This document shows, one piece after another, positions 1-64,000 of a stretch of 64,000 nucleotides of DNA. Positions within the stretch are counted from its first letter, which is position 1. Every line of letters starts with the position of its first letter. Location: assembly GCA_902777015.1 (NCBI GenBank), contig CACYSA010000006.1:33502-97501 (forward strand), read 5' to 3'. The position numbers were made by a program, and so were the translations under genes. The notes beneath the pieces are model-generated. The model made no database searches. It saw only the letters and a list, made by a program, of their open reading frames with translations, and was not told the DNA's origin. This stretch comes from an uncultured Erysipelotrichaceae bacterium (GTDB taxonomy: Bacteria > Bacillota_I > Bacilli_A > RFN20 > CAG-826).

Positions 1-483
1 CACCACCGGTTGAGAAGCCTGTGCTTGTTTTAACAAAGTCAGCACCTGCTTCTTTAGCGGCTTTACATGCACGAACGATTTCATCGTTATTTAATAAGCA
101 TGTTTCAATAATAACTTTAAGAATGATTTTAGAGCCAACTGCTTGTTTGATTTCTCTAATCTCTTCTCTAACATAGTCATCATGACCCGCTTTTAACATA
201 CCGACATTGATAACCATATCAACTTCTTGAGCGCCTTCTTTAACGGCTAAAACTGCTTCTTCTACTTTGGTTTTTGTTAAGTTCATACCAAGAGGGAAAC
301 CAATAACGGTACAGACTTTAACGTCACTACCTTGAAGTTGAGATGCCGCTAATGGGACATAGGCAGGATTGACACAAACAGACATGAAGTCATAATGTTT
401 AGCTTCTTCACAAAGTTTAACGATTTGTTCTGGAGTAGCATCCTGCTTTAAAAGTGTATGGTCGATTAATTTATTGTAATTCA
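1..483 (-). CDS. deoC: Deoxyribose-phosphate aldolase, N-terminal part only; the C-terminus runs off the window start
   Basis: Reverse-complement translation from the ATG at 483 gives [22 protein letters not shown]..., which matches the DeoC N-terminus, and continues in frame to position 1. Confidence 0.6.
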
Positions 484-527
484 TAATTACGCTCCTTCTT
501 TAAGCACTATATTATAACACAAAAAGA

Positions 528-558
528 AAAAGTCCCGTTAAGGACTTATCTTCAAAGT
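528..558 (-). terminator. Rho-independent terminator downstream of rpmF
   Basis: Minus-strand hairpin AAGTCCTTAACGGGACTT followed by a TTTCTTTTT run. Confidence 0.4.
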
Positions 559-568
559 TTAGAAAAAC

Positions 569-838
569 TTACTTTTCTTCTTTTTTAGCGGCTTTTTTAG
601 CGGCTGGTTTTTTAGCAGCAGCTTTCTTAGCTGGAGCGGCTGGTTTTTCTTCTTTAACGAGTTTACCGTTTACGAGAACAGCTTTGCCGGCATAGTAGCC
701 ACATTTTGGACAAACGTGATGGGCTTTGATCATTGCACCACATTGTGGGCATGTGACTAAACCTGTAACGCTTAATTTGAAATGTGTTCTTCTTAATCTT
801 TTTCTTGTCTTACTAATTCTTCTTTGTGGGACGGCCAT
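569..838 (-). CDS. rpmF: 50S ribosomal protein L32 with a Lys/Ala-rich C-terminal extension
   Basis: [22 protein letters not shown] and a CPQCG...CPKCG zinc ribbon, typical of Firmicutes L32. The roughly 30-aa KKAAAKK tail is an extension. Confidence 0.85.
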
Positions 839-928
839 TGTGTCTTCCTCCTTAGCAACGGGAATTAGTATATATAAATAGTACTATTTAGTCAATAGAT
901 TTTTAGACATCTTCTAAATAATTGTAAT

Positions 929-2200
929 TTATTTCGATACAATCAAATCTTTTGTTAAGATAATTGTTTCAAACTGTCCTACCTTAGATTCCTTTGGAAT
1001 CTTCACCTCTAAATAATTTGATGTATGACCAACATATGCTTGGAGATTTTCATCATATTTTTCCACTAAAACGCTGATTTCTTGACCGATGAATCTATTC
1101 GCGTATTTTCCATATAACTGATCACTTAAGGCAATGAGTCTCTTACTTCTTTCTTTTTTCACTTCTGGAGATATTTGTTCATCCATTCTCGCGGCCACTG
1201 TACCTGGGCGCGCACTATATGGAAAAACATGTAACATATCAAAGCACTCTTCACATAGATGATATGTATCCATAAAGTCTTCTTCTGTTTCATGAGGGAA
1301 GCCAACGATGACATCACCTGAAATCATCACGTTAGGCACTAATGATTTGATTTGTTTAACACGTGAGATAAATTGTTCTCTTGTGTATTTGCGGTTCATG
1401 AGTTTTAAGATTTTATTTGAGCCACTTTGAAGTGGGATATGTAAATGTTTAGCGAGGTTATCTTTTTCTTTGACAAGATTGATTAATTGATCATCAATTT
1501 CACTTTCTTCGATAGAAGAGATTCTTAAGCTCTTTAAATTAGGTATTTCTAATAATTCGTTAATTAATGAAGAGAAAGAGCAATCTTTTAAATCTTGACC
1601 ATAACCACCGACATGGATGCCAGAAAGAACGATTTCTTGATAACCTTGCTCAACAAGATATTTAGCTTCATTTATGACATTATCTTTATTTCTCGAGCGC
1701 ATTTTTCCTCTTCTATAAGGAACGATGCAATAGGTGCAGAAGTTATTGCAACCATCTTGGACTTTAAGGAACGCTCTAACGTTATCGGTATAAGATGTAA
1801 TGCCTAATTCTTCATATTCGTATTGTCTGGTATTTTCTTCGATGACTTTATAGTTACCACCATCTTTTAAGGCTTTATTAATGAGTTCAACAACATCTCT
1901 TCTATGAGATGTGCCTAAAAGAATTGTAGGTTTAATTTCTTCTTCGATAAATTTATGATTTCCTTGTGCGTAACAACCCATTACTGCGATGACAGCATGA
2001 GGGTATAATTTTTGCATTTTACGGATGTGTTGACGTGATTTTTGATCCGCTGTTGCGGTCACTGAACAAGTGTTAATAATGACCACATCTGGATTAGTAT
2101 TATCTTCCTTAAAGCCTTCTTTGATTAATAACGAAGAAATAGCGCTTAATTCATAAGCGTTGACTTTACAACCAATGTTAATAACGGAAAATGTTTTCAT
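929..2200 (-). CDS. mtaB: MiaB-family radical-SAM tRNA methylthiotransferase (MtaB-like)
   Basis: N-terminal MTTase domain (INTCSVT) and radical SAM motif CNNFCTYCIVP. At 423 aa and next to rsmE, it resembles the yqeV context. The symbol is tentative. Confidence 0.7.
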   Translation of the reverse strand: MKTFSVINIGCKVNAYELSAISSLLIKEGFKEDNTNPDVVIINTCSVTATADQKSRQHIRKMQKLYPHAVIAVMGCYAQGNHKFIEEEIKPTILLGTSHRRDVVELINKALKDGGNYKVIEENTRQYEYEELGITSYTDNVRAFLKVQDGCNNFCTYCIVPYRRGKMRSRNKDNVINEAKYLVEQGYQEIVLSGIHVGGYGQDLKDCSFSSLINELLEIPNLKSLRISSIEESEIDDQLINLVKEKDNLAKHLHIPLQSGSNKILKLMNRKYTREQFISRVKQIKSLVPNVMISGDVIVGFPHETEEDFMDTYHLCEECFDMLHVFPYSARPGTVAARMDEQISPEVKKERSKRLIALSDQLYGKYANRFIGQEISVLVEKYDENLQAYVGHTSNYLEVKIPKESKVGQFETIILTKDLIVSK

Positions 2201-2979
2201 GCTCTAATTAAATCACGGAAGTGAATTAGTCTTACTAATGTTGAAGAAATAAAGCCATTTTCAAATAAAGCTTGGATAAATTCTTCTCTATCAAAATTGA
2301 AATATGCTTCCACGACTGGCTTAATTCTTTCTAACATATGAGCGTAGTTAGGATGTCTTAAATAGCGGTCAAATAAAACGACTGTACCATCTAATCGACC
2401 TTGCTCATTAACAAAATAAATCGTATTAGTGTCGTAATGGAAAAAGGCTGTTTCTTTATCATCTTGTTTAATTTTCACAAGTCTAGAAAAATGCGAGTTA
2501 TATAATTCACTACCATAGACATCAAATGGGTCGATGACTGTGTCTTGGAATTTATCTTTTAAACCAGCGTAAGGAGAGGTTAATAACTTCTCAGGTTCAT
2601 CAAAGTAAATTTGATTTAATGTTCTTGTAAAAAACGGGATATAAATCTTCTTTTGACCTTCTTGATAATATGGCTGTTCAGAAATAATTTCATGTAATGA
2701 TTTAACGAAATTAGCGTGAGCGTTTTTATTATTGGAATTGATATAGCTTTGTAAGTTTTCCGCTTCTTGTTCCATCAATGTTTTATTGATATAGCCGTAA
2801 AGGACGACATTAGCGCGCATAACATTGAATGGTTCATCACCTGGCTCATAGAAAAATGTAAAACGTGGAATCTTAGTTAATAAGTGACGGTTATCTAAAA
2901 AGAAGCGATATTCTTCGCTTTGTTCAAAAGCTGTTCTTTTTTTAGCTTTAGCAGCGATGTATTTCAATAACTTTTTCAT
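2197..2979 (-). CDS. Hypothetical protein
   Basis: Long ORF translationally coupled (4-bp overlaps) with rsmE and the methylthiotransferase. No recognisable motif. Confidence 0.45.
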   Translation of the reverse strand: MKKLLKYIAAKAKKRTAFEQSEEYRFFLDNRHLLTKIPRFTFFYEPGDEPFNVMRANVVLYGYINKTLMEQEAENLQSYINSNNKNAHANFVKSLHEIISEQPYYQEGQKKIYIPFFTRTLNQIYFDEPEKLLTSPYAGLKDKFQDTVIDPFDVYGSELYNSHFSRLVKIKQDDKETAFFHYDTNTIYFVNEQGRLDGTVVLFDRYLRHPNYAHMLERIKPVVEAYFNFDREEFIQALFENGFISSTLVRLIHFRDLIRA

Positions 2980-3689
2980 CTTTCTAATAAATATCCTATC
3001 ACACTTAAAGCATAGATGGCGGCGGTTTCAGCGCGTAATATGCGCTTACCTAAAGAAGTTCTAATAAAACCTTGATTGACTAACATATCAATTTCTTCTT
3101 TAGAAAAGCCACCTTCAGGACCAACAAGGATGGTAACAGATTTACCTTTTGTTAAGCCTTTAAAAGAACCTTCGACATCATTAGCATCTTTTTCATAAGC
3201 GACATAATTTAAGTCACTATAAATTTCTTTTGGTAATTTCTTTAAGTTATAGATACCTAATAAAGTTGGGACCACTAAACGATGCGATTGTTCACTCGCT
3301 TCTTTCATGATCTTTTGATAGCGGGCACATTTCTTAGCGATATCTTTTTCTTCGTAACGGACCACTGTTCTTTCACTTTGGATTAAAGCGATCTTTTTCA
3401 CACCTAATTCAGTGGCTTTTTGCACCACTAAATCTGTTCTATCACCCTTGGTGAGAGCAAATAACAATGTCACATCTTCATTAAGTTCTACATCGCTATT
3501 TATTTCATGAACAATATAGATATTTAATGGATTAACATTTTCTATACGACATAAAAAGAGTTTGTCATTAGCGACAACTTCAATTTCATCATCCTTTTTC
3601 ATGCGCATGACATTGAGAAGGTGATGTTCATCTTCACTTTCTAATTTGACGTGTTCTTTATCGAGTAAAGAAGCAAAATATCTTTGCAT
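2976..3689 (-). CDS. rsmE: 16S rRNA (uracil1498-N3)-methyltransferase RsmE
   Basis: C-terminal GPEGGFSKEEI motif and about 237 aa, as in the RsmE/SPOUT family. Confidence 0.8.
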   Translation of the reverse strand: MQRYFASLLDKEHVKLESEDEHHLLNVMRMKKDDEIEVVANDKLFLCRIENVNPLNIYIVHEINSDVELNEDVTLLFALTKGDRTDLVVQKATELGVKKIALIQSERTVVRYEEKDIAKKCARYQKIMKEASEQSHRLVVPTLLGIYNLKKLPKEIYSDLNYVAYEKDANDVEGSFKGLTKGKSVTILVGPEGGFSKEEIDMLVNQGFIRTSLGKRILRAETAAIYALSVIGYLLER

Positions 3690-4129
3690 TAGACGATGAA
3701 TTCTCCTTCGCCGTCTTTTAAATTAGGTAAGAAATTGTATATTGAACCAACAATCGCATTAATAGCGTAAACCACAATGAATGGAATAATAATCGCTAAA
3801 GCGATATGTGCATGAATAGCAAAATAGAATAAAGCAAATAGGCCACCGATAATAACTAAGTTAGCCACTAACCAAATCAATCCCATCACTGCTTTTTTAA
3901 TATAAAAGAATGGAGCGCCAGTAAAACCAAGAGCAAAGAAAAGAACGATCATGCTCTTACGGCGTCTAACGACTTTTTGGCCTTCCTTCATTTGATTTAA
4001 ATCAATTTGAGAAGTGACTTCAACAGTTTCGCTATCGATACCTTGTAATGGGTTCTTAATACCACATACTGGGCATAAATCTGAATCGAATTTTGTTAAT
4101 CTTGCTCCACAGTTACGACAATTTGGCAT
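3689..4129 (-). CDS. Zinc-ribbon / TM2-domain membrane protein
   Basis: A CxxC...CxxC zinc ribbon (NCRNCG...CPVCG) is followed by two TM helices with a TM2-like glycine pattern. The start was moved to an internal Met (MPNCRNCG). Confidence 0.45.
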   Translation of the reverse strand: MPNCRNCGARLTKFDSDLCPVCGIKNPLQGIDSETVEVTSQIDLNQMKEGQKVVRRRKSMIVLFFALGFTGAPFFYIKKAVMGLIWLVANLVIIGGLFALFYFAIHAHIALAIIIPFIVVYAINAIVGSIYNFLPNLKDGEGEFIV

Positions 4130-4327
4130 ACTCTTTTTACTCTTAATTAGTTTACTAATAATTGAAATGAAAAGCACGAACCTTTTTGACAAAAGTTGTG
4201 CTGTGAATATATTGTAATCAAAAGATGATGAATAAGACAACAAATATTATTAAAATATTTTAAAATCTGTATTGCTAAGTCGAAATCTTTTCTATATAAT
4301 AATAACTCGCTTGCTAAGTAAGCGATT

Positions 4328-4405
4328 TGGCTGGATAGCTCAGCTGGCTAGAGCAATCGGTTCATACCCGGTCGGTCGACGGTTCGAATCCGCCTCCAGC
4401 TACCA
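4328..4405 (+). tRNA. tRNA-Met (anticodon CAT)
   Basis: Cloverleaf is readable: 7-bp acceptor stem, anticodon loop TTCATAC, T-loop GGTTCGAATCC and encoded CCA. Confidence 0.8.
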
Positions 4406-4416
4406 AATGAAGATTA

Positions 4417-4449
4417 CAGTTCCGTGAAAAATCGGAACTGTTTTTTTTG
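4417..4449 (+). terminator. Rho-independent terminator after tRNA-Met
   Basis: CAGTTCCG-loop-CGGAACTG hairpin followed by a T8 run. Confidence 0.65.
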
Positions 4450-4563
4450 CACTCAAAAATGAATTACAATAGAAGTATCTATTTAAGAAAAGTTGTTTAT
4501 GTTTCGTTTAAGGTTATTTAGTTATATTTCTTTAAAGAAAACATCAAAGAAGGAAATTAGATT

Positions 4564-6588
4564 ATGAAAAGCTCCCTAAACAAATTATCTTTACTTTTAA
4601 TTAGTATTGCTTTGATGAGTGGCTGCACTCGTCCGATTGCTAGTTCTTTAGACAATAATTCAAGTAACCCTAGTTCTTCTAGTGTGGAAGAAAAAATAAG
4701 CTCTTCTAATAATAGGAGCGAAAATAATACAACAAGTAGCGCAATTAGTAGTTCTTCAATTATGCCCACCACTAGCGTTAACACTAATCCTAATAATTGT
4801 AGTAATCATGAATTAGAAGAGACAGTAACTAAAGAAGCAACGATTATCGATAAAGGCGTTAAGCATTTTAAATGTCCTAACTGCCATGCTGAATTTGATG
4901 ATTATTTCTATAAACTAGATGAATTTGCGTTTGAAGACACCACTTTCATGGATGATGGTAACGAACATCAAATATTCATCAGTGGTCTTCTTCCTTATGG
5001 TTGCTCTGTTAAATATGAAAACAATACCTTAAAAGGTATTGGTTCTAAAGAAGCCACTGCGAAAATCTATGATGAAAACAACAATCTTCTTTTAGAAAAG
5101 AAAGCAAAAATCAATATCGTTCAAAATATTGGTTTACCAAATATCAAAATTGTGACTGAAGATGGTGCTGATCCTGATTGGCATTCAGTTAACGGAGAAA
5201 GACCATACAAGAACATGAACGTTTCTATTGATAACTGCGATTCCGCCTATGTTAAAAACAATATTGCGGGCGAGATTAAAGTAAGAGGCAATTCCACTAA
5301 TCAAGAATCTGTCGCTAAAAGAGCATTTCGTTTAAAGTTTTCTAGTAAAAATAATTTATTAGGTTTAAATAATGGTATTAAAGAAAAGAGCTGGGTCTTA
5401 TTAGCGGATTTCTTTGATCAATCTAGATTCCGTAATGAAACAGCCTTCACTATTGGTAATTCCTTATTTAATTATTCTGGTTTCTATTCTTCAGATTTTA
5501 AACATGTCACTTTATATATGAATGGGGAAAACCGTGGCGTTTACCTTTTAGCGGAACAACAACAAGCTAAAAAGGAACGTATCCCAATTAATGAGCCAGA
5601 AGACGCTAGTACGGTTAAGACTGGTTATTTAATTGAAATTGATGGTTTAGCCAGTCAAAACGGTAAGATTAATAACGATACTCATATCGGTACTCACGAA
5701 GGTGACCCATTCTTCACTACTGGTACAAGCTCTACAGGTGGCATGTCTGGAGGCTGGGGAGGCCAAGGCGAAGACTCCATTAACGGCGTTAATATCACAG
5801 ATAAAGCATATGTTATTAAAACCGATGTCTTTGGTGATGAACAAGTGCCATTTATTAGAGATTACACAAATAACGTTTTAAAGGCATTTAAAGGTTTGCT
5901 TAAAGGTGAAACAAGGCTAATTGTGGATGAAAACGGTGAACTTAAAGACAGCCCATACACCACTCAATACGAGACATTAAATTCTTATATTGATTTAGAT
6001 TCATTCTTTAGAATGTATGTTTTACAAGAATATTTAAAAGACTACGATGTCGGTTGGGGCAGTTTCTATATGTATGTTGATTTCTCCTCTAATAGTAAAG
6101 TTAAACGTTTAACCATGGGCGCGCCATGGGACTTTGACTTAGGTTTAGGTAATAAGCAAGGCTCCGGTGGCTGGGGAGGCTATGGAGGTCAAGGAGGAAG
6201 TAGCAGCGATAAAGATATCCCTACTTCTGGCATTTCCTCCACTAAAGACAATTTCTTAAATAGCAATGAGTACACTAACGGCATGACCACATTTAATCCT
6301 TGGTTATATATGCTTAGTCAAACTGATTTCTTCCAAAATATGATTAAAAAGTATTATTCTATTTTTGATAAGTCTAATATTTATGAAAGAGTGATAAGCA
6401 ATATAGCTTATGAACGCGTTGCCTTTGCGGAATCATTTAATGATAACCATGCTCGATATGGGAAAGGTTCATCTGGTTCAACATTAATGCAAACTAGACA
6501 GTATGATTCTCATAAAGACGCCACTGACTATTTAATCAAATGGTTAGGCGAAAGAAAGGCTTATTTAGATCAAAATTGGGGTAAATAG
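4564..6588 (+). CDS. CotH-like (atypical kinase fold) surface lipoprotein with Gly-rich inserts
   Basis: Lipobox LMSGC. Central block FRLKF...W.LL.....Q...RN..A......LFN......V.LY.NG...G.Y.L.EQQQ recalls the CotH family. Two GGWGGxGG glycine-rich insertions are present. Confidence 0.5.
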   Translation: MKSSLNKLSLLLISIALMSGCTRPIASSLDNNSSNPSSSSVEEKISSSNNRSENNTTSSAISSSSIMPTTSVNTNPNNCSNHELEETVTKEATIIDKGVKHFKCPNCHAEFDDYFYKLDEFAFEDTTFMDDGNEHQIFISGLLPYGCSVKYENNTLKGIGSKEATAKIYDENNNLLLEKKAKINIVQNIGLPNIKIVTEDGADPDWHSVNGERPYKNMNVSIDNCDSAYVKNNIAGEIKVRGNSTNQESVAKRAFRLKFSSKNNLLGLNNGIKEKSWVLLADFFDQSRFRNETAFTIGNSLFNYSGFYSSDFKHVTLYMNGENRGVYLLAEQQQAKKERIPINEPEDASTVKTGYLIEIDGLASQNGKINNDTHIGTHEGDPFFTTGTSSTGGMSGGWGGQGEDSINGVNITDKAYVIKTDVFGDEQVPFIRDYTNNVLKAFKGLLKGETRLIVDENGELKDSPYTTQYETLNSYIDLDSFFRMYVLQEYLKDYDVGWGSFYMYVDFSSNSKVKRLTMGAPWDFDLGLGNKQGSGGWGGYGGQGGSSSDKDIPTSGISSTKDNFLNSNEYTNGMTTFNPWLYMLSQTDFFQNMIKKYYSIFDKSNIYERVISNIAYERVAFAESFNDNHARYGKGSSGSTLMQTRQYDSHKDATDYLIKWLGERKAYLDQNWGK

Positions 6589-8381
6589 TGAAAATTAAAC
6601 AAATAGCGTATTTATCATTATTAACGATTTTACTTGCTAGTTGTAACACTACCGCTAGTTCTTCTTTAGAACAGCCTTCTTCTCATAATGAAAGTAGTCA
6701 CACTACTTCAAAAACAAGTGAAACACCAACTTGTGACCATGATTTTGTTTTACAAGGTAATGTCGATGACGTGCCAACGATTATTAAGGCTAATGGCAGA
6801 GAATATGTTTGTTCAAAATGTGGCGCGAGTAAATATGAAGGAGCAAGTTACGATTTAAATGAATACGCTTTTAAAGATCAAACTTTTGTTTATGATGGCC
6901 AAGAACATAAGCTTGTCATTAAGGGCATGATTCCTTATGGCTGCACTGTGGAATATGAGAATAACAATCTCGAAGAGATTGGTAGTAAAGAAGCTATCGC
7001 TAGAATCTATGACAGTAATCATAAATTAATTGATCAAAAGAAGGCCACTATTAATATTATTGAAAACACTGGTTTATATAACATTTATGTCGATACATCT
7101 AATGTTGAAATAGTTTCTAAAAAAGATTATGTTCCGATGACTTTATCGACTGATAATTGTCCTGAAATATATAAAAAGAACGGCCTTACTGGTGGTATTA
7201 GATGCCGTGGCAATGGCACATATACATATGACAAGAAAGCATTCCGCATTAAATTTGATAGTAAAGCGAATATGTTTGGCTTAAATGATAATGCGAAAAC
7301 TAAAAGCTGGGTCCTATTAGCGGAATATGCTGACCAATCTATGGTAAGAAATATGACTGCCTTATATATGGGCAATTCATTATTTAATTATTCAAATAAT
7401 TATGCTTCTGATTATATGCCTGTTAATTTATATCTTAACGGTAAATATCATGGTCTATACGTTTTAGCGGAGCAACAACAGGCTAATAATAACCGTATTA
7501 TAATTAATGAAGCGGCCACTGATTATAAGGGCACTGATATTGGTTATTTAATAGAACTTGATAGCAAAGCGGATGAAGAAGATTATTACATCACTGTGGG
7601 TAAAATTAATTCTTCTACTTGGGGACAACAAAGTGGCGACCCATTAGATGGTGTGATGATACCTGGTAAAAAATACGCGATTAAGACAGATTGCTATTCT
7701 GACACTCAAGTTAATTTTGCTAGTAAATATCTAAATAATGTCTATTACGCTTTATATAAAGCGGTACACGGAGATGGCTTATTTGTTTTAGATGAAAACA
7801 ATGATTTAAAAGCTTCTCCATATAAGAGCCAATATGAAACACTTAATTCCATCATTGATTTAGAATCAGTCTTTAAGATGTATCTATTATGTGAATATAT
7901 GAAAGATATCGATGTTGGTTATGGTAGTTTTTATATGTGGGTGGATTTCTCCTCCACTAGTATTTATAAGCGTTTAACTTTTGGTGCACCTTGGGATTTT
8001 GACTGGAGCAGCGGTAATGTGAAAGACACATATGTTTCTAGTAGCTCTGGAGAATATAATTCACAAGCAAGAGGCAATTATAATCCTTGGTTCTTTATGT
8101 TTTCTAAAACAGATTTCTTTAAATCAATGTTTAAAAAATATTACAGTGTCTTCAAGAATTCACAAATCTTAGAAGGGGCGATTGATCAAGCAAATTATTA
8201 CGCCGCGGCTTATAAAAGTGAATATGAAAAGAACTACGCTAAATGGAAAAACTTAGGTCAAATTACTCCTGCTTACACTCCAGAAAGCGCTCGTAATTTC
8301 AAAAAGCATCAAGACGCTGTTGATTATCTTACAAATTGGTTAAAAAATAGAAAACAATCTCTCGATAACATATTCAAATAA
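6588..8381 (+). CDS. CotH-like surface lipoprotein, tandem paralog
   Basis: Lipobox LLASC. Collinear with the upstream gene and shares CotH-like blocks (AFRIKFDSK, WVLLAEYADQS, LYLNGKYHGLYVLAEQQQ). It lacks the Gly-rich inserts. Start overlaps the stop of the upstream gene. Confidence 0.5.
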   Translation: MKIKQIAYLSLLTILLASCNTTASSSLEQPSSHNESSHTTSKTSETPTCDHDFVLQGNVDDVPTIIKANGREYVCSKCGASKYEGASYDLNEYAFKDQTFVYDGQEHKLVIKGMIPYGCTVEYENNNLEEIGSKEAIARIYDSNHKLIDQKKATINIIENTGLYNIYVDTSNVEIVSKKDYVPMTLSTDNCPEIYKKNGLTGGIRCRGNGTYTYDKKAFRIKFDSKANMFGLNDNAKTKSWVLLAEYADQSMVRNMTALYMGNSLFNYSNNYASDYMPVNLYLNGKYHGLYVLAEQQQANNNRIIINEAATDYKGTDIGYLIELDSKADEEDYYITVGKINSSTWGQQSGDPLDGVMIPGKKYAIKTDCYSDTQVNFASKYLNNVYYALYKAVHGDGLFVLDENNDLKASPYKSQYETLNSIIDLESVFKMYLLCEYMKDIDVGYGSFYMWVDFSSTSIYKRLTFGAPWDFDWSSGNVKDTYVSSSSGEYNSQARGNYNPWFFMFSKTDFFKSMFKKYYSVFKNSQILEGAIDQANYYAAAYKSEYEKNYAKWKNLGQITPAYTPESARNFKKHQDAVDYLTNWLKNRKQSLDNIFK

Positions 8382-8473
8382 TAAGTGAGCAATTTTCTTG
8401 ATTAGAAGTATGCTTAGGAATATAATTTTTTGGCATGCTTAGATCAATTAGAAATTTATTTAAATCTCGTGAT

Positions 8474-9838
8474 ATGACAACCGGCAACTTGTTTGCCAAA
8501 ATCATCTTACTTGCCATTCCTGCAATGCTTGCGACAATGGCACAACTTTTATACACCACAATTGATTTAGCCACAGTGAGTGCTGGTGATGGCGCTGAAT
8601 CAATGGGCGCGATTGCTTCTAACACCGCTCTTATCAATTTAATTATTGTTGTTTTTACTGGCACTTCTTTAGGGGCTAATGTCATCCTTTCTGAAGCGAT
8701 GGGTGCAGGAAATAAAGAGAAAGCCAGTAATGTTTTACATAGCTCAATGTTGTTTGCTTTGATAAGCGGCATCTTTGTAGGCGTTTTAGGTTTCTTTATT
8801 AGCGATAACTTATTAGAGTTAATGGGTACAGAAGAACACTACTTTGCTAAAGCAGCGTTATATTTAAGAATATATTTCTGCGGTTTGCCTTTCTTAATGC
8901 TATTTAATTACGCCACTCAATTATTAAGAGCGCAAGGTGATTCACGTTCACCATTTTTAGCGTTAGTGATTTCTGGTTTAGTTAATGTCGGATTTGACTT
9001 CTTATTTGTTTTCCCAATGCATATGGGCGTAGCAGGTGTGGCTTTAGCCACAATTATTGCCGAAGCTATCTCCGCTTTGATATGTATCTTGTTCTTAATT
9101 TTTAGCAAGAAAAACTATGTCAATTTATCTTTAAAGAAACTTAAAATCCATTCCGAATTATTAGAAGTTTTAAAGATTGGTTTACCAGCGGGTTTGCAAG
9201 GTTTCTTCTTCTCTTTGCCTAATGTTTTTATTCAATCTTCCTTGTACACAATCGATCCAGGTAACGTTAATTTAGAAAACGGTGCGACTGCTTCTGGTAA
9301 CGTCGAAGGATATTTTTACGCGATATGTGATGCAATTGCGGTGTCAACGATGACATTTATTGCGGCGAATATCGGTGCGAAAAAGAAAGAGAATATTAAG
9401 AAATGCGCTTTCTATGGTTTGATATGGGGTGCAATATTCTGCGCGATTATTGCCATCGTTATTTTATTGTTCCATAAACCAATTCTTAGCTTATTTGTTA
9501 AAGAAAAAGAAGCCATTGATGCTGGTTACACTAGATTATCCATTATGGCGTATCTATATTTCTTTGACTTTGCTATGGCTTATACCGCAGCGGTATTACG
9601 TGGATTAAAAAGATCAACATTCCCAATGTTCACCACTTTGATATGCTGTACTGTATTAAGAATTGTTCTAATTCTTACTGTCTTTAATAATGTCGCTATG
9701 TTCCATACTGTCTTCTGGCTTTATATGCTCTTCCCAATTACTTGGGTTATCGCCACTACTTGTAACTGCGTAGCTTTAGCGGTATTTATGCCAAAAGACT
9801 TAAAGAAGCTTGAATTAAGCGAACAAACTAGAGAATAA
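8474..9838 (+). CDS. MATE-family efflux transporter
   Basis: Twelve predicted TM helices with MATE-like repeats. The start was taken at an internal Met (MTTGNLFAK). Confidence 0.7.
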   Translation: MTTGNLFAKIILLAIPAMLATMAQLLYTTIDLATVSAGDGAESMGAIASNTALINLIIVVFTGTSLGANVILSEAMGAGNKEKASNVLHSSMLFALISGIFVGVLGFFISDNLLELMGTEEHYFAKAALYLRIYFCGLPFLMLFNYATQLLRAQGDSRSPFLALVISGLVNVGFDFLFVFPMHMGVAGVALATIIAEAISALICILFLIFSKKNYVNLSLKKLKIHSELLEVLKIGLPAGLQGFFFSLPNVFIQSSLYTIDPGNVNLENGATASGNVEGYFYAICDAIAVSTMTFIAANIGAKKKENIKKCAFYGLIWGAIFCAIIAIVILLFHKPILSLFVKEKEAIDAGYTRLSIMAYLYFFDFAMAYTAAVLRGLKRSTFPMFTTLICCTVLRIVLILTVFNNVAMFHTVFWLYMLFPITWVIATTCNCVALAVFMPKDLKKLELSEQTRE

Positions 9839-9850
9839 AAAGCTTGGGGC

Positions 9851-10756
9851 TTACTCAAGCTCTTCTTTTATTTGTGCAGGTTGTTTTGATTTGAATTTTA
9901 TAAGCATCAATACCATAGAAGCCGCTAAAGCAACACATTCAAGCATCGTTCCTAAGACCTCTATAAAAATAAGACTTGAAGTTACAGAAGTATTATTTTG
10001 GGCTGTTTGAACGAATGTGAGTGATATAGAGGAAATATGAACTCCTAATACTGCTATCGCAACAAGTAAAGCGAGTCTACGACTAATTTTTTGCTTATTA
10101 TTAAAGAATGAGAAAATGAAAGATGGTATCATAGCGCCGATAATAACCAAACTTGAAACATCAAAAACAATAGCCTGCAAGGCAGTATAAAAATCAGAAA
10201 AACCATCCATAACCATAGATATTCTGATACCTGCTGTAAAATAAAGAATAAATGCTTGGAAAGCTATTGTCATTACTATGTAATAGAAAACATTATTTAG
10301 TTTTGAAGAGACAACGTAATCTTGTTCATTTTTTCTAAAAATAAACAAAGATAAAATAGCGAGAGCAACTGGCAAAAGACCAAAAAAGGCTTGGCCAAAA
10401 GCATATATTAGCCAGTACAATCTCATTTTGATGTCTTGTTCTGGATACATCGCTATTCGCATCATATCGGAAAGATTAAAAATTCGATATCCAAAATATA
10501 ATGTTGACGCGGCAATTAATAAAATTGACGGTACCAATGTATCTTTTTTATTCTTAAAAGCAAAAATTGTCAAGATAAGAGAAGGAATAGATAAAAATAA
10601 ATTTATCAAGCAAAAGATTAAAGCAGTTGTAAAATCTGAAGAATATCTTATTGACGATGAAGAAAAAGACACCGAATAGATTATAGAGACTATATCATAA
10701 AGCCCCACTAACAGCATTAATGTTAATCCTGCAAATAAAAAATACTTTTTACTCAT
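9851..10756 (-). CDS. Polytopic membrane protein, unknown function
   Basis: Eight or more hydrophobic helices. No motif recognised. Confidence 0.4.
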   Translation of the reverse strand: MSKKYFLFAGLTLMLLVGLYDIVSIIYSVSFSSSSIRYSSDFTTALIFCLINLFLSIPSLILTIFAFKNKKDTLVPSILLIAASTLYFGYRIFNLSDMMRIAMYPEQDIKMRLYWLIYAFGQAFFGLLPVALAILSLFIFRKNEQDYVVSSKLNNVFYYIVMTIAFQAFILYFTAGIRISMVMDGFSDFYTALQAIVFDVSSLVIIGAMIPSFIFSFFNNKQKISRRLALLVAIAVLGVHISSISLTFVQTAQNNTSVTSSLIFIEVLGTMLECVALAASMVLMLIKFKSKQPAQIKEELE

Positions 10757-10808
10757 AAAAAATACCTCAGTGACTAGTATAGCAAAAGTGTTGATTATAT
10801 CAATAATT

Positions 10809-11459
10809 TTATAAAGGTAAATAATGACTAATAACTACCCAAACCGCTAATAATATAAGGATGCAACCACCGATGATACCGGCAATTTCATATTTGCCTT
10901 TTAATAAGCGGATTATTTGTTTACCAAGGAATAAACCAATAAGTGATATTACAAATGTTAAAACTAAGATAATAGAAACATGCAACCACACTGTTGCCAC
11001 TGTTGATAATCCAGCGTGAAGAGCAACACCAGCGGCTAAAGCATCAACTGCTGTAGCAAAGCCATAGAATAGTACTTCTTTAATCGAAAACTTTTTAGCG
11101 CATTTTTCTTCTAATGGCTTTTTCATTTCTTTAATCGATTCAATAAGCATCTTAATGCCTAAGAACAATAAAAGCGCGAAGGCTAACCACACAACGATTA
11201 AAGAAGCGATTTCACCGGCTTTATTGCCTGTAACGCTTCCCGCTATAGTTTCGATTAATTCAACAAGCCAGAAGCCGATTAAAGGCATTAATGCTTGCAT
11301 GACACCAAAGGTGCCAGCAATAAAAAATGATTTTCTTTTATTAATATCGGAATAAGTTAAGCCATCAGTTAAAGCAACGGAAAATGCATCCATTGATAAT
11401 CCAATACCTAAAAAGAAAACAGTTAATAATATCTTTAAGCTCATATTACTTAATATCAA
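10809..11459 (-). CDS. mntP: Manganese efflux pump MntP-family protein
   Basis: Duplicated DUF204-like halves (GLSMDAFSVAL... / ...AVDALAAGVAL) in about 216 aa with six TM helices. Confidence 0.6.
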   Translation of the reverse strand: MILSNMSLKILLTVFFLGIGLSMDAFSVALTDGLTYSDINKRKSFFIAGTFGVMQALMPLIGFWLVELIETIAGSVTGNKAGEIASLIVVWLAFALLLFLGIKMLIESIKEMKKPLEEKCAKKFSIKEVLFYGFATAVDALAAGVALHAGLSTVATVWLHVSIILVLTFVISLIGLFLGKQIIRLLKGKYEIAGIIGGCILILLAVWVVISHYLPL

Positions 11460-11994
11460 TCCAATATCTTTCTAATGGTTTTTCATCTTCTATGATGATG
11501 TTTTCAAGGACACCACCATTGTTGATAATTGATTTTTTAGAACCAATGTTATCTGAATTACAGCACATTAATACCCTATTAATTCCTAGTTTTTTACATT
11601 CTAATAACGCTAAACGAATCATTTCTGTCGCATAGCCTTTTCTTCTTTCACTAGGTCTAATACCATCCCCAATATGACCACCACATTTGAGTAAATGTTC
11701 ATTTAAATAATGACGAATACTAATAGCGCCCACTAATCTATTTCTTTCCTCATCTAATAAAAAGAATACAGAATCAGGAACAAATCCTTGTGAAGTATCT
11801 TTAGTTTCTAAATGTTCTAAATAATAATCAAAATCATGGTAATCGTTTTTAAAGATTGCCCAAGGTGAACCATCGGTGTGATTGATTTGTTGGTCTAATT
11901 TCCATTCATCAATCATTTCCCCTAATTGTTTCTGATATTCTTTACTTAATTTGATTAGTTTTACTTTCATAATAACAAGTATGATAGCACTCAC
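11446..11994 (-). CDS. GNAT-family N-acetyltransferase
   Basis: Acetyl-CoA binding motif R..G.G..L. Confidence 0.65.
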   Translation of the reverse strand: MSAIILVIMKVKLIKLSKEYQKQLGEMIDEWKLDQQINHTDGSPWAIFKNDYHDFDYYLEHLETKDTSQGFVPDSVFFLLDEERNRLVGAISIRHYLNEHLLKCGGHIGDGIRPSERRKGYATEMIRLALLECKKLGINRVLMCCNSDNIGSKKSIINNGGVLENIIIEDEKPLERYWIDIK

Positions 11995-12075
11995 TTTATA
12001 AAAATAAAAGACCAGTAAATTATACTTTGTATAAGTATGAAATAAGTGATAGACTTTCTTTTGTTGGAGTTATTT

Positions 12076-12795
12076 ATGCTAAGCAAACAAAAAATTCTCA
12101 TCTTATCAATGATTAGTGTCATTGTTGTATCTTGTTCTAATAAAAAACCTTTAACTTTAGAAGAAAGATTACATGAAGCCTATTTAGATGTCATAGAGCA
12201 AGATGAAAAAGATATCAGACCATTAGTGAGCATCACTAAAGAAGAAAAGAATATTGACTGGAATGACGAAGGAGATCGAGTGCTGCTATTCACTTTCCAT
12301 AGATTCCCTACTTCTTATCCAGAAGGAGAAGAAATCACCTTCACATGGAATGAATCATGGCTTTGCCCAGTGAAAGAATATAAAAACTGGTATTTGTCTA
12401 ACAAGACCAATATTAATGATCCTCTTCTTAGAACTAAACAAGTTTTAGGAATGTCACACGAAAGTAAAAACACCTATATTACATCCATGTGGTTAAATCC
12501 AGCCGATTTAAAAAGACCTGCTTATGTTACGGACATTACTAAATCAATGGCATTATCCTTTAGCGAGAACGAAACAGAAGAATATAAGACCTGGTTTAAC
12601 AATCAATACTATTATTCATATGATGTTAGTAAGCTTCCGTGGACTAGATTAGGTTATACCTATGACTGGAGCGAAGAAGCAAAAGATAAATATGGCCTAA
12701 CTGAATTTATTGCTTTTAAAGGCACTAAAGCGATAGTCGACAAGACACTACAAGTGGAAGACTTCATAAAATCATTTAATGTTTTAAAGAAATAA
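12076..12795 (+). CDS. Lipoprotein, unknown function
   Basis: Signal peptide with lipobox VVSCSN. Start taken at internal Met (MLSKQK). Confidence 0.45.
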   Translation: MLSKQKILILSMISVIVVSCSNKKPLTLEERLHEAYLDVIEQDEKDIRPLVSITKEEKNIDWNDEGDRVLLFTFHRFPTSYPEGEEITFTWNESWLCPVKEYKNWYLSNKTNINDPLLRTKQVLGMSHESKNTYITSMWLNPADLKRPAYVTDITKSMALSFSENETEEYKTWFNNQYYYSYDVSKLPWTRLGYTYDWSEEAKDKYGLTEFIAFKGTKAIVDKTLQVEDFIKSFNVLKK

Positions 12796-12826
12796 AGACA
12801 TCTCGTCGAGATGTCATTTTTTTCGT
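12796..12826. terminator. Bidirectional rho-independent terminator
   Basis: GACATCTCG-TCG-AGATGTC hairpin flanked by A and T runs, between a plus-strand CDS and the minus-strand tRNA cluster. Confidence 0.55.
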
Positions 12827-12827
12827 T

Positions 12828-12918
12828 TGGCGGAGAATTAGGGATTCGAACCCTAGCAGGACTTGCATCCTCTATCGGTTTTCAAGACCGACCCCTTCAA
12901 CCGCTTGGGTAATTCTCC
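12828..12918 (-). tRNA. tRNA-Ser (anticodon TGA)
   Basis: Reverse complement gives GGAGAAT acceptor, anticodon loop CTTGAAA, long variable arm and GGTTCGAATCC T-loop with CCA. Confidence 0.85.
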
Positions 12919-12921
12919 TTA

Positions 12922-12998
12922 TGGTGGACCATCCAGGACTTGAACCCGGAACATAACGGTTATGGGCCGTCCACTCTAACCGATTGAGTTAATGGTCC
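12922..12998 (-). tRNA. tRNA with CAT anticodon (Met, or Ile2 by lysidine)
   Basis: Reverse complement gives GGACCAT acceptor, anticodon loop CCCATAA, T-loop GGGTTCAAGTCC and CCA. Confidence 0.75.
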
Positions 12999-13274
12999 AT
13001 TTAAACCTCTTGATTGACGATCCATATCTTCCACAACGATGTCGAAGATTTCGCCTAAGGTCGCACAATGTGAGAGTAAATCCCATGGCTCATTTGTGTG
13101 GAAATGGATTTTAATCATTTCATCATCACCAACACAGATAAGAGAATCACCTTTCATGTTTTCTAAAATCCAATCAGTAATTTCATCTTCATCAAGACCT
13201 TGACCTTCAATTAATAATTGGGTGTCATAACGGTATTGTAACATGGCTCTACCCCCTATTTTATATTTAATCAC
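12960..13274 (-). pseudogene. Probable remnant of a fatty-acid kinase subunit gene (DAK2-domain FakA/YloV C-terminus), trapped between tRNAs
   Basis: Only the C-terminal-like portion of FakA is present (GDSLICVGDDEMIKIHFHTNEPWDL...IVVEDMDRQ), with no upstream N-terminal domain. The last 13 codons overlap tRNA(CAT). The 5' side abuts tRNA-Ala. Confidence 0.35.
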
Positions 13275-13293
13275 TCAGTGATTATAAACAATT

Positions 13294-13369
13294 TGGTGGA
13301 TCCGACGAGAATCGAACTCGCTACCTCCTGAATGCAAATCAGGCGCTCTCCCAGGTGAGCTACGGACCC
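13294..13369 (-). tRNA. tRNA-Ala (anticodon TGC)
   Basis: GGGTCCG acceptor with G3:U70, anticodon loop TTTGCAT and CCA end. Confidence 0.85.
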
Positions 13370-13426
13370 ATTGCTGTAGAACAGCATTTATAACATTAAC
13401 AACTTTGTTAATATTATTCAAGAAAA

Positions 13427-15064
13427 TTATAATTTTGTAATCGTTATTTCCGCAAAATTCTCGTATAAAGAACCAACTTGGAAACTAAATCCTAAATCGC
13501 TCTTATCATTAAGTCTAGCGCCGTTAACGAATTGTCTAGAGAATTTAGACATGGAGAATGATTCGCCTTTTTTGAATAAATCGTTTTTAGATAAGTTGCT
13601 ATCAGACGATGGTTTATATGTAGCGTTTGTGTTATTTCTAATTAACTGCAAGATGTTGTAATTATAATTATTTTCTCCTAAAGGCGCTAAGTAGCCTTCA
13701 GTCTCTTCTGTTCCATCATAATAAGAATTAGACATCGCTAAAACAACCGCACCATTATCTTTTTTAACGTTGTTAGTAATTGAATAAATTGTTGGATTAG
13801 ATAATGGGTAATAGATTAATCTAGCGTCAACGTGCCATACACGTATACCACCAGCATTTACTCCAACAGGGCCTTTATTTCTATAAGAGTATTTTGTATC
13901 GAATTCATTTAGACCAGTTGGTGTGTAGTATTCTAATAAGAGATATTCATCAAATGGTGATCTAGATTCACCAGTATTATTTGGGCTTAGTAAAATCATT
14001 TCACCAGTTTCACTAAATGGTCTGAGATTAATAGTCATCGTATCTGTTGGCATATAAGCTTTACCCCAGCCTAAAGCAAAAGAAGAGAAAGCATCATGAC
14101 CACCAACGTTTTTATCTTGCATTGAAAAACCTGCAGCGGGTGAATATTTATAAGAAGAATAATCATAATAGTCTTCTAAACCAAACATATGACCAGTCTC
14201 ATGGATATATGAATGAGCGTCAACATAGCAGTGTGATGTATCACCACTTCCATAGGAAGAAGTTAAACAACGAGAGAAAGAATCACTCTTGCTATACATA
14301 AAGTCATAACTTGCCCAGAAGAAAACATTTGGTCCAGGACTAACTTTATTTTTTAATGATTGATCTTGAATCCAGAAGCAATACGCCCAGAGGTTAGTAT
14401 AAGAATCACGACCATAGGCGACATAATCAGGAGCGGCATAAATAAACATTACACCATCTAAATAGCCGTCTTTGTCTTTATCATAATTCGCTCTTGAATC
14501 AGATGAATTGCTCGCGAAATACCAGTTAGTGGCGTTTTTCACTAATTGGGTTGTTCTAGATGTATCACTATCAGTAGCGTAATATTGATAACTATTACTT
14601 ACTTCGTACCATTCAGAAACTTTACCAGTAATTGTTAAAGCACCATGGCTTTCTTCTTCATAGAAAGATTTAACACTTCTCCAACCGGTTTCATCGTTAG
14701 TGCCAAAATAACTCTTCTCAATATCTTTTCTAACATCGGCTTTTTTAGATGTTGAAATAAAAGCGGAAGAATCAGAGAACCAAACTGGAATAACTAAAAT
14801 ATGAGCTTCGCCCACACATGGCGTTGATGAAATAGCATAAACATTGTTTTGGACATAGTCCATATAATTATATAAACCCTTTTTAGGTTCAATTTCATTT
14901 GGCGCTAAAGATGTATTAGCGGGTTGATATGATTCGCTAGGCACATAAGTATATGGACTAGATGGATCACCATTTAAAAAAGAAAAAAGCGCATCTAAAG
15001 CATCACACGAAGTGAGTGATAGAGCCATAGCGATTGGTAAACAAAGTAATAATTCCTTTTTCAT
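13427..15064 (-). CDS. Zinc metalloprotease lipoprotein, HExxHxxGxxD type (M6/InhA-like)
   Basis: Lipobox LTSCD. Active-site motif HETGHMFGLED. Confidence 0.5.
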   Translation of the reverse strand: MKKELLLCLPIAMALSLTSCDALDALFSFLNGDPSSPYTYVPSESYQPANTSLAPNEIEPKKGLYNYMDYVQNNVYAISSTPCVGEAHILVIPVWFSDSSAFISTSKKADVRKDIEKSYFGTNDETGWRSVKSFYEEESHGALTITGKVSEWYEVSNSYQYYATDSDTSRTTQLVKNATNWYFASNSSDSRANYDKDKDGYLDGVMFIYAAPDYVAYGRDSYTNLWAYCFWIQDQSLKNKVSPGPNVFFWASYDFMYSKSDSFSRCLTSSYGSGDTSHCYVDAHSYIHETGHMFGLEDYYDYSSYKYSPAAGFSMQDKNVGGHDAFSSFALGWGKAYMPTDTMTINLRPFSETGEMILLSPNNTGESRSPFDEYLLLEYYTPTGLNEFDTKYSYRNKGPVGVNAGGIRVWHVDARLIYYPLSNPTIYSITNNVKKDNGAVVLAMSNSYYDGTEETEGYLAPLGENNYNYNILQLIRNNTNATYKPSSDSNLSKNDLFKKGESFSMSKFSRQFVNGARLNDKSDLGFSFQVGSLYENFAEITITKL

Positions 15065-15173
15065 AACAATTTAGTATTAGTTATTTTAACAATATCTATG
15101 TTAAAAATAAATGCAATTTATGTTTTGCCTTTGATAGTTTTAACGAAAAATAAGATGAAGATTAGAAATATTT

Positions 15174-15797
15174 CTAATTATTTTCTTTAGCTTTTCTTCT
15201 GGCTTCTTTTTGTTTTTGAAGTTCGATATTATTGTTATAGATTCTTAATAATCTTGGTAAATTATACTTCAGTATAAAAGCGGGTAAAACAATTAATATA
15301 GCGTTGACTACAGCGATTGGTAAAGCAATGGTTAACCAAATATTTGATTGTCCTAAATACATCTTCCAATCTAATAAAATGATTAAAAATGAAGTTGGAA
15401 CGCTCATCAAGTGGATAGCGATACCATATCTTGCTTCTAAAATGAAACGGGCAATATATTCGTTATCAAATGGGTTAACGACTTTGTTTTTATGAAAGGC
15501 AGTGAAACTGCCTAATTCAGGAATATAATCTTTCCATTTTTGGACACCTAAAAATGTATAGAACTTCAGTTCTTTTTCACTAGTTCTTGTAAACCAATAA
15601 TCTTTTTGAAACCATTTTTCTGGTAGCTTTCTAATGATTAAGGCCACTAAAGCGTCAATAAGTATCACGATGATTGTTAACGCTAATGTGAAGATAATAT
15701 AAAGCCACCACTTATCATGGTAAATAGGATTAAGGAAGATATTTAACGATGCTACCGAAATGACACCGATAGCAATAATAATGAGATATAAAACCAT
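15174..15797 (-). CDS. Small polytopic membrane protein, co-transcribed with the GT8-acyltransferase
   Basis: Start overlaps the upstream stop by 1 bp. Four or five TM helices. Confidence 0.4.
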   Translation of the reverse strand: MVLYLIIIAIGVISVASLNIFLNPIYHDKWWLYIIFTLALTIIVILIDALVALIIRKLPEKWFQKDYWFTRTSEKELKFYTFLGVQKWKDYIPELGSFTAFHKNKVVNPFDNEYIARFILEARYGIAIHLMSVPTSFLIILLDWKMYLGQSNIWLTIALPIAVVNAILIVLPAFILKYNLPRLLRIYNNNIELQKQKEARRKAKENN

Positions 15798-17617
15798 TAT
15801 TTAGCCTCGGTGAGATAGGTGAGTGGCTCACCATATACTTTTTCATAGACTTCTTTACAAAGTCTTTCATTTTCTTTTTTCATATTAGTGACATTTTCTT
15901 GTTGGCTTAATCTTTCTTCTGGATAGATAGCGGGTAAGAAATGCAATGTATATGCTTGAATAATAGAGCCATCTTTCGCTATTTTATCAGTATCTCTCAT
16001 CGTAATAAATGTTGGAATAACTGGAACATTATTACGCGCCGCAAAGATAAATGCGCCTTGTTTTAATGGCTTTGGTTTACGATAATTCCACCACATTGAT
16101 TGTTCTGGATAAATGAGGATGTAATTACCTTTATGAAGAATTGTATCAACAGCGTTTTGGAACGACCTTAAAACTGTTGGGTTAGTGGCAAGAGGTAAGG
16201 TATTACAGTTTCTTAGGAAATAACCAAAAATACCTGGCATTGTATAGTTACCTTCTCTAATCACTTTATATAGTTTCTTGCATCTAGCGTATTTTCTAAG
16301 CGCTAAATGGAGTGGAACACTATCAAATGGAGAAAAGTGGTTTGCGGTAATGACTGCCCCACCTTTGACTCTTTTAAGATTTTCAACACCTTCAAAGCCA
16401 TCGATGACAATCGCACCTTTTTTAATCATATGTTTAAAGAAACGATATGAATAATAATTGGCCCACATTGTTTTGACTTTGCTAGTCCATTTTTTTCTTA
16501 AATAGTCAACATCTCCTGGCATTAAGTGACGATATGGGGGATCATTTTCCACATCGACATCGAATTTACCGAGTCTTTCAAGTTCGATAATTTTATTAAC
16601 AACTTCTCTTCTTTCAGGAGAGAGCTTAGACATAATCTCATCAACTTTTTTGATCTTTTGATCCATTGTTTCGTATTTTTCTTTAACGGGTTCTCCATTA
16701 ATCTTTTGATGATATTCTTCCGCTTTAGAAGCTTCTAAATTACAGAATGCTTTTACTCCATCAACGCCTTGAAGAATCTTTTCGGTGACTTCTTGAGGAA
16801 TAGCCTCTCTATTTTTCAAGATTTGGTTTTTAACACCAGCGAGTTCAGCGTATTTGAAGAATTCTTCTTCATACATGATGTTTTCTAAGTTCCAAGGTTT
16901 GAACATTAAGTTATAGTGAATTAAAGATGGCTCATTCACTCTTTCACCAAGTGGCATGACATTCCATTTTTTATCTAATAATAATGTCTTATCTTTGCAA
17001 AGATAATTTAATAAATCTTGGTCTTGAGCAACTTTAAATGTCACTCTCTTTAATAGATTAACAACGCGTTTTTCTAAGCCGAATTCTCTGAGCTTTTTAA
17101 AATTCATTAATAAAACACCAGCGTTAAAGTATTTGGTGTGATCCATTTCAATGACTTTATGAACATAATTAATGAATTCATCATAAAGTTGGACGGATGC
17201 ATCAGGCACCGCACCAACGAGGTTATCACCTAAATCGGTGAAATATAATTTAGCAATATCATCACGGACAACGATATCGCTATCTAAATATAATCCTTTA
17301 TTAAATAAAGGGAATAAATCTGGTAAGAATAAACGGTAATAAGTTGTGATTGTGTAATAATCACGGACATCTAACTTGACTGATAATGAATGCACTTTAA
17401 GTGTGACATCATAAAACCAAATAAAGATGTTTTTGTTGTTTTGAAATTTGCGAAGGGCTTTCTTGCTTTTTGAAGATAAGCCATCGTGAAGAATGGTCAA
17501 GTGATATTTATACTTCTTAGAAGCATGTCTAACGATACTAGCAATAGTCACTGACAGATAAGGGATGTAGTTATCGTCCACAGTGAAGAAGAGACGAACT
17601 ACTTTCTGTTGGGCCAT
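15797..17617 (-). CDS. Bifunctional GT8 glycosyltransferase / PlsC-like lysophospholipid acyltransferase fusion
   Basis: The N-terminus carries GT8 hallmarks (FTVDDNYIPYLSVTIASI, DSD, NAGVLLMN). The C-terminus has the PlsC H(x)4D motif (ANHFSPFD) and FP/PEG-like acyltransferase blocks. Confidence 0.6.
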   Translation of the reverse strand: MAQQKVVRLFFTVDDNYIPYLSVTIASIVRHASKKYKYHLTILHDGLSSKSKKALRKFQNNKNIFIWFYDVTLKVHSLSVKLDVRDYYTITTYYRLFLPDLFPLFNKGLYLDSDIVVRDDIAKLYFTDLGDNLVGAVPDASVQLYDEFINYVHKVIEMDHTKYFNAGVLLMNFKKLREFGLEKRVVNLLKRVTFKVAQDQDLLNYLCKDKTLLLDKKWNVMPLGERVNEPSLIHYNLMFKPWNLENIMYEEEFFKYAELAGVKNQILKNREAIPQEVTEKILQGVDGVKAFCNLEASKAEEYHQKINGEPVKEKYETMDQKIKKVDEIMSKLSPERREVVNKIIELERLGKFDVDVENDPPYRHLMPGDVDYLRKKWTSKVKTMWANYYSYRFFKHMIKKGAIVIDGFEGVENLKRVKGGAVITANHFSPFDSVPLHLALRKYARCKKLYKVIREGNYTMPGIFGYFLRNCNTLPLATNPTVLRSFQNAVDTILHKGNYILIYPEQSMWWNYRKPKPLKQGAFIFAARNNVPVIPTFITMRDTDKIAKDGSIIQAYTLHFLPAIYPEERLSQQENVTNMKKENERLCKEVYEKVYGEPLTYLTEAK

Positions 17618-17831
17618 AAATAAAAGCCTCCTTTAGGCAGTATCAATATTAGCAAATGACTTTTTAGAAATATTCCTATTTGTCATTTTTGTTACTCTAC
17701 TTAAGTGGACTCTAAAAGTAGAGCTGAAAAAAACTATAGTATAGTTAAAATATTTAGTCAAATCCTAAAGGATTGACACAAAGTGACAAGCGTAACATTT
17801 AGATAAGCTCGTATAGTTTATCAATATTCCA

Positions 17832-19757
17832 CTACTCAAGTTCTATGATAGTGAATGACTTATTAGTGTTGCTATAAAGATAGATTTTATTGTCTTTAAA
17901 TAGACCAAATTCAGAGTCATAAAGACTTTCAGTGGCGCAGTAAGTAGTACGTTCACCACTATTTGTGTCTACTTTAATAATGAATGAATGATATTGATCA
18001 TCTGATAAGACAATATAGATATTATCCTCACCAGGGAAAGTTAGCATTTTAGTATCATAACTTGATAATTTTATATCAATATATTTTTCACATGATGGTT
18101 TTTCCCAGTCTTTCACATTAACTAAATAGCTATTACTAGAAACAATATAGCCATTGTGATCGAGATAAACAGTCGCAAAGCTTGGGCCTTTATCCAGTTT
18201 TCCATTGCGGCTTTTGTCTTGCACATACTGTCCATCTTTATAGATAAAGAAATTAGGATTAATACCACTGGTGATTTGTGTGTTATTAGTGATGAGCATA
18301 TCTTGTTCTTTATCATAAACTAGATAAGAACCATGATAGAAAAAGTGTTCTAAACCCGCGAAGATTTCAGATGTTTTAGTGGTCGGATGATAAATATAAA
18401 GTGGGACCCATTGTCCACGTCCTGGACAAACGATAATATCTCCTCTTTTATCAATCACTGTGTAATCAGGTGCGGTATTCATATTAATTTCATCAATGAT
18501 TTCTAAAGATGTTTTATCAATGACATAGATGATACCCCTATTATCTGATTCAGTATGATAGCCAGTAGATGGGGCTAAAGTTGTGATTGTAATGTGATAG
18601 ACACCATCATGAACGAGTATTTTATTAACATCACCCTCAACATCAAATTGTTTAAGGACATTTAAAGTGGATAATTCTAAAATAGTAACCTTATTATCTG
18701 CACTAAAAATATAACGATCATTGTCTAAATCATAAGCGTGTGGTAATTTTGATTTAGTTTCAATTTTATCATAGGCCACTGTACCTTGTTTTTTTGCGGT
18801 TCCAGTTTCAATTAAAGAAACATTCATTGAATAAGATTTGCCCGCGAAAGAATAGTTAAATTTACCTGTTTCTTTATCATAGACACCATCTTTACCTAAG
18901 ATTTCAATTTCAAAAGGATTATTAGGGCTAGTAAGATAGGCCATAACCCTGTTATCCGGTATATAATTAACGAAATAATCATCACTATAGACATTGCTTC
19001 TTGCTTCATATCCTTTACCATATTCAAGGACAAAGGCAAAGTCTTTTTCAACAAAGTCATAAGTTTTTTGATCGACCTTTAAATAACTATTAGCGTCGAT
19101 TGTTCTTTTTGTATAAATATCACCATAACCATTGACTGCGTAAACAATTCTTAAAGGCATAGAAACACCAAGTAGTTTTTGTATATAGCTATCAAAAACC
19201 ATTGATACTGTGGTAATTCTTTTTTCATAAAAGTTGACTAAGAAATCGACATTTTCAAGGTCGAATGACATTTCTTTATCTAATTCATCTAAAGCCTCAC
19301 TATCAAATAAGTCGGTTTTAGAAGAAGCTTCTTTAAGATTTAAAGTAAACGAGAATGTTTGATCTTCTTTAGAATATGAAGAGCTTTTGAAATATTTAGC
19401 AATATCTATCGATTCATTATTAAATAAAGCGGAATTATCTTTATCGATATATACTTTATAGCCATCACCATCGAGGATTGATTTATCTTTAGTGGTAATT
19501 TCTTTTAAAGATGGACGGTTATATGGGTATGACATCACCATTTCACTATCAGAATAAAAACTCATTAGTGATGTCGTTGTGGCTCCACTGATGATTCTCA
19601 TTGTGAAATCGTTATTTGGTGAATTGAAGAAAGTTTCAACTTCTTTATAAGCAGATTTATAATTTAATTCTTTTTGTCCATTATTGGTGTTATTGCACGC
19701 CACAACGGCGGTAGAGAGGATAATAATTGGTAATATTTTTTTATTCATAGGGAGCAC
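17832..19757 (-). CDS. Large surface lipoprotein, unknown function
   Basis: Lipobox VVACNN. 641 aa, repetitive beta-rich composition. Confidence 0.45.
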   Translation of the reverse strand: MLPMNKKILPIIILSTAVVACNNTNNGQKELNYKSAYKEVETFFNSPNNDFTMRIISGATTTSLMSFYSDSEMVMSYPYNRPSLKEITTKDKSILDGDGYKVYIDKDNSALFNNESIDIAKYFKSSSYSKEDQTFSFTLNLKEASSKTDLFDSEALDELDKEMSFDLENVDFLVNFYEKRITTVSMVFDSYIQKLLGVSMPLRIVYAVNGYGDIYTKRTIDANSYLKVDQKTYDFVEKDFAFVLEYGKGYEARSNVYSDDYFVNYIPDNRVMAYLTSPNNPFEIEILGKDGVYDKETGKFNYSFAGKSYSMNVSLIETGTAKKQGTVAYDKIETKSKLPHAYDLDNDRYIFSADNKVTILELSTLNVLKQFDVEGDVNKILVHDGVYHITITTLAPSTGYHTESDNRGIIYVIDKTSLEIIDEINMNTAPDYTVIDKRGDIIVCPGRGQWVPLYIYHPTTKTSEIFAGLEHFFYHGSYLVYDKEQDMLITNNTQITSGINPNFFIYKDGQYVQDKSRNGKLDKGPSFATVYLDHNGYIVSSNSYLVNVKDWEKPSCEKYIDIKLSSYDTKMLTFPGEDNIYIVLSDDQYHSFIIKVDTNSGERTTYCATESLYDSEFGLFKDNKIYLYSNTNKSFTIIELE

Positions 19758-19878
19758 TCCAACTTCGCTATTATAAAAAGTGAAAGTGCTATAAGCAACA
19801 TTTATTTATTATTAGTATAAAAAACATTAAAAAATACCGATATTTATTGAATAAATTTAAAAATATTTATATTATTTT

Positions 19879-20844
19879 ATGGGTGATAATATGAAATACA
19901 AAAATACTAAATTATTGCTTGTTAGCATCGCACTATTTACTACATGTACCTCATTAGTAGCGTGTTCTTCTTCTACTTCTACTAGCGGCGAAATAACCTA
20001 TTGCACATTGAATAAAGAATTAAAAGCGTATAATGACTTAAAAGTCACCGCTAGTGTTAATGACACATATGAATATTATGTTAATGCGACTTTTAAAAAT
20101 AACGGCGATCAATATGTTCCTTTATATTCTTATGACCATGAATACGTCAATACAGGCAATGCTATTGTAAGTGGTTTCTACACAGAATATAAATGTCCAT
20201 TTACACATCGTTATATTGGCCCTAATGAAACAATTAGTCTTGTCATGGACAAATATCCATACGACAGTCAAGAAGGATGCGTTAACGCGATCAATAACAA
20301 AAGCGTTAGAACTTGTTACTACACTTCTGAATATACAGGCATGAAATTCAGTGACATGAAGATAAAGATGATCACTAAAGAAGAAAGAAACGAAAAGAAA
20401 TTCTATAATTATGCCTACTTATATTACAAACCATCAGGCAAATTTATCGATGGTGATAACTATCACTTATTGGTCAATTTCACATTTAAAGGTGAGACAT
20501 ACACTGTGATGAGCACTGATCCAGAATATGAAGAGCATGCTTTTGGATTTGATCTCGAATCACCATATTATTTTAACTATCATGAATGGGATGATCCTGA
20601 AGGTCGCTATAAAGACTACACAATCGATGACAGCATGTTTACCGTAAATTGGGTTAAATGTTACACCGCTTGGTTTGGGAAAAATCAAAAAGGAAAATGT
20701 CGCGATGTCTTCCGCTGTTATGAAGATAAAACCGCTAGAGCCATAAAGAAAATTGCTATTGGAGTTGGCATATTTGCAATATGCGTTACTCCATTTGTGG
20801 TGATATTCATCGTCGCAAGAAGAAAGAAGAAAGCTGGTAACTAA
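19879..20844 (+). CDS. Cys-rich lipoprotein with C-terminal TM anchor
   Basis: Lipobox LVACSS. C-terminal hydrophobic helix plus RRKKKAGN stop-transfer. Hairpin terminator at about 20824-20858. Confidence 0.45.
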   Translation: MGDNMKYKNTKLLLVSIALFTTCTSLVACSSSTSTSGEITYCTLNKELKAYNDLKVTASVNDTYEYYVNATFKNNGDQYVPLYSYDHEYVNTGNAIVSGFYTEYKCPFTHRYIGPNETISLVMDKYPYDSQEGCVNAINNKSVRTCYYTSEYTGMKFSDMKIKMITKEERNEKKFYNYAYLYYKPSGKFIDGDNYHLLVNFTFKGETYTVMSTDPEYEEHAFGFDLESPYYFNYHEWDDPEGRYKDYTIDDSMFTVNWVKCYTAWFGKNQKGKCRDVFRCYEDKTARAIKKIAIGVGIFAICVTPFVVIFIVARRKKKAGN

Positions 20845-20871
20845 ACCAGCTTCTTTTCATATTTATTATTT

Positions 20872-21573
20872 CTAAAGAAAGAATAAAGAGAAGGCGATTA
20901 TATACTGCGCCATATAATATGTGACCGAATTAGAAATAAGATCAACTGGTCTTTCTTTTCCTTGACCAAAATATGTGCCACTTAAGATTAAATCAGAAAT
21001 AGCAAACAAAACCGCACCAGCGAATAACATATTAAATGAAGCAACTTGGAAACCATTATAAATACATAAGAACAATGTTGTGCCTAATGTAGTGAATAAT
21101 AACGAACCATAAATAAAGCAAATAAGTTTATATTCACGGTATTTCATCTTTAATGGTCTTTCCATCACTAAGACAATAGCCCCACAGAATAAGCCAAACA
21201 ATATTGGTCCTGCGAAGGCAAACCATGGATAGTTATTATATAAAGTGGTCATCATACCAACGATATATAAGACATGACCGAGAGCGAAAGAAATGAATCC
21301 AGAGAAAGTAAACATTCTATCGCGCTCTTTAAAAACATATTTAAGTTCTAACCAGATATCCCCTAGCATACCTAACGCTAAAGCGCAGATGACAAATCCA
21401 CCAAAAGGATGATTACCGTTTTGATAATTAGAATAAGCCGCTAAAGCGATAAATATAAAAGATGTGAATGATTTAATGAGTGCTTCTCTAAGAGAATAGC
21501 CTCTAACCTTTTCGATAAGAAAAAGAGTTAAACATAAGGCACCAAAAACTAATAAGATAATACAAATTGCCAT
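20872..21573 (-). CDS. Polytopic membrane protein (YhhN/lysoplasmalogenase-like?)
   Basis: Eight TM helices in about 233 aa. The family assignment is weak. Confidence 0.3.
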   Translation of the reverse strand: MAICIILLVFGALCLTLFLIEKVRGYSLREALIKSFTSFIFIALAAYSNYQNGNHPFGGFVICALALGMLGDIWLELKYVFKERDRMFTFSGFISFALGHVLYIVGMMTTLYNNYPWFAFAGPILFGLFCGAIVLVMERPLKMKYREYKLICFIYGSLLFTTLGTTLFLCIYNGFQVASFNMLFAGAVLFAISDLILSGTYFGQGKERPVDLISNSVTYYMAQYIIAFSLFFL

Positions 21574-21574
21574 A

Positions 21575-22981
21575 TTATTTTAAAAACCTTCCTAACGTTT
21601 TCTTTTTCTTTTGATTATATGGATGCTCTCTTAGTGAGAGATTAAATCTAGTGGAACCATATAGGACTGTAGAAGGATGAGTGAATTCTCTAAATCCCCA
21701 AATGCCGTGATATGCCCCCATACCTGAATGACCTGTACCATTAAATGGCACACCTTTAACCATTAGGTGGAGACATACTTCATTAACACATCCACCACCA
21801 TATTGCTGTGTGGCCATGACACGTTTTGCCCATTTCTTATTTTTAGTAAAGATATAGAAAGCCAAACCATGTTCTCTTCTAGCAATAGTATCTAATAATT
21901 GATCTATTTCATTATCTTTATATGGAACGATTGGTAAAAGTGGTCCAAATATTTCATGATTAACAATTGGTTCATCGATGTTTACTGGATAAATAATTGT
22001 TGTGGAATATTTGCATGTATTCTCATCACCTTCACCACCGAAAAGTATTCGATCTTTGTATTGTTCTGCTTCTTGCTTGATACCATCAAACGCTCTTCTA
22101 TTGATGAGTTTTGGATATTCTTCATTAAGATATGGCTTTTCACCAATTTGACGGATGATTTCTTTTTTTAATTCATTAATGAATTGTTCCGCAATAGATT
22201 CTTCCACTGCTACTTGGTTAATGTTGATACATACTTGTCCGGAATTGCATATTTTAAAGAAGGCTATCTTTCTAGCGGCATCTTTTAAGTCTGCATCTTT
22301 TCTAATGATGCACCAGTTACCAGTTTCCCCACCTAATTCCAAAGTCACTGGTGTGAGGCTTTTACTAGCCATTTCCATGACGTGTTTAGCGACATTTGGT
22401 GAACCTGTATAAAAGATTTTATCCACTCTTTCTTCTAAACAATAATCAGCAACATCATGACCACCATCAATGACAGTAATATATTTTTCATCAAAATAGC
22501 GGGAGATGATATCCTTTATTGCCGCTGTTGTAGAAGCGGATTTACTACTGGCTTTAATAATTGCAGTGTTACCACCCGCAATGGAAGCAGCAAGCACACC
22601 TAATGATAATAAAACTGGGAAATTAAAAGGAGCGATGATTAAAGAAACGCCATATGGTAACTTATATACTCTAGTAATTAAGCTTGGAAAACAGGCTAAA
22701 CCTGAGAAATGTTTTTCTGGTTTGGACCATTTCTTTAAGCCTTTGATATATTCATTAATCTCCATGATGACATCACCGATGTCACAGAAATAGGCTTCTA
22801 CTTCACATCTTCCTAAATCTTCATGGAGGGCATTGATTAATTGATCTTGGTTTTCTAATATTGCTCTTTTTAATGTTTTGAGCTGTTCTTTTCTAAACTT
22901 AACGCTTAATGTTTCGTTAGTTAAAAAGTATTCTCTTTGTTTAAGAACAATATTGTGGATTTCTTCTTTACTAAAAGACAT
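21575..22981 (-). CDS. NAD(P)-dependent aldehyde dehydrogenase (class 3-like)
   Basis: ELGG and GSPNVAKHV blocks, catalytic Cys region CNSGQVC. The start was moved to MSFSKEEI, which has an AAAGGAG RBS. Confidence 0.7.
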   Translation of the reverse strand: MSFSKEEIHNIVLKQREYFLTNETLSVKFRKEQLKTLKRAILENQDQLINALHEDLGRCEVEAYFCDIGDVIMEINEYIKGLKKWSKPEKHFSGLACFPSLITRVYKLPYGVSLIIAPFNFPVLLSLGVLAASIAGGNTAIIKASSKSASTTAAIKDIISRYFDEKYITVIDGGHDVADYCLEERVDKIFYTGSPNVAKHVMEMASKSLTPVTLELGGETGNWCIIRKDADLKDAARKIAFFKICNSGQVCININQVAVEESIAEQFINELKKEIIRQIGEKPYLNEEYPKLINRRAFDGIKQEAEQYKDRILFGGEGDENTCKYSTTIIYPVNIDEPIVNHEIFGPLLPIVPYKDNEIDQLLDTIARREHGLAFYIFTKNKKWAKRVMATQQYGGGCVNEVCLHLMVKGVPFNGTGHSGMGAYHGIWGFREFTHPSTVLYGSTRFNLSLREHPYNQKKKKTLGRFLK

Positions 22982-23177
22982 AAAAACACTCCTTTTATTA
23001 TTTTGAGTAATTGTTATATGTGTTTCTTGTAATTTTAGTTTAGCATATATACGCACATGAAAAAACAAAAATATTTGTTGTTAAATAATGATGAAAGTTA
23101 AGCATTAATCGATATTTATGGCTATCTTGTTTCTAATTAATGTTATAATATAGACGATTAGAAAGGACATCTCCCTT

Positions 23178-23345
23178 ATGCCTATACTAAATACAATGGG
23201 GTTAGAATTAATCTTTTATATCCCAATCTTCTTCTTACCAATATTTATACTCTTTCTTGTCACTGTAATATGTCTTCCAATATTGATTCCTAACATTGTC
23301 AAAGTTGTTAAATATAACAATAGACACAAGAAAGCGAGACGATAA
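23178..23345 (+). CDS. Small hydrophobic membrane peptide (not in ORF track)
   Basis: ATG at 23178 reads MPILNTMGLELIFYIPIFFLPIFILFLVTVICLP..., about 55 aa. It is coupled to the next small ORF. Confidence 0.25.
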   Translation: MPILNTMGLELIFYIPIFFLPIFILFLVTVICLPILIPNIVKVVKYNNRHKKARR

Positions 23346-23347
23346 TT

Positions 23348-23530
23348 ATGAATGTATTTGATTTACTTATTATTGTTGCATTTTTTTCAATTATTTTTTC
23401 TATCGCTTTAATCGTTGTCACATGTGTTTTCTCTTCTAAAGCTCGTAAGATTGAAAAGCTCGAAGAAGAGGAAAGAATCGCTAAGAAAAAAGAAGAAGAA
23501 CTTATTTTACAAAATAAAATATCAGATTAA
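23348..23530 (+). CDS. Small membrane/coiled-coil protein
   Basis: One TM helix, then a charged KKEEEL segment. Confidence 0.3.
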   Translation: MNVFDLLIIVAFFSIIFSIALIVVTCVFSSKARKIEKLEEEERIAKKKEEELILQNKISD

Positions 23531-23861
23531 GTATTAGTGTTCCTAATATCGCACTTATCGTATTAGCGATTAAACTATATAGAAGGTTTTTACGGTCTTT
23601 CTTAATTAATTGATATAAGAAGGCTTCAATAAACACTATCGCTATTTCTAAACCAACAATACTTAGCCAAAACAAGATGTCCGTTTGTGGCATCTTTTTT
23701 AAAACGTATGTCACAAAAATATTAAAACTAACGTTACTAACTACATTAATTGGAATAGATAACCATAGTCTTTTATCTCTTATTCCAGCGATAAAGAAAA
23801 CGAGCCATTCTAAGATGACTGTAATAATGACACTAACAATAATAATGGCTACATCACGCAT
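23502..23861 (-). CDS. Small membrane protein
   Basis: Four TM helices. Confidence 0.35.
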   Translation of the reverse strand: MRDVAIIIVSVIITVILEWLVFFIAGIRDKRLWLSIPINVVSNVSFNIFVTYVLKKMPQTDILFWLSIVGLEIAIVFIEAFLYQLIKKDRKNLLYSLIANTISAILGTLILNLIFYFVK

Positions 23862-23955
23862 AACTAATCTATATTATACAATTTCACAATATAAGAAAGA
23901 TAACTACAAAATATTTTGCAATTACGCTGTTGCGTTATTTCTCTTAGTTTAATTA

Positions 23956-25599
23956 TTAATTTTTGTTTTTGCGTTTTCTTTCACGCTTATTTGAATACAT
24001 TAAGTGATCAGCGTGGACCAAAACATCTTCAGCGTAAATATCGATTTCTTTATCATATGCCGCTATGCCAAGAGAAACTGCAACTTTTTCATAGCCTTCT
24101 TTAGCAAAGCTAGACATCTCTTTACACTGTTTATAGAACTGATCTTTTAGTTCTTCTCTATTTTTATAATCTTCATCAAACAAGATGGCGACAAATTCAT
24201 CTCCACCAATACGATAGATATCACTATGAGAGAACACTTTACTCATTAATACACTAGCCTTTTTAAGATAGACATTACCTTTATCATGTCCGTATTTATC
24301 GTTAATCTTCTTTAAACCATCACAGTCAAACATCGCAATAGCAAATTCCACTTCTTCTTTGTTATTGATACGTCTTTGTATTTCTTCGATAGCGCGATCA
24401 AATGAGCTCTTGTTTTTAACTGAAGTTAAAGCGTCAGAATAGGCAAGATTATTTAAGTTTCCGATGTAGGAACCTAAATTATCTATTAATTGTGACATTG
24501 TTTTTGTTAATACACCAATCTCATCATTACGGTCGTTCTTAAGTTCAACTTGGTAATTGCCTTTATTGATTTCTTCTGCGGCGAGAGTTAACTCTTTTAA
24601 TGGTCTAGTAAATCTTCTAGTAAGAATGATTGTTAAAACCGCAATTACAATGATAATCGCTAAAGCGGCAATAATAATTTGCCAGACAATTAACTGCCAA
24701 GTATTATTTATTTCCGCTGTTGGAACACAGACAACGATGCTCATATTATTAGAAAGATCAAGCCAATGTGCGTGTTTATTGACACCTTGGAAAGTATAAG
24801 CTAGGTGTTGTTTGCCACTAGAAAAGTCTCTATAGAATCCATCAGGGATGCTTGGTCTTTCTTCTGCTGGCATGCTCAAGATATCGATGTATGGGTGATA
24901 AATGATACTTCCATCTGAATCTTCGATGATATATGCAAACCCTGATTTTAAAACTTTGATGTCGTCAATTTGTTCACCTAATGTGTGATAGCTAATTTCA
25001 ATTCCCACTACGCCGATAAAAGTGCTATGACGGTAAACAGGGATATTATAAGAAATAACAATCGCATCTAGACTGTCAGTAATGTATGGTGAAAGCCAAA
25101 CTGGTTGGCCAGTACTTTTAGGGGTATAGAACCAAACGCATTCATTGTGATCATCACTAATGTCAGTGACTTCGTGTTCTACGAAGCCTTTACCATCAAG
25201 GTTAGTGAACCAGAAACCTTTTTCGTTTGTGGTTTCACTAATCGAAGGATCGATACGATAGTAATAAGTTAAGACACCATTCGTGTTTTCGCTCGCCTCA
25301 CCGAAGAATAATTTTGCGTCTTCCATGTGCTTAGAAAAACCAGTGTTAAAATTGCTATCATCAATTTCATCAAGCTTTCTATCGATGAGTGTTGAAACAG
25401 TGTTAACTGATTGTTCAACACTCTTTAAATAATAGTTAATATTATTCTTACCAGTTTCACAAAGTAACGCTAATGATTGTTCGACACTTCGATGACCAAA
25501 ATTTGCGACATAGACAGAACTAATAAAAGCAGTAACAAAAATCGCAATAATAATTGAGATAATATTTAACAATGTTATCTTTGTTCTAATGGAATGCAT
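23956..25599 (-). CDS. Sensor diguanylate cyclase (extracytoplasmic sensor, HAMP, GGDEF)
   Basis: N-terminal TM helix, about 270-aa extracellular domain, second TM, then GGDEF domain with RIGGDEF. Confidence 0.75.
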   Translation of the reverse strand: MHSIRTKITLLNIISIIIAIFVTAFISSVYVANFGHRSVEQSLALLCETGKNNINYYLKSVEQSVNTVSTLIDRKLDEIDDSNFNTGFSKHMEDAKLFFGEASENTNGVLTYYYRIDPSISETTNEKGFWFTNLDGKGFVEHEVTDISDDHNECVWFYTPKSTGQPVWLSPYITDSLDAIVISYNIPVYRHSTFIGVVGIEISYHTLGEQIDDIKVLKSGFAYIIEDSDGSIIYHPYIDILSMPAEERPSIPDGFYRDFSSGKQHLAYTFQGVNKHAHWLDLSNNMSIVVCVPTAEINNTWQLIVWQIIIAALAIIIVIAVLTIILTRRFTRPLKELTLAAEEINKGNYQVELKNDRNDEIGVLTKTMSQLIDNLGSYIGNLNNLAYSDALTSVKNKSSFDRAIEEIQRRINNKEEVEFAIAMFDCDGLKKINDKYGHDKGNVYLKKASVLMSKVFSHSDIYRIGGDEFVAILFDEDYKNREELKDQFYKQCKEMSSFAKEGYEKVAVSLGIAAYDKEIDIYAEDVLVHADHLMYSNKRERKRKNKN

Positions 25600-25883
25600 A
25601 AAGAAAAATGTGCTCCCAAATTTATATTCATTATAACAATAAATGAGGTTATGTACTAAGCTTGATTAGATTGAGCAAATCATAAAACAACACAGATATT
25701 GCGTTTTATAATGATATTTTCTAAATAAAAAACCCTTTTAGATTCAAGAACATTTTGTTCTTTGAGTCCAAATTTTTGGGGAATTTTCACTATTTTGCCA
25801 AAGGTAGTCAATTTTGATACAAATATTCCTCTACTTAGAGGACGATGTCCCTAGCAAGAAAACATGTCCCTGTGCATCGAAGT

Positions 25884-26081
25884 TTAATTTTTAACAATAA
25901 TTTTAACTATTTCATCTATTACTTCTGGATCTTCAACATCAACCAAAAGCATAGCTTTCGCTGTTGGATATGGTCCATCTTTATAAAGGATATATTCACC
26001 CATCATTTTTTTATATGAAATCCCTTTAACTTCACGAAGTAATTCTAAAACATATGTTAAATACTCTTTACTGCTTGCCAT
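25884..26081 (-). CDS. TfoX N-terminal-domain-like small protein
   Basis: KKMMGEYILYKDG resembles the TfoX_N block R.MFGGYGLY.DG. Confidence 0.35.
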   Translation of the reverse strand: MASSKEYLTYVLELLREVKGISYKKMMGEYILYKDGPYPTAKAMLLVDVEDPEVIDEIVKIIVKN

Positions 26082-26155
26082 ATATCAAGTTATCTTGTTT
26101 ATTTCCTTGCTTGTTATCTTACTTGTTAACAAATAAAAAGTGCCGAATTGTGTTA

Positions 26156-26434
26156 TTAAGAAAATATGTATTCTATTTCCGTTTTTGTTATTAAAACAGC
26201 ATCGGTATTGATTTTCTTTTTTAATTCTTGACTAAGCAAATTAACTTCTTGTTCATTGATACCGATAATGATGATTCTTAAACTAGTTTCTGTGGTAAAA
26301 CCTTTGTTATGTTTATATCCACCTAGTTGTGTGAGCAAAGAAAAGTTTATTTCTTTTTCTACGCATATTTCACGTAATATATCCTTAAAATCATCGACGT
26401 ATTTGATTCCTTTTTTAAATCCGTTATTACTCAT
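26156..26434 (-). CDS. Small hypothetical protein, paralog of the next gene
   Basis: Shares F.LL...GGY...G......IIG..E......LS..L with the adjacent 108-aa ORF. Confidence 0.4.
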   Translation of the reverse strand: MSNNGFKKGIKYVDDFKDILREICVEKEINFSLLTQLGGYKHNKGFTTETSLRIIIIGINEQEVNLLSQELKKKINTDAVLITKTEIEYIFS

Positions 26435-26438
26435 ATAT

Positions 26439-26765
26439 TTAAATTACCTTAACTTTTAAATCATTTTTAACAATTAATGATTTTTCTTGATTCATATACA
26501 TGGATAATGATTTGCTGAGCTTTAATATGTCTTCTTCTTTAGCGCCGATAATAGAAATACAGACACCATTTTCTATCGCATAATCCCCATCAGCGTATAA
26601 ATATCCGCCGCTAGATTTCAATAATGAAAAATCAACTTTTTTTCTTACGAAAAAGTTCGATATTAAATCGGTTAATTCATCACCATTGATGTATGCGCTT
26701 TTTATTTGAGGATCATCACATCCAACAAATATTTGATATTCTATACTTGGTTTCATTGATTCCAT
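26439..26765 (-). CDS. Small hypothetical protein, paralog of the previous gene
   Basis: Shares the same block and has a similar length. Confidence 0.4.
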   Translation of the reverse strand: MESMKPSIEYQIFVGCDDPQIKSAYINGDELTDLISNFFVRKKVDFSLLKSSGGYLYADGDYAIENGVCISIIGAKEEDILKLSKSLSMYMNQEKSLIVKNDLKVKVI

Positions 26766-26852
26766 TTTAAAACATAATGCAAATTAAATCTATAAAGCTA
26801 AGAAATTATCAATAAAAAAGTCTGAATTGTATCAGACATTTTATACTGTTAT

Positions 26853-27043
26853 TGTTCGAGACTCTTGGCGAGTGATTGCATAACCACCCATGTCCACCAG
26901 GTCTCATTCAGTTAGGCTCTCTTGCATATACTGGTTTTTTATAAATAAAAAGAGCCTCTGTTACAAGGCTTCTCTTTATGCGTTAACCCCTATTCAGTTC
27001 AGGACAAGGAGATGTAATCACTCGCAAGACTCTAGAACTAAAC
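26853..27043. repeat. About 190 bp element bounded by about 33 bp imperfect terminal inverted repeats, immediately downstream of tRNA-Trp
   Basis: ACTGTTATTGTTCGAGACTCTTGGCGAGTGATT at 26853 pairs with AATCACTCGCAAGACTCTAGAACTAAACAGT at about 27013-27043 (3 mismatches, 1 bulge). An internal hairpin plus T-run sits on the minus strand. Confidence 0.45.
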
Positions 27044-27060
27044 AGTTACATATACGATGA

Positions 27061-27134
27061 TGGCAGGGGTGACAAGAATCGAACTCGCATCAGCGGTTTT
27101 GGAGACCGTTGCACTGCCATTGTGCTACACCCCT
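27061..27134 (-). tRNA. tRNA-Trp (anticodon CCA)
   Basis: AGGGGTG acceptor, anticodon loop CTCCAAA, T-loop GAGTTCGATTC and CCA. Confidence 0.85.
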
Positions 27135-27211
27135 ATATTTGCGCTTTGATATTATTACATAAATAAAAAGAATAATCATCAAAAAAGTTAATTATCTACA
27201 TAGCACAGTAA

Positions 27212-28417
27212 TTAGAAGTCTTCCAAGACACATTCGACAAATAAAGAAGCGAGAAGAGGATCGAACTGGCTACCACTACCTTCTTTAATTATTTCAATGG
27301 CTTTCTCTTTTGAGTAAGCTTTCTTGTAAACACGATCAGAAATTAAAGCGTCGTAGACATCCGCTAAAGCCATTATTCTAGCTTCTAAAGGTATTTCCTC
27401 ACCCTTTAATCTATCAGGATAGCCAGTGCCGTCCCATCTTTCATGATGATGTCTAGCAATATTATATGCCACATCAGCGTAATCTTTATTTTCAAGACTA
27501 TAAATTGTTTTCTTAACTATGTTAGCGCCATAGATTGAATGGTTTTTAATGATTTCATATTCATCATTTGTTAATCTTGCCGGCTTATTTAAAACGATGT
27601 CTGGTATTTTGATTTTGCCGATATCGTGTAGAGGGGCTGCTAAAACGACATTGCGGAAATAGTCATCACTGATACGAGAAAACTTATCAAGCTTTTTCAT
27701 CTTACCGATTAAGCGATAAACATAGTCTCCGGAACGAACAATATGCCCACCTGTGTTTTCATCTCTTTCTTCGACGACTGTCGCTAAAGCCGTAATGACT
27801 CCACGTTGAATAAGTTCTACTTTAACACTAGCGTTAATTTCTCTAATATTTCTCACGCAAATAAAACCATATAAGACCGCACCCATGAGTGTGAATGTTC
27901 CAATGTTCATCACGTCTAATCTGAATGCAGAAGGAGCTTTATAAAAATAAGAAACAAGAAGATACGAGACACAAATTGCTAGCATAAAGAAATACATTCT
28001 TAATGGTCGATCGTCAATGGTTAAAGGTAAAAGTGAGACGAATACTACAACACTGGTAGCGGGTATTTCAAAATTGCTTGTTTGGACGCTTAGGATAATA
28101 GCGTATGAACATAGTAAGAGCATTTGTGCATAGCACAATATCATGTTAGGAATAATAACGTCTTCTTTAAATATCTTAATTATGGCAAAAACAAAAATAA
28201 GCGAACTGCCAATAAATAAGATGAGATACGGAAGCCAAGTATCGCCTTTAGTAATAATTGTGTACAAAAAGAACAAGAAGCCCATTACTGAGGCAATAGT
28301 AGATGTAATGCGTAATATCCTTCTATTTCTTTTCCAAACTAAATGCTGAATATTGTGAAATTCGTCATTACTAACACCACATGATAAAACAAAATTCTTG
28401 ATTTTAGAGTTTGCCAT
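27212..28417 (-). CDS. Membrane-anchored HD-GYP phosphodiesterase
   Basis: N-terminal polytopic domain, then HD-GYP with HHERWDGTGYP. Confidence 0.75.
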   Translation of the reverse strand: MANSKIKNFVLSCGVSNDEFHNIQHLVWKRNRRILRITSTIASVMGFLFFLYTIITKGDTWLPYLILFIGSSLIFVFAIIKIFKEDVIIPNMILCYAQMLLLCSYAIILSVQTSNFEIPATSVVVFVSLLPLTIDDRPLRMYFFMLAICVSYLLVSYFYKAPSAFRLDVMNIGTFTLMGAVLYGFICVRNIREINASVKVELIQRGVITALATVVEERDENTGGHIVRSGDYVYRLIGKMKKLDKFSRISDDYFRNVVLAAPLHDIGKIKIPDIVLNKPARLTNDEYEIIKNHSIYGANIVKKTIYSLENKDYADVAYNIARHHHERWDGTGYPDRLKGEEIPLEARIMALADVYDALISDRVYKKAYSKEKAIEIIKEGSGSQFDPLLASLFVECVLEDF

Positions 28418-28476
28418 AAATGATATTTATTGTCACACTCATTATCAATGATAGACAATCATTAGGCAATAAAAAG

Positions 28477-28938
28477 TTATAGACTTTTAGCGCTTATAAG
28501 TTTGTCACGAGAATATGATAAGACCATTTTGAAATATGGTTCATGATTAATGACTTTAGGTAAAAAGAGTTTATCGCCTTCCCACATTGGATAATTATAA
28601 ATATCCTTGATAGGTATCCATTTTAAGTCGCCTTCGTTGCATTCAATTAATGTACCAGAGAAATCAGTTATCTCATAGAGATACATCATCATTTTGAGAT
28701 TCTCATCGACGAACAAGACTTCACCTGCACACTCTAAAGAGTGCACATCTAGTCCTGTTTCTTCTTTGACTTCGCGTATCGCGCATTCATCAATGGTTTC
28801 ATTTGGTTCACGATGACCACCCACGCCTATCCATTTACCCTCATTGATATCGTTTTTCTTTTTGTTGCGAAATAAAAGAAGATAAGAATCGTCTTTCTTA
28901 AGGTAAATCATCGTGGTATCTATAACATCTTTATCCAT
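28477..28938 (-). CDS. NUDIX hydrolase (MutT-like)
   Basis: Nudix box GGHREPNETIDECAIREVKEETGL. Confidence 0.75.
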   Translation of the reverse strand: MDKDVIDTTMIYLKKDDSYLLLFRNKKKNDINEGKWIGVGGHREPNETIDECAIREVKEETGLDVHSLECAGEVLFVDENLKMMMYLYEITDFSGTLIECNEGDLKWIPIKDIYNYPMWEGDKLFLPKVINHEPYFKMVLSYSRDKLISAKSL

Positions 28939-28954
28939 AAATTAATAAACAGAT

Positions 28955-29039
28955 TGGTGTGGCCAAGAAGACTTGAACTTCCATGAGTTTCCTCACTGGC
29001 TTCTGAGACCAGCGCGTCTACCAATTCCGCCATGACCAC
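28955..29039 (-). tRNA. tRNA-Leu (anticodon CAG)
   Basis: Anticodon loop CTCAGAA, long variable arm and CCA. The overlapping ORFs 28920..29117 and 29042..29416 are artefacts. Confidence 0.85.
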
Positions 29040-29055
29040 AGGTGAAAGCATTATA

Positions 29056-30711
29056 TCACAGCAGTCCGCGTTTTTTATCTTCTTCTTCTTGTAATAAACG
29101 GAAATTAACTTTTCCAAGCATAGTTAAAGGTAATTCATCTCTAAATTCAATCTCTGTTGGAACTGACCATCTAATGAGATATTTACGACACGTGTCGAGT
29201 ATTTTTTCTTTCATTGCGGTTTCATCCACTACTTTAGCGACAACGAAAACCTTTAAAGAATGTTGTAATTTAGCGTCAGGAATACGGATAGCCGCACAAG
29301 CGGATACTTCAGGCATTGATTCAATTAATTGTTCGACTTCACTTGGGAAGACAGCAACGCCAGAGACTTTAACAACTCTCTTTTTACGTTGTTTAAAGAA
29401 GATGAAATCATCTTGATCCATATAGCCAAGGTCGCCTGTATATAAGTAACCATCTTTAATGCAATTCTTAGTGCCTTCTTCATCTTGATAATAACCAAGC
29501 ATAATAGCGCCACTTTTGAAGATGATTTCGCCTAATTCACCACGTGGTACTTCATTACCTTTTTCATCCACTATTTTAAATGTCGCTTCTGGCATGGCTT
29601 TACCTAATGAACCTTTTCTATTAGCGTCAAATGTATTAACGCAGTTAACCGCAATAGCTTCAGTTAAGCCATATCCTTGGAATAAGCGACAAATTGAGCC
29701 ACCATCAGACATCGCTTTATTAAATCTTTCTTCTAAGTCACTAGGCATAGAGTCACCACCACAGAAACAGCATCTGAGATATTTAAGATTTTTAGATTTA
29801 ACAAATGATGGTTCATTTAATAATTTTTCATAAATTGTTGGTACGCCACACATACATGTGAGTTTTGTATCATTCATCGCTTTCACTACCATCTTCGGTT
29901 TGAATTTAGGCACTAAGATTGAAGAAAATGAATTCACTAATGGAGCGTGCATTGTCATACACAAACCAAAACCATGAAAACTTGGTAAAACACTAAGCAT
30001 TTTATTGCCACGCATTTGTTCAGGTTTAAGCGCCATGAATGAATATGAATATTGCGCTATATAGTTAAAAGCGTAATCACTTAGACAAATTGTTTTTGGT
30101 TTACCAGTTGTGGAACCACTGTGTAATAACACAGAGCATCTCTTATTATCCACTGTTGCTACTGGTACATCTTTACCAGTTGGTTTTAATTGATAAGTAT
30201 ATTTAAAACCATCGAATTTAAAGTGCTTAGGCATTTTACCTAATTTACGACGGATTCTAAAGTTCATGAAATTGTGGTAGATGAATTTACTTAGAAGAGG
30301 TAAATCATCTTCAATACGAGTGACATATATACGGTCAGCGATTTCACGATATTGTTTAACTTCTTTAGCGATTCTTTGTTCGAATAAGAAAGCGTATTTA
30401 GTGTTAGTCTTATCCATGATTTGTTTCACTTGGTTAAATGGTGTGAATGGATGGATTAAGTTACTAGTTGCGCCGATCTTATTAATCGCATAGAAAAGCA
30501 CTATTGTTTCAGGGATATTTGGTTGAGCAATGACGATGACATCATTTTCTCTAATACCTAAACGATGATATAAAACATCCGCGGTCATATCGACGCGTTT
30601 TAATAATGATTTAAAAGAAATTCTTTTACCTTGATAATAAAGGGCCAAATCATGTGGTGCTTTATTAACGGCCTCCTTGAGAGCGCCATACATTGTTAAA
30701 TCTGTCATCAT
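29056..30711 (-). CDS. AMP-forming acyl-CoA synthetase / fatty-acid--CoA ligase
   Basis: AMP-binding motif LHSGSTTGKPK and C-terminal YTGDLGY. Confidence 0.75.
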   Translation of the reverse strand: MMTDLTMYGALKEAVNKAPHDLALYYQGKRISFKSLLKRVDMTADVLYHRLGIRENDVIVIAQPNIPETIVLFYAINKIGATSNLIHPFTPFNQVKQIMDKTNTKYAFLFEQRIAKEVKQYREIADRIYVTRIEDDLPLLSKFIYHNFMNFRIRRKLGKMPKHFKFDGFKYTYQLKPTGKDVPVATVDNKRCSVLLHSGSTTGKPKTICLSDYAFNYIAQYSYSFMALKPEQMRGNKMLSVLPSFHGFGLCMTMHAPLVNSFSSILVPKFKPKMVVKAMNDTKLTCMCGVPTIYEKLLNEPSFVKSKNLKYLRCCFCGGDSMPSDLEERFNKAMSDGGSICRLFQGYGLTEAIAVNCVNTFDANRKGSLGKAMPEATFKIVDEKGNEVPRGELGEIIFKSGAIMLGYYQDEEGTKNCIKDGYLYTGDLGYMDQDDFIFFKQRKKRVVKVSGVAVFPSEVEQLIESMPEVSACAAIRIPDAKLQHSLKVFVVAKVVDETAMKEKILDTCRKYLIRWSVPTEIEFRDELPLTMLGKVNFRLLQEEEDKKRGLL

Positions 30712-31523
30712 TTGATAAATAACCCCACTAAAGAGAAGATGCCCATTAATAATAAGAAGTGACTAGCGTAAATGACTAAGGAATGACGACCAACAAAGCA
30801 AATTGGTTTTTCCCAGTTATATCTTTTGAAATATGATTTCTTTTCTTTACTATAAGTAAATTTAGATAATAACGCTCCACCAAAGAAGAAACCTAGATAC
30901 GGGAATAATGGCATATAATCCGCTTGTAAATAAGCAGGATTTTCTGGTTTCCAAAGGAATGGAACATAAGCCTCTTTACCCCAATCAGTCCATGATAAGG
31001 CATAGCATATCGGATGTAAGCATAAACCAATGATGCCGATGATCATGAGCCATTTCCAGTTCTTTTCTTGAACAAAGCAATATAACAACGTCGACCAAGC
31101 TAAAACACCGATGATGTTGAAATCAACACGCATTGATTTAACACCCCATGATAAATCATAAGTACTTCTAATGCTTTCTAAAATGTTAGAACCAATAAAG
31201 ATAATGGCCCACAAGGCAATCATTTGACCCGCTCTTTTCCAGTTGTTTTTAGAGAAAGCACATGAAATACCACTGACAAAGCAGAAGCCACCTAAGCATA
31301 TCCATCTCACCACTGTTCTAACTGGATTAGTCCAATAAAAATCCGCAACTTGATAGATACCAAAAAATGGTTGAGTATGAGCCTCTCCTGCCCAACCACC
31401 ATTAAATGATCTTAATAAATTAAAAATATGGTCAAGAACTACTAAGCACATTAATAGTCCACGGATGAAGTCTATTTCATGAATGCGCTTTTCAAATGGT
31501 GTTCTTTTGATTTCTTCTTCCAT
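30708..31523 (-). CDS. Membrane acyltransferase, DUF1624/HGSNAT-like
   Basis: N-terminal R..EIDFIRGLLMCLVVLDH motif typical of acyltransferase-3/DUF1624. Overlaps the acyl-CoA ligase stop by 4 bp. Confidence 0.45.
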   Translation of the reverse strand: MEEEIKRTPFEKRIHEIDFIRGLLMCLVVLDHIFNLLRSFNGGWAGEAHTQPFFGIYQVADFYWTNPVRTVVRWICLGGFCFVSGISCAFSKNNWKRAGQMIALWAIIFIGSNILESIRSTYDLSWGVKSMRVDFNIIGVLAWSTLLYCFVQEKNWKWLMIIGIIGLCLHPICYALSWTDWGKEAYVPFLWKPENPAYLQADYMPLFPYLGFFFGGALLSKFTYSKEKKSYFKRYNWEKPICFVGRHSLVIYASHFLLLMGIFSLVGLFIK

Positions 31524-31637
31524 AATGTTAACTAGTATAGCACTTACTATGCTATAAGCATATTGTTTTTAAGATTACTATTGCTTAAATTTGTTACATC
31601 AAAACAATAAAAACTCTACAATTTTGAAGTAGAGTCT

Positions 31638-32780
31638 TTAGCTTGAATGTCTTCTATCGTGACCTGATTTTAAGTAGAAATCAGCTTTATCTTTATACAT
31701 TAATTTTTCTGCTTCTTTCATCGCTTCATCAAATGTTATCGGATTATTTTCTTTATCAATGAAATAATAACCAATTGCCGCGGAATAAGTTGATTCTCTT
31801 AATTTTTCTTTGATTTGATAAACAGTATGAGCGAGTATTTCTTGACGACCGTTGAACATCAAGATGAGGAATTCATCACCACTTATACGATAAACACACA
31901 TGCTTGTTTCATCAATGCAGTTTTCAAAAATACTAGCGATTTCAATAAGTGCGTTATCACCCACACCATGACCATAATGGTCATTTAAGAATTTTAATTC
32001 GTTCATGTCGATTTGAACAACGCCATTAATCAAAGATCTATAACGGGAAATATCTTCATAATATGTTCTTCTATCGTAAAGATGTGTTAATGGGTCTCTA
32101 GACGTATTAACGGAAACAATAAAGATGTAGTTAGTCATCGCACATATGGCACTGACGATATTTAATAAATCGTTTCTATTAACAAGCATTTCTACGATAA
32201 CAGTCACACTGATAATTGCTACACAAAGAATAATAACGACACCATCACGACGATGTTTGCCATGGAACCTTAACGCTCCAACATAGATAAGAACACCTAA
32301 ATAGAATGCCGAGATGATATGTGAAACGAAATTCAATGGGGATCCTCTTATAAAAGATGCTGTTCCATCAGCGTTCATTTGATAATAGAAAATGATTTTT
32401 GAAATACCAGGAACACCAAAGAATAATGGGAGTATATACACTACCGCATTAGCCATAAGAGGTATCAAACATATTCTATAGAATAATTTGCTTCTTTTTT
32501 GATCCATATTGGCTAATAAGATAAAAACAAATAAAAGAATTGGTCTAGTGATATAGCCTAACGAAGTAAATATCGTACCAAGATAAATGTTACCAATCAC
32601 TTGGGAATATTTTTCAATTTCCACGACGATAGATAAGAATAAGACAATGATAATAAAAGAGATGAAAAGTAAACTTTCCTTTTTTCTCACTCTGATATTG
32701 CGTAAAGAAATGAAAAGTATCACTACCGCAACAGCGAATAAAGGAATGTTATTTGTTAGATATTTGACGAATTCATTCAT
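31638..32780 (-). CDS. Membrane sensor with GGDEF-type domain (degenerate SGDEF)
   Basis: Five or six TM helices followed by a GGDEF domain reading RISGDEF. Confidence 0.65.
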   Translation of the reverse strand: MNEFVKYLTNNIPLFAVAVVILFISLRNIRVRKKESLLFISFIIIVLFLSIVVEIEKYSQVIGNIYLGTIFTSLGYITRPILLFVFILLANMDQKRSKLFYRICLIPLMANAVVYILPLFFGVPGISKIIFYYQMNADGTASFIRGSPLNFVSHIISAFYLGVLIYVGALRFHGKHRRDGVVIILCVAIISVTVIVEMLVNRNDLLNIVSAICAMTNYIFIVSVNTSRDPLTHLYDRRTYYEDISRYRSLINGVVQIDMNELKFLNDHYGHGVGDNALIEIASIFENCIDETSMCVYRISGDEFLILMFNGRQEILAHTVYQIKEKLRESTYSAAIGYYFIDKENNPITFDEAMKEAEKLMYKDKADFYLKSGHDRRHSS

Positions 32781-32879
32781 ATTGGTATTCTACATTTTTG
32801 ATAATAAATGGTAAATAATTAAATTTTTAACACATAATGCTTTAAAAGCATTGTGATGGCGTTTTTCTCGATATTATCA

Positions 32880-33540
32880 CAATTATTTACACCTCATATC
32901 AAAAAAGTAGCGAGTCTCCAAGCACGCCTCCAACGTTATTCCCACCCATGAATTTAATTGTGGGAAGCAACTTTTATTACTGAAATCTTATCGTATCTCT
33001 TACGCTACATTGAAATCGCTATTCAAAAAGACAATTTCCGTTATTATTCAACGCCTAAGAAACGTCGAAAAATAAAAACGCCTCAACCGAAGTGTTAATA
33101 TTTGTCAAGCAGGCCAGCCTAATTAAGGAAACTACTAAATCGTTCCAGGTGTTAAGTGGATTCGGTTTCCCCCTGCATCGCTTTGTGCCATTCAGGAGAA
33201 TGCGCCGTGGTCGTTACGCTGAATTTCCACCTTTGACATTTGTATTATAGCAATTAAAAGAAAACATCTCAAACGAGACGTTTATATCAAACAGGGCGGT
33301 GAATCATGAATCGCTGACTCCATTCACGATGAATGCGCCGTGGTCGAACACCGACTTTCCACCTTTGATAATGCCAAGCAGGCCAGCCTAATTAAGGAAG
33401 CGACTGGAACGTTAGAGGTCATCTATTGGCTTCCCCCTGCATCGCGTAATGACTATAAGTCTCCACCCTTTACGAGTGCGCCGTGGTCGACTGCTGAATC
33501 TCCACCTTTGGCATAATTATTCTAAAAGAATGTGTATCGA
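32880..33540. repeat. GC-rich non-coding region with internal direct repeats; candidate structured RNA or decayed element
   Basis: No ORF of 60 aa or more on either strand across about 650 bp despite the AT-rich genome. Repeated blocks GAATGCGCCGTGGTCG...TTCCACCTTTGA (x3), AAGCAGGCCAGCCTAATTAAGGAA (x2) and TTCCCCCTGCATCGC (x2). Confidence 0.5.
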
Positions 33541-33543
33541 TTT

Positions 33544-33909
33544 TCAATCGTTATTTTTAACTGGATATATCGTAACAACTGATTCTTTCTTATTCTTTTT
33601 TACTTCAGTAACTATCTTCAAATACTTCAATCTTTCTTTTTTCTTTCCTCTTTTTCCTATATAGGTTTTAAATTTTCGTCCATTCCTATCATTCTTCAAA
33701 GATTCTTTATCGCGTAAAATCGTAGGAATAACAGCAACATCTTTAACATGGATATGATGTTCTTTGTTTGCAATGTGTTCAAAAATAGTTTCGTCTCTTT
33801 TATCTACATCAAAACGAACTTCTCCTCCATTAGAAGTCTTTAGAGGTACGGGTAGCGCCTTTAATGCAGATATTACATTCTGATCATATTCTTTATTCTT
33901 TTTAGGCAT
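33544..33909 (-). CDS. Small basic hypothetical protein
   Basis: Lys-rich, no TM. Preceded by a copy of the shared palindromic motif. Confidence 0.4.
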   Translation of the reverse strand: MPKKNKEYDQNVISALKALPVPLKTSNGGEVRFDVDKRDETIFEHIANKEHHIHVKDVAVIPTILRDKESLKNDRNGRKFKTYIGKRGKKKERLKYLKIVTEVKKNKKESVVTIYPVKNND

Positions 33910-34248
33910 ATTTAAAGGATAACATCTTATTACATATATGTCATTATAAATTCACAGAATTTAATCAATGATATAATATCACTATAATTGTCCGGATAAG
34001 GCAAGAAAAAAGGACTGATATTTTGTATCAATCCTATTTAATCAAGTTGGCAAGGTTTCAGTGTTTTGATACACATGGAACAAAGCAGAAACCCGTGGAA
34101 CAGACTGCCACTTTGACTTATTAATATAAAGACTTAATGAATCGAGATTATAGTCATTGTTTGAAATTTAGCACTAGCAAAGAAGAAGGCCACGCCATCT
34201 ATAATCGCACCTTAGAATTATCAAATAAAAAACTAATCTAAAGATTGA

Positions 34249-34509
34249 TTAGAGTTTGAAGGAACATCTACAGTCTTGACATTTACAGAATCTACCATTA
34301 CCAGTGCTAAAGTATGTGTAGTTTTTGCTACCACAGTTAGGGCACTTATCACTGGAACAAACACCACCACCACTGATGACTTCTAATTGTTCATCAGTTA
34401 ATTCAACGCCTTCTTGCTTTGCAAGATTGAGTAGCTCATCATGGTTTTTGCACTCTCTTAATTTGGCAATCTGTTCGTCAGTTAAGCCTTTTAATAATTC
34501 TTCTTTCAT
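34249..34509 (-). CDS. Leader-peptide-type precursor: Nif11-like leader, double-glycine cleavage site, Cys-rich core
   Basis: From the internal Met (RBS AAAGGAGA): MKEELLKGLTDEQIAKLRECKNHDELLNLAKQEGVELTDEQLEVISGG, then core GVCSSDKCPNCGSKNYTYFSTGNGRFCKCQDCRCSFKL (7 Cys). Confidence 0.5.
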   Translation of the reverse strand: MKEELLKGLTDEQIAKLRECKNHDELLNLAKQEGVELTDEQLEVISGGGVCSSDKCPNCGSKNYTYFSTGNGRFCKCQDCRCSFKL

Positions 34510-34663
34510 TATCAAAGTTCTCCTTTGTTGCTTGTATGTTAACATGGTAGTTGTCACAGAAGTGCCACAAAAGAAAAAGGATTGATTAATCAATCCTACA
34601 TTTTCTAAGTTGGCCTAAATGGGCAGAAATGATACAATTGAACACTTCTCAAAAAGCCGAACG

Positions 34664-35308
34664 CTATTTCTTTAATAGCTTTTTAAGCTCTTTTTTGCTT
34701 TGGTCTATATCCCCAGTAAGTAATGGGATTAGTTTTTTAATTTCTTCAATATCTTTGTCCCACCACTTGAGTTCCAAAAGAAGATCAATTGTTTCTTTAT
34801 CAAATCTATATTTCTTAACAACTGCGGGATTACCTACGACAACCGCATAAGGAGGAACGTCTTTTGCCACAACCGCATTAGCGCCAATAACTGCACCGTC
34901 GCCAATATGGACTCCTGGAAGAATTGTGGCATTTTGTCCAATCCAAACATCATTACCTACGACTGTATCTCCACGGTTGCCTCTATCTCCAAATGATCTA
35001 GATAGACCTTTGAATTCGTCAATGATTTCAAAAGGATAAGTTGTTAAACAATCTAACATATGATTAGCGCCATTCATGACAAATTCCACGCCTCTTGCAA
35101 TAGCAACAAACTTGCCTATGATAAGTTTATCGCCCATAAAATCGTAATGATGAGTAACGTGTTTTTCAAACGATTCTGGACCATCTTCGCTATCATCATA
35201 ATATGAATAATCACCCACAATAATGTTTGGTCTAGTGATTACGCTTTTGATATAGCAAAAGGTTTTAAATTGTGCATTTGGGTAAATTGGTTTCATTTCT
35301 TTTTTCAT
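34664..35308 (-). CDS. Hexapeptide-repeat xenobiotic acetyltransferase (Vat/streptogramin-A acetyltransferase-like)
   Basis: Left-handed beta-helix hexapeptide repeats ([31 protein letters not shown]) with an N-terminal Vat-like region (VGDYSYY...). Confidence 0.6.
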
Positions 35309-35620
35309 AACAGTATGATAGCAAAAAAATAAAAGGACTGACACTTTGTATCAATTCTATTTAACTAAGTTGGGTTTGGCTAACAGGAAATATGCCTACT
35401 TTTTGAAAAACCTAACAGGAAAAATGCCTATCCAGTAGATACTATTTAAGCAATTTAACCATGTTATTGCTTTTCAAGAGCCTCCCTAAGCCCCTATAAA
35501 AGTATAATACAAATCTCTTCTTTTAGAAAAGTGAGTCCTAAGTTTCTGGAAAATGAAATGGATGTTCCTTCATGTCTTTTAACATCCCTTTAACTAGATA
35601 GTTTTTCAACAGCCCCTTTT

Positions 35621-36226
35621 TTATTTCTTTAAGAAATAGTAGATCATTATCGCAGCTTCTAGCGGCACCCCGACAAGGAATAACATCCAAGCATAATAAT
35701 TGCTGATTAATAGTTGTAAGAATCCAACCAGCAAAATTGACCACATTAAAATAGACAAACTGATTGACATAGCAAACCTATAATCACGTCTTTTTAAAAA
35801 TATAGACACGATAATCGCACATAATGGTATCGCATATATAAAGGCAATCCAGAATGTACTCGCATTACTGATATCTCTTAACGAAGCAATCAGAAACACA
35901 ACTGTAGCGATGGTGAATACAGAGATACAAAGCAAAATAGTGACGAGAAGTCCGTTGATAAACATCTTACTAGACTTTTTCACAAACTTCTTTTGTTCAT
36001 CTTCGTTCTCATGGAAGAAGTAGTCGATTTGGACATCAAAAAGGTTCGCTAAAGCAAGCAAAGCGTCTGGATCTGGACTGGATTCACCTCTCTCCCATTT
36101 GGAGATTGCCTTATCTGAGTAGTCCATTTTCTCAGCGAGTTCTAATTGAGTCCACTTTTTCCCTTTTCTTAAAAAAGTTATGTTCCCGCCTATGATTTCT
36201 TTAATGTCACGTGTATTTTTTGTCAC
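35621..36226 (-). CDS. Membrane-anchored XRE-family HTH transcriptional regulator
   Basis: N-terminal HTH_XRE (LRKGKKWTQLELAEKMDYSDKAISKWERG) followed by four TM helices. Confidence 0.65.
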   Translation of the reverse strand: MTKNTRDIKEIIGGNITFLRKGKKWTQLELAEKMDYSDKAISKWERGESSPDPDALLALANLFDVQIDYFFHENEDEQKKFVKKSSKMFINGLLVTILLCISVFTIATVVFLIASLRDISNASTFWIAFIYAIPLCAIIVSIFLKRRDYRFAMSISLSILMWSILLVGFLQLLISNYYAWMLFLVGVPLEAAIMIYYFLKK

Positions 36227-36235
36227 AAAAAATCT

Positions 36236-36275
36236 TCTCTACGAATTGTAGAATATAAATTCTACGAAAAATATT
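36236..36275. promoter_or_regulatory. Overlapping palindromes (TCTAC-N5-GTAGA and GTAGAAT-ATAA-ATTCTAC) in the divergent XRE / GT4 promoter region
   Basis: Sequence TCTACGAATTGTAGAATATAAATTCTACGAA lies between the XRE start (36226) and the GT4 gene start (36320). Confidence 0.4.
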
Positions 36276-36319
36276 TTATCAGTTTATATTGTTTTTTCAA
36301 TTAAAGGAATAATCTATTC

Positions 36320-38248
36320 GTGTTCGAAGGGTTTATGAAAGTTCTTGTAGTAGCAGATGTATTAGGAGAAGAGAATAACGGCACCACTATCGCGTGTATG
36401 AATTTAGTAAGATATATGTCGTCTCAAGGCGATGATGTCAAAATCTTATGTGCGGATCGCGATAAAAAAGGTAACCATAATTATTTTGTTGTACCAGAAC
36501 TAAATTTAGGTTACATCATCAATTACTTTGTTCATAAAAACAATGTTGTATTGGCTAAACCAACTAAGAAAATAATACGAAAAGCATTAGATGGTGTTGA
36601 TGTTGTTCACATTATGATGCCTTTCGCATTGGGTAGAGCAGCATTAAAAGAAGCAAGAAAAAGAGGCATTCCAGTTACTGCTGGGTTCCACTGCCAAGCC
36701 GAGAATTTTACATCTCACCTTGGATTAATGAACGTCCCACTAGCAAATAATCTCACATATAAGAATTTCTATAATCATTTTTATAAATACGTGGACGCTA
36801 TTCACTATCCAACTGATTTTATTAGAGAATATTTTGAACGTGTCATAAAAAGAAAAACAAATTCATATGTCATCTCTAATGGCGTGAATCATCAATATAA
36901 GAAATATAAATTGGAGAGAAAAGGTAAACTAGCCAATCACTTTAATATCTTGTTTATTGGTAGATATTCAAAAGAAAAAACACACCCGTTGCTTATAAAA
37001 GCGGTTTCTTTATCAAAGCACAAGGATGATATTCAACTTATTTTTGCTGGTCAAGGTCCGTATGCAAACAGCATGAAAAAACTTTCAAAAGAATTAGGGA
37101 TTATTCCACCGATCATGAAGTTTTATTCAAGACAAGATTTAGTGAAAGTTATCAATTCATGTGACTTATATGTCCATCCAGCAGAAATTGAAATTGAAGC
37201 TATCTCCTGTTTAGAAGCTATTACATGTGGATTAGTACCAGTAATATCTGATTCAGAGAGAAGTGCGACTAATAAATTTGCTTTGAGTGAAAAGAATCTC
37301 TTCAAATACGATTCTCCAGAAGATTTAGCGAATAAAATTGATTACTGGATTGAACATCCTGAAGAAAAAGAAGAATGTTCTAAACAATATCTCGGTTATA
37401 CAAAACAGTTCGAACAAAAATACTGTATGGAAAAGACGAGAAATATGATTCTCTCTTATACAAAAAAAGATTGTTATACAACTCAAGAGAAAAGATATTA
37501 CCAAGATGAAATAAACGATGACTTCGCAAATAACGGTATTGTCGCAAAACATAATAAAGTTGGATATAAATATATCCATAAGAATATTTTCTTTAGATTT
37601 TTCTCTACTTTATTAAGAACAATTGCCAGACCATTAATCTGGTTGATGAACAAGATTGTTTATAAGCAAAAGATAGTTAATAAAAAGATATTAAAGAAAT
37701 ATAAGAAGAGTGGTTACTTCATATATGCTAATCACACTACTTCTATGGGTGATGCTTATACTCCAAATATCTTATCGAGAAAGAATTACATCCTAGTAGG
37801 TGAAGAAGCCACAAGCATACCATTTGTTAGAACGATAGTTTCAATGTTAGGGGCACTGCCAATCCCATATCACAGTGAAAATATCAAACCATTCTTAGAT
37901 TCAGTTCAATATTATATAAAAGATAAGAAAGCCTCTATTACCATCTATCCAGAAGCACATATCTGGCCAACATATACAAAAATAAGAAACTTCAAACATG
38001 CATCATTTAGATATCCAGTTGACCTAAATGTTCCTTGCTTCTCTATCACTAATACATATAGACCAGGAAAGAATCCAAAGAAGCCAAAACTCGTTTCAAT
38101 CATCGATGGTCCATTCTATCCAAACCCATCTCTTAATCGAGCGGATGCGATTAAAGATTTAAGAGACCAAATATATGAAAATATGGTAAAAAGGGCAGCA
38201 GAAGTCCCACAAATTGAACAAATTCGATATATTAAAGTCGAAAAATAA
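36320..38248 (+). CDS. Bifunctional GT4 glycosyltransferase / PlsC-like acyltransferase fusion
   Basis: N-terminal GT4 domain (E-x7-E: EIEAISCLEA; FIGRYSKEK). C-terminal acyltransferase H(x)4D (ANHTTSMGD). Confidence 0.6.
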   Translation: MFEGFMKVLVVADVLGEENNGTTIACMNLVRYMSSQGDDVKILCADRDKKGNHNYFVVPELNLGYIINYFVHKNNVVLAKPTKKIIRKALDGVDVVHIMMPFALGRAALKEARKRGIPVTAGFHCQAENFTSHLGLMNVPLANNLTYKNFYNHFYKYVDAIHYPTDFIREYFERVIKRKTNSYVISNGVNHQYKKYKLERKGKLANHFNILFIGRYSKEKTHPLLIKAVSLSKHKDDIQLIFAGQGPYANSMKKLSKELGIIPPIMKFYSRQDLVKVINSCDLYVHPAEIEIEAISCLEAITCGLVPVISDSERSATNKFALSEKNLFKYDSPEDLANKIDYWIEHPEEKEECSKQYLGYTKQFEQKYCMEKTRNMILSYTKKDCYTTQEKRYYQDEINDDFANNGIVAKHNKVGYKYIHKNIFFRFFSTLLRTIARPLIWLMNKIVYKQKIVNKKILKKYKKSGYFIYANHTTSMGDAYTPNILSRKNYILVGEEATSIPFVRTIVSMLGALPIPYHSENIKPFLDSVQYYIKDKKASITIYPEAHIWPTYTKIRNFKHASFRYPVDLNVPCFSITNTYRPGKNPKKPKLVSIIDGPFYPNPSLNRADAIKDLRDQIYENMVKRAAEVPQIEQIRYIKVEK

Positions 38249-38284
38249 AGGGGCTGTTGAAAAACCTAATAAAATAAGAAAAAA

Positions 38285-38317
38285 AGCGAATTTGCCTAGG
38301 CATTTTCGCTGTTTCTT
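38285..38317. terminator. Bidirectional terminator between convergent genes
   Basis: AGCGAATTTGCCTAGGCATTTTCGCT hairpin followed by GTTTCTT. Confidence 0.5.
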
Positions 38318-38411
38318 CATTATGGCAGGGTGTAAAGATTTTAATACAACGCTACACCTTGGAACAAAATGCTACAGTGTGGAACATCCACTACTCGAGA
38401 GCATGATGATA

Positions 38412-39758
38412 TTATATTTTTTTGTAATAAGCGTTTTTATCTGCTTCCTCGTTGATGGTTTTATTAATCAACTCTTTCATCATTTCTTTTGTTATTTCTT
38501 TATCATCAACAAAGCCACCAAGAGGTGCTATTTCCATCAACCTATCGAGATGTAATTTCGCCTCTTCAAAATGATGATTTTCAGCAAGCGCCAAAGCAAA
38601 ATAATACTCAATTTGTTTATAACTATAAATACATGAATCTCTACCAGTGTAGTCTTTATTTTGAATAAGTTCTTTGTATAGTTGTGTTGCTTTACCAACA
38701 TCATCACAATAGACAGCACAAATCATAAGATAATATTTGTAATAATCTACATTGCTCGTTTCGCATAGATTTTTAAACAAAGGATAGGCTTGATTATATT
38801 CTTTTTCATCAAATAATCTTAATGCTTTTATTTGATTCTTTTCTTCTTTAGAAGAAGCAATATATGTGGGTTCAATTTTGATATTATTATCTTTTAAAGA
38901 TTCTAAAAATAGGTTTTGCCTAAAAATAATACCTTCAACTGGCAATATACAAATTATTTCACCACCATGATTAGCAACATATATTCTCATGGTTGGATTG
39001 GTTTTGACATATACAACTGCTATCTCACTAAGTTTTGCTTCTTTGGTTTTAAAAACATCGACATATTTATAAACACCGTTTTTGAAAGAGAAACAGCCTC
39101 GTTTATAAACAATCAATCCGAGCAAACCAATCACTAAGAAAAGAAGGCCTATAAAACACATCGGATAATTATGTGGAGGAATAATATTCAACAAGCAGAA
39201 AATAAGGAATTCAATTGAGACAATTAATCCAAGAGAAAAGGAAAGAATAAAGAGTATTTGAGCGAATCTAGGATAATAGATTGCAAATTCTTTTGGATTA
39301 TTTTCTGGCTTCTTAAATTGAATAATTGCAAACATCAAAACAAGAAGGGATGCAGAAAATGGAATGGTAATAAAGATTGTTGAAACAACCAAATCGTTTT
39401 TTCTGTAATATTCCATTACATCAAAGAAGACCTGATCACCACGTTTTAATATATAAATAATTGTGTACGTTGACTTCCCAGATTGTTCTCTTAGTTTAAT
39501 ATTGACCGAATCGCCACTATTCAATTGGCTTAGCAAAGTAAAATCAACTCCGTTTGATTCGTAAGCTATATAAGTTATGTCATCGTTATAAAATGTCAAA
39601 TAAGCATTATTATCATCAAACTCAACGGTTTGAACTGTTTTATCTACTTCATAAAACACTTTTGGCTTTAAAGAGAAACCTGTAATAACCGCTCCAACAA
39701 TGGCAAACACTAACGCTAATATAAGCTTTCCTAAGTTCTTTTTGATAAAGCTTTTCAT
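38412..39758 (-). CDS. Membrane protein with C-terminal TPR-like helical repeats
   Basis: N-terminal TM helix, central cluster of four TM helices, C-terminal Tyr/Leu-rich helical repeat region. Confidence 0.4.
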   Translation of the reverse strand: MKSFIKKNLGKLILALVFAIVGAVITGFSLKPKVFYEVDKTVQTVEFDDNNAYLTFYNDDITYIAYESNGVDFTLLSQLNSGDSVNIKLREQSGKSTYTIIYILKRGDQVFFDVMEYYRKNDLVVSTIFITIPFSASLLVLMFAIIQFKKPENNPKEFAIYYPRFAQILFILSFSLGLIVSIEFLIFCLLNIIPPHNYPMCFIGLLFLVIGLLGLIVYKRGCFSFKNGVYKYVDVFKTKEAKLSEIAVVYVKTNPTMRIYVANHGGEIICILPVEGIIFRQNLFLESLKDNNIKIEPTYIASSKEEKNQIKALRLFDEKEYNQAYPLFKNLCETSNVDYYKYYLMICAVYCDDVGKATQLYKELIQNKDYTGRDSCIYSYKQIEYYFALALAENHHFEEAKLHLDRLMEIAPLGGFVDDKEITKEMMKELINKTINEEADKNAYYKKI

Positions 39759-39824
39759 GAATAAATCTTATCACTAAAATATGTTCCATTTAACAAAAAG
39801 AAATATCAAAAGCTTATTCAAAAG

Positions 39825-40043
39825 TTATCGTTCAATCTTTTCTACATCAGAACCATAATCGCAAGCTCTTTTTTTCATCCTGAAAATGCTTTCCTCCATT
39901 TTGTATTTGAAGGCTATTTTGCGTTCAATCTCGATGTAATCTTCAATTGTGATCTCTCCCTTATTTAACAATTCTTCAAAACTAACCATAACTACTAGGT
40001 AGTTATGCACCCTTGCTGCGTATTCACGATTTATGCCTTCCAT
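39825..40043 (-). CDS. Small hypothetical protein
   Basis: 72 aa, charged. Upstream tandem direct repeat. Confidence 0.3.
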   Translation of the reverse strand: MEGINREYAARVHNYLVVMVSFEELLNKGEITIEDYIEIERKIAFKYKMEESIFRMKKRACDYGSDVEKIER

Positions 40044-40106
40044 CTTAGTGGACCTCCTATTATTTCCACTAATCGCTCTAAGTAAAAAAATGGAAGAAAA
40101 ATTTAA

Positions 40107-40146
40107 TTTCGGTGGAACGTTGCCTAATTTCGGTGGAACGTTATAT
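40107..40146. repeat. Tandem direct repeat AATTTCGGTGGAACGTT x2 in a promoter region
   Basis: Two 17-bp copies spaced 22 bp apart, about 65 bp upstream of the 72-aa gene. Confidence 0.4.
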
Positions 40147-40278
40147 ATTTTTGTATCAAAATACTGTTACTTTCTACCCTATTTTTGAAATATATTGCCG
40201 GAAATAATCTCAAAAAGGTGCGATGTAATCAAAGAAAAAAGGCTAACACATTTCTGTATTAACCTTCATTTTTTAAGT

Positions 40279-40355
40279 TGGTGACGAATACGGGATTCGA
40301 ACCCGTGAGTGCATGCGTGAAAGGCATGTGAGTTAAGCCGCTTCTCCAATTCGCC
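40279..40355 (-). tRNA. tRNA-Glu (anticodon TTC)
   Basis: GGCGAAT acceptor, anticodon stem CATGC/GCATG, loop CTTTCAC, T-arm ACGGGTTCGAATCCCGT and CCA. Confidence 0.8.
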
Positions 40356-40358
40356 AAG

Positions 40359-40408
40359 TGGCGCCTACCGAGGGACTCGAACCCACGACCGATCGGTTAA
40401 CAGCCGAT
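40359..40408 (-). pseudogene. 5'-truncated tRNA-Asn (GTT) fragment, 3 nt upstream of tRNA-Glu
   Basis: Anticodon arm ATCGG-CTGTTAA-CCGAT, T-loop TTCGAGT and acceptor 3' strand plus CCA are present. No D-arm or 5' acceptor strand exists upstream. Confidence 0.5.
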
Positions 40409-40456
40409 GCGCGTTTAAAATATTATCATGTAGGGCAAGCAATGACAAGAAAATAA

Positions 40457-40678
40457 TTATTTTTTTGTTTCGATTAAATTGACAACATCACGAATCGTCT
40501 TTAATTCAACGATTTCATCAGTGGCAAATTCGACATTTAAAGCTTCCTCAATCTTTAGCATTGTTTCAACTAAATCAAGAGAATCTAAACCTAATTCATC
40601 TAATTTGTCATCGTAATTAATTGTGTCAATGTTAATACGGTCTTTGATTGCTTCTTTTACAATTTCTAATGCTTCCAT
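40457..40678 (-). CDS. Acyl carrier protein
   Basis: 73 aa, acidic, with the phosphopantetheine attachment motif LGLDSLDLVE. Confidence 0.7.
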   Translation of the reverse strand: MEALEIVKEAIKDRINIDTINYDDKLDELGLDSLDLVETMLKIEEALNVEFATDEIVELKTIRDVVNLIETKK

Positions 40679-40763
40679 ATCGCCACTATTTTACAATAAG
40701 TATCATTGACCTTCAATAACAAAAAAACGGCATTTTTCAGCCGTTATTTTTCACTTAGTAAAA

Positions 40764-40922
40764 CTAAATCATAGCTTTAACACTAGTGACAGCCGCTTTG
40801 GCGACTTCGCTTGAAACTGTATTTGTTAAGCTAGTAAAGACTGCTGATAATCCCGCTGCGACGATACCAAAAATCATAATTACTAAGATAATACCAAGCA
40901 ATTGTCCTTTAATCTCAGACAT
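40764..40922 (-). CDS. Pilin-like small hydrophobic protein (Flp/type IV-like?) at the end of the pilus operon; not in ORF track
   Basis: RBS AAAGGAGA then ATG. Reads MSEIKG/QLLGIILVIMIFGIVAAGLSAVF..., 52 aa, with a short polar leader ending in Gly. A rho-independent terminator follows directly (about 40707-40760). Confidence 0.4.
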   Translation of the reverse strand: MSEIKGQLLGIILVIMIFGIVAAGLSAVFTSLTNTVSSEVAKAAVTSVKAMI

Positions 40923-40937
40923 AAATACTTCTCCTTT

Positions 40938-41279
40938 CTATCCATAAAATCCTACGACTGTCATTCGCGAAATACTGATTATCATTTCCCCCTTGGAAAT
41001 AATCATTGGTTGATAAGTCGTAGAAATTGAATAAATTATTTCTTCACCAAAAGTTGGTGATAGATTTTCATCACAGTTAAATGTCACGTTATACATGGTT
41101 TCGATACGATTTTTAAAATTGTCATCAATAATTCCTGTTCGAGATATTAAATAGGAAATATTGCTCGATTTAGCGTCGAGGGAACTAAAGACACTTTGAA
41201 TGGAAATGAGATCCGCGCCGAAAAGGAAATACATCGCCACGAAAATCATTGATAACAAAAGACCGATTTTATATGACAT
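40938..41279 (-). CDS. TadE-like / pseudopilin-like protein
   Basis: N-terminal hydrophobic helix, small soluble domain. Lies within the pilus operon. Confidence 0.35.
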   Translation of the reverse strand: MSYKIGLLLSMIFVAMYFLFGADLISIQSVFSSLDAKSSNISYLISRTGIIDDNFKNRIETMYNVTFNCDENLSPTFGEEIIYSISTTYQPMIISKGEMIISISRMTVVGFYG

Positions 41280-41967
41280 TAATTAAATCCCCCAATAAAG
41301 AAAGAATGGAAATAGTTAATGTCACAGTTATTAAACCCGCTCCTGCGAGAGGGAAGGTTGACATATTGGCTAAAGATCTTTCTTTTTGTTCAATTAATTC
41401 CTTATTACGATTTTTAGCTAATTCGTCATAGATGACATTGAACTGTGTTAATTGTTCAAAGCTTTCACCCTGCTCCACCATTTGATAGATGGAGAGCATT
41501 AAACTATGACTAGCTAAATGCTTGAAATTATTAGCAAAATTAATAAATGGTTGAACAGTTTTATCTTTATCTATTTCTTTAAGAAATGTTTCGATTTTAT
41601 CTTTCATCCATGAAGAACAAAAAGGTATGAGTAGATTGAATGATTGATAAACATTATTTTTGTTTTGAAGATATATTTCAAAATAAGAGATGATAGCGAT
41701 AAGCTCATCTTCTCTCGCTTTAAGTATTAAATTCTTCTTATCTTTATAACGTGATAATAATAGATAATCGATTGCCATTAACGCTATAGCGGCGACAATG
41801 ACATAAATAAAATAATCAAAGACAAAATAAAGAATTGCTATACCGCCTAAAGAAGCGATATTTATGAGCACTATTTTTAATATTTCCTTTTTATAAGAAA
41901 GACCAACAAATTCGATGGTATCTTTAAAACTATTTTTCATCGTCTTTCCAACCCTCCAATGTGACAT
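41269..41967 (-). CDS. TadC-like pilus assembly membrane protein (T2SS F-type)
   Basis: About 232 aa, three TM helices. Paired with a similar upstream protein and directly downstream of a CpaF-type ATPase. Confidence 0.45.
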   Translation of the reverse strand: MSHWRVGKTMKNSFKDTIEFVGLSYKKEILKIVLINIASLGGIAILYFVFDYFIYVIVAAIALMAIDYLLLSRYKDKKNLILKAREDELIAIISYFEIYLQNKNNVYQSFNLLIPFCSSWMKDKIETFLKEIDKDKTVQPFINFANNFKHLASHSLMLSIYQMVEQGESFEQLTQFNVIYDELAKNRNKELIEQKERSLANMSTFPLAGAGLITVTLTISILSLLGDLINVI

Positions 41968-42637
41968 TAGAAATGCGCTTTACCAAAATGTAGATTGAAA
42001 GAAGCACAAATAAGAAGATGGCCACTACCGACACCTGGTAAAAAGGTGTTTGAATAACTTTGTTATAAAACTGTGATAAGGCAAATCTTAATGACGCCAA
42101 AATAATTAGCGTAATACTCCACAAGATGGTAAATTCAATCACTCTTGATTTATGCATTGATTCGCAAGATAAGAGATATTCTTCTTTTAAACGTAGTTTA
42201 TTAATCAGACGTTGACTCATATTTAAAATGTCACCGCCTTGTTCATTCCATAAAGTAACCATATCAACGAAAAGGTAATATAAATCAAATTTAAAATATT
42301 TACTTAAGTAAGATAGCTGTTCTTCTTCATCCATTTCTTTAATGGAATCCATCACTTCTTTTACTTTACTATCGCTGATGTTATAAGCGCTTTCTCTAGC
42401 GTACGCTAAAGAACCTTTAATACTTAAAGAAACTAGATAAGTATTTACAAAGCGATAACACTGATGGTAGCGGCGGGTTTTGTTTAGATATTTGTTTTTT
42501 TGCCTTCTAGCGATGAAAACGAAAAAACCTATGGACGTTAGGAAAATTACAAGACTACTAATAACATTTTCACTCGCAATATAATTCAAACCAGCGAAGG
42601 CGAGCGAAACAAAAAATCCAATTAACAAAAAATTCAT
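41930..42637 (-). CDS. TadB-like pilus assembly membrane protein
   Basis: About 235 aa, three TM helices. Start overlaps the ATPase stop. Confidence 0.45.
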   Translation of the reverse strand: MNFLLIGFFVSLAFAGLNYIASENVISSLVIFLTSIGFFVFIARRQKNKYLNKTRRYHQCYRFVNTYLVSLSIKGSLAYARESAYNISDSKVKEVMDSIKEMDEEEQLSYLSKYFKFDLYYLFVDMVTLWNEQGGDILNMSQRLINKLRLKEEYLLSCESMHKSRVIEFTILWSITLIILASLRFALSQFYNKVIQTPFYQVSVVAIFLFVLLSIYILVKRISNVTLEGWKDDEK

Positions 42638-43692
42638 TTATTTCCTCCTAGAAAAGTTCTTTTGAATAAGTTACTAGCGTGAGAAGTGTTTAACATTTTT
42701 AATGGCTCGGTTCCTAATAACTTAAATCTTTTGTTTTCCCCGTCACTACCATATATTTCTTCCATTGTCTTACCATTAAGGTAACCAACAGATGAAATGT
42801 ATCTTGATACCACACCATCTTCGCTATATTTACGTGTTAAATAAATATAGAAACGAAGATGATATGAAACATCTTGATAGACATCTTGATAATCCATTTT
42901 TTGTTCGTTCATCATCACCATTCTCACCATGCGATAAGGCATACTTTCGATGTCAAAAGCATGTAATGTCGTAATGATTGGATGACCAGTTAATGAAGAA
43001 TTAAGAACATCAATAGCTTCTTTACCACGACTTTCAGCAACTATAAGCCAATCTGGATTACTTCTTAAAGCGGTTTTCACTAACCGCTCAGTCGAAGCAT
43101 TTTCTCTATTTTCATCGACTTGCCAAATATTTAAATCAAGATGATTTTCAACTTGCAATTGATCTAGTTCTAATACGTTATCGATAACTATCGCTCTTGT
43201 GTTTTCTTTCATTCTTGTAATGAGATATTTTTGTAATTCGGTTTTGCCACTTCCCGTTAATCCTCCAAGCACGATTGAAACATTAGAGTCAATTAGTACA
43301 TCTAACAAATCACTTAAGGCTGGAGGAAAATATCTTTCGTCTTCTTGGATGCGTAAACGCGTTGACGCAATACGTAATGAAAAGCATATACATTCATTGT
43401 TTTTCTTACGGCAAACACTTTGATGCAACGCTGTTAGACGATATTTACCAAATGAGACATCTAATTCTGGATTTTGATAAGAGAATTGCTTTTCAGATAA
43501 ATTAGCAATTTGACGAATGAAATCTCTTACCAAAAGTGGTTCCACTTCAACGTTTCTTTTTAAACGACCAAATTTATTATCAATATAAAAGATATATTCC
43601 CCGTTATAAGAAATATCGGTGATAGTATCCTCTTTTAATAAGTCGCTTAAAAAGGATGTTTCTAAATAACCTACTAACTTCTTAACGTCCAT
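42634..43692 (-). CDS. Tad/CpaF-type (VirB11 superfamily) secretion ATPase
   Basis: Walker A GGLTGSGKT. Downstream block DWLIVAESRGKEAIDVLNSSLTGHPIITTLHA matches the CpaF/TadA E.RG.EA...TGH...TT.HA signature. Confidence 0.7.
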   Translation of the reverse strand: MDVKKLVGYLETSFLSDLLKEDTITDISYNGEYIFYIDNKFGRLKRNVEVEPLLVRDFIRQIANLSEKQFSYQNPELDVSFGKYRLTALHQSVCRKKNNECICFSLRIASTRLRIQEDERYFPPALSDLLDVLIDSNVSIVLGGLTGSGKTELQKYLITRMKENTRAIVIDNVLELDQLQVENHLDLNIWQVDENRENASTERLVKTALRSNPDWLIVAESRGKEAIDVLNSSLTGHPIITTLHAFDIESMPYRMVRMVMMNEQKMDYQDVYQDVSYHLRFYIYLTRKYSEDGVVSRYISSVGYLNGKTMEEIYGSDGENKRFKLLGTEPLKMLNTSHASNLFKRTFLGGNK

Positions 43693-44078
43693 TAGTTACT
43701 CCTTATCTGATAGTACATCGTCTTTTCATAGTGATAATTAAGAATCAAAGAAGCTTCCACTTTTACTTCAACCGCATGACAAGTATCGCTAAGACAGATG
43801 GAATGATTAAAAGGATTGTAATAATAAAAGTCTAACGAATAGTCTTTTGTATATTTTTTCATCGAGAAATCGAAATATGATTGGATACGATTCTCTAAGG
43901 CTTGTTTATCAAAAGAAGGCCCCACGTTCTCGTTTATGTTCAGCATATTGATCGAAGTTTCATATAAAGAAATAGGCATCGATAAAACTAGATTATTAAC
44001 TCCATTTATTTGATAAGACATCATAAAGAAATTGAAAGAGATGACTGCGATAAAAAGAGCAATGAATATGATCACCAT
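43692..44078 (-). CDS. Membrane-anchored pseudopilin-like protein
   Basis: N-terminal TM helix (MVIIFIALFIAVISF) with a small extracellular domain. Translationally coupled. Confidence 0.3.
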   Translation of the reverse strand: MVIIFIALFIAVISFNFFMMSYQINGVNNLVLSMPISLYETSINMLNINENVGPSFDKQALENRIQSYFDFSMKKYTKDYSLDFYYYNPFNHSICLSDTCHAVEVKVEASLILNYHYEKTMYYQIRSN

Positions 44079-45178
44079 TATTTAATTCCTCCTTCGATGT
44101 AATAATCACTATCACCACATAAGCCCACTAAAGAGCGGTCAGCAACATACCTAATCGGAAAAGAAGCATTTAACTTACTTTTACCTAATCCAACTACATC
44201 TAAATATAGAAGTTTATTATTGAAGATTCTTTTACCATTTACTGGCAAATAAAAATATGTTGAAGGCGCATAACCAGGGTGAGAAACATTAGATAACTGT
44301 AATGTCCTTTTATTAACGTAAAATGAGTTTTTATATTTAAGAGTTAGGATGTCATTAATCTTTGTAGTGCCTAGAGGAATATTGATATTTACCCCATCAT
44401 GATTTAAATAGGGAAATAGATTTTCACGGTCTTCAAAACGCAGAGATATGGAATCGTAACTAAAATCAAATAGCGAACTATATTTAAAATTAATATTCGT
44501 AAGGTTGAGACGATAATAATAATCGATATCTAAATAATCTGTTAATGAAGTAAAATCATATTTTTCTTTAATACCTTTAATGGCTTTCCCATCAGCGTAA
44601 AAGCCGATATCTCTAGTTTCGTAAACGCTACTTTTTAATTCTTGCGTTGTCGGTTTGTCACTAGATATTGGATAAAAAGTCGTACCATAATTCGCCACTA
44701 TGAGATGTTTAGTTTTATCAACAACTTCAAATTTAAAAGTCATGCCGTTATTAGTAAGACATTCTTTTATTGGCATAGTGAATGTCGCCATTTCTAAACT
44801 ATCTTCGATATAATCTTTAGTCTCATTAACATAAGCGTATATAACGCTTCCTGTAGGGCCTATTATTCTTAATCTTTCATTTACTAGACGGCTAGGACCA
44901 AAAATACGATAAGTAAAATTTACTTCAAAATTAGGATCTCCCACTTTAAAAGGTCCATACAATGGGCATTCGATATAATCACTATTATCATCAGGATTAG
45001 AACTACTAGATGTTCTTGAATACTTAAATGAACCCGCGGATATATTTGGTGGAGGAGCAAAATTAGAAGAACGAGTAATTATAGAAAAGTCTATCTTGCC
45101 CGCAGCGGTTACCTCGCTAGTAATCCCGCTTGTGGACGAAACAATTATTGCGCTTGATAAAAGCAATATTTTAAGCAT
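44078..45178 (-). CDS. Secreted protein of the pilus operon (possible tip or adhesin component)
   Basis: Signal peptide, 366 aa, Tyr/Asn-rich. Confidence 0.35.
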   Translation of the reverse strand: MLKILLLSSAIIVSSTSGITSEVTAAGKIDFSIITRSSNFAPPPNISAGSFKYSRTSSSSNPDDNSDYIECPLYGPFKVGDPNFEVNFTYRIFGPSRLVNERLRIIGPTGSVIYAYVNETKDYIEDSLEMATFTMPIKECLTNNGMTFKFEVVDKTKHLIVANYGTTFYPISSDKPTTQELKSSVYETRDIGFYADGKAIKGIKEKYDFTSLTDYLDIDYYYRLNLTNINFKYSSLFDFSYDSISLRFEDRENLFPYLNHDGVNINIPLGTTKINDILTLKYKNSFYVNKRTLQLSNVSHPGYAPSTYFYLPVNGKRIFNNKLLYLDVVGLGKSKLNASFPIRYVADRSLVGLCGDSDYYIEGGIK

Positions 45179-45494
45179 GATAAATACCCTCCAAGAACTT
45201 CAGCATCGTTAGTTTCTTTAAACGATAAAAATTAGCTTTGGAGTACAAACCAACCCACCAGTATTGATAGTTTTGATAGAAGAATTCGTTATTGATTAAG
45301 TTTTGCTGTTTTTCATTTAATAAAGAGTAAGCTTTTTCCACTTTTATTAAATAAGCTTGGTATGGTAAATCATATTTCTTGATAATATCGTTACTATTTA
45401 AAACTAGTAAAGCTTTCCTGGCAAAGAAAAACTTATCGGCAACTTCTTCAGTCATTTTGCTTAATTCTTTGAAGCTTTTTTCGATCAATACCAT
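45171..45494 (-). CDS. Small cytoplasmic protein, first gene of the pilus operon
   Basis: 107 aa, no TM. Overlaps the next gene. Confidence 0.3.
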   Translation of the reverse strand: MVLIEKSFKELSKMTEEVADKFFFARKALLVLNSNDIIKKYDLPYQAYLIKVEKAYSLLNEKQQNLINNEFFYQNYQYWWVGLYSKANFYRLKKLTMLKFLEGIYHA

Positions 45495-45671
45495 GTTTTT
45501 GCCTCCTATATGTTTAGTAGGTTGGTTTTTTGCTTTTTGTCCGAAATTTTTTAAATATTTTTTCTAAGCCTTCCTATTAATTCTTTGAATTAACTTTTTT
45601 TGAAAAAATTACAAATAAAAAAAGAAATGCGCTTTTTTTGAAAAGTGATATATTATTTGTAATAAGTTTTT

Positions 45672-46217
45672 ATGATAGTACTAAGTGGAGCAAGCGCGTC
45701 AGGAAAAACAGAAGCAGCAAAAATGCTGATGGTCAAATACGGCATTCAAAAGGCCATTACGACCACCACTCGTTCAATGCGCATTCACGAAGTTAATGGT
45801 AAAGACTATTTTTTTGTTTCTGTTGAAAAATTCCAACAATTAATTAAAGAAGATAAATTCGTTGAACATACATACTATAACGGTAACTATTATGGTTCCA
45901 CTAAAGATCAAATTGCGGATGACCGTGTTGTGGTTATTGATTTAGAAGGTTTAAAGTCATATTCTCGTCTTAACGATAAAAGAATTGTGACTTTTTATTT
46001 ATCAACATCTGAGGATACAAGATTTAAACGTATGCTTGAAAGAGGCGATAAAAAAGAAGACGCCATTAAGCGTATAGAAAATGACCGTAAAGTATTTGAC
46101 GACGGACAAATTCCAACCGTCAATTATCAAATCGATTCTGAACAAAGATCAATTGAAGAAGTCGCTGATTTGATTTACGAATTATATCAAAAGCACATTA
46201 AAGCTAATTGCCGTTAG
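45672..46217 (+). CDS. Guanylate kinase-family protein
   Basis: P-loop LSGASASGKT and TTTTRSMRIHEVNGKDYFFVS...NYYGS, which matches the Gmk core. Confidence 0.55.
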   Translation: MIVLSGASASGKTEAAKMLMVKYGIQKAITTTTRSMRIHEVNGKDYFFVSVEKFQQLIKEDKFVEHTYYNGNYYGSTKDQIADDRVVVIDLEGLKSYSRLNDKRIVTFYLSTSEDTRFKRMLERGDKKEDAIKRIENDRKVFDDGQIPTVNYQIDSEQRSIEEVADLIYELYQKHIKANCR

Positions 46218-47454
46218 TGTATTTATATAAATAAGCAGGATTTAAGAAGACGTCGCATAAATAGCCGTCTTCTTTTTCTATCTTCTTAATCACGTAGTTT
46301 TCTTTGCTAAATGTCACGAAATCAATTGAATAAGGAAGTAGTATTTCTTTTCTAATCCAATTTTTAGAAAAATGAGAAACAATAAACTTTAAAGCATCTA
46401 AAACATCTTCTTCATCAAGAAGAGACACTAGTAGTTCGTTTTCTTTGGGGATAAAGTTAGCGAAGCCGCCTAATAAATCATATTTGTTATAAATATTTAT
46501 CATTGGAATGTTATCCGCTTCTAAATCTTTAATAATGCCTTTAGTGGTTTCAATTTCTTCTTCTTTAAAAGGATCAGATAAATCCACAACTTGGACTAAT
46601 AAATCAGCTTCTTTAATCTCTTCTAATGTAGAACGGAAAGCATCCACTAAATAAACTGGAAGATGGGAAATAAAACCAACAGTATCTGTTAAAAAGAATG
46701 ATGGATAACCAAAAACAGAAATGTTTCTAGTGGAAGTTTCTAAAGTGGCAAATAAAGCATTCTTTTCTAAAACTGTTTTATCTTCTTTTGATAGTTTAAC
46801 TAAGCGATTCATCAATGTTGATTTACCAGCGTTTGTGTAACCTACGATACACACTTTAGGTGTCGGACTATTAATCCTTTTATTACGCATATTACGGCGT
46901 GAAAGTTTAATAGCCTCTAATTCTTTTTTCTTTTGTAAAACGGCTTTAGAAATCTGTCTTTTTGATAATTCAATTTGTTTTTCGCCTTTACCTTTATTAT
47001 GGCCACTTCCTGATGTCACTTGTGAATAAGATGCTTTTTCATCAACGAGGTGATTCTTAAGGTATTCTAATCTTGCGATTTCCACTTGTAATTTAGCTTC
47101 TTTAGTTTTCGCATTCTTTTCAAAAATGTTTAAGATAACGAATGTCCTATCAATTATTTCCGCTTTTGTGATTGCAGAAATGGCTTTCTTTTGTAAACCT
47201 GTTAATTCAAAATTACAGGCAATAATATCAATTGGTGAATCTTGGTTCTCTTCATTATATTGATGATAAAATGAAGCGATTTCAACAATCTTACCAGAGC
47301 CTAGATATGTATTCTTATCAATGTTTTCTATATCTTGAGAAAAATAAGCCGCTACTTCATAACCGATTTCTTTTAGTAACAAAGAAAACTCACTTTGATC
47401 GTGATTTAATTCGATGGAATTTGTCTTACCACGTGATAACACTAAAGCTTTCAT
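46204..47454 (-). CDS. hflX: GTPase HflX
   Basis: HflX N-terminal domain plus G1 motif GYTNAGKST and G3 DTVGF. Confidence 0.8.
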   Translation of the reverse strand: MKALVLSRGKTNSIELNHDQSEFSLLLKEIGYEVAAYFSQDIENIDKNTYLGSGKIVEIASFYHQYNEENQDSPIDIIACNFELTGLQKKAISAITKAEIIDRTFVILNIFEKNAKTKEAKLQVEIARLEYLKNHLVDEKASYSQVTSGSGHNKGKGEKQIELSKRQISKAVLQKKKELEAIKLSRRNMRNKRINSPTPKVCIVGYTNAGKSTLMNRLVKLSKEDKTVLEKNALFATLETSTRNISVFGYPSFFLTDTVGFISHLPVYLVDAFRSTLEEIKEADLLVQVVDLSDPFKEEEIETTKGIIKDLEADNIPMINIYNKYDLLGGFANFIPKENELLVSLLDEEDVLDALKFIVSHFSKNWIRKEILLPYSIDFVTFSKENYVIKKIEKEDGYLCDVFLNPAYLYKYTNGN

Positions 47455-47466
47455 AAAATTACACTA

Positions 47467-48735
47467 CTAATCTTTTTCAAATTCAGTGTCCACTACTTTG
47501 AGTTTTTCCACTGTAAATTCATCAGCTTCTAAAACTTTAAAATGATAATGAGCGAAATCAAATTCATCGCCAACTTTAGCGAATCTATCTAAAATATCCT
47601 GACAAAAACCACCCACGGTTGTGTAATCAGTTTCCACTTCTTCTTCATAACCAATGAGTTCAAAGAAGTCATCGATATTCATTGAACCATCAACAATATA
47701 AGTACCATTACCTTTTTCAACATATTCTTCTTCGATTTCATCAAATTCATCAAAGATATCGCCAACGATTTCTTCTAAGATATCTTCCATAGTGATAATA
47801 CCTTCAGTACCACCATATTCATCAATGACTACTGCAACGTGAACTTTCTTTTCTTTAAATTCCTTTAGAACATCTAAGATTTGATGGTTTCTAGGAACGA
47901 TTAAAGGTTTATAACAAAGTGATTTGATATCGATATTCTTATCGCCCGCTAAAATCTTTTTAGCTAAAGCTTTAATTGGTAAAATACCAATTATATTATC
48001 AATTGTTTCATCATAGACAGGGACACGTGAATGTTTAAAGAATTCTTTGTCTTTAATTAATTCATCGATATCTTCATCTTTACTAATAGCGTAGACATCC
48101 ACTCTTGGGGTCATAATTTCAAATGCTTCGATATCGTTTAAATCAATCGCACTTCTTAATAATTCCGCTTCGTTTTCTTCTAAGATGCCTTCTTCTTCAA
48201 GAGAATCTGCCATTTCAGTTAAAACGTCTTCATCAATTTGATCTTCTTCTTTACTCTTTTTAGCGAATAATTTACCAAATAATTTAAATAATTTAGCGAT
48301 TGGCCAAACAATTATAAAGAAGAGATATTTAAAGAATGTTACTGGATAAGCAAATAACAACGCTAAAGAGTAATTAAATCTCTTCGCGAATGCTTTAGGA
48401 ATAAACTCGCAGAAGATAATAATAAATATAGTTAAGATAATTGTTGAAATAGTTTCAGCAAGTTCAATATTTTCGCCATAAGATAAAGCAATAGCAATAA
48501 GAGTAACAATAGAAGCGGCAGCAACGTTAACAATATTATTACCTAATAAAATAGCGGAGATTGATAATTCATAGTCATCAGCAATTCTTAAAGCCGCTTT
48601 AGCGCGTTTCTCTTTTTTGCCTTTTTCTCTTTGTAAACGATCTTTATCAACCATGCCATATACCATGTCTGCAGCGGAAAAGAACATTGATAACAATGCA
48701 CAGATGACAACGATTAGCCAATAATACCACGCCAT
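47467..48735 (-). CDS. CNNM/CorC-family transporter (DUF21, CBS pair, CorC)
   Basis: N-terminal four-TM DUF21, tandem CBS domains and C-terminal CorC/HlyC domain. Confidence 0.7.
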   Translation of the reverse strand: MAWYYWLIVVICALLSMFFSAADMVYGMVDKDRLQREKGKKEKRAKAALRIADDYELSISAILLGNNIVNVAAASIVTLIAIALSYGENIELAETISTIILTIFIIIFCEFIPKAFAKRFNYSLALLFAYPVTFFKYLFFIIVWPIAKLFKLFGKLFAKKSKEEDQIDEDVLTEMADSLEEEGILEENEAELLRSAIDLNDIEAFEIMTPRVDVYAISKDEDIDELIKDKEFFKHSRVPVYDETIDNIIGILPIKALAKKILAGDKNIDIKSLCYKPLIVPRNHQILDVLKEFKEKKVHVAVVIDEYGGTEGIITMEDILEEIVGDIFDEFDEIEEEYVEKGNGTYIVDGSMNIDDFFELIGYEEEVETDYTTVGGFCQDILDRFAKVGDEFDFAHYHFKVLEADEFTVEKLKVVDTEFEKD

Positions 48736-48736
48736 G

Positions 48737-49747
48737 TTATCTATTTCCTTTCGTGCTAGTTGGTTCAGAAATATCGCTCACTAGCTCTTCTAAAACATCA
48801 TCCATTGTGACCATGCCAATGACACATTTATTCTTATCTCTTACAATAGCGATATGTGTATGGTGTTTTTTAAAGCCATTAAATAAATCATCAATCATAA
48901 TGTTTGATGAAACGAAATATGGCTTTTGCAGTTTGCTTTTAATAGAAACATTTGGGTTTCTTAAATAAGCACTTAAGTATGTCTTAATATGTAAAACACC
49001 GATGATGTTATCGATATTACCATCGTAAATTGGGATTCTAGAATAATTAGTATTGATAATAATTTGATGTAATTTTTCTTTATCTAATTCTCTAATATTA
49101 AGAGCGAAGATTTTATTTTTCGGTGTTAAAACTTCTTTAACATTTGTGTCCGCAAAATCTAAAGCGGATTGGATAATATCGCTTTGTTCTTCTTCTAAAA
49201 TGCCTTCATCAGATACTTTTTCCACGACATTTTCAAAGTCTTCTTCGTCAAATTCCACTTCTTCTTTGACTTTAAATGCTTTTTCAATACCTTTAGTTAA
49301 TAATTCAAATAATAAAGTAATTGGATAAACAAGCATCATTAAACCGAAGACTGGATAAACAAATACTTTAGAAATGGTATCAGGAATGCTTCTAGCAATT
49401 GTTTTTGGTAAAGCATCACCAAATATATAAATTAATAATGAGATTGTTAAGGAGGCTAAAAAGGCAATAAGATCAGAAGTATAATCGCTAAGAATGCGAG
49501 TAAAAAGAGCTGTACAGATAACTGAAGCAGCGATGCTGACGATATTACTTCCTATTAAAACCGTAATTAATGCACGATCATATTTTTCTTGAACCTTGAG
49601 CACTAATTTGGCGGATTTTTTACCTTCATCCGCTTCGACTTGCATCTTGAAGCGGTTTGCACATGCGAGTGCGGTTTCACCAGCGGAAAAGAAAAAGTGT
49701 GCTAATACACAAACAATAATGATTACCCACGACAGAGGTACATCCAT
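48737..49747 (-). CDS. CNNM/CorC-family transporter, tandem paralog
   Basis: Same architecture, shorter. Confidence 0.7.
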   Translation of the reverse strand: MDVPLSWVIIIVCVLAHFFFSAGETALACANRFKMQVEADEGKKSAKLVLKVQEKYDRALITVLIGSNIVSIAASVICTALFTRILSDYTSDLIAFLASLTISLLIYIFGDALPKTIARSIPDTISKVFVYPVFGLMMLVYPITLLFELLTKGIEKAFKVKEEVEFDEEDFENVVEKVSDEGILEEEQSDIIQSALDFADTNVKEVLTPKNKIFALNIRELDKEKLHQIIINTNYSRIPIYDGNIDNIIGVLHIKTYLSAYLRNPNVSIKSKLQKPYFVSSNIMIDDLFNGFKKHHTHIAIVRDKNKCVIGMVTMDDVLEELVSDISEPTSTKGNR

Positions 49748-49869
49748 TAATGAACCACTCCCTTTCTTTGCTGGTCGCAGTTAATAAATTTATCATACTT
49801 TATAGTCGTTGTGAAATGATTAAATAAAAAGGTATGCAAGCATACCTTAATATTTACACGAACGAATAA

Positions 49870-51396
49870 TTAGTCTTCTTGTGAGTCATCATCACTCACT
49901 GGCTCTTTCTTTAATTCTTCAACCCAGTCAGTATCACCAATGACACCTTGTTCAAAGCCATCTTTTTCCATTACAGTTTGAATGAGCTCTTTTGCTCTTC
50001 TCATTGATAAACCAGATTTGACTTTGAACACTAATGGGATATCAGCGTAAATGCCTTTATGACCAGCATTTTGCACTGGGATTGGTGAATCTTTATAATC
50101 ATCAGGATTTAAAGCGAAATAGAGTTTCAAACTTAAACCAGCGATAGTAATTTTCACATATGTTTTACGATGTAAACGGAAGGCATCACCAGAATTAGAG
50201 ACACGATCATTAACACCATATGAAAGAATTTCATTCTTTAATTCATTATAATTACGCTTCATTTCTTCATCAGCGTTAATCATTCTTGTTTGGAAAGGAA
50301 TACGGATAATCTTGTTCTTTTCAGCTTGAGATTCTTCCACTGCTGGACTTTCTTCTTTAACAAGAGTAGGTTCTTCAACCTTTTCTTCTTCTGGAACAAT
50401 GATATATTCAGGAGCTTTATCTTCTTTAGGAACGATATTATCGTGAACCTTGACTTCATCACTTGGTTTAACTTCAGCGACTGGTTCTTGTTTATTATTT
50501 TCCTTAGGAAGAGGTTCTTCTTTAACTTCCTCTTTCTTGATTTCATTTTGAGGAACAGTTTGACTAATTGGTGCTGTACCAAAATATTGAACCACTAATG
50601 GGCCTTGAGGATATGGATTATTAGCGGATTGGCGGGAGACTTCGTCTCTAACGATATCTCTAATCAATTGAGCCAAATCTTTCTTTGAAAGAGTGTCTTC
50701 TTTTTCCTCATTATATTCGTATGGTTGTTCCTCTTTTGGTTCTTCTAAAAGAGGAGCAGACTTCACAATTGGCTTTTCTTCTTTTTTAGGTTCTTCAATA
50801 ACAACTTTCTTCTCTTCTTGTAGAAGTTCTTCTTTAACAGGTTCTTCAACTTGAGAATTACGGTATGTGTCAATGACACAAACGAAATATAAAACAAAGG
50901 CTAAAATAATATAGATAAGTGAGAAAACAATAGTAAATAAAGTAAATAATAAAAGCCCTGGATTATTATCATATGGAGCACGTGTATTAACTATGAGCCA
51001 ATATTGTGGTATTCCAGTAGCGGTAAACATGAAGACAAATAGACTCAAGAGTGTCGCTACTAAACCATAAGCGATAGTCGCACGTTTTCTTTTAACAGCA
51101 TTAATAACACCAACAATTAAAAAGGCAACCCATAAAACAATGCCGATATATAATAAACAGCTCAAATTGAAATAGATGATATTTGAAGCATCATTTAATT
51201 TAAAAGTGAATAAACCCTTTAAACCATCGACATGATATTGCATTAAAGCGGCAAAATCTTTGATTTGATGGTTATGTGATAAGCCAATAAAGGCACCCAC
51301 TAAAAGGAAAGAAACAAGAAAAATAGCAAAGCAAACAATTGTAGCGATTAAAAGACCAATAAACCCTTTACCAGGTTTTCTTTTTGCTAAATTCAT
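49870..51396 (-). CDS. Membrane protein with a long Glu/Lys/Pro-rich linker and a C-terminal globular domain
   Basis: Five N-terminal TM helices, then low-complexity EEPKKEEK repeats. The internal ORFs 50280..50582 and 50290..50598 are artefacts of this region. Confidence 0.4.
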   Translation of the reverse strand: MNLAKRKPGKGFIGLLIATIVCFAIFLVSFLLVGAFIGLSHNHQIKDFAALMQYHVDGLKGLFTFKLNDASNIIYFNLSCLLYIGIVLWVAFLIVGVINAVKRKRATIAYGLVATLLSLFVFMFTATGIPQYWLIVNTRAPYDNNPGLLLFTLFTIVFSLIYIILAFVLYFVCVIDTYRNSQVEEPVKEELLQEEKKVVIEEPKKEEKPIVKSAPLLEEPKEEQPYEYNEEKEDTLSKKDLAQLIRDIVRDEVSRQSANNPYPQGPLVVQYFGTAPISQTVPQNEIKKEEVKEEPLPKENNKQEPVAEVKPSDEVKVHDNIVPKEDKAPEYIIVPEEEKVEEPTLVKEESPAVEESQAEKNKIIRIPFQTRMINADEEMKRNYNELKNEILSYGVNDRVSNSGDAFRLHRKTYVKITIAGLSLKLYFALNPDDYKDSPIPVQNAGHKGIYADIPLVFKVKSGLSMRRAKELIQTVMEKDGFEQGVIGDTDWVEELKKEPVSDDDSQED

Positions 51397-51503
51397 AGGT
51401 TTCTCCTTACCCTTTTACTCTCTATTACTATATTATGCGCACGCACATTAGGCAACAATAAAAAACACAAAAAGACAGCAAAAGTCCATTTTTTGACTAT
51501 GTT

Positions 51504-52895
51504 TTACATAGTTTTTTGTTCCTCGATGGCAAATTCATCAACATGATTTCTAATCGAATCTGGATATGATTGATAGAGTTCAATAAAGGCATCAATAATC
51601 TTAGGATCCCACTGTTTACCTCGATATGTGAGTAACTCATTAAGAGCACTGCTATCTGGTAAAGCTTTACGATAACTACGATCACTTGTCATTGCGTCAA
51701 AAGAATCACAAACAGCGACAATTCTCGCTGCGAATGGAATCTCTTCGCCTTTAAGTTTATCTGGATAGCCATTACCATCATATCTTTCATGATGGCTTCT
51801 AGCGACTTCTTCAAATACTTTGTAATGTTTAATACCTTTAAGAATATTACTACCTAAAGATGGGTGAGATTTAATAACTTCAAATTCATCATCACTTAAT
51901 TTGCCTGGCTTTCTTAAAATGGTTTCTGAAATACCAATTTTACCAACGTCATGGATTAAACCCGCGAAATAGATCTTTTCACATTCGCCAGCGCTTAAGC
52001 CTAATTTCTCCGCTAAAGCTTTAGCGTATGCTGCCACTCTAAATGAGTGACCTTTTGTGTAATGGTCTTTAGTGTCAACCACTTCCGCTAAGGAAGATAA
52101 TGTTTCTAATGTTAATTCTTCATATGATTGCTTTTCATCATCAAGCTCTTTAGTACGGTTTTGAACTTGTATCTCCAAAGAGGCCTTAAGTTCGTTTAAT
52201 TCATATAACGTCTCCATTAATTTTGCATAATCAGGCGATTCAATGGAGAAGAAAATGATTAAAGCACCAATGGATGTAGCGAAGTCTGATAATAAAATAT
52301 TTGGAAAGAAATAAACTTGAATGATGTATGAAGCAAAGAATATCGCGTAGAATATCCCAGCGCATATTCTTTGTTTAATATTTGAATATTTATATCTCAC
52401 GAAGAAGAAGATAATTGATTCAACGACATATAAAAGTGAAACGGCATTAACAAATAAATAAATTGGGCCACGTGTATAAACACCATCAACAAATGTAAAG
52501 AAGATGCCGGTAAAGCCATTGACCACTAATAAAGCGCCATCAATGAAGAATAGACCTAAATTAATAATGGTAAATATCTTAAATAAACGGTTCTTTAGAT
52601 CTTTAAAATAAAGAATCGACAAGATGTAATAAAGGAACAACCCTGCAGTAGCATTACTAGCAGCGAAATAAATACCATTTAATGTGTAACTTATCCATAA
52701 CGGAAAATTAGCGGCATATTTATTTGTGAACACCGTTAAGATGTTCATCGCATACATCACTAATGTCGCCACTAAAAAGATTTTGAATCTTCTGTTCAAG
52801 AGGTTTGTTGACGAATAATTCAAAATTAATATGGTGACTAAAATCGCCCCGATTATAACAGCGGCGACACTGTACGATATGTTATATTCCATCAC
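51504..52895 (-). CDS. Membrane-anchored HD-GYP phosphodiesterase
   Basis: Polytopic N-terminus, coiled segment, HD-GYP with HHERYDGNGYP. Confidence 0.75.
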   Translation of the reverse strand: MMEYNISYSVAAVIIGAILVTILILNYSSTNLLNRRFKIFLVATLVMYAMNILTVFTNKYAANFPLWISYTLNGIYFAASNATAGLFLYYILSILYFKDLKNRLFKIFTIINLGLFFIDGALLVVNGFTGIFFTFVDGVYTRGPIYLFVNAVSLLYVVESIIFFFVRYKYSNIKQRICAGIFYAIFFASYIIQVYFFPNILLSDFATSIGALIIFFSIESPDYAKLMETLYELNELKASLEIQVQNRTKELDDEKQSYEELTLETLSSLAEVVDTKDHYTKGHSFRVAAYAKALAEKLGLSAGECEKIYFAGLIHDVGKIGISETILRKPGKLSDDEFEVIKSHPSLGSNILKGIKHYKVFEEVARSHHERYDGNGYPDKLKGEEIPFAARIVAVCDSFDAMTSDRSYRKALPDSSALNELLTYRGKQWDPKIIDAFIELYQSYPDSIRNHVDEFAIEEQKTM

Positions 52896-53001
52896 AAATA
52901 TTGTATTACAAAACGATGAAATCGCAACAAAACATATAATGTTTAAAATGTATAAATCGAGTTTTTTAAGTAATTATCAAAATAATTTTCTATCACTTTT
53001 T

Positions 53002-53811
53002 TTAGAATTGAATACAGTCTAAAGCGAGCATGATAACAAAGCCAACGATGAATGACCAAACACCAAAATGGTCATGACCTTCACTAGTCATTTCTGGAAT
53101 CATTTCTTCGGCCACAACATAGATCATACAACCGGCAGCAAAGGCTAATGCCCATGGCATAATGCCTTGAATTTGCATCGCTAAGAATAGACCGATTACG
53201 GCGGCAATTGGTTCAACGATGCCAGACATCATACCGAATATAAAAGCTTTAAAAGAAGAACCTGTTTCCCCTTTGATTGGAAGAGAAACAACTGCACCTT
53301 CTGGGATATTTTGAATACCAATACCAACTGCGAGTAATAATGCACCCACTAATAAAGCAGCATTATCAGGTTGAGATAAAGCAACACCAAAAGCAATACC
53401 AACAGATAAACCTTCTGGGACGTTATGGATTGTAACCGCTAAGAACATCTTTGATGTCTTAGACATTCTTTTAGTGGATAAACCTTCTTCTTTATTTTCA
53501 TTGCTATGAAAGTGTGGAACAATCTTATCAATTAGCCATAAGAATCCCGCACCTAAAACAATAGAGATCACCACTATTAGCCAAGTAGGCATATAAGTAG
53601 CGTTAGCTTCAAGAGCAGGTTTAATTAATGAGAAAAATGAAGCAGAAAACATCACACCTGCGGCAAAGCCTGTAAATATTTTATTTAATCTTGGTGAAAT
53701 ATCTTTTTTACGAACAAAGAATACAAATAATGCACCTAATGTAGTGCAAAGGAAGATAAGAGAAATACCAATTAACGGATAAGCAAATGTTGGCATATTA
53801 GTCACCTCCAC
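53002..53811 (-). CDS. ZIP-family zinc/metal transporter
   Basis: Eight TM helices with HNVPEGLSVG and a second HN..EG motif. Confidence 0.7.
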   Translation of the reverse strand: MEVTNMPTFAYPLIGISLIFLCTTLGALFVFFVRKKDISPRLNKIFTGFAAGVMFSASFFSLIKPALEANATYMPTWLIVVISIVLGAGFLWLIDKIVPHFHSNENKEEGLSTKRMSKTSKMFLAVTIHNVPEGLSVGIAFGVALSQPDNAALLVGALLLAVGIGIQNIPEGAVVSLPIKGETGSSFKAFIFGMMSGIVEPIAAVIGLFLAMQIQGIMPWALAFAAGCMIYVVAEEMIPEMTSEGHDHFGVWSFIVGFVIMLALDCIQF

Positions 53812-54050
53812 CCAAATAGTTTTTTAATGGCGGCTGTCCTTTCAAAAGAAGTAATTCGGTAGCCAGTATCTTTAAGAGCGTTACTAAAATCATCTTCACA
53901 CAAATTGTTCTCAGTAAAAACAACTAAATTATTTTTGATATGTGAAGCTTTGGCTTTTTTGACGTTAATTGCTTTTCTAATCGCTTCTTCAACATGCATT
54001 TCACACATGCCGCATCCCATACCATCAATACCTAAGATGTACTTATTCAT
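53802..54050 (-). CDS. Small heavy-metal-associated (HMA-like) metal-binding protein
   Basis: GIDGMGCGMCEMHVE matches the GMxCxxC ferredoxin-like HMA motif. Overlaps the ZIP gene start. Confidence 0.45.
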   Translation of the reverse strand: MNKYILGIDGMGCGMCEMHVEEAIRKAINVKKAKASHIKNNLVVFTENNLCEDDFSNALKDTGYRITSFERTAAIKKLFGWR

Positions 54051-54367
54051 AACACTACTTCCTTTCTAATAGTCTGGGAAGAGTGGCCATTTGGTTATTT
54101 TGTTTTTAATAGGAGAAACATTACTTATAAAGCATTGGCTAAGATACTTTATAGTTTTTTTGCTGGATTACTTTTTAATGGCCACTTCTTCCATTTTGAT
54201 AATTAATACTAAGTATTAACTTCATAGGTTAGTCATAACTAACTAACCTTTCATGAAGCATTATATCATGTGATTTATAGATGTGTTAACAAAACGATTA
54301 TTTTTTTACAAATAACAAAAAAGAGGATCGATACGATTTATCAATCCTCTAAGTTTTCTTCTCCTAA

Positions 54368-55612
54368 TTAGTTATTTGGAACAATGATGCTAAGAGCGTC
54401 GTCACCAGAGACAACTTCTGGTAATTTGCCATCCCATTTTTCTAAGTAGGCAAGATATTGTAAGTAATCTTCCACTAGTTTCTTAAAGTTATCAGCGCCT
54501 GGACCTGTGGTGACATCAATGACGTATTTGGTGCCTAAGAAGATAACTGTTTCGCTTTCTGCTTGTTTAATTGCGAATGTTTGTTCAACACCATTGACTG
54601 AGTAGATATATGCTTCATGCACTGTGTAACCGATTGTCTTAGCGAGTTCGATGACTTTGTAAGTGGCAGCTTCCGCGGTTGCTTGAGCGATAATCTTTTG
54701 TGCTTCAGCATTACCTTTAGCTTCTTCGATCTTCTTTTGTGCTTCAAGTTTAGCAACTTCTAATTGTGCTTCCGCTCTAGTGATTGCGGCTTGTTTATCT
54801 TGTTCCGCCACCACTTTGTCTTCGACTGATTTTTCAAATTCATCTGTGAAGTCAATGTTTGTTAAGATGACATCTTGAACGTTGACATAGTAGTCTGGGC
54901 CGATAGCGTTTCTCACTGTCATAGAGACGAGTTCAGAATATGTTTGTCTATCTTGAATGATGGTCATCGCTTCAGCGGATGACATGACTGCTTTGGTTTT
55001 TTCGATGGTTTGAGTTTCAATACGTGATTGTAATGAAGATAAGGTCACATATTTACCCGCAATACCTTCTGATTGAAGGATGTTGCCATTATCGTCTTTG
55101 ACGATGAGTTTCTCCATTTGAATTTGGTATTGGAGATAGACTTCTAAGGACATGGTTTGACCATCTTTAGAATAGGCTGATGTGTTGATTTTGACTTGCT
55201 GAACTGTCGCATCATAGACTTCATAGCTTCTGGTCATATAGAAGTCGAAGTATGTGCCAGGTTTTCTCACATCAACGATTTTACCAAGTTCTTTAACGAC
55301 AGCGACTGTGCCCGCTTCGACTTGGTGGAATGAACCTGGGATAATGAAGCTCATGATACCAACTACCGCAATAGCAACAGCGAGTAATGGGACAATGAGT
55401 TTGTTTGGTTTTTTCGCTTCGACATAACCTTTCTTATCTTTAATGCTCCTTTTGGAAAGGATGAAGATAATTGCGCCCAATAAGGCAAAGATGATGATGA
55501 CGAATACGACTGTAAGAATTGTTTTGATCATAGTAGTTTTTCCTCCTGCAACATAAATATACATAAAAATACACATAAAAACAATTAAAATCGAAAAAAT
55601 CGAATATAACAT
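54368..55612 (-). CDS. SPFH/band-7 (prohibitin/stomatin-like) membrane protein
   Basis: N-terminal TM helices, SPFH domain and an Ala/Glu-rich coiled-coil. Confidence 0.65.
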   Translation of the reverse strand: MLYSIFSILIVFMCIFMYIYVAGGKTTMIKTILTVVFVIIIFALLGAIIFILSKRSIKDKKGYVEAKKPNKLIVPLLAVAIAVVGIMSFIIPGSFHQVEAGTVAVVKELGKIVDVRKPGTYFDFYMTRSYEVYDATVQQVKINTSAYSKDGQTMSLEVYLQYQIQMEKLIVKDDNGNILQSEGIAGKYVTLSSLQSRIETQTIEKTKAVMSSAEAMTIIQDRQTYSELVSMTVRNAIGPDYYVNVQDVILTNIDFTDEFEKSVEDKVVAEQDKQAAITRAEAQLEVAKLEAQKKIEEAKGNAEAQKIIAQATAEAATYKVIELAKTIGYTVHEAYIYSVNGVEQTFAIKQAESETVIFLGTKYVIDVTTGPGADNFKKLVEDYLQYLAYLEKWDGKLPEVVSGDDALSIIVPNN

Positions 55613-55708
55613 GGAAAAAAAGCATCAGAGTCCATTCAAAAACGCATCAGAGTCATAAAAAAGAATCACTGTTCGTGATCCTTATATTATCCTTAATTAT
55701 TTTATTTA

Positions 55709-55984
55709 TTATAGGACGTCTTTGTATTCTTCATTATTGAACATCATCTTTTGAGCGTAAGAACAAATTGGAACAATCTTCTTTCCTCTTTTTCTTGCTT
55801 CATCAATAATGCATTTCACTAATAGTTTAGCGATACCTCTTCCACCATATTCTGGACGAACGCCAGTATGAACGATATGCCATTTGTCATCTTTAATTTC
55901 AAACTGACATTCACCCGCTTGAACTTGGTCTATATAGGCTAATGATTGGTTATTTGCTTCATCGAAAATAATGTTAATATCCAT
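55709..55984 (-). CDS. Small GNAT-like acetyltransferase
   Basis: EYGGRGIAKLL motif. Confidence 0.55.
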   Translation of the reverse strand: MDINIIFDEANNQSLAYIDQVQAGECQFEIKDDKWHIVHTGVRPEYGGRGIAKLLVKCIIDEARKRGKKIVPICSYAQKMMFNNEEYKDVL

Positions 55985-56017
55985 ATAATTAATCTTCCTA
56001 ATCGCATTATGCGATAT

Positions 56018-56800
56018 TTAGTTACCACATTCAATGGAGATTTCATTAAATGTCTTTAATAAATCATCAACATTGACGTTTTCTTTTTCTTTATCACTCT
56101 TATCAATGATAATTGTTCCTTGGTTAAACATTAATAAGCGATTTCCATATTCAATAGCGTAACGAAGATTATGTGTCACCATTAAAGTGGTAATGTGTTT
56201 TTCTTTAATGATACGATTAGTGAGTTTCATGATTTCTTCACTAGTCTTAGGATCTAAAGCAGCGGTATGTTCATCTAAAAGTAAAATATCCACTGGTTGC
56301 ATTGTCGCCATTAATAAGGCTAAAGCTTGTCTTTGACCACCTGAAAGTCTTTTCACTTTAGTGTTCATCTTATCTTCTAAACCCATATTAAGAGATTTAA
56401 GTAGTTCTTGATATTCCGCTTTTTTCTTTTTGTTAAAGGCGAAAGATAAACCATAGTAATGACCCTTATTGTCCGCTAAAGCGAGATTTTCTAAAACTGT
56501 TAAGTTTGGTGATGTGCCTAAAGCGGGGTCTTGATAGACACGAGCGATTCTTCTCGCTCTTAAATATTCTTTCATCTTGTTGATGTTTTCATCTTTTAAA
56601 CAAACATCACCACCATCAATTGGTGTTGAACCACTGATGATATTTAGAATAGTTGTTTTACCAGAACCATTACTACCAACAATAGAAACAAATTCGCCTT
56701 CTTTAATATCTAAATTAAAGTCAGTGAATAAGGCCATTTCATCAATTGTGCCTTTATTAAAGCTTTTATAAATACCTTTTAAAGAGAGGAGGTTAGACAT
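56018..56800 (-). CDS. ABC transporter ATP-binding protein (COG1101-type)
   Basis: Walker A GSNGSGKTT, signature LSGGQRQ and Walker B LLLDE. Confidence 0.75.
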   Translation of the reverse strand: MSNLLSLKGIYKSFNKGTIDEMALFTDFNLDIKEGEFVSIVGSNGSGKTTILNIISGSTPIDGGDVCLKDENINKMKEYLRARRIARVYQDPALGTSPNLTVLENLALADNKGHYYGLSFAFNKKKKAEYQELLKSLNMGLEDKMNTKVKRLSGGQRQALALLMATMQPVDILLLDEHTAALDPKTSEEIMKLTNRIIKEKHITTLMVTHNLRYAIEYGNRLLMFNQGTIIIDKSDKEKENVNVDDLLKTFNEISIECGN

Positions 56801-57707
56801 GTTTTTCTCCTTTCTTAATCTTTTTATCCCTAGAGAAGAAATAATAATTCAAGATTAATATCACCAAGAAAGATAACGCCATCACGAGTTTTAAGTAGAT
56901 TGTTGGTACACCTAACGCAATGATGACATTTAATACCGCTGTATAAATAAGAGCACCCACTATTGCAGCGGTTGTCCCTTTAACAAATTTCACATGTTTA
57001 AAGATGGCTGTACCAATAATGACACTCGCTAAAGCGATAACGACCATGCCTGTACCAGAAGTGTTATCAAAATAATTCATATATTGACTATAAATAGCAC
57101 CCGCTAAAGCGACTAACCCATTAGCGAGGCATAAGCCAAATATCTTATAAAACCCACTATTGGAACCTAAAGAGATTCCCATTTGTTCGTTATCACCAAC
57201 CGCTCTTAACATATATCCTCTTTTGGTTTTAAAGAATAAATCCATTAAGACTTTAATAACAATCACAATGACTAATAGGATAATGATATTTGCTAAAGCA
57301 ATTAATGATAAATTATCACCAAATAATTTAGTAAAAGCGTTATTAAACAGTGTGGTTTTATCGCCATAAGGAATTAAAGTTCTACCTTGAGCAACGGCAA
57401 GATTAATTGATAATAATGCAGTCATGGTAATAATACCTGATAATAATGGGCTGATTTTAAATTTCACATGTAAGAAACCAGTAATAAAACCAGTTAATGC
57501 ACCTGAAATGAAAGCCACAATTAGGGCGATAATAAATGGCACACCAACTTGAATTAAACCAATGCACACTACTGCGCCTAAAGGAAATGAACTATCCACT
57601 GTTAAATCAGGGAAGTTTAATATCTTATAGCTGATATAAACCCCTAATGCCACAATGGCGTAGCATAAGCCTTGTTGCAAGATGTTGAAAATAATATTTA
57701 ATGGCAT
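56793..57707 (-). CDS. ABC transporter permease (COG4120-type)
   Basis: Eight to nine TM helices. Coupled to the ATPase and binding protein. Confidence 0.65.
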   Translation of the reverse strand: MPLNIIFNILQQGLCYAIVALGVYISYKILNFPDLTVDSSFPLGAVVCIGLIQVGVPFIIALIVAFISGALTGFITGFLHVKFKISPLLSGIITMTALLSINLAVAQGRTLIPYGDKTTLFNNAFTKLFGDNLSLIALANIIILLVIVIVIKVLMDLFFKTKRGYMLRAVGDNEQMGISLGSNSGFYKIFGLCLANGLVALAGAIYSQYMNYFDNTSGTGMVVIALASVIIGTAIFKHVKFVKGTTAAIVGALIYTAVLNVIIALGVPTIYLKLVMALSFLVILILNYYFFSRDKKIKKGEKHV

Positions 57708-57708
57708 A

Positions 57709-58662
57709 TTAGTCCACGTTTCTCATTTCTATTTCTGGAACTTTGATATCTAATTGCTTAGCGACTTTATCGGAATAGCAATTGAAACTATCATCGATTT
57801 TAATAGCGATATCATTGCTGGCTTTAGCTTCACCTTTTAAGACTTTAGCCATGATGGTACCGGTTTTCTCACCTAAAGCGACATAGTCTAAAGAAGCGCT
57901 AGCTAAGCAACCGCCTTTTACTTGATCGATTTCACTACCGAACACTGGTATCTTTTTAGCGTTTGTTTTGCTTAAGATGACATCTAACGCACCAACGACT
58001 GTGTTGTCTGTTAAATTAGTTAAACAATCGACACCTTTATTTAATAAAGTATCTGTCGCTGTTGGGATTTCACTAGCGTTAGTAATGGATTGGCGAACGA
58101 TTTCAATATTTAACGCTTTAGCTTTGCTATCTAATGTTTCAATTTGGCTAATGGAATTGGCTTCGCCAAGGGTGTATAAAACACCAATTTTACCAACGGT
58201 TGGAATAAATGATTTGATTAATGATAATTGGCTATCGAAATCTAATAAGTCACTAGAACCTGTGACATTATTCATTTCTGTTAAGCCAGCTGCTTTTGGA
58301 TCACTAACGGCACAATAGATAACAGGAATTGTGCCTTTAGCTGCACTAGCCGCTGCCATAGCGCTTGGTGTAGCAATTGCACCGATGATGCTAGCTTTCT
58401 TACTAACGAATGTATTAGCTTGCGCTGCACTACTAGCGGCATCAAAGTTACTGTTTTGTCTATCGATAAAATATTCATCGAATGTTTCTTTTAATTCGTC
58501 TTTTAAACCTTTAATCATGCCGTTATAGCAATCATTTAATGATTCGTGTGTACCGAATTGAATGATACCAATTGTCTTTTTATTTGAATTACATGCACTG
58601 AATGATAATGCACTAGCGGTTAAAGCGATTGAGGTTAAGATTGTTTTTAATAGTTTTTTCAT
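57709..58662 (-). CDS. ABC transporter substrate-binding lipoprotein (COG2984-type)
   Basis: Lipobox LSFSACNSN. Periplasmic binding fold. Confidence 0.65.
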   Translation of the reverse strand: MKKLLKTILTSIALTASALSFSACNSNKKTIGIIQFGTHESLNDCYNGMIKGLKDELKETFDEYFIDRQNSNFDAASSAAQANTFVSKKASIIGAIATPSAMAAASAAKGTIPVIYCAVSDPKAAGLTEMNNVTGSSDLLDFDSQLSLIKSFIPTVGKIGVLYTLGEANSISQIETLDSKAKALNIEIVRQSITNASEIPTATDTLLNKGVDCLTNLTDNTVVGALDVILSKTNAKKIPVFGSEIDQVKGGCLASASLDYVALGEKTGTIMAKVLKGEAKASNDIAIKIDDSFNCYSDKVAKQLDIKVPEIEMRNVD

Positions 58663-59102
58663 TTTAAATATCCTTCTTTCTTAAAAATTGTTTCATGTGG
58701 AAAATAGACATTAGTCTCTATGCCTTCACCATCGAAATTCTTTTTTTAAGTTTTGGATCATTTTCTTTACTCCTATTAAACAAAAAAGCTTTTTCCCAAA
58801 AGGATAAAAGCTTAAAAATCTTTTACTATGCCACCTTAATGGGTTTCGTGTACTAACATACACTCGCTTCTACGTGACTATTCTGTTACACCAACCCAGA
58901 ACTCTCTATAAGCCACCTTTAGAAGTTACTATTCCACTTCATCGGTTTATATGTATAACTGATTATCGCTACTTTTTATTTAATTTGTCAATACAATTTG
59001 TGCTTAAAAGTGCTTATATTATATTGGTCTTAAAAAAATATTCTATAAATGATACTGATTTGTTATATTTATATAAGTATTTATCTGGAAGGGGAGTTCT
59101 AG

Positions 59103-60140
59103 ATGACTGTTACTAACGCTAAACAATACCGTCGTAAAATGAAGATGGTTGGTAAAACATGCTACACCGCAAATATTGCTTATTTGTTAGTCCATGTTTT
59201 ATACCTTATATTCTTTATTATTTCTAAATACACCGCTTTAATCATCGTTGATGCAGCGATTATTGCGATTTATTTATTGTTCTTTTTGTTAATTAAAAAA
59301 GAAAAATATTACATCTATGCTTTGTGCTGTGGGAATCTATATTTTGCGTTTATTTCCGTTAGCACTATCATGCTCGGTTTTGGTACAGGCTTCCATTTAT
59401 ATTTAATTGGCTTATGCATTGTTTCTTTCTTTACGACATATTTCTCAAAAGTTAGAAACTTAAAAGGTTCAATTGTTTGGGTTGGTTTATCATTTGCCAT
59501 TTATTTAACTTTATATTTAGTCACTAGATTTAATGCTCCATATTATGTTGTTCCACAATGGCTAGAAATGACATTATTTATCATTCATGCAATTGCGGTA
59601 TTTGTCTTTGTGGCCGCCTATATGGTCGTATTTATTAGATACGCTACTAAGTTAGAAAATAGAATCATGAATGAATCTAGAACTGATGAATTAACACAAA
59701 TTAGTAATAGATATGGTTTATATGACTATTATGATTCTGATCTTGATAAATCAGATAGCTTATTAGCCTTATTTGATATCGATGATTTCAAAAACATCAA
59801 CGATTCATATGGTCACGTCTATGGCGATTATGTTTTAAAACGTGTTGCGGAAATCACCACTCAAACATTAAACGATGCATTTATTTGTCGCTTTGGTGGC
59901 GAAGAATTTGTTGTCGTTTTAAACGAGGATAAAGAAATCTCTTACTACAATAGATTAGAAGCATTAAGAAGAACAATCGAAAAAGAAACATTCGAATTTA
60001 ATAACACTAAGATTAATATCACCATCACTATCGGTGCAACTGAATACCAAGAAAATATGTCATTAGACAAATGGATTGAAGCGGCTGATAAGAAGATGTA
60101 TCACGGTAAGAATTCTGGTAAGAATCAAACCGTCTATTAA
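59103..60140 (+). CDS. Membrane-anchored diguanylate cyclase (GGEEF)
   Basis: Six TM helices, then GGDEF domain with RFGGEEF. Confidence 0.75.
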   Translation: MTVTNAKQYRRKMKMVGKTCYTANIAYLLVHVLYLIFFIISKYTALIIVDAAIIAIYLLFFLLIKKEKYYIYALCCGNLYFAFISVSTIMLGFGTGFHLYLIGLCIVSFFTTYFSKVRNLKGSIVWVGLSFAIYLTLYLVTRFNAPYYVVPQWLEMTLFIIHAIAVFVFVAAYMVVFIRYATKLENRIMNESRTDELTQISNRYGLYDYYDSDLDKSDSLLALFDIDDFKNINDSYGHVYGDYVLKRVAEITTQTLNDAFICRFGGEEFVVVLNEDKEISYYNRLEALRRTIEKETFEFNNTKINITITIGATEYQENMSLDKWIEAADKKMYHGKNSGKNQTVY

Positions 60141-60152
60141 ATCAAACAGCAA

Positions 60153-62192
60153 TTAATCGGTATAAACGATACCTTCATCGATATATTTTTGCATATTGGT
60201 TGTATCATACCAAATACCTGGGATGAGTATTTGTTTTGTACATTCTTTGCCTTCCACAGCAAAGATGGCTTGTTCAACTGCTTGATAGCCAATTTCAGGA
60301 GAGTTTTGTGCGACAGCCCCTAATAGTTTAGGAGCACTATCTTTATTCATCCATTCGATGTGTTTTCTACCAGCGTCAAAACCAACGAATAATAAGTCAT
60401 TATATTTATTACCACTAGCTTGAATAGCGTCATAAACTTGGGTCACTACTGGTTCTGCGGTGAGATAGAAAGAAGAACACCCTCTCTCATATAATGATTC
60501 CAAAGCAGGAACATAAGCGTTACCATCACCACCTGGTTTTACTTCTTCGATGATTTCACATCTACCTTTAGTGTCACTATTTGATTCCACTAATTCGTTA
60601 AAACGGTCAACAAAGCCCGCTGATCTTTGATAAGCAGCACCTGATTCATCATATTGAATGACACCGATTTTATATTTTTCACTTGTAGATATTTTATATC
60701 TAATACTTTCATATAAACGGTCCGCCGCCATACCTGAAGCAGCGTAATTATCATTAACAACAGTTGAGCATATTGGGTTTTTACCAATAGCGTCTAATGC
60801 TTCAACATCTTTTTGCCAGACACCAGAGTCAAAACTAACAACTGGTACTTTAGCGTCATAAGCTTGTTCTAATAAATCTGCGACACCTTGACCAATACAC
60901 GATAAGACTAAAGCTGGACTACCATTAGATAAACCAGTTTGGATTAATTCTCTTTGCACTGGAAGATTTTCTGGTGTTTCCGTATCTGGCGCTCTAAAGG
61001 TGAAATCATAATTATATTTATCAGCAGCTTTTTTACAACCAGACTTAACAGATAACCAGAAAGCATGTGTTTGGCCTTTGGCCACTACCGCAATTGTTTT
61101 ATTCTTTTGATTATTAGCGTTAATCACTACCACTAATGAAGCAATAGCTAAACCAACAGTTAGACCACTAGCGGTTATTAAGCTTATTAATTTAGCCTTC
61201 TTACTTGTAGTGTTTTCAGGTTTATCAATACGGCTCTTCTTCCATAAATCAAGAATAACAGCGGCTACAACAATGACACCTGTTAAAACGTAGGTAAGAT
61301 AAGTGGAATTCATTTCAACATTGAATCTTGCTAATGTGAAGTTAAGACCACTTCTTACTGCCACTAAGATTAATGAACCTAATACTGAACCGAATATTGA
61401 AGCAACACCACCAGTGGAACTTGTTCCACCGATATAAATCCCAGCGATAACATCTAATTCAAAACCACTACCGGAACCGATAACGATTGTGGCAAATGAC
61501 GCTGACCAGAATATACCAGCAATACCAGCGCACATACCGCTGATAATGTAGGCAATAAGTTTATATCTTTTAACGTTAATGCCTGATAATTTAGCGGCTT
61601 CTTCATTACTACCAATGGCTAATGTATAGCGACCAATGATTGTTTTATACATTAGAACAATACCAATAGCTAAGAAAACTAATAACCAAATAATACCTGT
61701 TGGAAAGCCATTAGCGTTAGAGAAAACAAGGTTATACCATGAACCTGTTGGATAATAAATATTTGGATCTTTAGCAAATAAAGCAGAGATACCTCTTGCC
61801 ACCATCATCGTACCAAGAGTAACGATAAAAGGTGGTAATTTTAATCTTGAGATTAATACGCCGTTTAATAAACCAAATAAAGCACCAACGATGATCATCA
61901 ACGGAATGACTAACCATAATGGCATACCTGACATATATAACTTGCCCGCAAAAACGGCAGAGGCAATACAAACTGTACCAACTGATAAATCAATGCCACC
62001 TGTGGCAATTACAAATGTTGCGCCGATAGCCATAATAGCGTAAGGAACGAATGATTGAACGATACTTAAAAGGTTATAAGCCTTAATATAGTTTGGATTA
62101 AGGATGGTAAATGTTAAAACCAAGATTACTAAAACAAACAAGATAATAATGCTTTGCTGTGCTTTTTTGAAAAATGATTTGCTTCTATTCAT
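60153..62192 (-). CDS. Sugar ABC transporter permease fused to a C-terminal periplasmic sugar-binding domain
   Basis: N-terminal RbsC/branched-type permease (ten TM helices, about 340 aa). The C-terminal roughly 320 aa resemble an RbsB-like binding protein. Confidence 0.6.
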   Translation of the reverse strand: MNRSKSFFKKAQQSIIILFVLVILVLTFTILNPNYIKAYNLLSIVQSFVPYAIMAIGATFVIATGGIDLSVGTVCIASAVFAGKLYMSGMPLWLVIPLMIIVGALFGLLNGVLISRLKLPPFIVTLGTMMVARGISALFAKDPNIYYPTGSWYNLVFSNANGFPTGIIWLLVFLAIGIVLMYKTIIGRYTLAIGSNEEAAKLSGINVKRYKLIAYIISGMCAGIAGIFWSASFATIVIGSGSGFELDVIAGIYIGGTSSTGGVASIFGSVLGSLILVAVRSGLNFTLARFNVEMNSTYLTYVLTGVIVVAAVILDLWKKSRIDKPENTTSKKAKLISLITASGLTVGLAIASLVVVINANNQKNKTIAVVAKGQTHAFWLSVKSGCKKAADKYNYDFTFRAPDTETPENLPVQRELIQTGLSNGSPALVLSCIGQGVADLLEQAYDAKVPVVSFDSGVWQKDVEALDAIGKNPICSTVVNDNYAASGMAADRLYESIRYKISTSEKYKIGVIQYDESGAAYQRSAGFVDRFNELVESNSDTKGRCEIIEEVKPGGDGNAYVPALESLYERGCSSFYLTAEPVVTQVYDAIQASGNKYNDLLFVGFDAGRKHIEWMNKDSAPKLLGAVAQNSPEIGYQAVEQAIFAVEGKECTKQILIPGIWYDTTNMQKYIDEGIVYTD

Positions 62193-63699
62193 TGTTTATC
62201 ACCCTCTCCTCTCTCATTGTTGCGTATTTCATCACTGTTTCTTGTGTGACTTCACTAATATCTAATTCTTTGGTAATTCTTCCTTCGCACATGACGATAA
62301 CCCGATCACATAGTTGCTGGATTTCCGCGAGTTCAGAAGAAATCACAATGATTGATTTACCGTTTTTAACCATCTCTTTTAATAGATGATAGATCTCGCT
62401 TTTAGCCCCGACATCAACTCCCCTAGTGGGTTCATCAAAGATGAAGATATCTGGGTCTTTTAAAAACCACCTAGCAATAATTGTCTTTTGCTGATTACCA
62501 CCAGAAAGGTTTTTAATCGAAGCGTAGATTGAAGAATATTTAACTTGTAATCTTTCATTTAATTTTTGGATTTCATCATTCATCTTTGTATCGTTCACTA
62601 ATGAGAACTTAGAAAATTTATGAATTGAACTTAATGATTCATTATCTAAAATTGGTCGTTCATTCATTAAGCCGAATTGCTTTCTATCTTCTGATAAATA
62701 ACAAATGCCCACCTTAATAGCGGTATTTGGTGAATGAATCTTCACTCTTTGTCCATTGACAAATACTTTGCCTTTTTGTTTACGGTCCGCGCCATAGACG
62801 CAGCGCATAGTTTCTGTTCTGCCCGCACCCATTAATCCCGCAAAGCCAAGAATCTCACCCTTTCGTAAATTAAAAGAGACGTCTCTAACCATCTTACCTC
62901 TAGTGATGTTTTTAGCTTCTAACACTATTGGAGCATCTTTTGCTACTTCACTATGCTTTTTCACTTCAAACTTAAGAGTTCTACCAATCATAAGCTTGAT
63001 AATTTCATCACGATTTGTGTCTTTAGTGTTTAAAGTATTGATGCAATAACCATCTCTTAAAACAGTAATCTTGTCCGTGATTTGGAATATTTCGTCCATG
63101 CGGTGTGAAATATAAATCATCGTCACTTTGTTTTCTTTTAAAACTTTTAATATTTTGAATAGTTCATCAACTTCTTTTTCTGATAACGCAGCGGTTGGTT
63201 CATCAAGAATTAACACTTTAACATCATCAGATATCGCTTTAGCGATTTCCACCATTTGTTGTTGACCGATTGTTAAATCTTTGACTAAAGCAGTTGGATC
63301 AATATCGATATGCATCTTATCAAACACTTGCTTAGATAGTTCATTCATTTTTGTATCATCAATGAAGATGCCGTTTTTGTGTTCACGACCAATAAAGATG
63401 TTTTGGGCAACACTTAAATCCTTCATGAGATTTAATTCTTGGAAAACCATTCTGATGCCAATCTTTTTCGCATCATTAACGTTATTGATGTTGACCTTAT
63501 TACCAAAGGCTTCGATTTCACCACTATCGCTTTTTAAAACACCACACAATATTTTCATTAATGTGGATTTACCCGCACCATTTTCACCCATTAAGGCATG
63601 GATTTCTCCTTCACACAATGAAAAATTGACATCATGCAAAACATGGTTGTCAAAAAAACTCTTGTTGATGTTAATCATTTTGATAACTTGGTTATCCAT
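62185..63699 (-). CDS. Sugar ABC transporter ATP-binding protein with duplicated ATPase domains (RbsA/MglA-like)
   Basis: Two Walker A (GENGAGKST, GLMGAGRTE), two signatures and two Walker B motifs. Confidence 0.8.
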   Translation of the reverse strand: MDNQVIKMININKSFFDNHVLHDVNFSLCEGEIHALMGENGAGKSTLMKILCGVLKSDSGEIEAFGNKVNINNVNDAKKIGIRMVFQELNLMKDLSVAQNIFIGREHKNGIFIDDTKMNELSKQVFDKMHIDIDPTALVKDLTIGQQQMVEIAKAISDDVKVLILDEPTAALSEKEVDELFKILKVLKENKVTMIYISHRMDEIFQITDKITVLRDGYCINTLNTKDTNRDEIIKLMIGRTLKFEVKKHSEVAKDAPIVLEAKNITRGKMVRDVSFNLRKGEILGFAGLMGAGRTETMRCVYGADRKQKGKVFVNGQRVKIHSPNTAIKVGICYLSEDRKQFGLMNERPILDNESLSSIHKFSKFSLVNDTKMNDEIQKLNERLQVKYSSIYASIKNLSGGNQQKTIIARWFLKDPDIFIFDEPTRGVDVGAKSEIYHLLKEMVKNGKSIIVISSELAEIQQLCDRVIVMCEGRITKELDISEVTQETVMKYATMREERVINNE

Positions 63700-63748
63700 C
63701 TATTAATATGATAAACCTGAAAGCGCCACAAATGTGCCACAAATATGG

Positions 63749-63886
63749 TTATATTTTTTCTTTGTCCAAGCGTTGACGTTCAACGAGTTCGGCGAAATAT
63801 CTGCCTTTAGCGATGAGCTCATCATAAGTACCATCTTCAACGAACTTACCATCATCCATCACTAAGATGCGATAAGAGCGAAGTCT
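63749..63886 (-). pseudogene. C-terminal remnant of an ABC exporter ATPase
   Basis: Reverse complement reads RLRSYRILVMDDGKFVEDGTYDELIAKGRYFAELVERQRLDKEKI, stop. An in-frame stop lies immediately upstream and there is no start codon. Confidence 0.3.
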
Positions 63887-63952
63887 TTAATGAATTCCTT
63901 CCAGATGTACCGTGGTAAACCAATAACGAAAACATCAAATTTCAAAAATAAA

Positions 63953-63981
63953 ACGACTGAACCAAATCAGTCGTTTTTTAT
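63953..63981. terminator. Bidirectional hairpin terminator
   Basis: ACGACTGA-ACCAAA-TCAGTCGT hairpin with T runs on both sides. Confidence 0.45.
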
Positions 63982-64000
63982 GTTCTTATCTTATTTTTAG

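Follow-up and report, generated by a model that had tools for sequence, protein, structure and literature searches.

A conserved GT8 glycosyltransferase-acyltransferase fusion from gut and rumen bacteria, a candidate bifunctional enzyme for acylated membrane glycolipids

In the window (the whole 64-kb stretch of DNA that was analyzed), a two-gene unit on the minus strand encodes a GT8 glycosyltransferase joined to an acyltransferase module, here termed AT_A, followed by a CrtO-family protein. A second glycosyltransferase-acyltransferase fusion, GT4::AT_B, is located ∼19 kb away. The features are as follows.

15174..15797, minus strand: CrtO-family membrane acyltransferase-like gene, 207 aa (Pfam PF18927; four hydrophobic segments)
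15797..17617, minus strand: GT8::acyltransferase fusion gene, 606 aa, ATG start (open reading frame with both Pfam domains above gathering scores)
15800..16621, minus strand: acyltransferase module AT_A, residues 333-606 (matches stand-alone 270-300-aa proteins)
16322..16342, minus strand: predicted catalytic N-H427-x4-D432 motif, translated as NHFSPFD (N426, H427, and D432 invariant in 69 sequences)
16622..16888, minus strand: junction of post-GT8 helices, residues 244-332 (alignment length varies here)
16889..17593, minus strand: GT8 (GT-A fold) glycosyltransferase domain, residues 9-243 (Pfam, LgtC/WbbM matches)
17276..17284, minus strand: DxD motif D112-S-D114, translated as DSD (invariant in 69 sequences)
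17733..17761, minus strand: promoter-like sequence TTGACT-17-TATAGT preceding the two-gene unit (consensus scan 10/12, a pattern match only)
35621..36226, minus strand: HTH_3 (Xre-type) regulator, divergent from GT4::AT_B (Pfam)
36335..38248, plus strand: GT4::AT_B fusion, 637 aa from the M at 36335, a lipid-alpha-glucosyltransferase-like GT4 with a divergent acyltransferase (Pfam)

The fusion gene, whose ATG is preceded by the ribosome-binding site AAAGGAGG, matched Glyco_transf_8 (PF01501) over residues 9-243 (E 5.6e-47, 160.9 bits versus a cut-off of 24.3) and Acyltransferase (PF01553) over residues 409-538 (E 8.7e-13, 48.7 bits versus a cut-off of 23). These domain searches, together with the intact motifs, bear out the preliminary description of this DNA, which had placed a GT8 and an H(x)4D acyltransferase of the PlsC superfamily on one polypeptide. 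Among the matches listed, both domains were present in all of the >100 full-length homologues, encoded on independent contigs at 50-100% identity, and a relative was encoded at 328 loci in species-representative genomes. Because the same architecture recurs on this scale, we conclude that the single open reading frame is genuine rather than the product of a frameshift between two separate genes. In an alignment of 69 sequences the catalytic residues D112, D114, H234, and K240-P-W242 of the first half and N426, H427, D432, E455, and E505 of the second were invariant, and D14 and D15 were nearly so (at least 90% of the aligned homologues). As judged from these comparisons, the fusion is real and under selection. 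The relatives are carried by rumen and gut MAGs, whose hosts are probably anaerobes; a Faecalibacillus-type isolate (locus L032) is a carrier in culture. NCBI names the homologues either "1-acyl-sn-glycerol-3-phosphate acyltransferase" or "LPS biosynthesis glycosyltransferase," and both names are probably misleading for the family. The AF2 model of the entire protein had a pLDDT of 86; the linker (residues 312-327) was of low confidence (pLDDT <50), and the domain-to-domain orientation was uncertain (pTM 0.54).

The GT8 half was modeled with pLDDT values mostly >90 and contains the motifs DDNY, D112-S-D114, QDQD, and H234...KPW242, as read from the translation. D112/D114, Q200, and H234 align to D103/D105, Q189, and H244 of LgtC (phmmer E 2.4e-25), the equivalents of these LgtC residues thus being kept, and Q200 is likewise invariant in the 69 sequences. 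The GT-A fold was supported by Foldseek matches to WbbM (6u4b, 1.5e-19) and LgtC (TMt 0.74-0.76); the closest solved GT8 proteins are LgtC, WbbM, and GlyE. LgtC and the C-terminal GT8 of WbbM, both alpha-galactosyltransferases, are the best sequence and fold matches (∼30% identity) but differ from the fusion in using LOS or O-antigen glycans as acceptors and in possessing no acyltransferase domain. Retaining (alpha) stereochemistry is a family-level property of GT8.

The AT_A half consists of an N-terminal helix, an FDVDVENDPP loop, a cationic aromatic helix (residues 377-399), and the PF01553 core (residues 409-538). Block III of the module, YPEQSMWWNYRKPKP, reads YPEQSMWWNY versus the canonical FPEGTR, so that P-E is kept and G-T-R is missing. 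With the TIGR00530 model, which represents the PlsC equivalog, AT_A scored 27 bits versus a cut-off of 102.95, and from its sequence we do not regard it as a PlsC equivalog. Because searching the PDB by sequence for the acyltransferase half gave no match even at E ≤ 10, a fold search was performed with a separate AF2 model (pLDDT 90.2, pTM 0.88). Foldseek matched this model to PlsC (5kym, 6.9e-7), GPAT (1iuq, 1.2e-5), and 8e4y (4.1e-5). The best match was the Thermotoga maritima PlsC, and the mycobacterial acyltransferase PatA (5f2z) was second and almost equally good; a Pfam search of the fusion gave no match to PF03279, the PatA-type family, and the likeness to PatA is at the level of the fold only. 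AT_A shares with PlsC its Pfam family and fold, the HX4D motif, and N-terminal helices ahead of the catalytic core, but the two are only 19% identical, and AT_A differs in its altered block III and in always being associated with glycosyltransferases. It is found as a stand-alone protein (270-300 aa), fused to a GT2, or fused to GT8. No transmembrane helix was predicted in the fusion. Hydrophobic-moment analysis revealed no strongly amphipathic anchor helix, only the cationic aromatic helix 377-399 with five K/R, no D/E, and seven aromatic residues, and the acyltransferase domain has a net charge of +15. The best reading of the protein is a cytoplasmic, peripherally membrane-bound bifunctional enzyme.

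The ATG of the downstream gene overlaps the stop codon of the fusion gene (TAATG), an arrangement that indicates translational coupling and agrees with the co-transcription proposed in the preliminary description. That account had called the product a small polytopic membrane protein; the four hydrophobic segments uphold the membrane location, and the protein is now predicted to be a CrtO-family acyltransferase on the basis of its match to PF18927 (E 8.5e-18, 65.3 bits versus a cut-off of 27.3, spanning positions 1-122 of the 123-position profile). In 39 Bacilli-type loci the next gene downstream of the fusion is CrtO-like (42-99% identity), and the residues kept in its product include D48, R56, W88, K89, E121, H129, and S132.

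The preliminary description had also counted a second fusion of the same kind in the window. The 36335-38248 gene instead combines a GT4 of GT-B fold with an acyltransferase of a different, HX5D subfamily (motif NHTTSMGD, nt 37730-37753), and the acyltransferase halves of the two fusions are 26% identical over 113 aa only. GT4::AT_B is itself a conserved family. Its GT4 half matched CapJ (PDB 3qhp, E 1.2e-39) over the C-terminal Rossmann half only, and the NCBIfam models nearest to it, all for glycolipid GT4s, are Mgs (NF049988), IagA/BgsA (NF053513), and Dgs (NF049987), although its scores of 35-51 bits are far below their cut-offs of 400-500. The capJ gene (HP0421) encodes CGT, a cholesterol alpha-glucosyltransferase that resembles the diacylglycerol alpha-glucosyltransferases of Gram-positive bacteria (PMC10489377).

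The gene neighborhoods of relatives connect the two fusions. In about 37 Clostridia loci a stand-alone AT_B is directly downstream of the GT8 fusion, and the AT_B half encoded in the window is 41-47% identical to the product of this gene; in GCA_965339165.1 the GT8 fusion, CrtO, DegV, GT4::AT_B, and another GT4 occupy a single locus. Because AT_B follows the GT8 fusion in Clostridia and one relative has both fusions in a single locus, gene order indicates that the GT8 fusion and GT4::AT_B are functionally linked. The Clostridia cassettes often also contain a second GT8, and in 14 of the ∼37 loci a gene for an MprF-type flippase-like protein adjoins the cassette (directly upstream in 13). Another lineage has an unfused operon in the order flippase-like (PF03706/TIGR00374), GT8a, GT8b, AT_A, AT_B; in alignments, residues 1-276 of the fusion correspond to its separate GT8b and residues 333-604 to its separate acyltransferase. 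Proteins of PF03706 are proposed lipid translocases. The cassettes contain exactly two glycosyltransferases and two soluble acyltransferases. In the window, tblastn and a scan of open reading frames identified no PF03706 flippase-like or DegV gene. Lipoprotein genes flank the cassette there.

A glycolipid role is favored because the module recurs with the MprF-type flippase-like gene, the DegV fatty-acid-binding protein, a lipid-type GT4, and other acyltransferases. We lean, by a modest measure, toward a modular pathway that makes acylated membrane glycolipids of alpha-glycosyl type, with the fusion as its bifunctional member. In such a pathway the GT4 half of the 36335-38248 protein would make an alpha-glycosyl lipid, for example alpha-Glc-diacylglycerol. 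With a metal bound at its DxD motif, the intact GT8 domain would then transfer hexose from UDP-hexose, in alpha linkage, to the glycolipid head group, and the intact HX4D acyltransferase fused to it would move a fatty acyl group from an acyl thioester onto the glycosylated product. By analogy with PatA in the mycobacterial PIM pathway, the acyl target would most likely be a sugar hydroxyl. The coupled CrtO-family protein may add a further acyl group, as in the sugar 6-O-acylation step of staphyloxanthin synthesis. With both enzymes on one chain, the glycosylated intermediate would be channeled straight to acylation at the membrane surface. The earlier suggestion that one enzyme both glycosylates and acylates a lipid thus stands in part: a glycolipid role is what the context best supports, and the lipid acceptor, sugar, acyl donor, product, and acylation position are those that we infer. 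Several points count against the proposal: the missing flippase-like and DegV genes and the ∼19 kb between the two fusions in the window, the low NCBIfam scores of the GT4 half, and the uncertain orientation of the two domains in the model. Moreover, we know of no characterized GT8 that makes a glycoglycerolipid, and we cannot confidently name a product whose synthesis would call for two or three acyltransferases. A literature search, thin on subscription journals and therefore weak evidence, located no characterized GT8-acyltransferase fusion and nothing relevant on glycoglycerolipid sugar acyltransferases or on noncarotenoid CrtO homologues.

Known systems resemble the proposed pathway in part. 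The mycobacterial PIM pathway (PimA/PimB' GT4 enzymes plus PatA) is a glycolipid route on the cytoplasmic face in which glycosyltransferases cooperate with an acyltransferase of GPAT/AGPAT-type fold. It differs in that its acceptor is a phosphatidylinositol mannoside and its glycosyltransferases are GT4 rather than GT8, and PatA, unlike AT_A, stands alone without fusion and falls in a different Pfam family. The position acylated by PatA is the mannose 6-OH. Because the similarity is at fold level and PF03279 was not matched, we compare AT_A with PatA for how it may work and not as a member of the same family. PatA attaches a fatty acyl group to a sugar of the glycolipid (PMC8519569). In staphyloxanthin synthesis, CrtQ (GT2) similarly glycosylates a lipid, whose sugar is then acylated by CrtO, a small membrane protein of the CrtO family; the window differs in having no carotenoid genes, in belonging to gut and rumen hosts, and in encoding a GT8 that is joined to a soluble acyltransferase in addition to the CrtO-family one. 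Helicobacter pylori alpha-glucosylates a lipid and subsequently acylates the glucose at the 6'-O position (PMC10489377). Its CGT (HP0421/capJ) is the GT4 matched by the GT4 half described above, but its acceptor is cholesterol, no GT8 is involved, and its acyltransferase CGAT (HP0499) is a separate outer-membrane enzyme of phospholipase-A1 type rather than of PF01553. The type of product predicted for the fusion is found in the glucolipids of Acholeplasma laidlawii and the tri-acylated LTA anchors of lactobacilli, although the A. laidlawii enzymes alMGS and alDGS are stand-alone GT4s. The alpha-glycosyl-diacylglycerols of Acholeplasma also occur in forms whose sugar carries an additional acyl chain. 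Tri-acylated LTA anchors have been described in Lactobacillus (PMC5805336). The preliminary description had called such acylated glycolipids typical of wall-less or low-GC membranes such as those of Acholeplasma; nothing in the analysis supports a wall-less or Acholeplasma-like host. 'Candidatus Onthoplasma', a homologue carrier considered as a wall-less host, was rejected, being filed under Christensenellales.

Several alternatives were weighed. AT_A could instead acylate the glycerol backbone, as a PlsC/GPAT-like enzyme or as a re-acylase of lyso-glycolipids, and so supply or remodel diacylglycerol for the GT8, with the two acyltransferases providing the sn-1 and sn-2 chains. The PF01553 domain with its HX4D motif, the best fold match to T. 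maritima PlsC, the NCBI name "1-acyl-sn-glycerol-3-phosphate acyltransferase," and the numerical fit of two glycosyltransferases and two soluble acyltransferases per cassette to a diglycosyl-diacyl product are consistent with this role. We nevertheless consider it unlikely, given the low TIGR00530 score, the loss of the canonical G-T-R from block III, the attachment of AT_A by fusion and adjacency to glycosyltransferases rather than to pls genes, cassettes without a phosphatidate phosphatase, and the sugar acyltransferase PatA as an almost equally good fold match. Less probable still, at perhaps one of the outside chances, is a surface glycan or glycoprotein target (a teichoic-acid-like polymer, capsule, or serine-rich adhesin) to which the GT8 adds a sugar that the acyltransferase then O-acylates. 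The closest solved GT8s do act on LOS/O-antigen glycans (LgtC and WbbM) and a serine-rich adhesin (GlyE), and the flanking lipoprotein genes in the window would fit, but the conserved cassettes are without a polymerase, Wzx/ABC exporter, accessory Sec system, or initiating phosphotransferase, and their partners (PF03706 flippase-like, DegV, CGT/MGS-like GT4, and CrtO) are of lipid type. To our knowledge, moreover, the acceptors to which characterized PF01553 enzymes attach long acyl chains are lipids or lipid precursors. Membership of the downstream gene in the Pfam CrtO family raises the idea of a staphyloxanthin-like carotenoid glycoside ester, in which a glycosyltransferase acts on a C30 carotenoic acid and CrtO acylates the sugar. 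We reject it as very improbable because no carotenoid genes (CrtM/N/P/Q-type) were found among the non-overlapping open reading frames of ≥120 aa in the 64-kb window, nor in the flanks of related loci; the rumen and gut MAG hosts, as probable anaerobes, and the staphyloxanthin glycosyltransferase CrtQ, which belongs to GT2 and not GT8, also count against it. Finally, the idea that two separate genes were joined by an error of assembly or a frameshift, or in a decaying pseudogene, for which the unfused GT8b and AT_A pair of another lineage offers a precedent, has a negligible probability and is refuted by the >100 independent assemblies with the same open reading frame and both motif sets invariant, the 328 loci, and the confident models (pLDDT 86 over the full length and 90 over the acyltransferase half).

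Returning to the acylated glycolipid pathway, a broader form of the proposal is more tentative, and we view it as possible though rather doubtful. Here the genes would represent an uncharacterized modular lipid pathway, widespread in gut and rumen Firmicutes, in which every glycosyltransferase is matched with a dedicated acyltransferase (AT_A for GT8b; AT_B for GT4 or GT8a) and a multiply acylated diglycosyl lipid is built; either a CrtO-like acyltransferase or a flippase-like protein of MprF type would belong to it as well. Acylated glycoglycerolipids and tri-acylated LTA anchors are chemically known in low-GC Gram-positive bacteria, and we know of no sugar acyltransferase identified for the Acholeplasma-type acyl-glucolipids or for these anchors. 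If true, the modular pathway would identify such enzymes; alternatively, it would produce a new class of poly-acylated glycolipids that may have innate immune activity in the gut. If confirmed, the products would be candidates for ligands of the host's lipid-sensing receptors and possible markers for the uncultured lineages that carry the genes. The fusion and its interchangeable partners amount to a defined set of genes, open to experimental test, in hundreds of species from the gut and rumen.

Beyond the core of two to four genes, the flanks of the related loci are variable and of housekeeping type. The product of the HTH_3 gene (35621-36226) is 46% identical to a regulator at the same position in one related locus (L085).

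The window (G+C ~33%) encodes the GT8 fusion, a CrtO-like gene downstream of it, and a second fusion, GT4::AT_B:

15797-17617 (-): GT8 fusion ORF, 606 aa, with an ATG start and AAAGGAGG 5' of the start
Residues 9-243 of the GT8 fusion (-): Glyco_transf_8 (Pfam E 5.6e-47, well over the gathering score)
Residues 409-538 of the GT8 fusion (-): Acyltransferase PF01553 (Pfam E 8.7e-13, well over the gathering score)
15174-15797 (-): CrtO-like gene, 207 aa, with four hydrophobic segments
36335-38248 (+): GT4::AT_B, Glyco_transf_4 and Glycos_transf_1 joined to PF01553 (Pfam)

The Pfam domains and the motifs read from the translation (DDNY, D112-S-D114, QDQD, and H234-YNLMF-KPW in the GT8 half; N-H427-FSPF-D432 and YPEQ in the acyltransferase half) bore out the preliminary description in placing a GT8 transferase and an H(x)4D acyltransferase on one polypeptide, and the translation and the models show both catalytic domains to be intact. 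A search of 5.8 billion proteins with the fusion returned 1,674 matches; among the 120 matches listed, all of the >100 full-length homologues contained both Pfam domains, and the homologues shared 50-100% identity and came from many independent assemblies. When one genome per GTDB species was scanned, relatives were encoded at 328 loci, the closest of which (98% identity) belonged to 'Bacilli bacterium RGIG9223' from water-deer rumen. Further carriers were MAGs from the rumen and gut under the labels Bacilli, Bacillales, or Erysipelotrichaceae, and versions at 43-47% identity occurred in many Clostridia MAGs. Neither half varied at its catalytic residues across two alignments (20 and 69 sequences), in which poor conservation and variable length were confined to a single stretch around residues 300-335. 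These two-domain homologues, the 328 loci, and the invariant catalytic residues rule out the alternative of two separate genes joined through a frameshift or an error of assembly.

The AlphaFold2 model of the whole GT8 fusion (69-sequence alignment) had a pLDDT of 86.4 but a pTM of only 0.54, indicating two confident domains of uncertain mutual orientation, with a low-confidence linker at residues 312-327. In a fold search the GT8 half resembled WbbM-C (6u4b, 1.5e-19), and it was ~30% identical to LgtC (TMt ~0.75); the HMMER alignment with LgtC equated D112/D114 with D103/D105, H234 with H244, and Q200 with Q189, the position mutated in 1ss9. Modelled separately, the C-terminal half (residues 330-606; pLDDT 90.2, pTM 0.88) had T. 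maritima PlsC, mycobacterial PatA, plant GPAT, and human GPAT1 as its top solved-structure matches. It is not a PlsC equivalog by sequence (TIGR00530, 27 bits versus a cut-off of 102.95), and its block III reads YPEQSMWWNY versus FPEGTR. No transmembrane helix was found in the fusion (maximum KD19 = 1.13). The helix ahead of the catalytic core (residues 377-399, WTSKVKTMWANYYSYRFFKHMIK) contains five K/R, no D/E, and seven aromatic residues, and the acyltransferase domain has a net charge of +15; these sequence features are consistent with binding at the membrane interface, a property known of PlsC and PatA.

The CrtO-like gene, previously described as a small polytopic membrane protein, does have four hydrophobic segments and starts on the final base of the GT8-fusion stop codon (TAATG), but that label under-described it: the protein scores above threshold for the Pfam family CrtO (PF18927, E 8.5e-18), which is named for the staphyloxanthin sugar acyltransferase. 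No carotenoid genes were found within the 64-kb window. A CrtO-like gene (42-99% identity) lies immediately 3' of the GT8 fusion in 39 related loci; the gap spans -4 to +3 nt at every locus but one and -68 to +3 nt overall. Residues common to the 39 partners include D48, R56, W88, K89, E121, H129, and S132, among others. Genes farther away vary, so the conserved unit consists of two genes. Large predicted lipoproteins (signal peptide with Cys) flank the cassette at 13427-15064 (-) and 17832-19757 (-), one weakly matching an M6 peptidase, the other 641 aa long and without a Pfam match; both are kept solely in the closest relative, L001. A YhhN-family protein (lysoplasmalogenase family, PF07947) adjoins an aldehyde dehydrogenase at 20872-23068 (-). 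The two genes immediately follow the CrtO-like gene in loci L002-L007, and YhhN alone was detected in L008-L011; they could form a plasmalogen-cleavage and fatty-aldehyde-oxidation unit tied to the lipid cassette.

The second fusion is not of the same type, contrary to what had been proposed. Its acyltransferase half, AT_B, shares only 26% identity over 113 aa with that of the GT8 fusion and carries NHTTSMGD, an HX5D motif (37730-37753, +); together with the GT4 domain, this makes it different in kind. Stand-alone Clostridia AT_B homologues have NHTQVFAD, likewise H-x5-D versus the canonical H-x4-D spacing. GT4::AT_B represents a conserved family: MAGs of Bacilli, Izemoplasmatales, and Erysipelotrichia encode >100 full-length homologues. 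The NCBIfam models nearest to its GT4 half (IagA/BgsA, GlcNAc-PG synthase, Mgs, and Dgs) are without exception glycolipid GT4s, with scores far under the cut-offs, and this half matched PDB 3qhp 'CapJ' (E 1.2e-39), which we take to be an H. pylori protein. The gene name capJ is used for HP0421, a cholesterol alpha-glucosyltransferase of H. pylori that is similar to Gram-positive diacylglycerol alpha-glucosyltransferases (PMC10489377).

Three independent lines of observation link the two fusions. First, in ~37 Clostridia loci the gene immediately after the GT8 fusion is a separate AT_B, which shares 41-47% identity with the C-half of the window GT4 fusion, and a second GT8, also separate, precedes the GT8 fusion. 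Second, a PF03706 flippase-like gene adjoins the cassette in 14 of these loci, directly upstream in 13. Third, a single locus in GCA_965339165.1 encodes GT8::AT_A, CrtO, DegV, GT4::AT_B, HTH_3, AA_kinase, and GT4, at 54-59% identity to the window proteins. The HTH_3 regulator (Xre-type, ~200 aa) divergent from GT4::AT_B is likewise conserved in the window (35621-36226, -), at 46% identity to its counterpart in locus L085. L085 and L046 each have a paralogue close to the GT8 fusion; the HTH_3 genes concerned lie at 13599-14189 and 6851-7444 in L085 and at 2482-2886 in L046. HTH_3 may regulate the glycolipid pathway specifically.

The acyltransferase itself is modular. A phmmer search of 1.84 billion cluster representatives with this half of the GT8 fusion gave 1,030 matches (103 at E <= 1e-30), many of them stand-alone 260-300-aa proteins that align over the full query, N-terminal helix and invariant FDxDVENDPP loop included; others were fused to a GT2 (P0229) or a methyltransferase (P0191). 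One abundant gut organism has a wholly unfused operon of a flippase-like gene (PF03706; TIGR00374 over cut-off), GT8a, GT8b, AT_A, and AT_B, in which GT8b shares 40% identity with the N-half of the GT8 fusion and AT_A shares 47% with the C-half. The pattern is that of a classic Rosetta stone and places GT8b and AT_A in one pathway, with AT_B paired with the other glycosyltransferase (GT8a or GT4). Unfused or partly fused cassettes (L081 3206-7681; Clostridia L042-L080) lie amid the housekeeping genes for EF-P, RsmE, MutL, and pyruvate kinase, not in polysaccharide loci.

From their context, the cassette partners (MprF-type flippase domain, DegV, CGT/MGS-like GT4, and CrtO) appear to be of lipid type, and no polysaccharide polymerase, exporter, or adhesin-glycosylation machinery was found in the cassettes. 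The MprF-type flippase domain is a proposed lipid translocase that is fused to glycosyltransferases in other taxa (10.1101/2022.03.11.483950). On these grounds the best-supported reading is a pathway producing membrane glycolipids of the acylated alpha-glycosyl kind. The glycolipid role suggested earlier is plausible on function; the accompanying connection to wall-less organisms has no support. The GT8 half would add an alpha-hexose, and the fused acyltransferase would then acylate the product. The main rival to a sugar target is acylation of the glycerol backbone; a sugar hydroxyl, as with PatA and in agreement with the CrtO partner, is favoured as the probable acyl target. Acylated glucolipids of Acholeplasma are a known product of the predicted type. 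Tri-acylated glycolipid LTA anchors in lactobacilli are another (PMC5805336). In the literature covered, which was incomplete, we found no paper naming a sugar acyltransferase for these lipids or characterising the GT8 fusion. To our knowledge, the sugar acyltransferases for such glycolipids have not been identified to date. The cassette combines known enzyme kinds (GT8, LPLAT superfamily, and CrtO) in an uncharacterised, widespread, and modular arrangement, and it would be more significant if its products were new poly-acylated glycolipids or its acyltransferases sugar acyltransferases.

Elsewhere in the window, an AMP-binding (acyl-activating) enzyme overlaps an HGSNAT_cat / Acyl_transf_3-type membrane protein by 4 nt (29056-31523, -), and the two may be a further acyl-activation and transmembrane acyl-transfer pair. 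Two CotH kinase-like proteins, of 674 and 597 aa, are encoded in tandem at 4564-8381 (+); the start of the second gene (6588) coincides with the final base of the preceding stop codon. A BPD_transp_2 ABC permease fused to Peripla_BP_4 (679 aa; 60153-62192, -) lies beside an ABC ATPase. Cyclic-di-GMP-type signalling proteins are unusually dense for 64 kb: the five (23956-25599, 27212-28417, 31638-32780, 51504-52895, and 59103-60140) comprise two HD_5 (HD-GYP-like) and three GGDEF proteins, one GGDEF protein also having dCache and HAMP domains. A 104-aa ORF in the tRNA cluster (12960-13274, -) overlaps tRNA-Met (12922-12998) and is probably spurious or a gene fragment. Five genes in a row at 41269-45178 (-) centre on an ATPase of the T2SSE secretion/pilus type; the remaining four products have no Pfam match.

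What the first reader, a model, noticed from the sequence alone, without database searches (positions are those of the whole stretch)
32880..33540. 650-bp GC-rich, ORF-free, internally repetitive region: candidate large structured RNA or decayed mobile element
Local GC is clearly higher than the roughly 30% background (GCGCCGTGGTCG, CAGGCCAGCC). No ORF of 60 aa or more occurs on either strand. Three copies of GAATGCGCCGTGGTCG-N6-8-CTGAATYTCCACCTTTGRCA each contain a hairpin-capable ATTCAG/CTGAAT pair. There are two copies of AAGCAGGCCAGCCTAATTAAGGAA...TTCCCCCTGCATCGC, plus a further hairpin TTCCCAC...GTGGGAA. It sits directly beside the putative peptide cluster. This is not CRISPR-like, since the repeats are irregular.
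Basis: seen in the sequence. Interest (0 to 1): 0.6.

Follow-up and report, generated by a model that had tools for sequence, protein, structure and literature searches.

The report
Structured RNAs partnered with RNase-toxin gene
The GC-rich "gene-free" stretch holds three copies of a previously undescribed, intricately folded small RNA that always sits just behind a small RNase-toxin-like gene in uncultured gut and rumen bacteria, which most likely makes it an RNA antidote to that toxin.

Summary
Window 33103-33514 (minus strand) holds three homologous RNA genes of 144, 86 and 136 nt in two transcription units, each with a sigma-70-type promoter and an intrinsic terminator.

I found about 65 further copies in low-GC "Bacilli"/Erysipelotrichaceae metagenome-assembled genomes. 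They share a four-helix junction (P1-P4) and a P2-loop/P4-loop kissing pseudoknot. Covariation is strong: 94-96% of cells paired against 25-51% in slid controls, and 18 of 26 pairs have compensatory changes. Rfam 15 has no match.

The RNA lies 17-48 nt downstream of a ~120-aa gene (window 33544-33909, minus). Every testable family protein has the RNA behind it (26/26 RNA-first, 9/9 protein-first). About half of the RNA copies lack the protein, including window units 2 and 1. Two loci keep remnants of a deleted protein gene.

The protein is a solo PBECR/MuF-C domain, a phage-type BECR-fold RNase.

Best reading: a new type III-like toxin-antitoxin module with an RNase toxin and a structured RNA antidote. 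This is inferred, not shown. Riboswitch, tRNA, CRISPR and IS readings were tested and are not supported.

The parts
33544..33909 (-). Gene for a 121-aa solo PBECR/MuF-C-like protein (predicted BECR-fold RNase; presumed toxin)
   Evidence: ORF. The family is found directly upstream of the RNA in 26/26 and 9/9 testable loci. 20 of 44 family members hit Pfam MuF_C (best E 5.6e-7) and 10 of 44 hit PBECR3. AF2 model: pLDDT 86.4. Invariant residues: H45, H51, D57, D74, Y83, R87.
33519..33547 (-). Promoter-like site for RNA units 3+2 (TTGAAA-17-TAGAAT). The -35 box overlaps the stop codon of the PBECR gene.
   Evidence: A -10 box with at least 5/6 matches lies 4-12 nt before P1 in 46 of 54 copies.
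33371..33514 (-). RNA unit 3 (long class, 144 nt), the cognate partner of the adjacent protein
   Evidence: P1 is AUGCCAA/UUGGCAU. CM R1 hit at 33448-33515. The same protein+RNA arrangement occurs in L054, L106 and L109.
33285..33370 (-). RNA unit 2 (short class, 86 nt). It abuts unit 3 with no spacer and is co-transcribed. It is an 'orphan' whose cognate protein type is absent from the window.
   Evidence: CM R1 hit of 90.4 bits, E 2e-22, at 33283-33372. P1 is UAUCAAA/UUUGAUA. tblastn finds only one family protein in the window. The tandem long+short dimer is conserved in L106 and L109.
33253..33283 (-). Intrinsic terminator after units 3+2 (AAACGUCUCGUUUGAGAUGUUU + U-run)
33244..33272 (-). 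Promoter-like site for RNA unit 1 (TTGAGA-17-TATAAT with TG; 11 of 12 matches)
33103..33238 (-). RNA unit 1 (long class, 136 nt), an orphan copy with its own promoter and terminator
   Evidence: P1 is UGUCAA/UUGACA. CM R1 hit at 33148-33240, 51.8 bits. Near-identical copies sit behind a different protein subfamily in L016, L053, L078, L090 and L036.
33068..33096 (-). Intrinsic terminator after unit 1 (AACACUUC-GGUU-GAGGCGUU + UUUAUUUUU)
   Evidence: Read from the sequence. Hairpin plus T-run detected (window -30769, term@32, -5.9 kcal/mol).
32939..32966 (.). Inverted repeat TTCCCAC...GTGGGAA in the spacer before the GGDEF gene. It is not part of the RNA family and its role is unknown.
   Evidence: Only 33009-33070 of this spacer recurs elsewhere (L016, 97% identity).

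Best explanation
The region is the RNA half of a two-gene module. The gene at 33909>33544 encodes a small solo PBECR/MuF-C domain protein, a BECR-fold endoribonuclease of the kind used as a toxin. Right after its stop codon a strong promoter drives a compact structured RNA that ends at its own terminator. The RNA has four helices around a junction, locked by a kissing interaction between the P2 and P4 loops.

I propose that the RNA binds the RNase and keeps it inactive, as a type III-like toxin-antitoxin or 'immunity RNA'. It may act as a pseudo-substrate. It would be made in excess because it is transcribed both from its own promoter and by read-through from the protein gene.

Units 2 and 1 in the window are extra, protein-less copies of two other specificity classes. 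They are either leftovers of modules whose toxin gene was lost, or spare antidotes against related toxins.

Shown: the RNA family, its fold, its transcription signals, the strict linkage to the protein, the asymmetry of loss, and the protein's domain family. Inferred: RNase activity, toxicity, and RNA-protein binding and neutralisation.
For: RNA reality:
- Alignment A1 (29 copies): 94.3% of cells paired, against 25-51% when the partners are slid. 18 of 26 pairs have changes on both sides, including all 5 pairs of the pseudoknot. 0 of 500 shuffles reach the observed values.
- Alignment A5 (40 distinct copies): 96.1% paired, 16 of 21 pairs covary.
- G-U cells outnumber A-C cells 27 to 8, which fixes the strand.
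- Transcription unit: a -10 box in 46 of 54 copies and a terminator in 49 of 54. Most of the exceptions are the inner members of tandem dimers.

Linkage:
- A family ORF ends 18-48 nt before the RNA in 21 loci, across all RNA classes.
- 26 of 26 testable proteins have the RNA within 150 nt downstream.
- Protein-first sampling gives 9 of 9, including RNAs that the original DNA pattern could not have found.
- No other neighbour is conserved. Downstream genes are heterogeneous.

Asymmetry expected of an antidote:
- 30 of 56 RNA copies lack the protein, and no testable protein lacks the RNA.
- L080 keeps only the first 13 codons of the protein gene before an intact RNA, and L109 only the last 18.

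Protein:
- MuF_C in 20 of 44 members (best E 5.6e-7) and PBECR3 in 10 of 44.
- MuF-C is a PBECR, a BECR-fold RNase domain (PMC5512222).
- A 519-aa MuF-like protein carries this domain at its C-terminus.
- A histidine in the first helix is invariant and a Thr/Ser near the C-terminus is conserved (read by eye), as described for active PBECRs.
- The top fold matches, though weak, are BECR/RelE-type RNase toxins and MuF-C proteins.

Pairing specificity: protein subfamilies go with particular RNA classes.
Against: - No experiment: toxicity, RNase activity and RNA binding are all inferred.
- The window protein itself hits no Pfam family. The domain call rests on family members and on weak structural matches (best Foldseek E 0.13 in PDB and 0.028 in BFVD).
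- The gene order and RNA form differ from every known type III system: the RNA is downstream, is a single large unit rather than short tandem repeats, and has its own promoter.
- About 20 RNA copies stand alone with no trace of the protein within 700 nt. So the RNA may have a function of its own.
- The RNA core is invariant across modules whose proteins share only 20-25% identity. This could equally point to a conserved host partner.
- A highly structured RNA need not be labile, as classical antitoxins are.
Confidence: 0.5

Rival explanations
1. Non-toxic ribonucleoprotein. The RNA is the functional entity, a lineage-specific small RNA. The PBECR-like protein is its dedicated processing enzyme, chaperone or partner rather than a toxin it must neutralise.
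For: Half of the RNA copies do without the protein. The RNA core is far more conserved than the protein. Iyer et al. note that some PBECR domains, such as Mu MuF itself, are inactive and may only bind RNA. Tandem dimers could be processing substrates.
Against: The predicted catalytic residues are invariant across the family. Relatives of the domain are toxins or effectors. There are several paralogous modules per genome, in variable cassette-like contexts, with remnants of deleted protein genes. This fits selfish or defence modules better than a housekeeping RNP.
Confidence: 0.22
2. Cis-regulatory leader or riboswitch. Each unit senses a ligand and controls the gene downstream of it (here the GGDEF cyclase at 32780>31638) through its terminator.
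For: The layout promoter - complex aptamer-like fold with pseudoknot - terminator - gene resembles Firmicute riboswitches. Tandem units occur. Two copies precede Vat-type acetyltransferase genes.
Against: Downstream genes are heterogeneous: AraC, MerR, XRE, Bro-N-like, flavodoxin, P-type ATPase, glyA, ZIP, lipoproteins and GGDEF, at distances of 6-480 nt, or none on that strand. By eye on a handful of copies, the terminators are free-standing hairpins that do not overlap P1 and show no conserved alternative pairing; no systematic test was run. The conserved neighbour is upstream, not downstream. No Rfam riboswitch model matches.
Confidence: 0.07
3. Regulator of toxin expression (type I-like or 3'-UTR element). 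The RNA acts on the PBECR mRNA by base pairing or by controlling its stability or translation, rather than by binding the protein.
For: It is co-linear with the protein gene, with no terminator in between. The conserved AAAGGUGGA resembles a Shine-Dalgarno sequence that is sequestered by CCAC.
Against: The RNA is on the same strand, so it is not antisense. Its conserved segments are used in intramolecular helices that covary. The protein genes have divergent 5' regions, and the window gene has no evident SD to be targeted.
Confidence: 0.08
4. DNA-level element: a recombination site or miniature mobile repeat (attC-, REP- or MITE-like) that marks cassette boundaries in a plastic genome region.
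For: The units are flanked by inverted repeats (P1), are multi-copy, and lie among variable cassette-like genes. A second terminator-like repeat also recurs at gene boundaries.
Against: The pairing is strand-specific, with G-U cells well above A-C cells. A covarying loop-loop pseudoknot is present. Promoter and terminator are precisely placed. The P1 strands seen do not fit the attC core consensus (RYYYAAC/GTTRRRY; read by eye, from memory of the consensus). No integrase was noticed among the neighbouring genes that were annotated; no dedicated search was run. No target-site duplications were seen.
Confidence: 0.04

Closest known systems
Type III toxin-antitoxin systems (ToxIN, CptIN, TenpIN; also the RNA-controlled AbiF of C. 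difficile phage)
   Same: The proposed logic is the same. A small endoribonuclease is kept inactive by a structured, pseudoknotted non-coding RNA encoded next to it, and transcription signals ensure an excess of RNA over protein. Several paralogous, specificity-matched pairs occur per genome.
   Different: The toxin fold is BECR/PBECR, not ToxN/AbiQ-like. The RNA lies downstream, not upstream. It is one 86-144 nt four-helix unit (sometimes a dimer) with its own promoter, not an array of 34-45 nt repeats cut out by the toxin. The terminator follows the RNA rather than separating RNA from toxin. Neutralisation is untested.
PBECR / MuF-C domains of phage polyvalent and MuF proteins (Iyer et al. 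2017, PMC5512222; Pfam PF18819, PF18812)
   Same: The protein family matches these models. It shares the His-in-first-helix plus C-terminal Thr/Ser pattern. One relative is a MuF-like fusion.
   Different: Here the domain is a free-standing ~120-aa chromosomal protein in uncultured Bacilli. It was not found in phage collections and is invariably followed by a structured RNA. No RNA partner has been described for PBECRs in the papers searched.
BECR-fold toxins with protein antidotes (colicin D/ImmD, colicin E5/ImmE5, CdiA-CT/CdiI, RelE/RelB, BrnT/BrnA, HigB/HigA)
   Same: Small metal-independent RNase toxin with a tightly linked, specificity-matched neutraliser. The best, though weak, fold matches are CdiA-CT Kp342, BrnT and HigB2.
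   Different: No conserved protein partner is present. The only conserved neighbour is an RNA.
tRNA and tRNA-like RNAs (YrlA Y RNAs, viral TLS, mascRNA)
   Same: Cloverleaf topology with helix lengths 7/4/5/5, a 2-nt P1-P2 linker, no P4-P1 linker, and contact between the 'D-like' and 'T-like' loops. Many BECR toxins cut tRNA (PMC5512222), so a tRNA-shaped decoy is conceivable.
   Different: ARAGORN and the Rfam tRNA model do not recognise it. P3 carries GNRA/UUCG tetraloops, not an anticodon loop. The loop-loop contact is a 4-5 bp Watson-Crick helix, not a T-loop/D-loop contact. There is no CCA end. The resemblance is only a lead.

Membership tests
Any Rfam 15 family (incl. OLE, ROOL, GOLLD, HEARO, raiA, riboswitches, ToxI) | Covariance-model match at the family's gathering score | tested here: not met
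   The whole window at gathering gave only 7 tRNAs elsewhere. Window 32700-33700 at E<=10 gave only chance-level hits of 14 bits or less. A medium-class copy in L118 gave nothing relevant.
Type III toxin-antitoxin (ToxIN/CptIN/TenpIN) | Antitoxin is an array of short (about 34-45 nt) direct RNA repeats upstream of the toxin gene, separated from it by a terminator | tested here: not met
   The RNA is downstream of the protein gene, is 86-144 nt long, occurs as a single unit or dimer, and has its own promoter. The terminator follows the RNA.
Type III toxin-antitoxin (ToxIN/CptIN/TenpIN) | Toxin belongs to the ToxN/AbiQ, CptN or TenpN families | tested here: not met
   PADLOC, NCBIfam and Pfam give no such hit. 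The family matches MuF_C/PBECR3 instead.
Type III toxin-antitoxin (ToxIN/CptIN/TenpIN) | The RNA binds the protein toxin and neutralises it | not testable with these tools
   Only indirect evidence: strict linkage, the asymmetry of loss, and class-matched pairs.
PBECR / MuF-C (BECR-fold RNase) protein family | Sequence match to the Pfam models PF18819/PF18812 | tested here: inconclusive
   20 of 44 members match MuF_C (best E 5.6e-7) and 10 of 44 match PBECR3 (best 0.0015). One member has a precomputed PF18819 hit. The window protein itself has no hit at E<=0.1 and the scores are below the gathering cut-off of 27.6 bits in the one case shown.
PBECR / MuF-C (BECR-fold RNase) protein family | BECR fold (N-terminal helix followed by a 4-5-stranded sheet), with a His in the helix and a C-terminal Thr/Ser | tested here: inconclusive
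Riboswitch / cis-regulatory leader | Consistent association with a functional class of downstream genes | tested here: not met
   The first downstream ORFs fall in more than 15 unrelated classes, at 6-480 nt or absent.
Riboswitch / cis-regulatory leader | Expression platform whose terminator or SD competes with the aptamer | tested here: inconclusive
   By eye on a handful of copies, the terminators are separate hairpins 5-25 nt after P1, vary in sequence and show no conserved complementarity to the aptamer. No systematic complementarity or alternative-fold test was run.
tRNA / tmRNA | Recognised by ARAGORN or the Rfam tRNA model; anticodon loop and T-loop present | tested here: not met
   ARAGORN finds 0 genes in 32500-34000. 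There is no tRNA hit at E<=10. P3 is capped by tetraloops.
CRISPR array | Regularly spaced identical short repeats with unique spacers | tested here: not met
   Start-to-start spacing is 133 and 143 nt. The 'spacers' are homologous parts of the same RNA.
IS / prophage fragment | Similarity to known mobile-element sequence | tested here: not met
   No real copies in IMG/VR. The protein has no tblastn match in GenBank phages or PLSDB plasmids. PHROGs gives 0 hits.

The most novel reading that the evidence does not exclude
This is a fourth, structurally unrelated family of RNA-antidote toxin-antitoxin systems. A BECR-fold (PBECR) RNase is held in check by a dedicated ~90-140 nt RNA with a cloverleaf-like four-way junction and a kissing-loop pseudoknot. 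The RNA may be a tRNA-shaped pseudo-substrate. Genomes keep arrays of protein-less 'immunity RNAs' of several specificity classes, such as units 2 and 1 in this window.
Probability: 0.35. Interest if true: 0.85.

Novelty: new variant of a known kind. Interest (0 to 1): 0.72.

Why it matters
All three established type III toxin-antitoxin families use ToxN-like toxins and short repeat RNAs. BECR-fold RNases are known with protein antidotes; in the papers I searched I found none with an RNA one. A complex, covarying RNA fold that is obligatorily linked to a BECR RNase would show that RNA antidotes have evolved for a second, very large toxin superfamily. It would add a new structured RNA class (four-way junction plus loop-loop pseudoknot) for structural study. 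It would also offer a matched RNase/RNA-inhibitor pair from uncultured rumen and gut Bacilli. Finally, it makes a concrete question testable: can an RNA, possibly a tRNA mimic, act as the immunity factor of a colicin-like RNase?

Tried and rejected
- **Rfam.** Searched at gathering score and at E<=10, on the window and on a medium-class copy. Nothing relevant.
Rejected. Promoters, terminators and the G-U/A-C asymmetry all point to the minus strand. Single-sequence folding z-scores were uninformative for the individual units.
It is not part of the covarying fold.
- **Riboswitch reading.** A census of downstream genes was heterogeneous.
- **tRNA/tmRNA.** ARAGORN was negative.
- **Coding potential of the units.** Rejected by inspection. 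Indels in P3 are not multiples of three and the substitutions are compensatory.
- **attC-like sites.** The core consensus is absent.
- **Protein annotation of the window ORF.** Pfam, PHROGs, PADLOC and NCBIfam gave nothing for the window ORF itself. A profile of the family (A2) against PDB sequences gave nothing significant.
- **Public collections.** The IMG/VR pattern scan returned only high-GC chance matches. GenBank phages and PLSDB plasmids gave no protein match.
- **High-GC pattern hits.** About 70 of the 119 genome-scan loci lie in genomes above 54% GC. I set them aside by GC content as likely chance matches and did not check them individually.
- **Literature.** No paper was found linking BECR or PBECR toxins to an RNA antidote.

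Full report
**1. The observation**

The sequence features exist. GC climbs to 0.40-0.505 between 33000 and 33500 in a window that is otherwise about 0.27-0.36. No ORF of 60 aa or more lies inside the region. GARTGCGCCGTGGTCG occurs three times. Its 12-nt core occurs 3 times against 0.33 expected, and 0 of 100 shuffles reach 3. Each copy is followed by TCCACCTTTG. The two long repeats and the TTCCCAC/GTGGGAA inverted repeat are also present.

Some details are off. The spacer lengths are wrong, CTGAAT is missing from the middle copy, and the ATTCAG/CTGAAT pair occurs only in the first copy. Nothing in Rfam 15 matches, at gathering score or at E<=10.

**2. Anatomy in the window**

The region makes sense when read on the minus strand.
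- A promoter-like site (TTGAAA-17-TAGAAT, 33547>33519) precedes unit 3 (33514>33371).
- Unit 3 abuts unit 2 (33370>33285), which is followed by an intrinsic terminator (33283>33253).
- A near-consensus promoter (TTGAGA-17-TATAAT with TG, 33272>33244) then precedes unit 1 (33238>33103) and a second terminator (33096>33068).
- Each unit is closed by a helix P1 whose two strands change together between units: AUGCCAA/UUGGCAU, UAUCAAA/UUUGAUA and UGUCAA/UUGACA.

**3. Relatives**

About 70 of them lie in genomes above 54% GC. I set these aside by GC content as likely chance matches and did not check them individually.

The 37 low-GC loci come from MAGs labelled 'Bacilli bacterium', Erysipelotrichaceae, 'Bacillales UBA' and Candidatus Enteromonas, from rumen, horse and human gut. 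They hold 45 copies with the same layout as the window's three. A covariance model found further copies that the pattern had missed.

The copies fall into three size classes: about 86 nt, about 92 nt and 136-146 nt. The classes differ in P3 and P4.

**4. Structure**

On 29 distinct short and medium copies I named five helices:
- P1 (7 bp)
- P2 (GUGG/CCAC)
- P3 (5 bp or more, capped by GNRA, UUCG or short loops)
- P4 (4-6 bp)
- a helix between the P2 loop and the P4 loop

In this alignment 94.3% of cells pair, against 25-51% when the 3' partners are slid by 1-3 columns. 18 of 26 pairs have changes on both sides, and no shuffle of 500 reaches the observed values. All five pseudoknot pairs covary, for example CAGC/GCUG, CAGU/ACUG, UGAGC/GCUCA, UAGC/GCUA, CGGUG/CACCG and CGUUG/CAACG.

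On 40 distinct copies aligned to the model, 96.1% pair and 16 of 21 nested pairs covary. That alignment is fitted to the model, so it leans towards the structure. P2 never varies, even in copies found without the pattern, so it is supported by conservation only.

In the long class, P4 is extended by a second covarying helix (GGAARC/GYUUCC), and RNAalifold adds an invariant CGC/GCG base to P3.

G-U cells (27) outnumber A-C cells (8), which confirms the strand. A -10 box with at least 5/6 matches lies 4-12 nt before P1 in 46 of 54 copies, and a hairpin plus U-run follows P1 in 49 of 54. Most of the exceptions are the inner members of tandem dimers such as window unit 3/unit 2.

This is a genuine structured RNA gene family that is absent from Rfam.

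**5. Context: the decisive result**

Clustering all ORFs within 3 kb of the copies showed one conserved neighbour. It is a 100-140-aa ORF on the same strand that ends 18-48 nt before the RNA. It occurs in 21 loci and with every RNA class. In the window it is 33909>33544.

With an HMM of the family:
- 26 of 26 testable proteins have the RNA within 150 nt downstream. The 27th sits on a 548-bp contig that ends 14 nt after the gene.
- 30 of 56 RNA copies have no adjacent protein.

Sampling from the protein side, through six family proteins from the protein database and their contigs, gave the RNA 17-39 nt after the stop codon in 9 of 9 testable loci. Some of these RNAs carry core changes that the original pattern could not match.

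Upstream of 'orphan' RNAs, L080 keeps only the first 13 codons of the protein gene and L109 only the last 18. L066 is a paired copy cut by the contig end. About 15 others show no trace of the gene within 700 nt.

The window holds one protein gene and three RNAs. Units 2 and 1 belong to classes that sit behind other protein subfamilies in other genomes.

Downstream genes are heterogeneous.

**6. The protein**

The window protein has no hit in Pfam, PHROGs, PADLOC or NCBIfam. Its relatives carry no source annotation (349 at E<=1e-3 in one database). The family is small: 110 clusters at 50% identity among 1.84 billion representatives.

Scanning 44 members individually, 20 match Pfam MuF_C (best E 5.6e-7) and 10 match PBECR3. 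Iyer et al. (PMC5512222) define MuF-C as a PBECR domain. [quoted passage not shown] The family has invariant H45 (in a helix of the model), H51, D57, D74, Y83 and R87, and a conserved Thr/Ser in the last strand. One relative is a 519-aa MuF-like protein with this domain at its C-terminus.

I regard 'solo PBECR-type RNase domain' as reasonably supported, and 'active toxin' as inferred.

**7. Mechanism**

The data show an obligatory protein-to-RNA linkage with one-way loss: the RNA survives without the protein, and no testable protein is seen without the RNA. They also show class-matched pairs, several modules per genome, and placement among variable, cassette-like genes.

The simplest account is a toxin-antidote pair in which the RNA neutralises the RNase. 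This is type III logic, with RNA in excess thanks to its own promoter plus read-through. I give this 0.5.

A non-toxic RNP, in which the protein processes or escorts a small RNA that has its own function, explains the many stand-alone RNAs and the extreme conservation of the RNA core. I give it 0.22. Regulation of the toxin mRNA, a riboswitch, and a DNA-level repeat are each below 0.1, for the reasons listed under the rival explanations.

The helix lengths (7/4/5/5), the junction linkers and the contact between the P2 and P4 loops recall a tRNA cloverleaf, and many BECR toxins cut tRNA. A pseudo-substrate decoy is therefore an attractive idea. But ARAGORN and Rfam do not see a tRNA here, so it stays a speculation.

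**8. Comparison and novelty**

It would work like a type III toxin-antitoxin system, but it fails the defining features of the known families: toxin fold, repeat RNA, gene order and terminator position. It is therefore not a member of ToxIN, CptIN or TenpIN.

The protein belongs near PBECR/MuF-C. I found no report of an RNA partner for any BECR or PBECR toxin in the held literature. The module is absent from IMG/VR, GenBank phages and PLSDB plasmids.

I class it as a new variant of a known kind. The RNA family is new and so is the pairing. The function remains to be shown.

Noticed in passing
window 33996-34095 (minus strand) and 35331-35373 (minus strand); also 34578-34597: A second, unrelated repeat: ...TGTATCAAAACACTGAAACCTTGCCAACTTAGTTAAATAGGATTGATAC...ATCAGTCCTTTTTTCTTGC. 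It ends in a terminator-like hairpin. It recurs 41 times across the window and 19 loci, often 2-4 times per 8 kb, at boundaries between variable genes (XRE | Vat | peptide | PBECR+RNA). It looks like a cassette-boundary or terminator repeat family. Its 5' half is unexplained.
   Followed up: partly
window 34249-34593 (minus strand): A 114-aa ORF with a weak Nif11-type leader match (E 0.004), a GG-type cleavage motif and a Cys-rich C-terminus. Its adjacency to the RNA module appears incidental.
   Followed up: no
window 34664-35344 (minus strand); L089, L090, L120, L088, L114: A Vat-type hexapeptide acetyltransferase gene keeps turning up next to PBECR-RNA modules. It is directly downstream of the RNA in L089, L090 and L120, and upstream in the window. 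This suggests a shared hotspot of accessory cassettes.
   Followed up: partly
L089, L036, L018 (just after the RNA terminators): Downstream genes start about 20 nt after the terminator U-run. They are preceded by TGnTAAAAT-type extended -10 boxes and have no Shine-Dalgarno sequence. This suggests leaderless mRNAs are common in these organisms.
   Followed up: no
window 33009-33070; L016 2214-2274: The 60 nt after the unit-1 terminator are 97% identical to the sequence after the same RNA class in L016. The rest of the spacer down to the GGDEF gene, including the TTCCCAC/GTGGGAA hairpin at 32939-32966, has no relative in the loci held.
   Followed up: partly
L111, about 170 nt downstream of its RNA copy: A sequence with the GGGGAGUAG signature of a yybP-ykoY (Mn2+) riboswitch precedes a P-type ATPase gene. 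L123 has the same ATPase context. So that downstream gene has its own leader, independent of the RNA described here. This was seen by eye and not run through Rfam.
   Followed up: no
window 40938-45494 (minus strand); loci L008, L028, L033, L046, L053, L078, L088-L090: In about 14 loci a conserved set of genes lies 0.6-3 kb upstream of the module: an acyl-carrier-like 81-aa protein, a 124-aa membrane protein, and two ~230-240-aa membrane proteins. This indicates a syntenic insertion hotspot in one genus. The window may carry the same operon, but I did not check.
   Followed up: no

Follow-up and report, generated by a model that had tools for sequence, protein, structure and literature searches.

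A divergent gene pair between inverted repeats

The window, which is the whole 64,000-nucleotide stretch of DNA that was analysed, comes from a rumen bacterium and carries a 2.7-kb block in which a regulator gene and the gene of a fusion enzyme lie divergently between two 25-nt inverted repeats. The fusion enzyme is coded on the forward strand by one open frame (36320..38248) of 642 amino acids when counted from GTG 36320. All 20 aligned homologues and database entry P0001, a 637-residue protein 100% identical to the fusion protein, begin at ATG 36335 (MKVL...), which makes this codon the likelier start; the gene probably spans 36335..38248 and codes a product of 637 amino acids. Pfam residue ranges of this protein are given below in the 642-residue numbering and motif residues in the 637-residue numbering. 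Its AlphaFold2 model has a mean pLDDT of 89.6 and a pTM of 0.83, and hydropathy analysis of the full protein gave no transmembrane segment. The initial annotation had read a GT4 glycosyltransferase and a PlsC-type acyltransferase in this single gene, and Pfam and fold comparisons bear it out for both domains.

The second gene (35621..36226, reverse strand) codes an XRE-family protein of 201 amino acids, recognized by its HTH_3 domain (residues 19-70, E 8.8e-15 in Pfam), its hydrophobic segments (95-113, 126-144, 155-173 and 181-199) and the neighbourhoods of its homologues. The four membrane segments are kept in 13 homologues, and within the membrane part residues W126, W162, W180 and P188 do not vary among 13 sequences. 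The protein is a predicted membrane-embedded regulator, with an amino-terminal helix-turn-helix and four putative transmembrane helices. By architecture alone it can be likened to BcrR, the membrane-bound bacitracin-resistance regulator of Enterococcus faecalis, which has an XRE-type DNA-binding head and four transmembrane helices and acts on an adjacent operon. BcrR controls an ABC transporter, while the divergent XRE gene described here adjoins a gene for a predicted lipid-modifying enzyme. According to PMC10269533, BcrR is counted among the transmembrane transcription regulators. Comparison of the XRE protein with plasmids yielded partial matches only, below 60% identity, and the best 25 of 250 bear the generic labels 'helix-turn-helix' or 'hypothetical protein'.

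The two genes are separated by a spacer of 108 nt that contains two overlapping palindromes, TCTAC-N5-GTAGA (36238-36252) and GTAGAAT-N4-ATTCTAC (36248-36265). Together they form a candidate operator (36238..36265), and the XRE gene has a promoter-like site on the reverse strand at 36300-36273. GTAGAAT and ATTCTAC arms spaced by 3-5 nt recur in seven of nine intergenic regions (the window and loci L001, L002, L003, L004, L008 and L020), and degenerate versions are present in L005 and L006. There is just one perfect site in the 1.6-Mb assembly; a scan of the assembly found one further site, on contig C3, that deviates at a single position, which by estimate is about chance level. The divergent gene and the spacer palindromes had been noticed initially and both stand, but the attribution of the regulator to a neighbouring peptide cluster does not, because 13 of 80 related loci have a full-length XRE homologue next to their GT4/acyltransferase genes, none of the 50 other loci clustered has a counterpart of the peptide and Vat-like genes, and homology to L001 ends ~25 nt past the XRE gene.

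The left inverted repeat (35601..35625) overlaps the XRE stop codon and is 92% complementary to the right repeat (38241..38265), which overlaps the stop codon of the fusion gene. Their exact core of 19 nt occurs in two copies only in the window (0.03 expected), and a 16-nt part of it recurs nowhere else in the assembly as an exact copy. In L001, which belongs to another species and has different flanks, the two-gene block is 97.5% identical; homology with L001 ends on the left at 35594, and its main block ends on the right at 38269. Other DNA common to the two species is 83-87% identical. No DNA match to the two-gene block was found in one genome of the same genus, and no 25-nt inverted repeats were found around the homologous modules of L002-L008; these repeats belong to the window/L001 copy and are not family-wide. 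The repeat itself forms no hairpin. Beyond the XRE gene, the folding is no more stable than that of shuffled sequences (z +0.84). Just outside the block on the right, a palindrome forms a terminator-like hairpin on the forward strand (38281..38314). It lies within a 66-nt stretch likewise common to L001; the segment 38240-38325 folds with -17.9 kcal/mol (z -1.96), and a consensus terminator scan has no entry for the hairpin. The two-gene unit is apparently a mobile, independent cassette, judging from these sequence comparisons.

Domains of the fusion enzyme

The glycosyltransferase domain (36377..37384, forward strand), supported by Pfam, Foldseek and phmmer, consists of the two Rossmann-like domains of GT4 (GT-B) enzymes, Glyco_transf_4 (residues 20-192, E 1.1e-19) and Glycos_transf_1 (residues 206-355, E 6.4e-26). 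The GT4 motif E-x7-E, read at first sight from the letters, is formed by E286 (37190-37192) and E294 (37214-37216), neither of which varies among the 21 sequences aligned. Foldseek aligns the domain with MshA, BshA, PimA, PimB' and WaaG over ~400 columns. Its best match is 3qhp, the catalytic domain of the Helicobacter pylori cholesterol alpha-glucosyltransferase HP0421 ('CapJ'), with 44% identity, a target TM-score of 0.95 and an rmsd of 1.2 Å; phmmer relates residues 203-353 to this type of catalytic domain with E 2.9e-39. The solved part of the H. pylori enzyme is the nucleotide-sugar (donor-binding) half, to which the structural comparison is limited. Identity to other solved GT4 structures is 12-18%, so that no other solved GT4 enzyme comes near the likeness to the H. 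pylori one. A feature search placed the whole glycosyltransferase domain beside a Campylobacterota 'CapJ' cluster of 389 amino acids (score 1.00, 234 of 256 features); this is no more than a lead, and for the acceptor-binding amino-terminal half it is the sole source of the likeness to the H. pylori enzyme. The top NCBIfam rows for the domain are lipid glycosyltransferases, all far under their cut-offs.

The PlsC-type (LPLAT) domain (37700..38044, forward strand) is defined by its match to PF01553, its conserved box and its fold matches. The profile search finds PF01553 at residues 461-575 (E 1.1e-7) with a score of 32.2 bits, the cut-off being 23, so that the acyltransferase homology on which the first reading of the gene turned holds. 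The match is modest, and the stand-alone partner proteins of loci where the two activities are split score 29-41 bits. H467 (37733-37735) and D473 (37751-37753) delimit an HX5D box (NHTTSMGD), and a PEAH block lies at 37949-37960. Residues H467, D473, P539, E540, H542, W544 and P545 are invariant in alignment A1. The box spacing is HX5D in the fusion protein and HX4D in other family members, and in one aligned acyltransferase member an N replaces the Asp of the box.

The fold comparison of this domain is headed by six LPLAT-superfamily rows, including PlsC (Z 15.3), GPAT1 (14.5), squash GPAT (12.4), PatA (10.4) and LpxM (9.1), followed by a clear drop to a next row at 5.0, and Foldseek agrees. 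In the predicted structure the carboxyl-terminal domain has a glycerolipid acyltransferase fold. Its sequence profile retrieved nothing at E up to 1 from the sequences of solved structures. The top fold match, over 187 aligned residues, is the 1-acylglycerol-3-phosphate acyltransferase PlsC of Thermotoga maritima (5kym). The two share the His/Asp box and a PE-containing block, and PlsC is reportedly described in its structure paper with an amino-terminal interfacial helix, as in the junction of the fusion protein. They differ in that the fusion domain is only 16% identical to PlsC, has the HX5D spacing, a YYxDxxNDDF motif and a YPEAHIWP block, and is coupled to a glycosyltransferase.

The junction between the domains (37487..37657, forward strand) was delimited from the homologue alignment, the predicted structure and hydropathy. 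It contains the conserved YYxDxxNDDF motif, at which the stand-alone acyltransferases of split loci start, and an amphipathic helix at about residues 417-441 (418-441 in the model) with a hydrophobic moment of 1.7-1.9 and a mean hydropathy of ~0.9. This helix is a likely membrane-interface anchor in the modelled protein.

Coupling of glycosyltransferases and acyltransferases

Among 51 loci that span 9 kb or more (window included), 10 have the two domains fused, 33 have the GT4 gene followed directly by an acyltransferase gene and 8 have GT4 only. Fusion or adjacency is thus found in 43 of the 51, across Bacilli and Clostridia, and the glycosyltransferase can presumably work alone, since 8 loci have no acyltransferase beside the GT4 gene. 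The gap between the split genes is -86 to +70 nt in all 22 split loci examined. A fusion in the reverse order was found (acyltransferase at 70-200, GT4 at 293-637), and a single genome carries fused and split copies together. Within one taxonomic family, by our reading of the table from a search that covered 61 genomes, 12 genomes have the fused form, 20 the split and adjacent form, and 7 a GT4 gene without an adjoining acyltransferase match. GT4 and acyltransferase are evolutionarily coupled and the coupling is widespread in Firmicutes, adjoining genes being its commonest form. Other conserved neighbours are few, one of them being a DagK-like lipid kinase that occurs in 4 of these loci; no polymerase, flippase or sugar-nucleotide enzyme is found among the nine annotated neighbour families. 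A full-text search of a limited literature collection gave no description of a GT4-acyltransferase fusion or of a bacterial enzyme that acylates glucolipids.

A GT8-acyltransferase fusion had been proposed within 20 kb of the GT4 fusion, and it is real (15797..17617, reverse strand, ~18.7 kb away). Both join a glycosyltransferase to a PlsC-type domain, but the GT8 fusion has a GT-A fold and a CrtO-like partner gene, whereas the GT4 fusion has a GT-B fold and the membrane XRE regulator as partner. Their acyltransferase domains are only 24% identical. The further proposal that the two fusions serve one dedicated pathway is not supported: nothing links these genes, which lie on opposite strands, and the GT4 unit behaves as an independent cassette. 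The same genome also has a GT2 gene that overlaps a paralogue of the acyltransferase of the GT4 fusion. With the GT4 and GT8 fusions, this brings to three the glycosyltransferase folds that are each paired with an acyltransferase in one genome.

The lipid genes of the host were surveyed in an assembly that is 82% complete. PlsY and six DegV/FakB-type fatty-acid binders are present. No ketoacyl synthase or LtaS-type enzyme was found. Such a gene set would suit an organism that scavenges fatty acids and depends on remodelled lipids for its membrane. No MGDG-synthase-type (PF06925) gene was found either, which in an incomplete assembly does not by itself establish that it is absent.

Proposed activity and its significance

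We are inclined, with moderate confidence, to see the fusion protein as a bifunctional peripheral membrane enzyme that would glucosylate a lipid alcohol and then acylate the sugar. It would work at the cytoplasmic face, peripheral to the membrane. The GT4 domain, as a retaining GT-B enzyme, would link a hexose in the alpha configuration to a membrane lipid through the hydroxyl of the latter, the donor sugar being most likely glucose from UDP-glucose. The amphipathic junction helix would hold the PlsC-type domain at the interface, and this domain would then add a fatty acid to the product by an ester bond, most likely at the sugar, to yield an acylated alpha-glucosyl lipid. The divergent four-helix XRE regulator probably sets expression through the GTAGAAT...ATTCTAC operator, which would let the cell answer to something sensed inside the membrane. 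What the comparisons show directly are the two domains with their folds and catalytic motifs, the coupling of both enzymes in many genomes, and the conservation of regulator and palindrome. The donor sugar, lipid acceptor, acylated position, acyl donor and regulatory logic are the parts of this scheme that we infer. For the acceptor, diacylglycerol is our tentative first choice by estimate, a sterol from host or feed is a serious but less probable candidate, and any other molecule is rather unlikely. An acyl-glycolipid, as the initial annotation had suggested, is still the most economical product of a GT4-acyltransferase fusion. Points that weigh against the scheme are the modest PF01553 score, the failure of the domain profile to retrieve a solved chain, the HX5D spacing and the aligned member that lacks the Asp, the loci with GT4 only and the scarcity of other conserved neighbours.

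Two known routes resemble this scheme. The H. pylori enzyme works with UDP-glucose at the membrane and was discovered through its likeness to Gram-positive diacylglycerol alpha-glucosyltransferases, according to PMC10489377. In the H. pylori pathway, as outlined in PMC12667688, a membrane lipid alcohol is glucosylated and the sugar is then acylated by the product of a separate gene, hp0499 (HP0499, cholesteryl glucoside 6'-acyltransferase). HP0421 stands alone, whereas here the PlsC-type domain is fused or adjacent. HP0499 is a member of a different, unrelated protein family, and its gene is located elsewhere in the H. pylori genome. In mycobacteria, PimA (GT4) and PatA likewise give, at the cytoplasmic face, a lipid-linked sugar that is acylated by an LPLAT-superfamily enzyme. 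The fold searches retrieve both enzymes, at 16-17% identity to PimA and 6-12% to PatA, but the mycobacterial enzymes are coded by two separate genes and use phosphatidylinositol as acceptor and mannose as sugar. Pfam assigns the fusion domain to PF01553 and to no other acyltransferase family, while PatA is a member of the lipid A acyltransferases (PF03279).

The acyltransferase may instead act on the glycerol backbone, re-acylating a lyso-glycolipid or a monoacylglycerol, so that scavenged partial glycerides would end as glucosyl-diacylglycerol. Sites at which plant galactolipids and fats are broken down by hydrolysis are rich in partial glycerides, and the host has the look of a fatty-acid scavenger in its six DegV/FakB-type binders and the lack of a detected ketoacyl synthase. 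The modelled fold favours this alternative, as the backbone enzymes PlsC and GPAT1 outscore the sugar-acylating PatA (Z 15.3 and 14.5 versus 10.4), with squash GPAT also ahead. The rank of a fold does not fix the acceptor, however, and the acyltransferase subfamily is marked by a YYxDxxNDDF motif of its own, which no solved PlsC matches by sequence. That a single genome pairs this acyltransferase subfamily with glycosyltransferases of three unrelated folds is more easily explained by acylation of the sugar that each glycosyltransferase adds, and we consider action on the backbone unlikely. That the molecule glycosylated and acylated is a polymer of the cell surface or a soluble metabolite, rather than a membrane lipid, appears quite improbable. 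The old label of the nearest relative, 'capsular polysaccharide protein J', many polysaccharide pathways with GT4 enzymes, and several NCBIfam rows of exopolysaccharide or teichuronic-acid enzymes, far under their cut-offs, would speak for it. Yet the structure-bank title of the same 'CapJ' entry is cholesterol alpha-glucosyltransferase, the nine neighbour families annotated lack polymerases, flippases and sugar-nucleotide enzymes, and a PlsC-type domain with an interfacial helix points to lipids, which are the substrates of such proteins. Adjacent genes of compact genomes do fuse at random, but a meaningless joining of unrelated neighbours through stop-codon loss is hardly credible for a pair that recurs in most of the 51 loci, across two classes, in both domain orders, and both fused and split in one genome.

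Within the preferred scheme of lipid glucosylation followed by sugar acylation, a more speculative version, to which we give limited credence, makes the two-gene block a self-contained, horizontally moving sterol-handling cassette. The XRE protein would sense a sterol or other lipid alcohol in the bilayer and switch on the enzyme, which would form an acyl steryl glucoside via the steryl alpha-glucoside, as a Firmicute counterpart of the H. pylori route. Oscillibacter isolates from the human gut are reported to form cholesterol alpha-D-glucoside, with gene candidates that are structure-based only, and the Oscillospiraceae split pairs would be the genes of this product. If so, they predict an acylated product in Oscillibacter, so far unsought.

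The properties of membranes are shaped by acylated glycolipids and steryl glucosides, which are described as strong immune ligands in Helicobacter, Borrelia and similar pathogens (PMC7666875). To our knowledge, few genes for acylation of the glycolipid sugar have been identified in Firmicutes and Mollicutes. The membrane regulator with its defined palindrome offers a simple handle towards the inducing signal, and the block between the repeats illustrates, on a small scale, gene flow among rumen species. The GT4-acyltransferase family, which occurs in hundreds of species from the gut, the rumen and the environment, provides a concrete candidate for sugar acylation and, if the acceptor is a sterol, would bear directly on the modification of cholesterol by gut bacteria.

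Catalytic domains of the GT4-acyltransferase fusion

The GT4-acyltransferase fusion gene is one uninterrupted frame on the + strand (36320..38248). ATG 36335 is its likelier start, because a database entry 100% identical to the fusion protein has 637 amino acids and all 20 of 20 aligned homologues begin with MK(V/I)L...; residues are counted from this codon. The initial annotation had proposed a GT4 domain with an E-x7-E pair followed by a region of acyltransferase homology, and both are borne out. Pfam recognizes Glyco_transf_4 (E 1.1e-19) and Glycos_transf_1 (E 6.4e-26), and profile search of the carboxyl-terminal part gives Acyltransferase PF01553 (E 1.1e-7, 32.2 bits, cut-off 23). All NCBIfam rows lie far under their curated cut-offs, the top ones being lipid glycosyltransferases (IagA/BgsA, GlcNAc-phosphatidylglycerol synthase and monoglucosyl-diacylglycerol synthase). 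Invariant across 21 aligned full-length relatives (43-69% identity to the window protein) are the E-x7-E pair E286/E294, H467 and D473, and the block P539-E540-x-H542-x-W544-P545. Five residues separate His from Asp in the fusion protein and its near relatives, against the canonical four in more distant members. By Pfam and by fold, both predicted catalytic domains are intact.

The AlphaFold2 model of the whole protein (pLDDT 89.6, pTM 0.83) has as top structural match of its GT domain the catalytic domain of the Helicobacter pylori cholesterol alpha-glucosyltransferase (PDB access code 3qhp; 44% identity over 157 columns, target TM-score 0.95, rmsd 1.2 A). The remaining GT4 structures among the matches listed (MshA, BshA, PimA, PimB', WaaG and others) share 12-18% identity, and sequence search agrees on the H. 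pylori enzyme (E 2.9e-39). A feature-based look-up, taken as a lead only, puts the entire GT domain (382 aa) next to a Campylobacterota cluster of 389 aa labelled 'capsular polysaccharide biosynthesis protein J', the former name of the same H. pylori enzyme. The acyltransferase domain, modelled by itself from 24 sequences (pLDDT 89.7), matches the folds of PlsC (Z 15.3), GPAT1 (14.5), a chain of a complex I assembly intermediate (13.4), squash GPAT (12.4), PatA (10.4) and LpxM (9.1), the following row scoring 5.0. Foldseek retrieves the same families, and searching the domain profile against sequences of solved structures matched no chain by sequence alone. No transmembrane segments were found in the fusion protein; its junction helix (residues ~417-441) is strongly amphipathic and probably interfacial.

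Forms and spread of the pairing

A word-based protein search with the fusion scored 3014 proteins with an E-value of 0.001 or lower, and a scan of one genome per species confirmed at least 589 stretches. By submitters' labels the sources are Bacilli (Erysipelotrichaceae, Izemoplasmatales, Haloplasmataceae, Acholeplasmatales), Clostridia (Oscillospiraceae, Acutalibacteraceae, Lachnospiraceae) and a few other groups. All 80 loci returned are records of metagenome-assembled genomes or uncultured isolates, many from rumen and gut samples. Among 36 of these examined, 14 encode a fused protein and 22 have a GT4 frame ending after ~380 residues. In each of these 22 the frame that comes next, at -86 to +70 nt, is an acyltransferase of 260-303 aa, which starts at a conserved YYxDxxNDDF motif and matches PF01553. 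Eleven further loci matched by the GT half only have no acyltransferase frame within 1.5 kb; in two of these the downstream DNA is shorter than 200 nt. Tallied from maps, the 51 loci of 9 kb or longer (window counted) comprise 10 fused, 33 split-adjacent and 8 GT-only.

In the taxonomic family of the window, a threshold of E 1e-25 gives matches in 51 of 61 genomes and none in the other 10. Read from the table, these genomes hold 10 GT4-acyltransferase fusions, 2 reversed fusions (by Pfam, acyltransferase at 70-200 and GT4 at 293-637), 20 split-adjacent pairs, 7 GT parts without an adjoining acyltransferase match and 12 acyltransferase parts only; fused and split copies occur together in one genome. 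Across the class, 76 of 300 genomes sampled have a match to the acyltransferase profile with an E-value no higher than 1e-20, paralogues counted in. Comparison of gene arrangements shows the predicted GT4 and acyltransferase to be evolutionarily coupled. The existence of fusions in both orders and the close spacing of the split genes speak for a single pathway shared by both activities. The literature searched yielded no published description of the fusion, which is widespread and without a name of its own.

PIG-A is the GT4 enzyme of GPI-anchor synthesis. A Basidiomycota cluster of the protein atlas (733 aa, 69 members) joins it to a PF01553 domain, and could represent a separate event in which these two folds became fused in eukaryotes.

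The other fusion reported in the window, of GT8 type, is present at 15797..17617; its acyltransferase is only 24% identical to that of the GT4 fusion. Elsewhere in the same assembly (contig C10, 47269-49390; locus L081, 3270-5388) a 449-aa membrane GT2 overlaps by 11 nt a 260-aa acyltransferase, a paralogue of the fusion's subfamily that scores 246 bits against the profile of the domain. With it, a single small genome pairs acyltransferases with three different glycosyltransferase folds. The assembly has nine PF01553-type genes, eight found by six-frame search plus the studied fusion, which that search missed; two of the nine encode longer proteins (446 and 410 aa).

The divergent regulator and the repeat-bounded block

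The divergent gene (35621..36226, - strand) codes for a 201-aa protein with an XRE helix-turn-helix and four hydrophobic helices, in whose membrane part W126, W162, W180 and P188 are invariant. Full-length homologues, 30-51% identical (96.5% for L001, the copy in another species), adjoin GT4/acyltransferase genes in 13 of 80 loci, accompanying fused and split forms alike. They are divergent upstream in ten (L001-L006, L008, L009, L020, L051) and just downstream on the opposite strand in three (L017, L064, L078); the other 67, most Clostridia loci included, have no adjoining homologue. The palindromes claimed for the shared spacer are found at 36238-36252 and, overlapping it, at 36248-36265, the candidate operator. 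GTAGAAT/ATTCTAC arms 3-5 nt apart lie near the regulator start codon in seven of nine intergenic regions compared, with degenerate forms in the other two, and 36248-36265 is the sole perfect site in the assembly. From the position of a promoter-like site for the regulator gene (36300-36273), the palindrome would lie just downstream of this gene's putative transcription start. It would also overlap the -35 of a possible + strand promoter (TATATT, 36285-36290), judged by eye.

The regulator had been assigned to the peptide cluster on its left, an assignment which does not hold: its homologues adjoin GT4/acyltransferase genes, and gene-family clustering finds no counterpart of the peptide and Vat-like genes in any of 50 other loci. 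Gene neighbourhoods show the predicted membrane regulator to be dedicated to the fusion gene, with a conserved palindrome. The left-hand genes, both on the - strand, code for a small Cys-rich peptide after a Gly-Gly leader-like stretch (34249-34593; weak Nif11/bacteriocin-family matches, E about 0.003) and a hexapeptide-repeat acetyltransferase (34664-35344; 257 bits to the Vat streptogramin A acetyltransferase model, cut-off 300), whose region has 86%-identical DNA in the congener G326.

L001, the representative of its species, is homologous to the window DNA only at 35594-38269 (2,676 bp, 97.5%) and over 66 nt at 38260-38325; its right flank matches a different contig of the window's genome at 83-87%. 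Inverted repeats of 25 nt, 92% complementary, bound the block (35601-35625 and 38241-38265). Their 19-nt core is exact and has no further copy in the window (0.03 expected); for a 16-nt portion of it, the assembly holds no additional exact copy. G326 (92% complete) matches both sides and has no DNA match from ~35328 to 40100. The block lies in a variable stretch beside tRNA-Glu (40279-40355). Just outside the repeats, a predicted 448-aa protein (38412-39758, - strand) has no Pfam or NCBIfam match, and its gene has no DNA match in the L001 copy or G326. On this DNA comparison, regulator and fusion appear to be a bounded, moving block; the 25-nt repeats were absent around more distant homologous modules.

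On contig C3 (138598-138893) a motif related to the repeat core, GGGGCTGTTAAGAAAC, with two mismatches to it, stands as two inverted copies 280 nt apart. These could mark another small element of this type, or form a pair of terminator arms.

Proposed function and lipid context

The GT4 domain would take UDP-glucose and form an alpha-glucoside on a membrane lipid alcohol, which the acyltransferase domain would next esterify. The PimA/PatA and H. pylori CGT/CGAT pairs follow the same logic; the fusion's acyltransferase is outside the families of PatA and CGAT. Diacylglycerol is our tentative choice of acceptor, at slightly less than an even chance; a sterol is somewhat less probable. The sterol is pointed to by analogy with the H. 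pylori enzyme as nearest solved relative. That enzyme was itself spotted by likeness to Gram-positive diacylglycerol glucosyltransferases (PMC10489377), and a DagK/YegS-type lipid kinase adjoins or lies near the GT4 gene in four of 51 loci, all Clostridia (L022, L025, L029, L075). A second step re-acylating glycerol, not the sugar, is a rival kept alive by fold scores to backbone acyltransferases that exceed the one to PatA.

In the host assembly (1.6 Mb, 82% complete; absences are provisional) no ketoacyl synthase, LtaS-type or MGDG-synthase-type enzyme was found, and PlsY and six DegV/FakB-type fatty-acid binders are present, which suggests that the host is a fatty-acid scavenger. The block is accessory and apparently regulated and mobile, a character more in keeping with a response to some exogenous compound in the membrane than with a lipid synthase in a housekeeping role.
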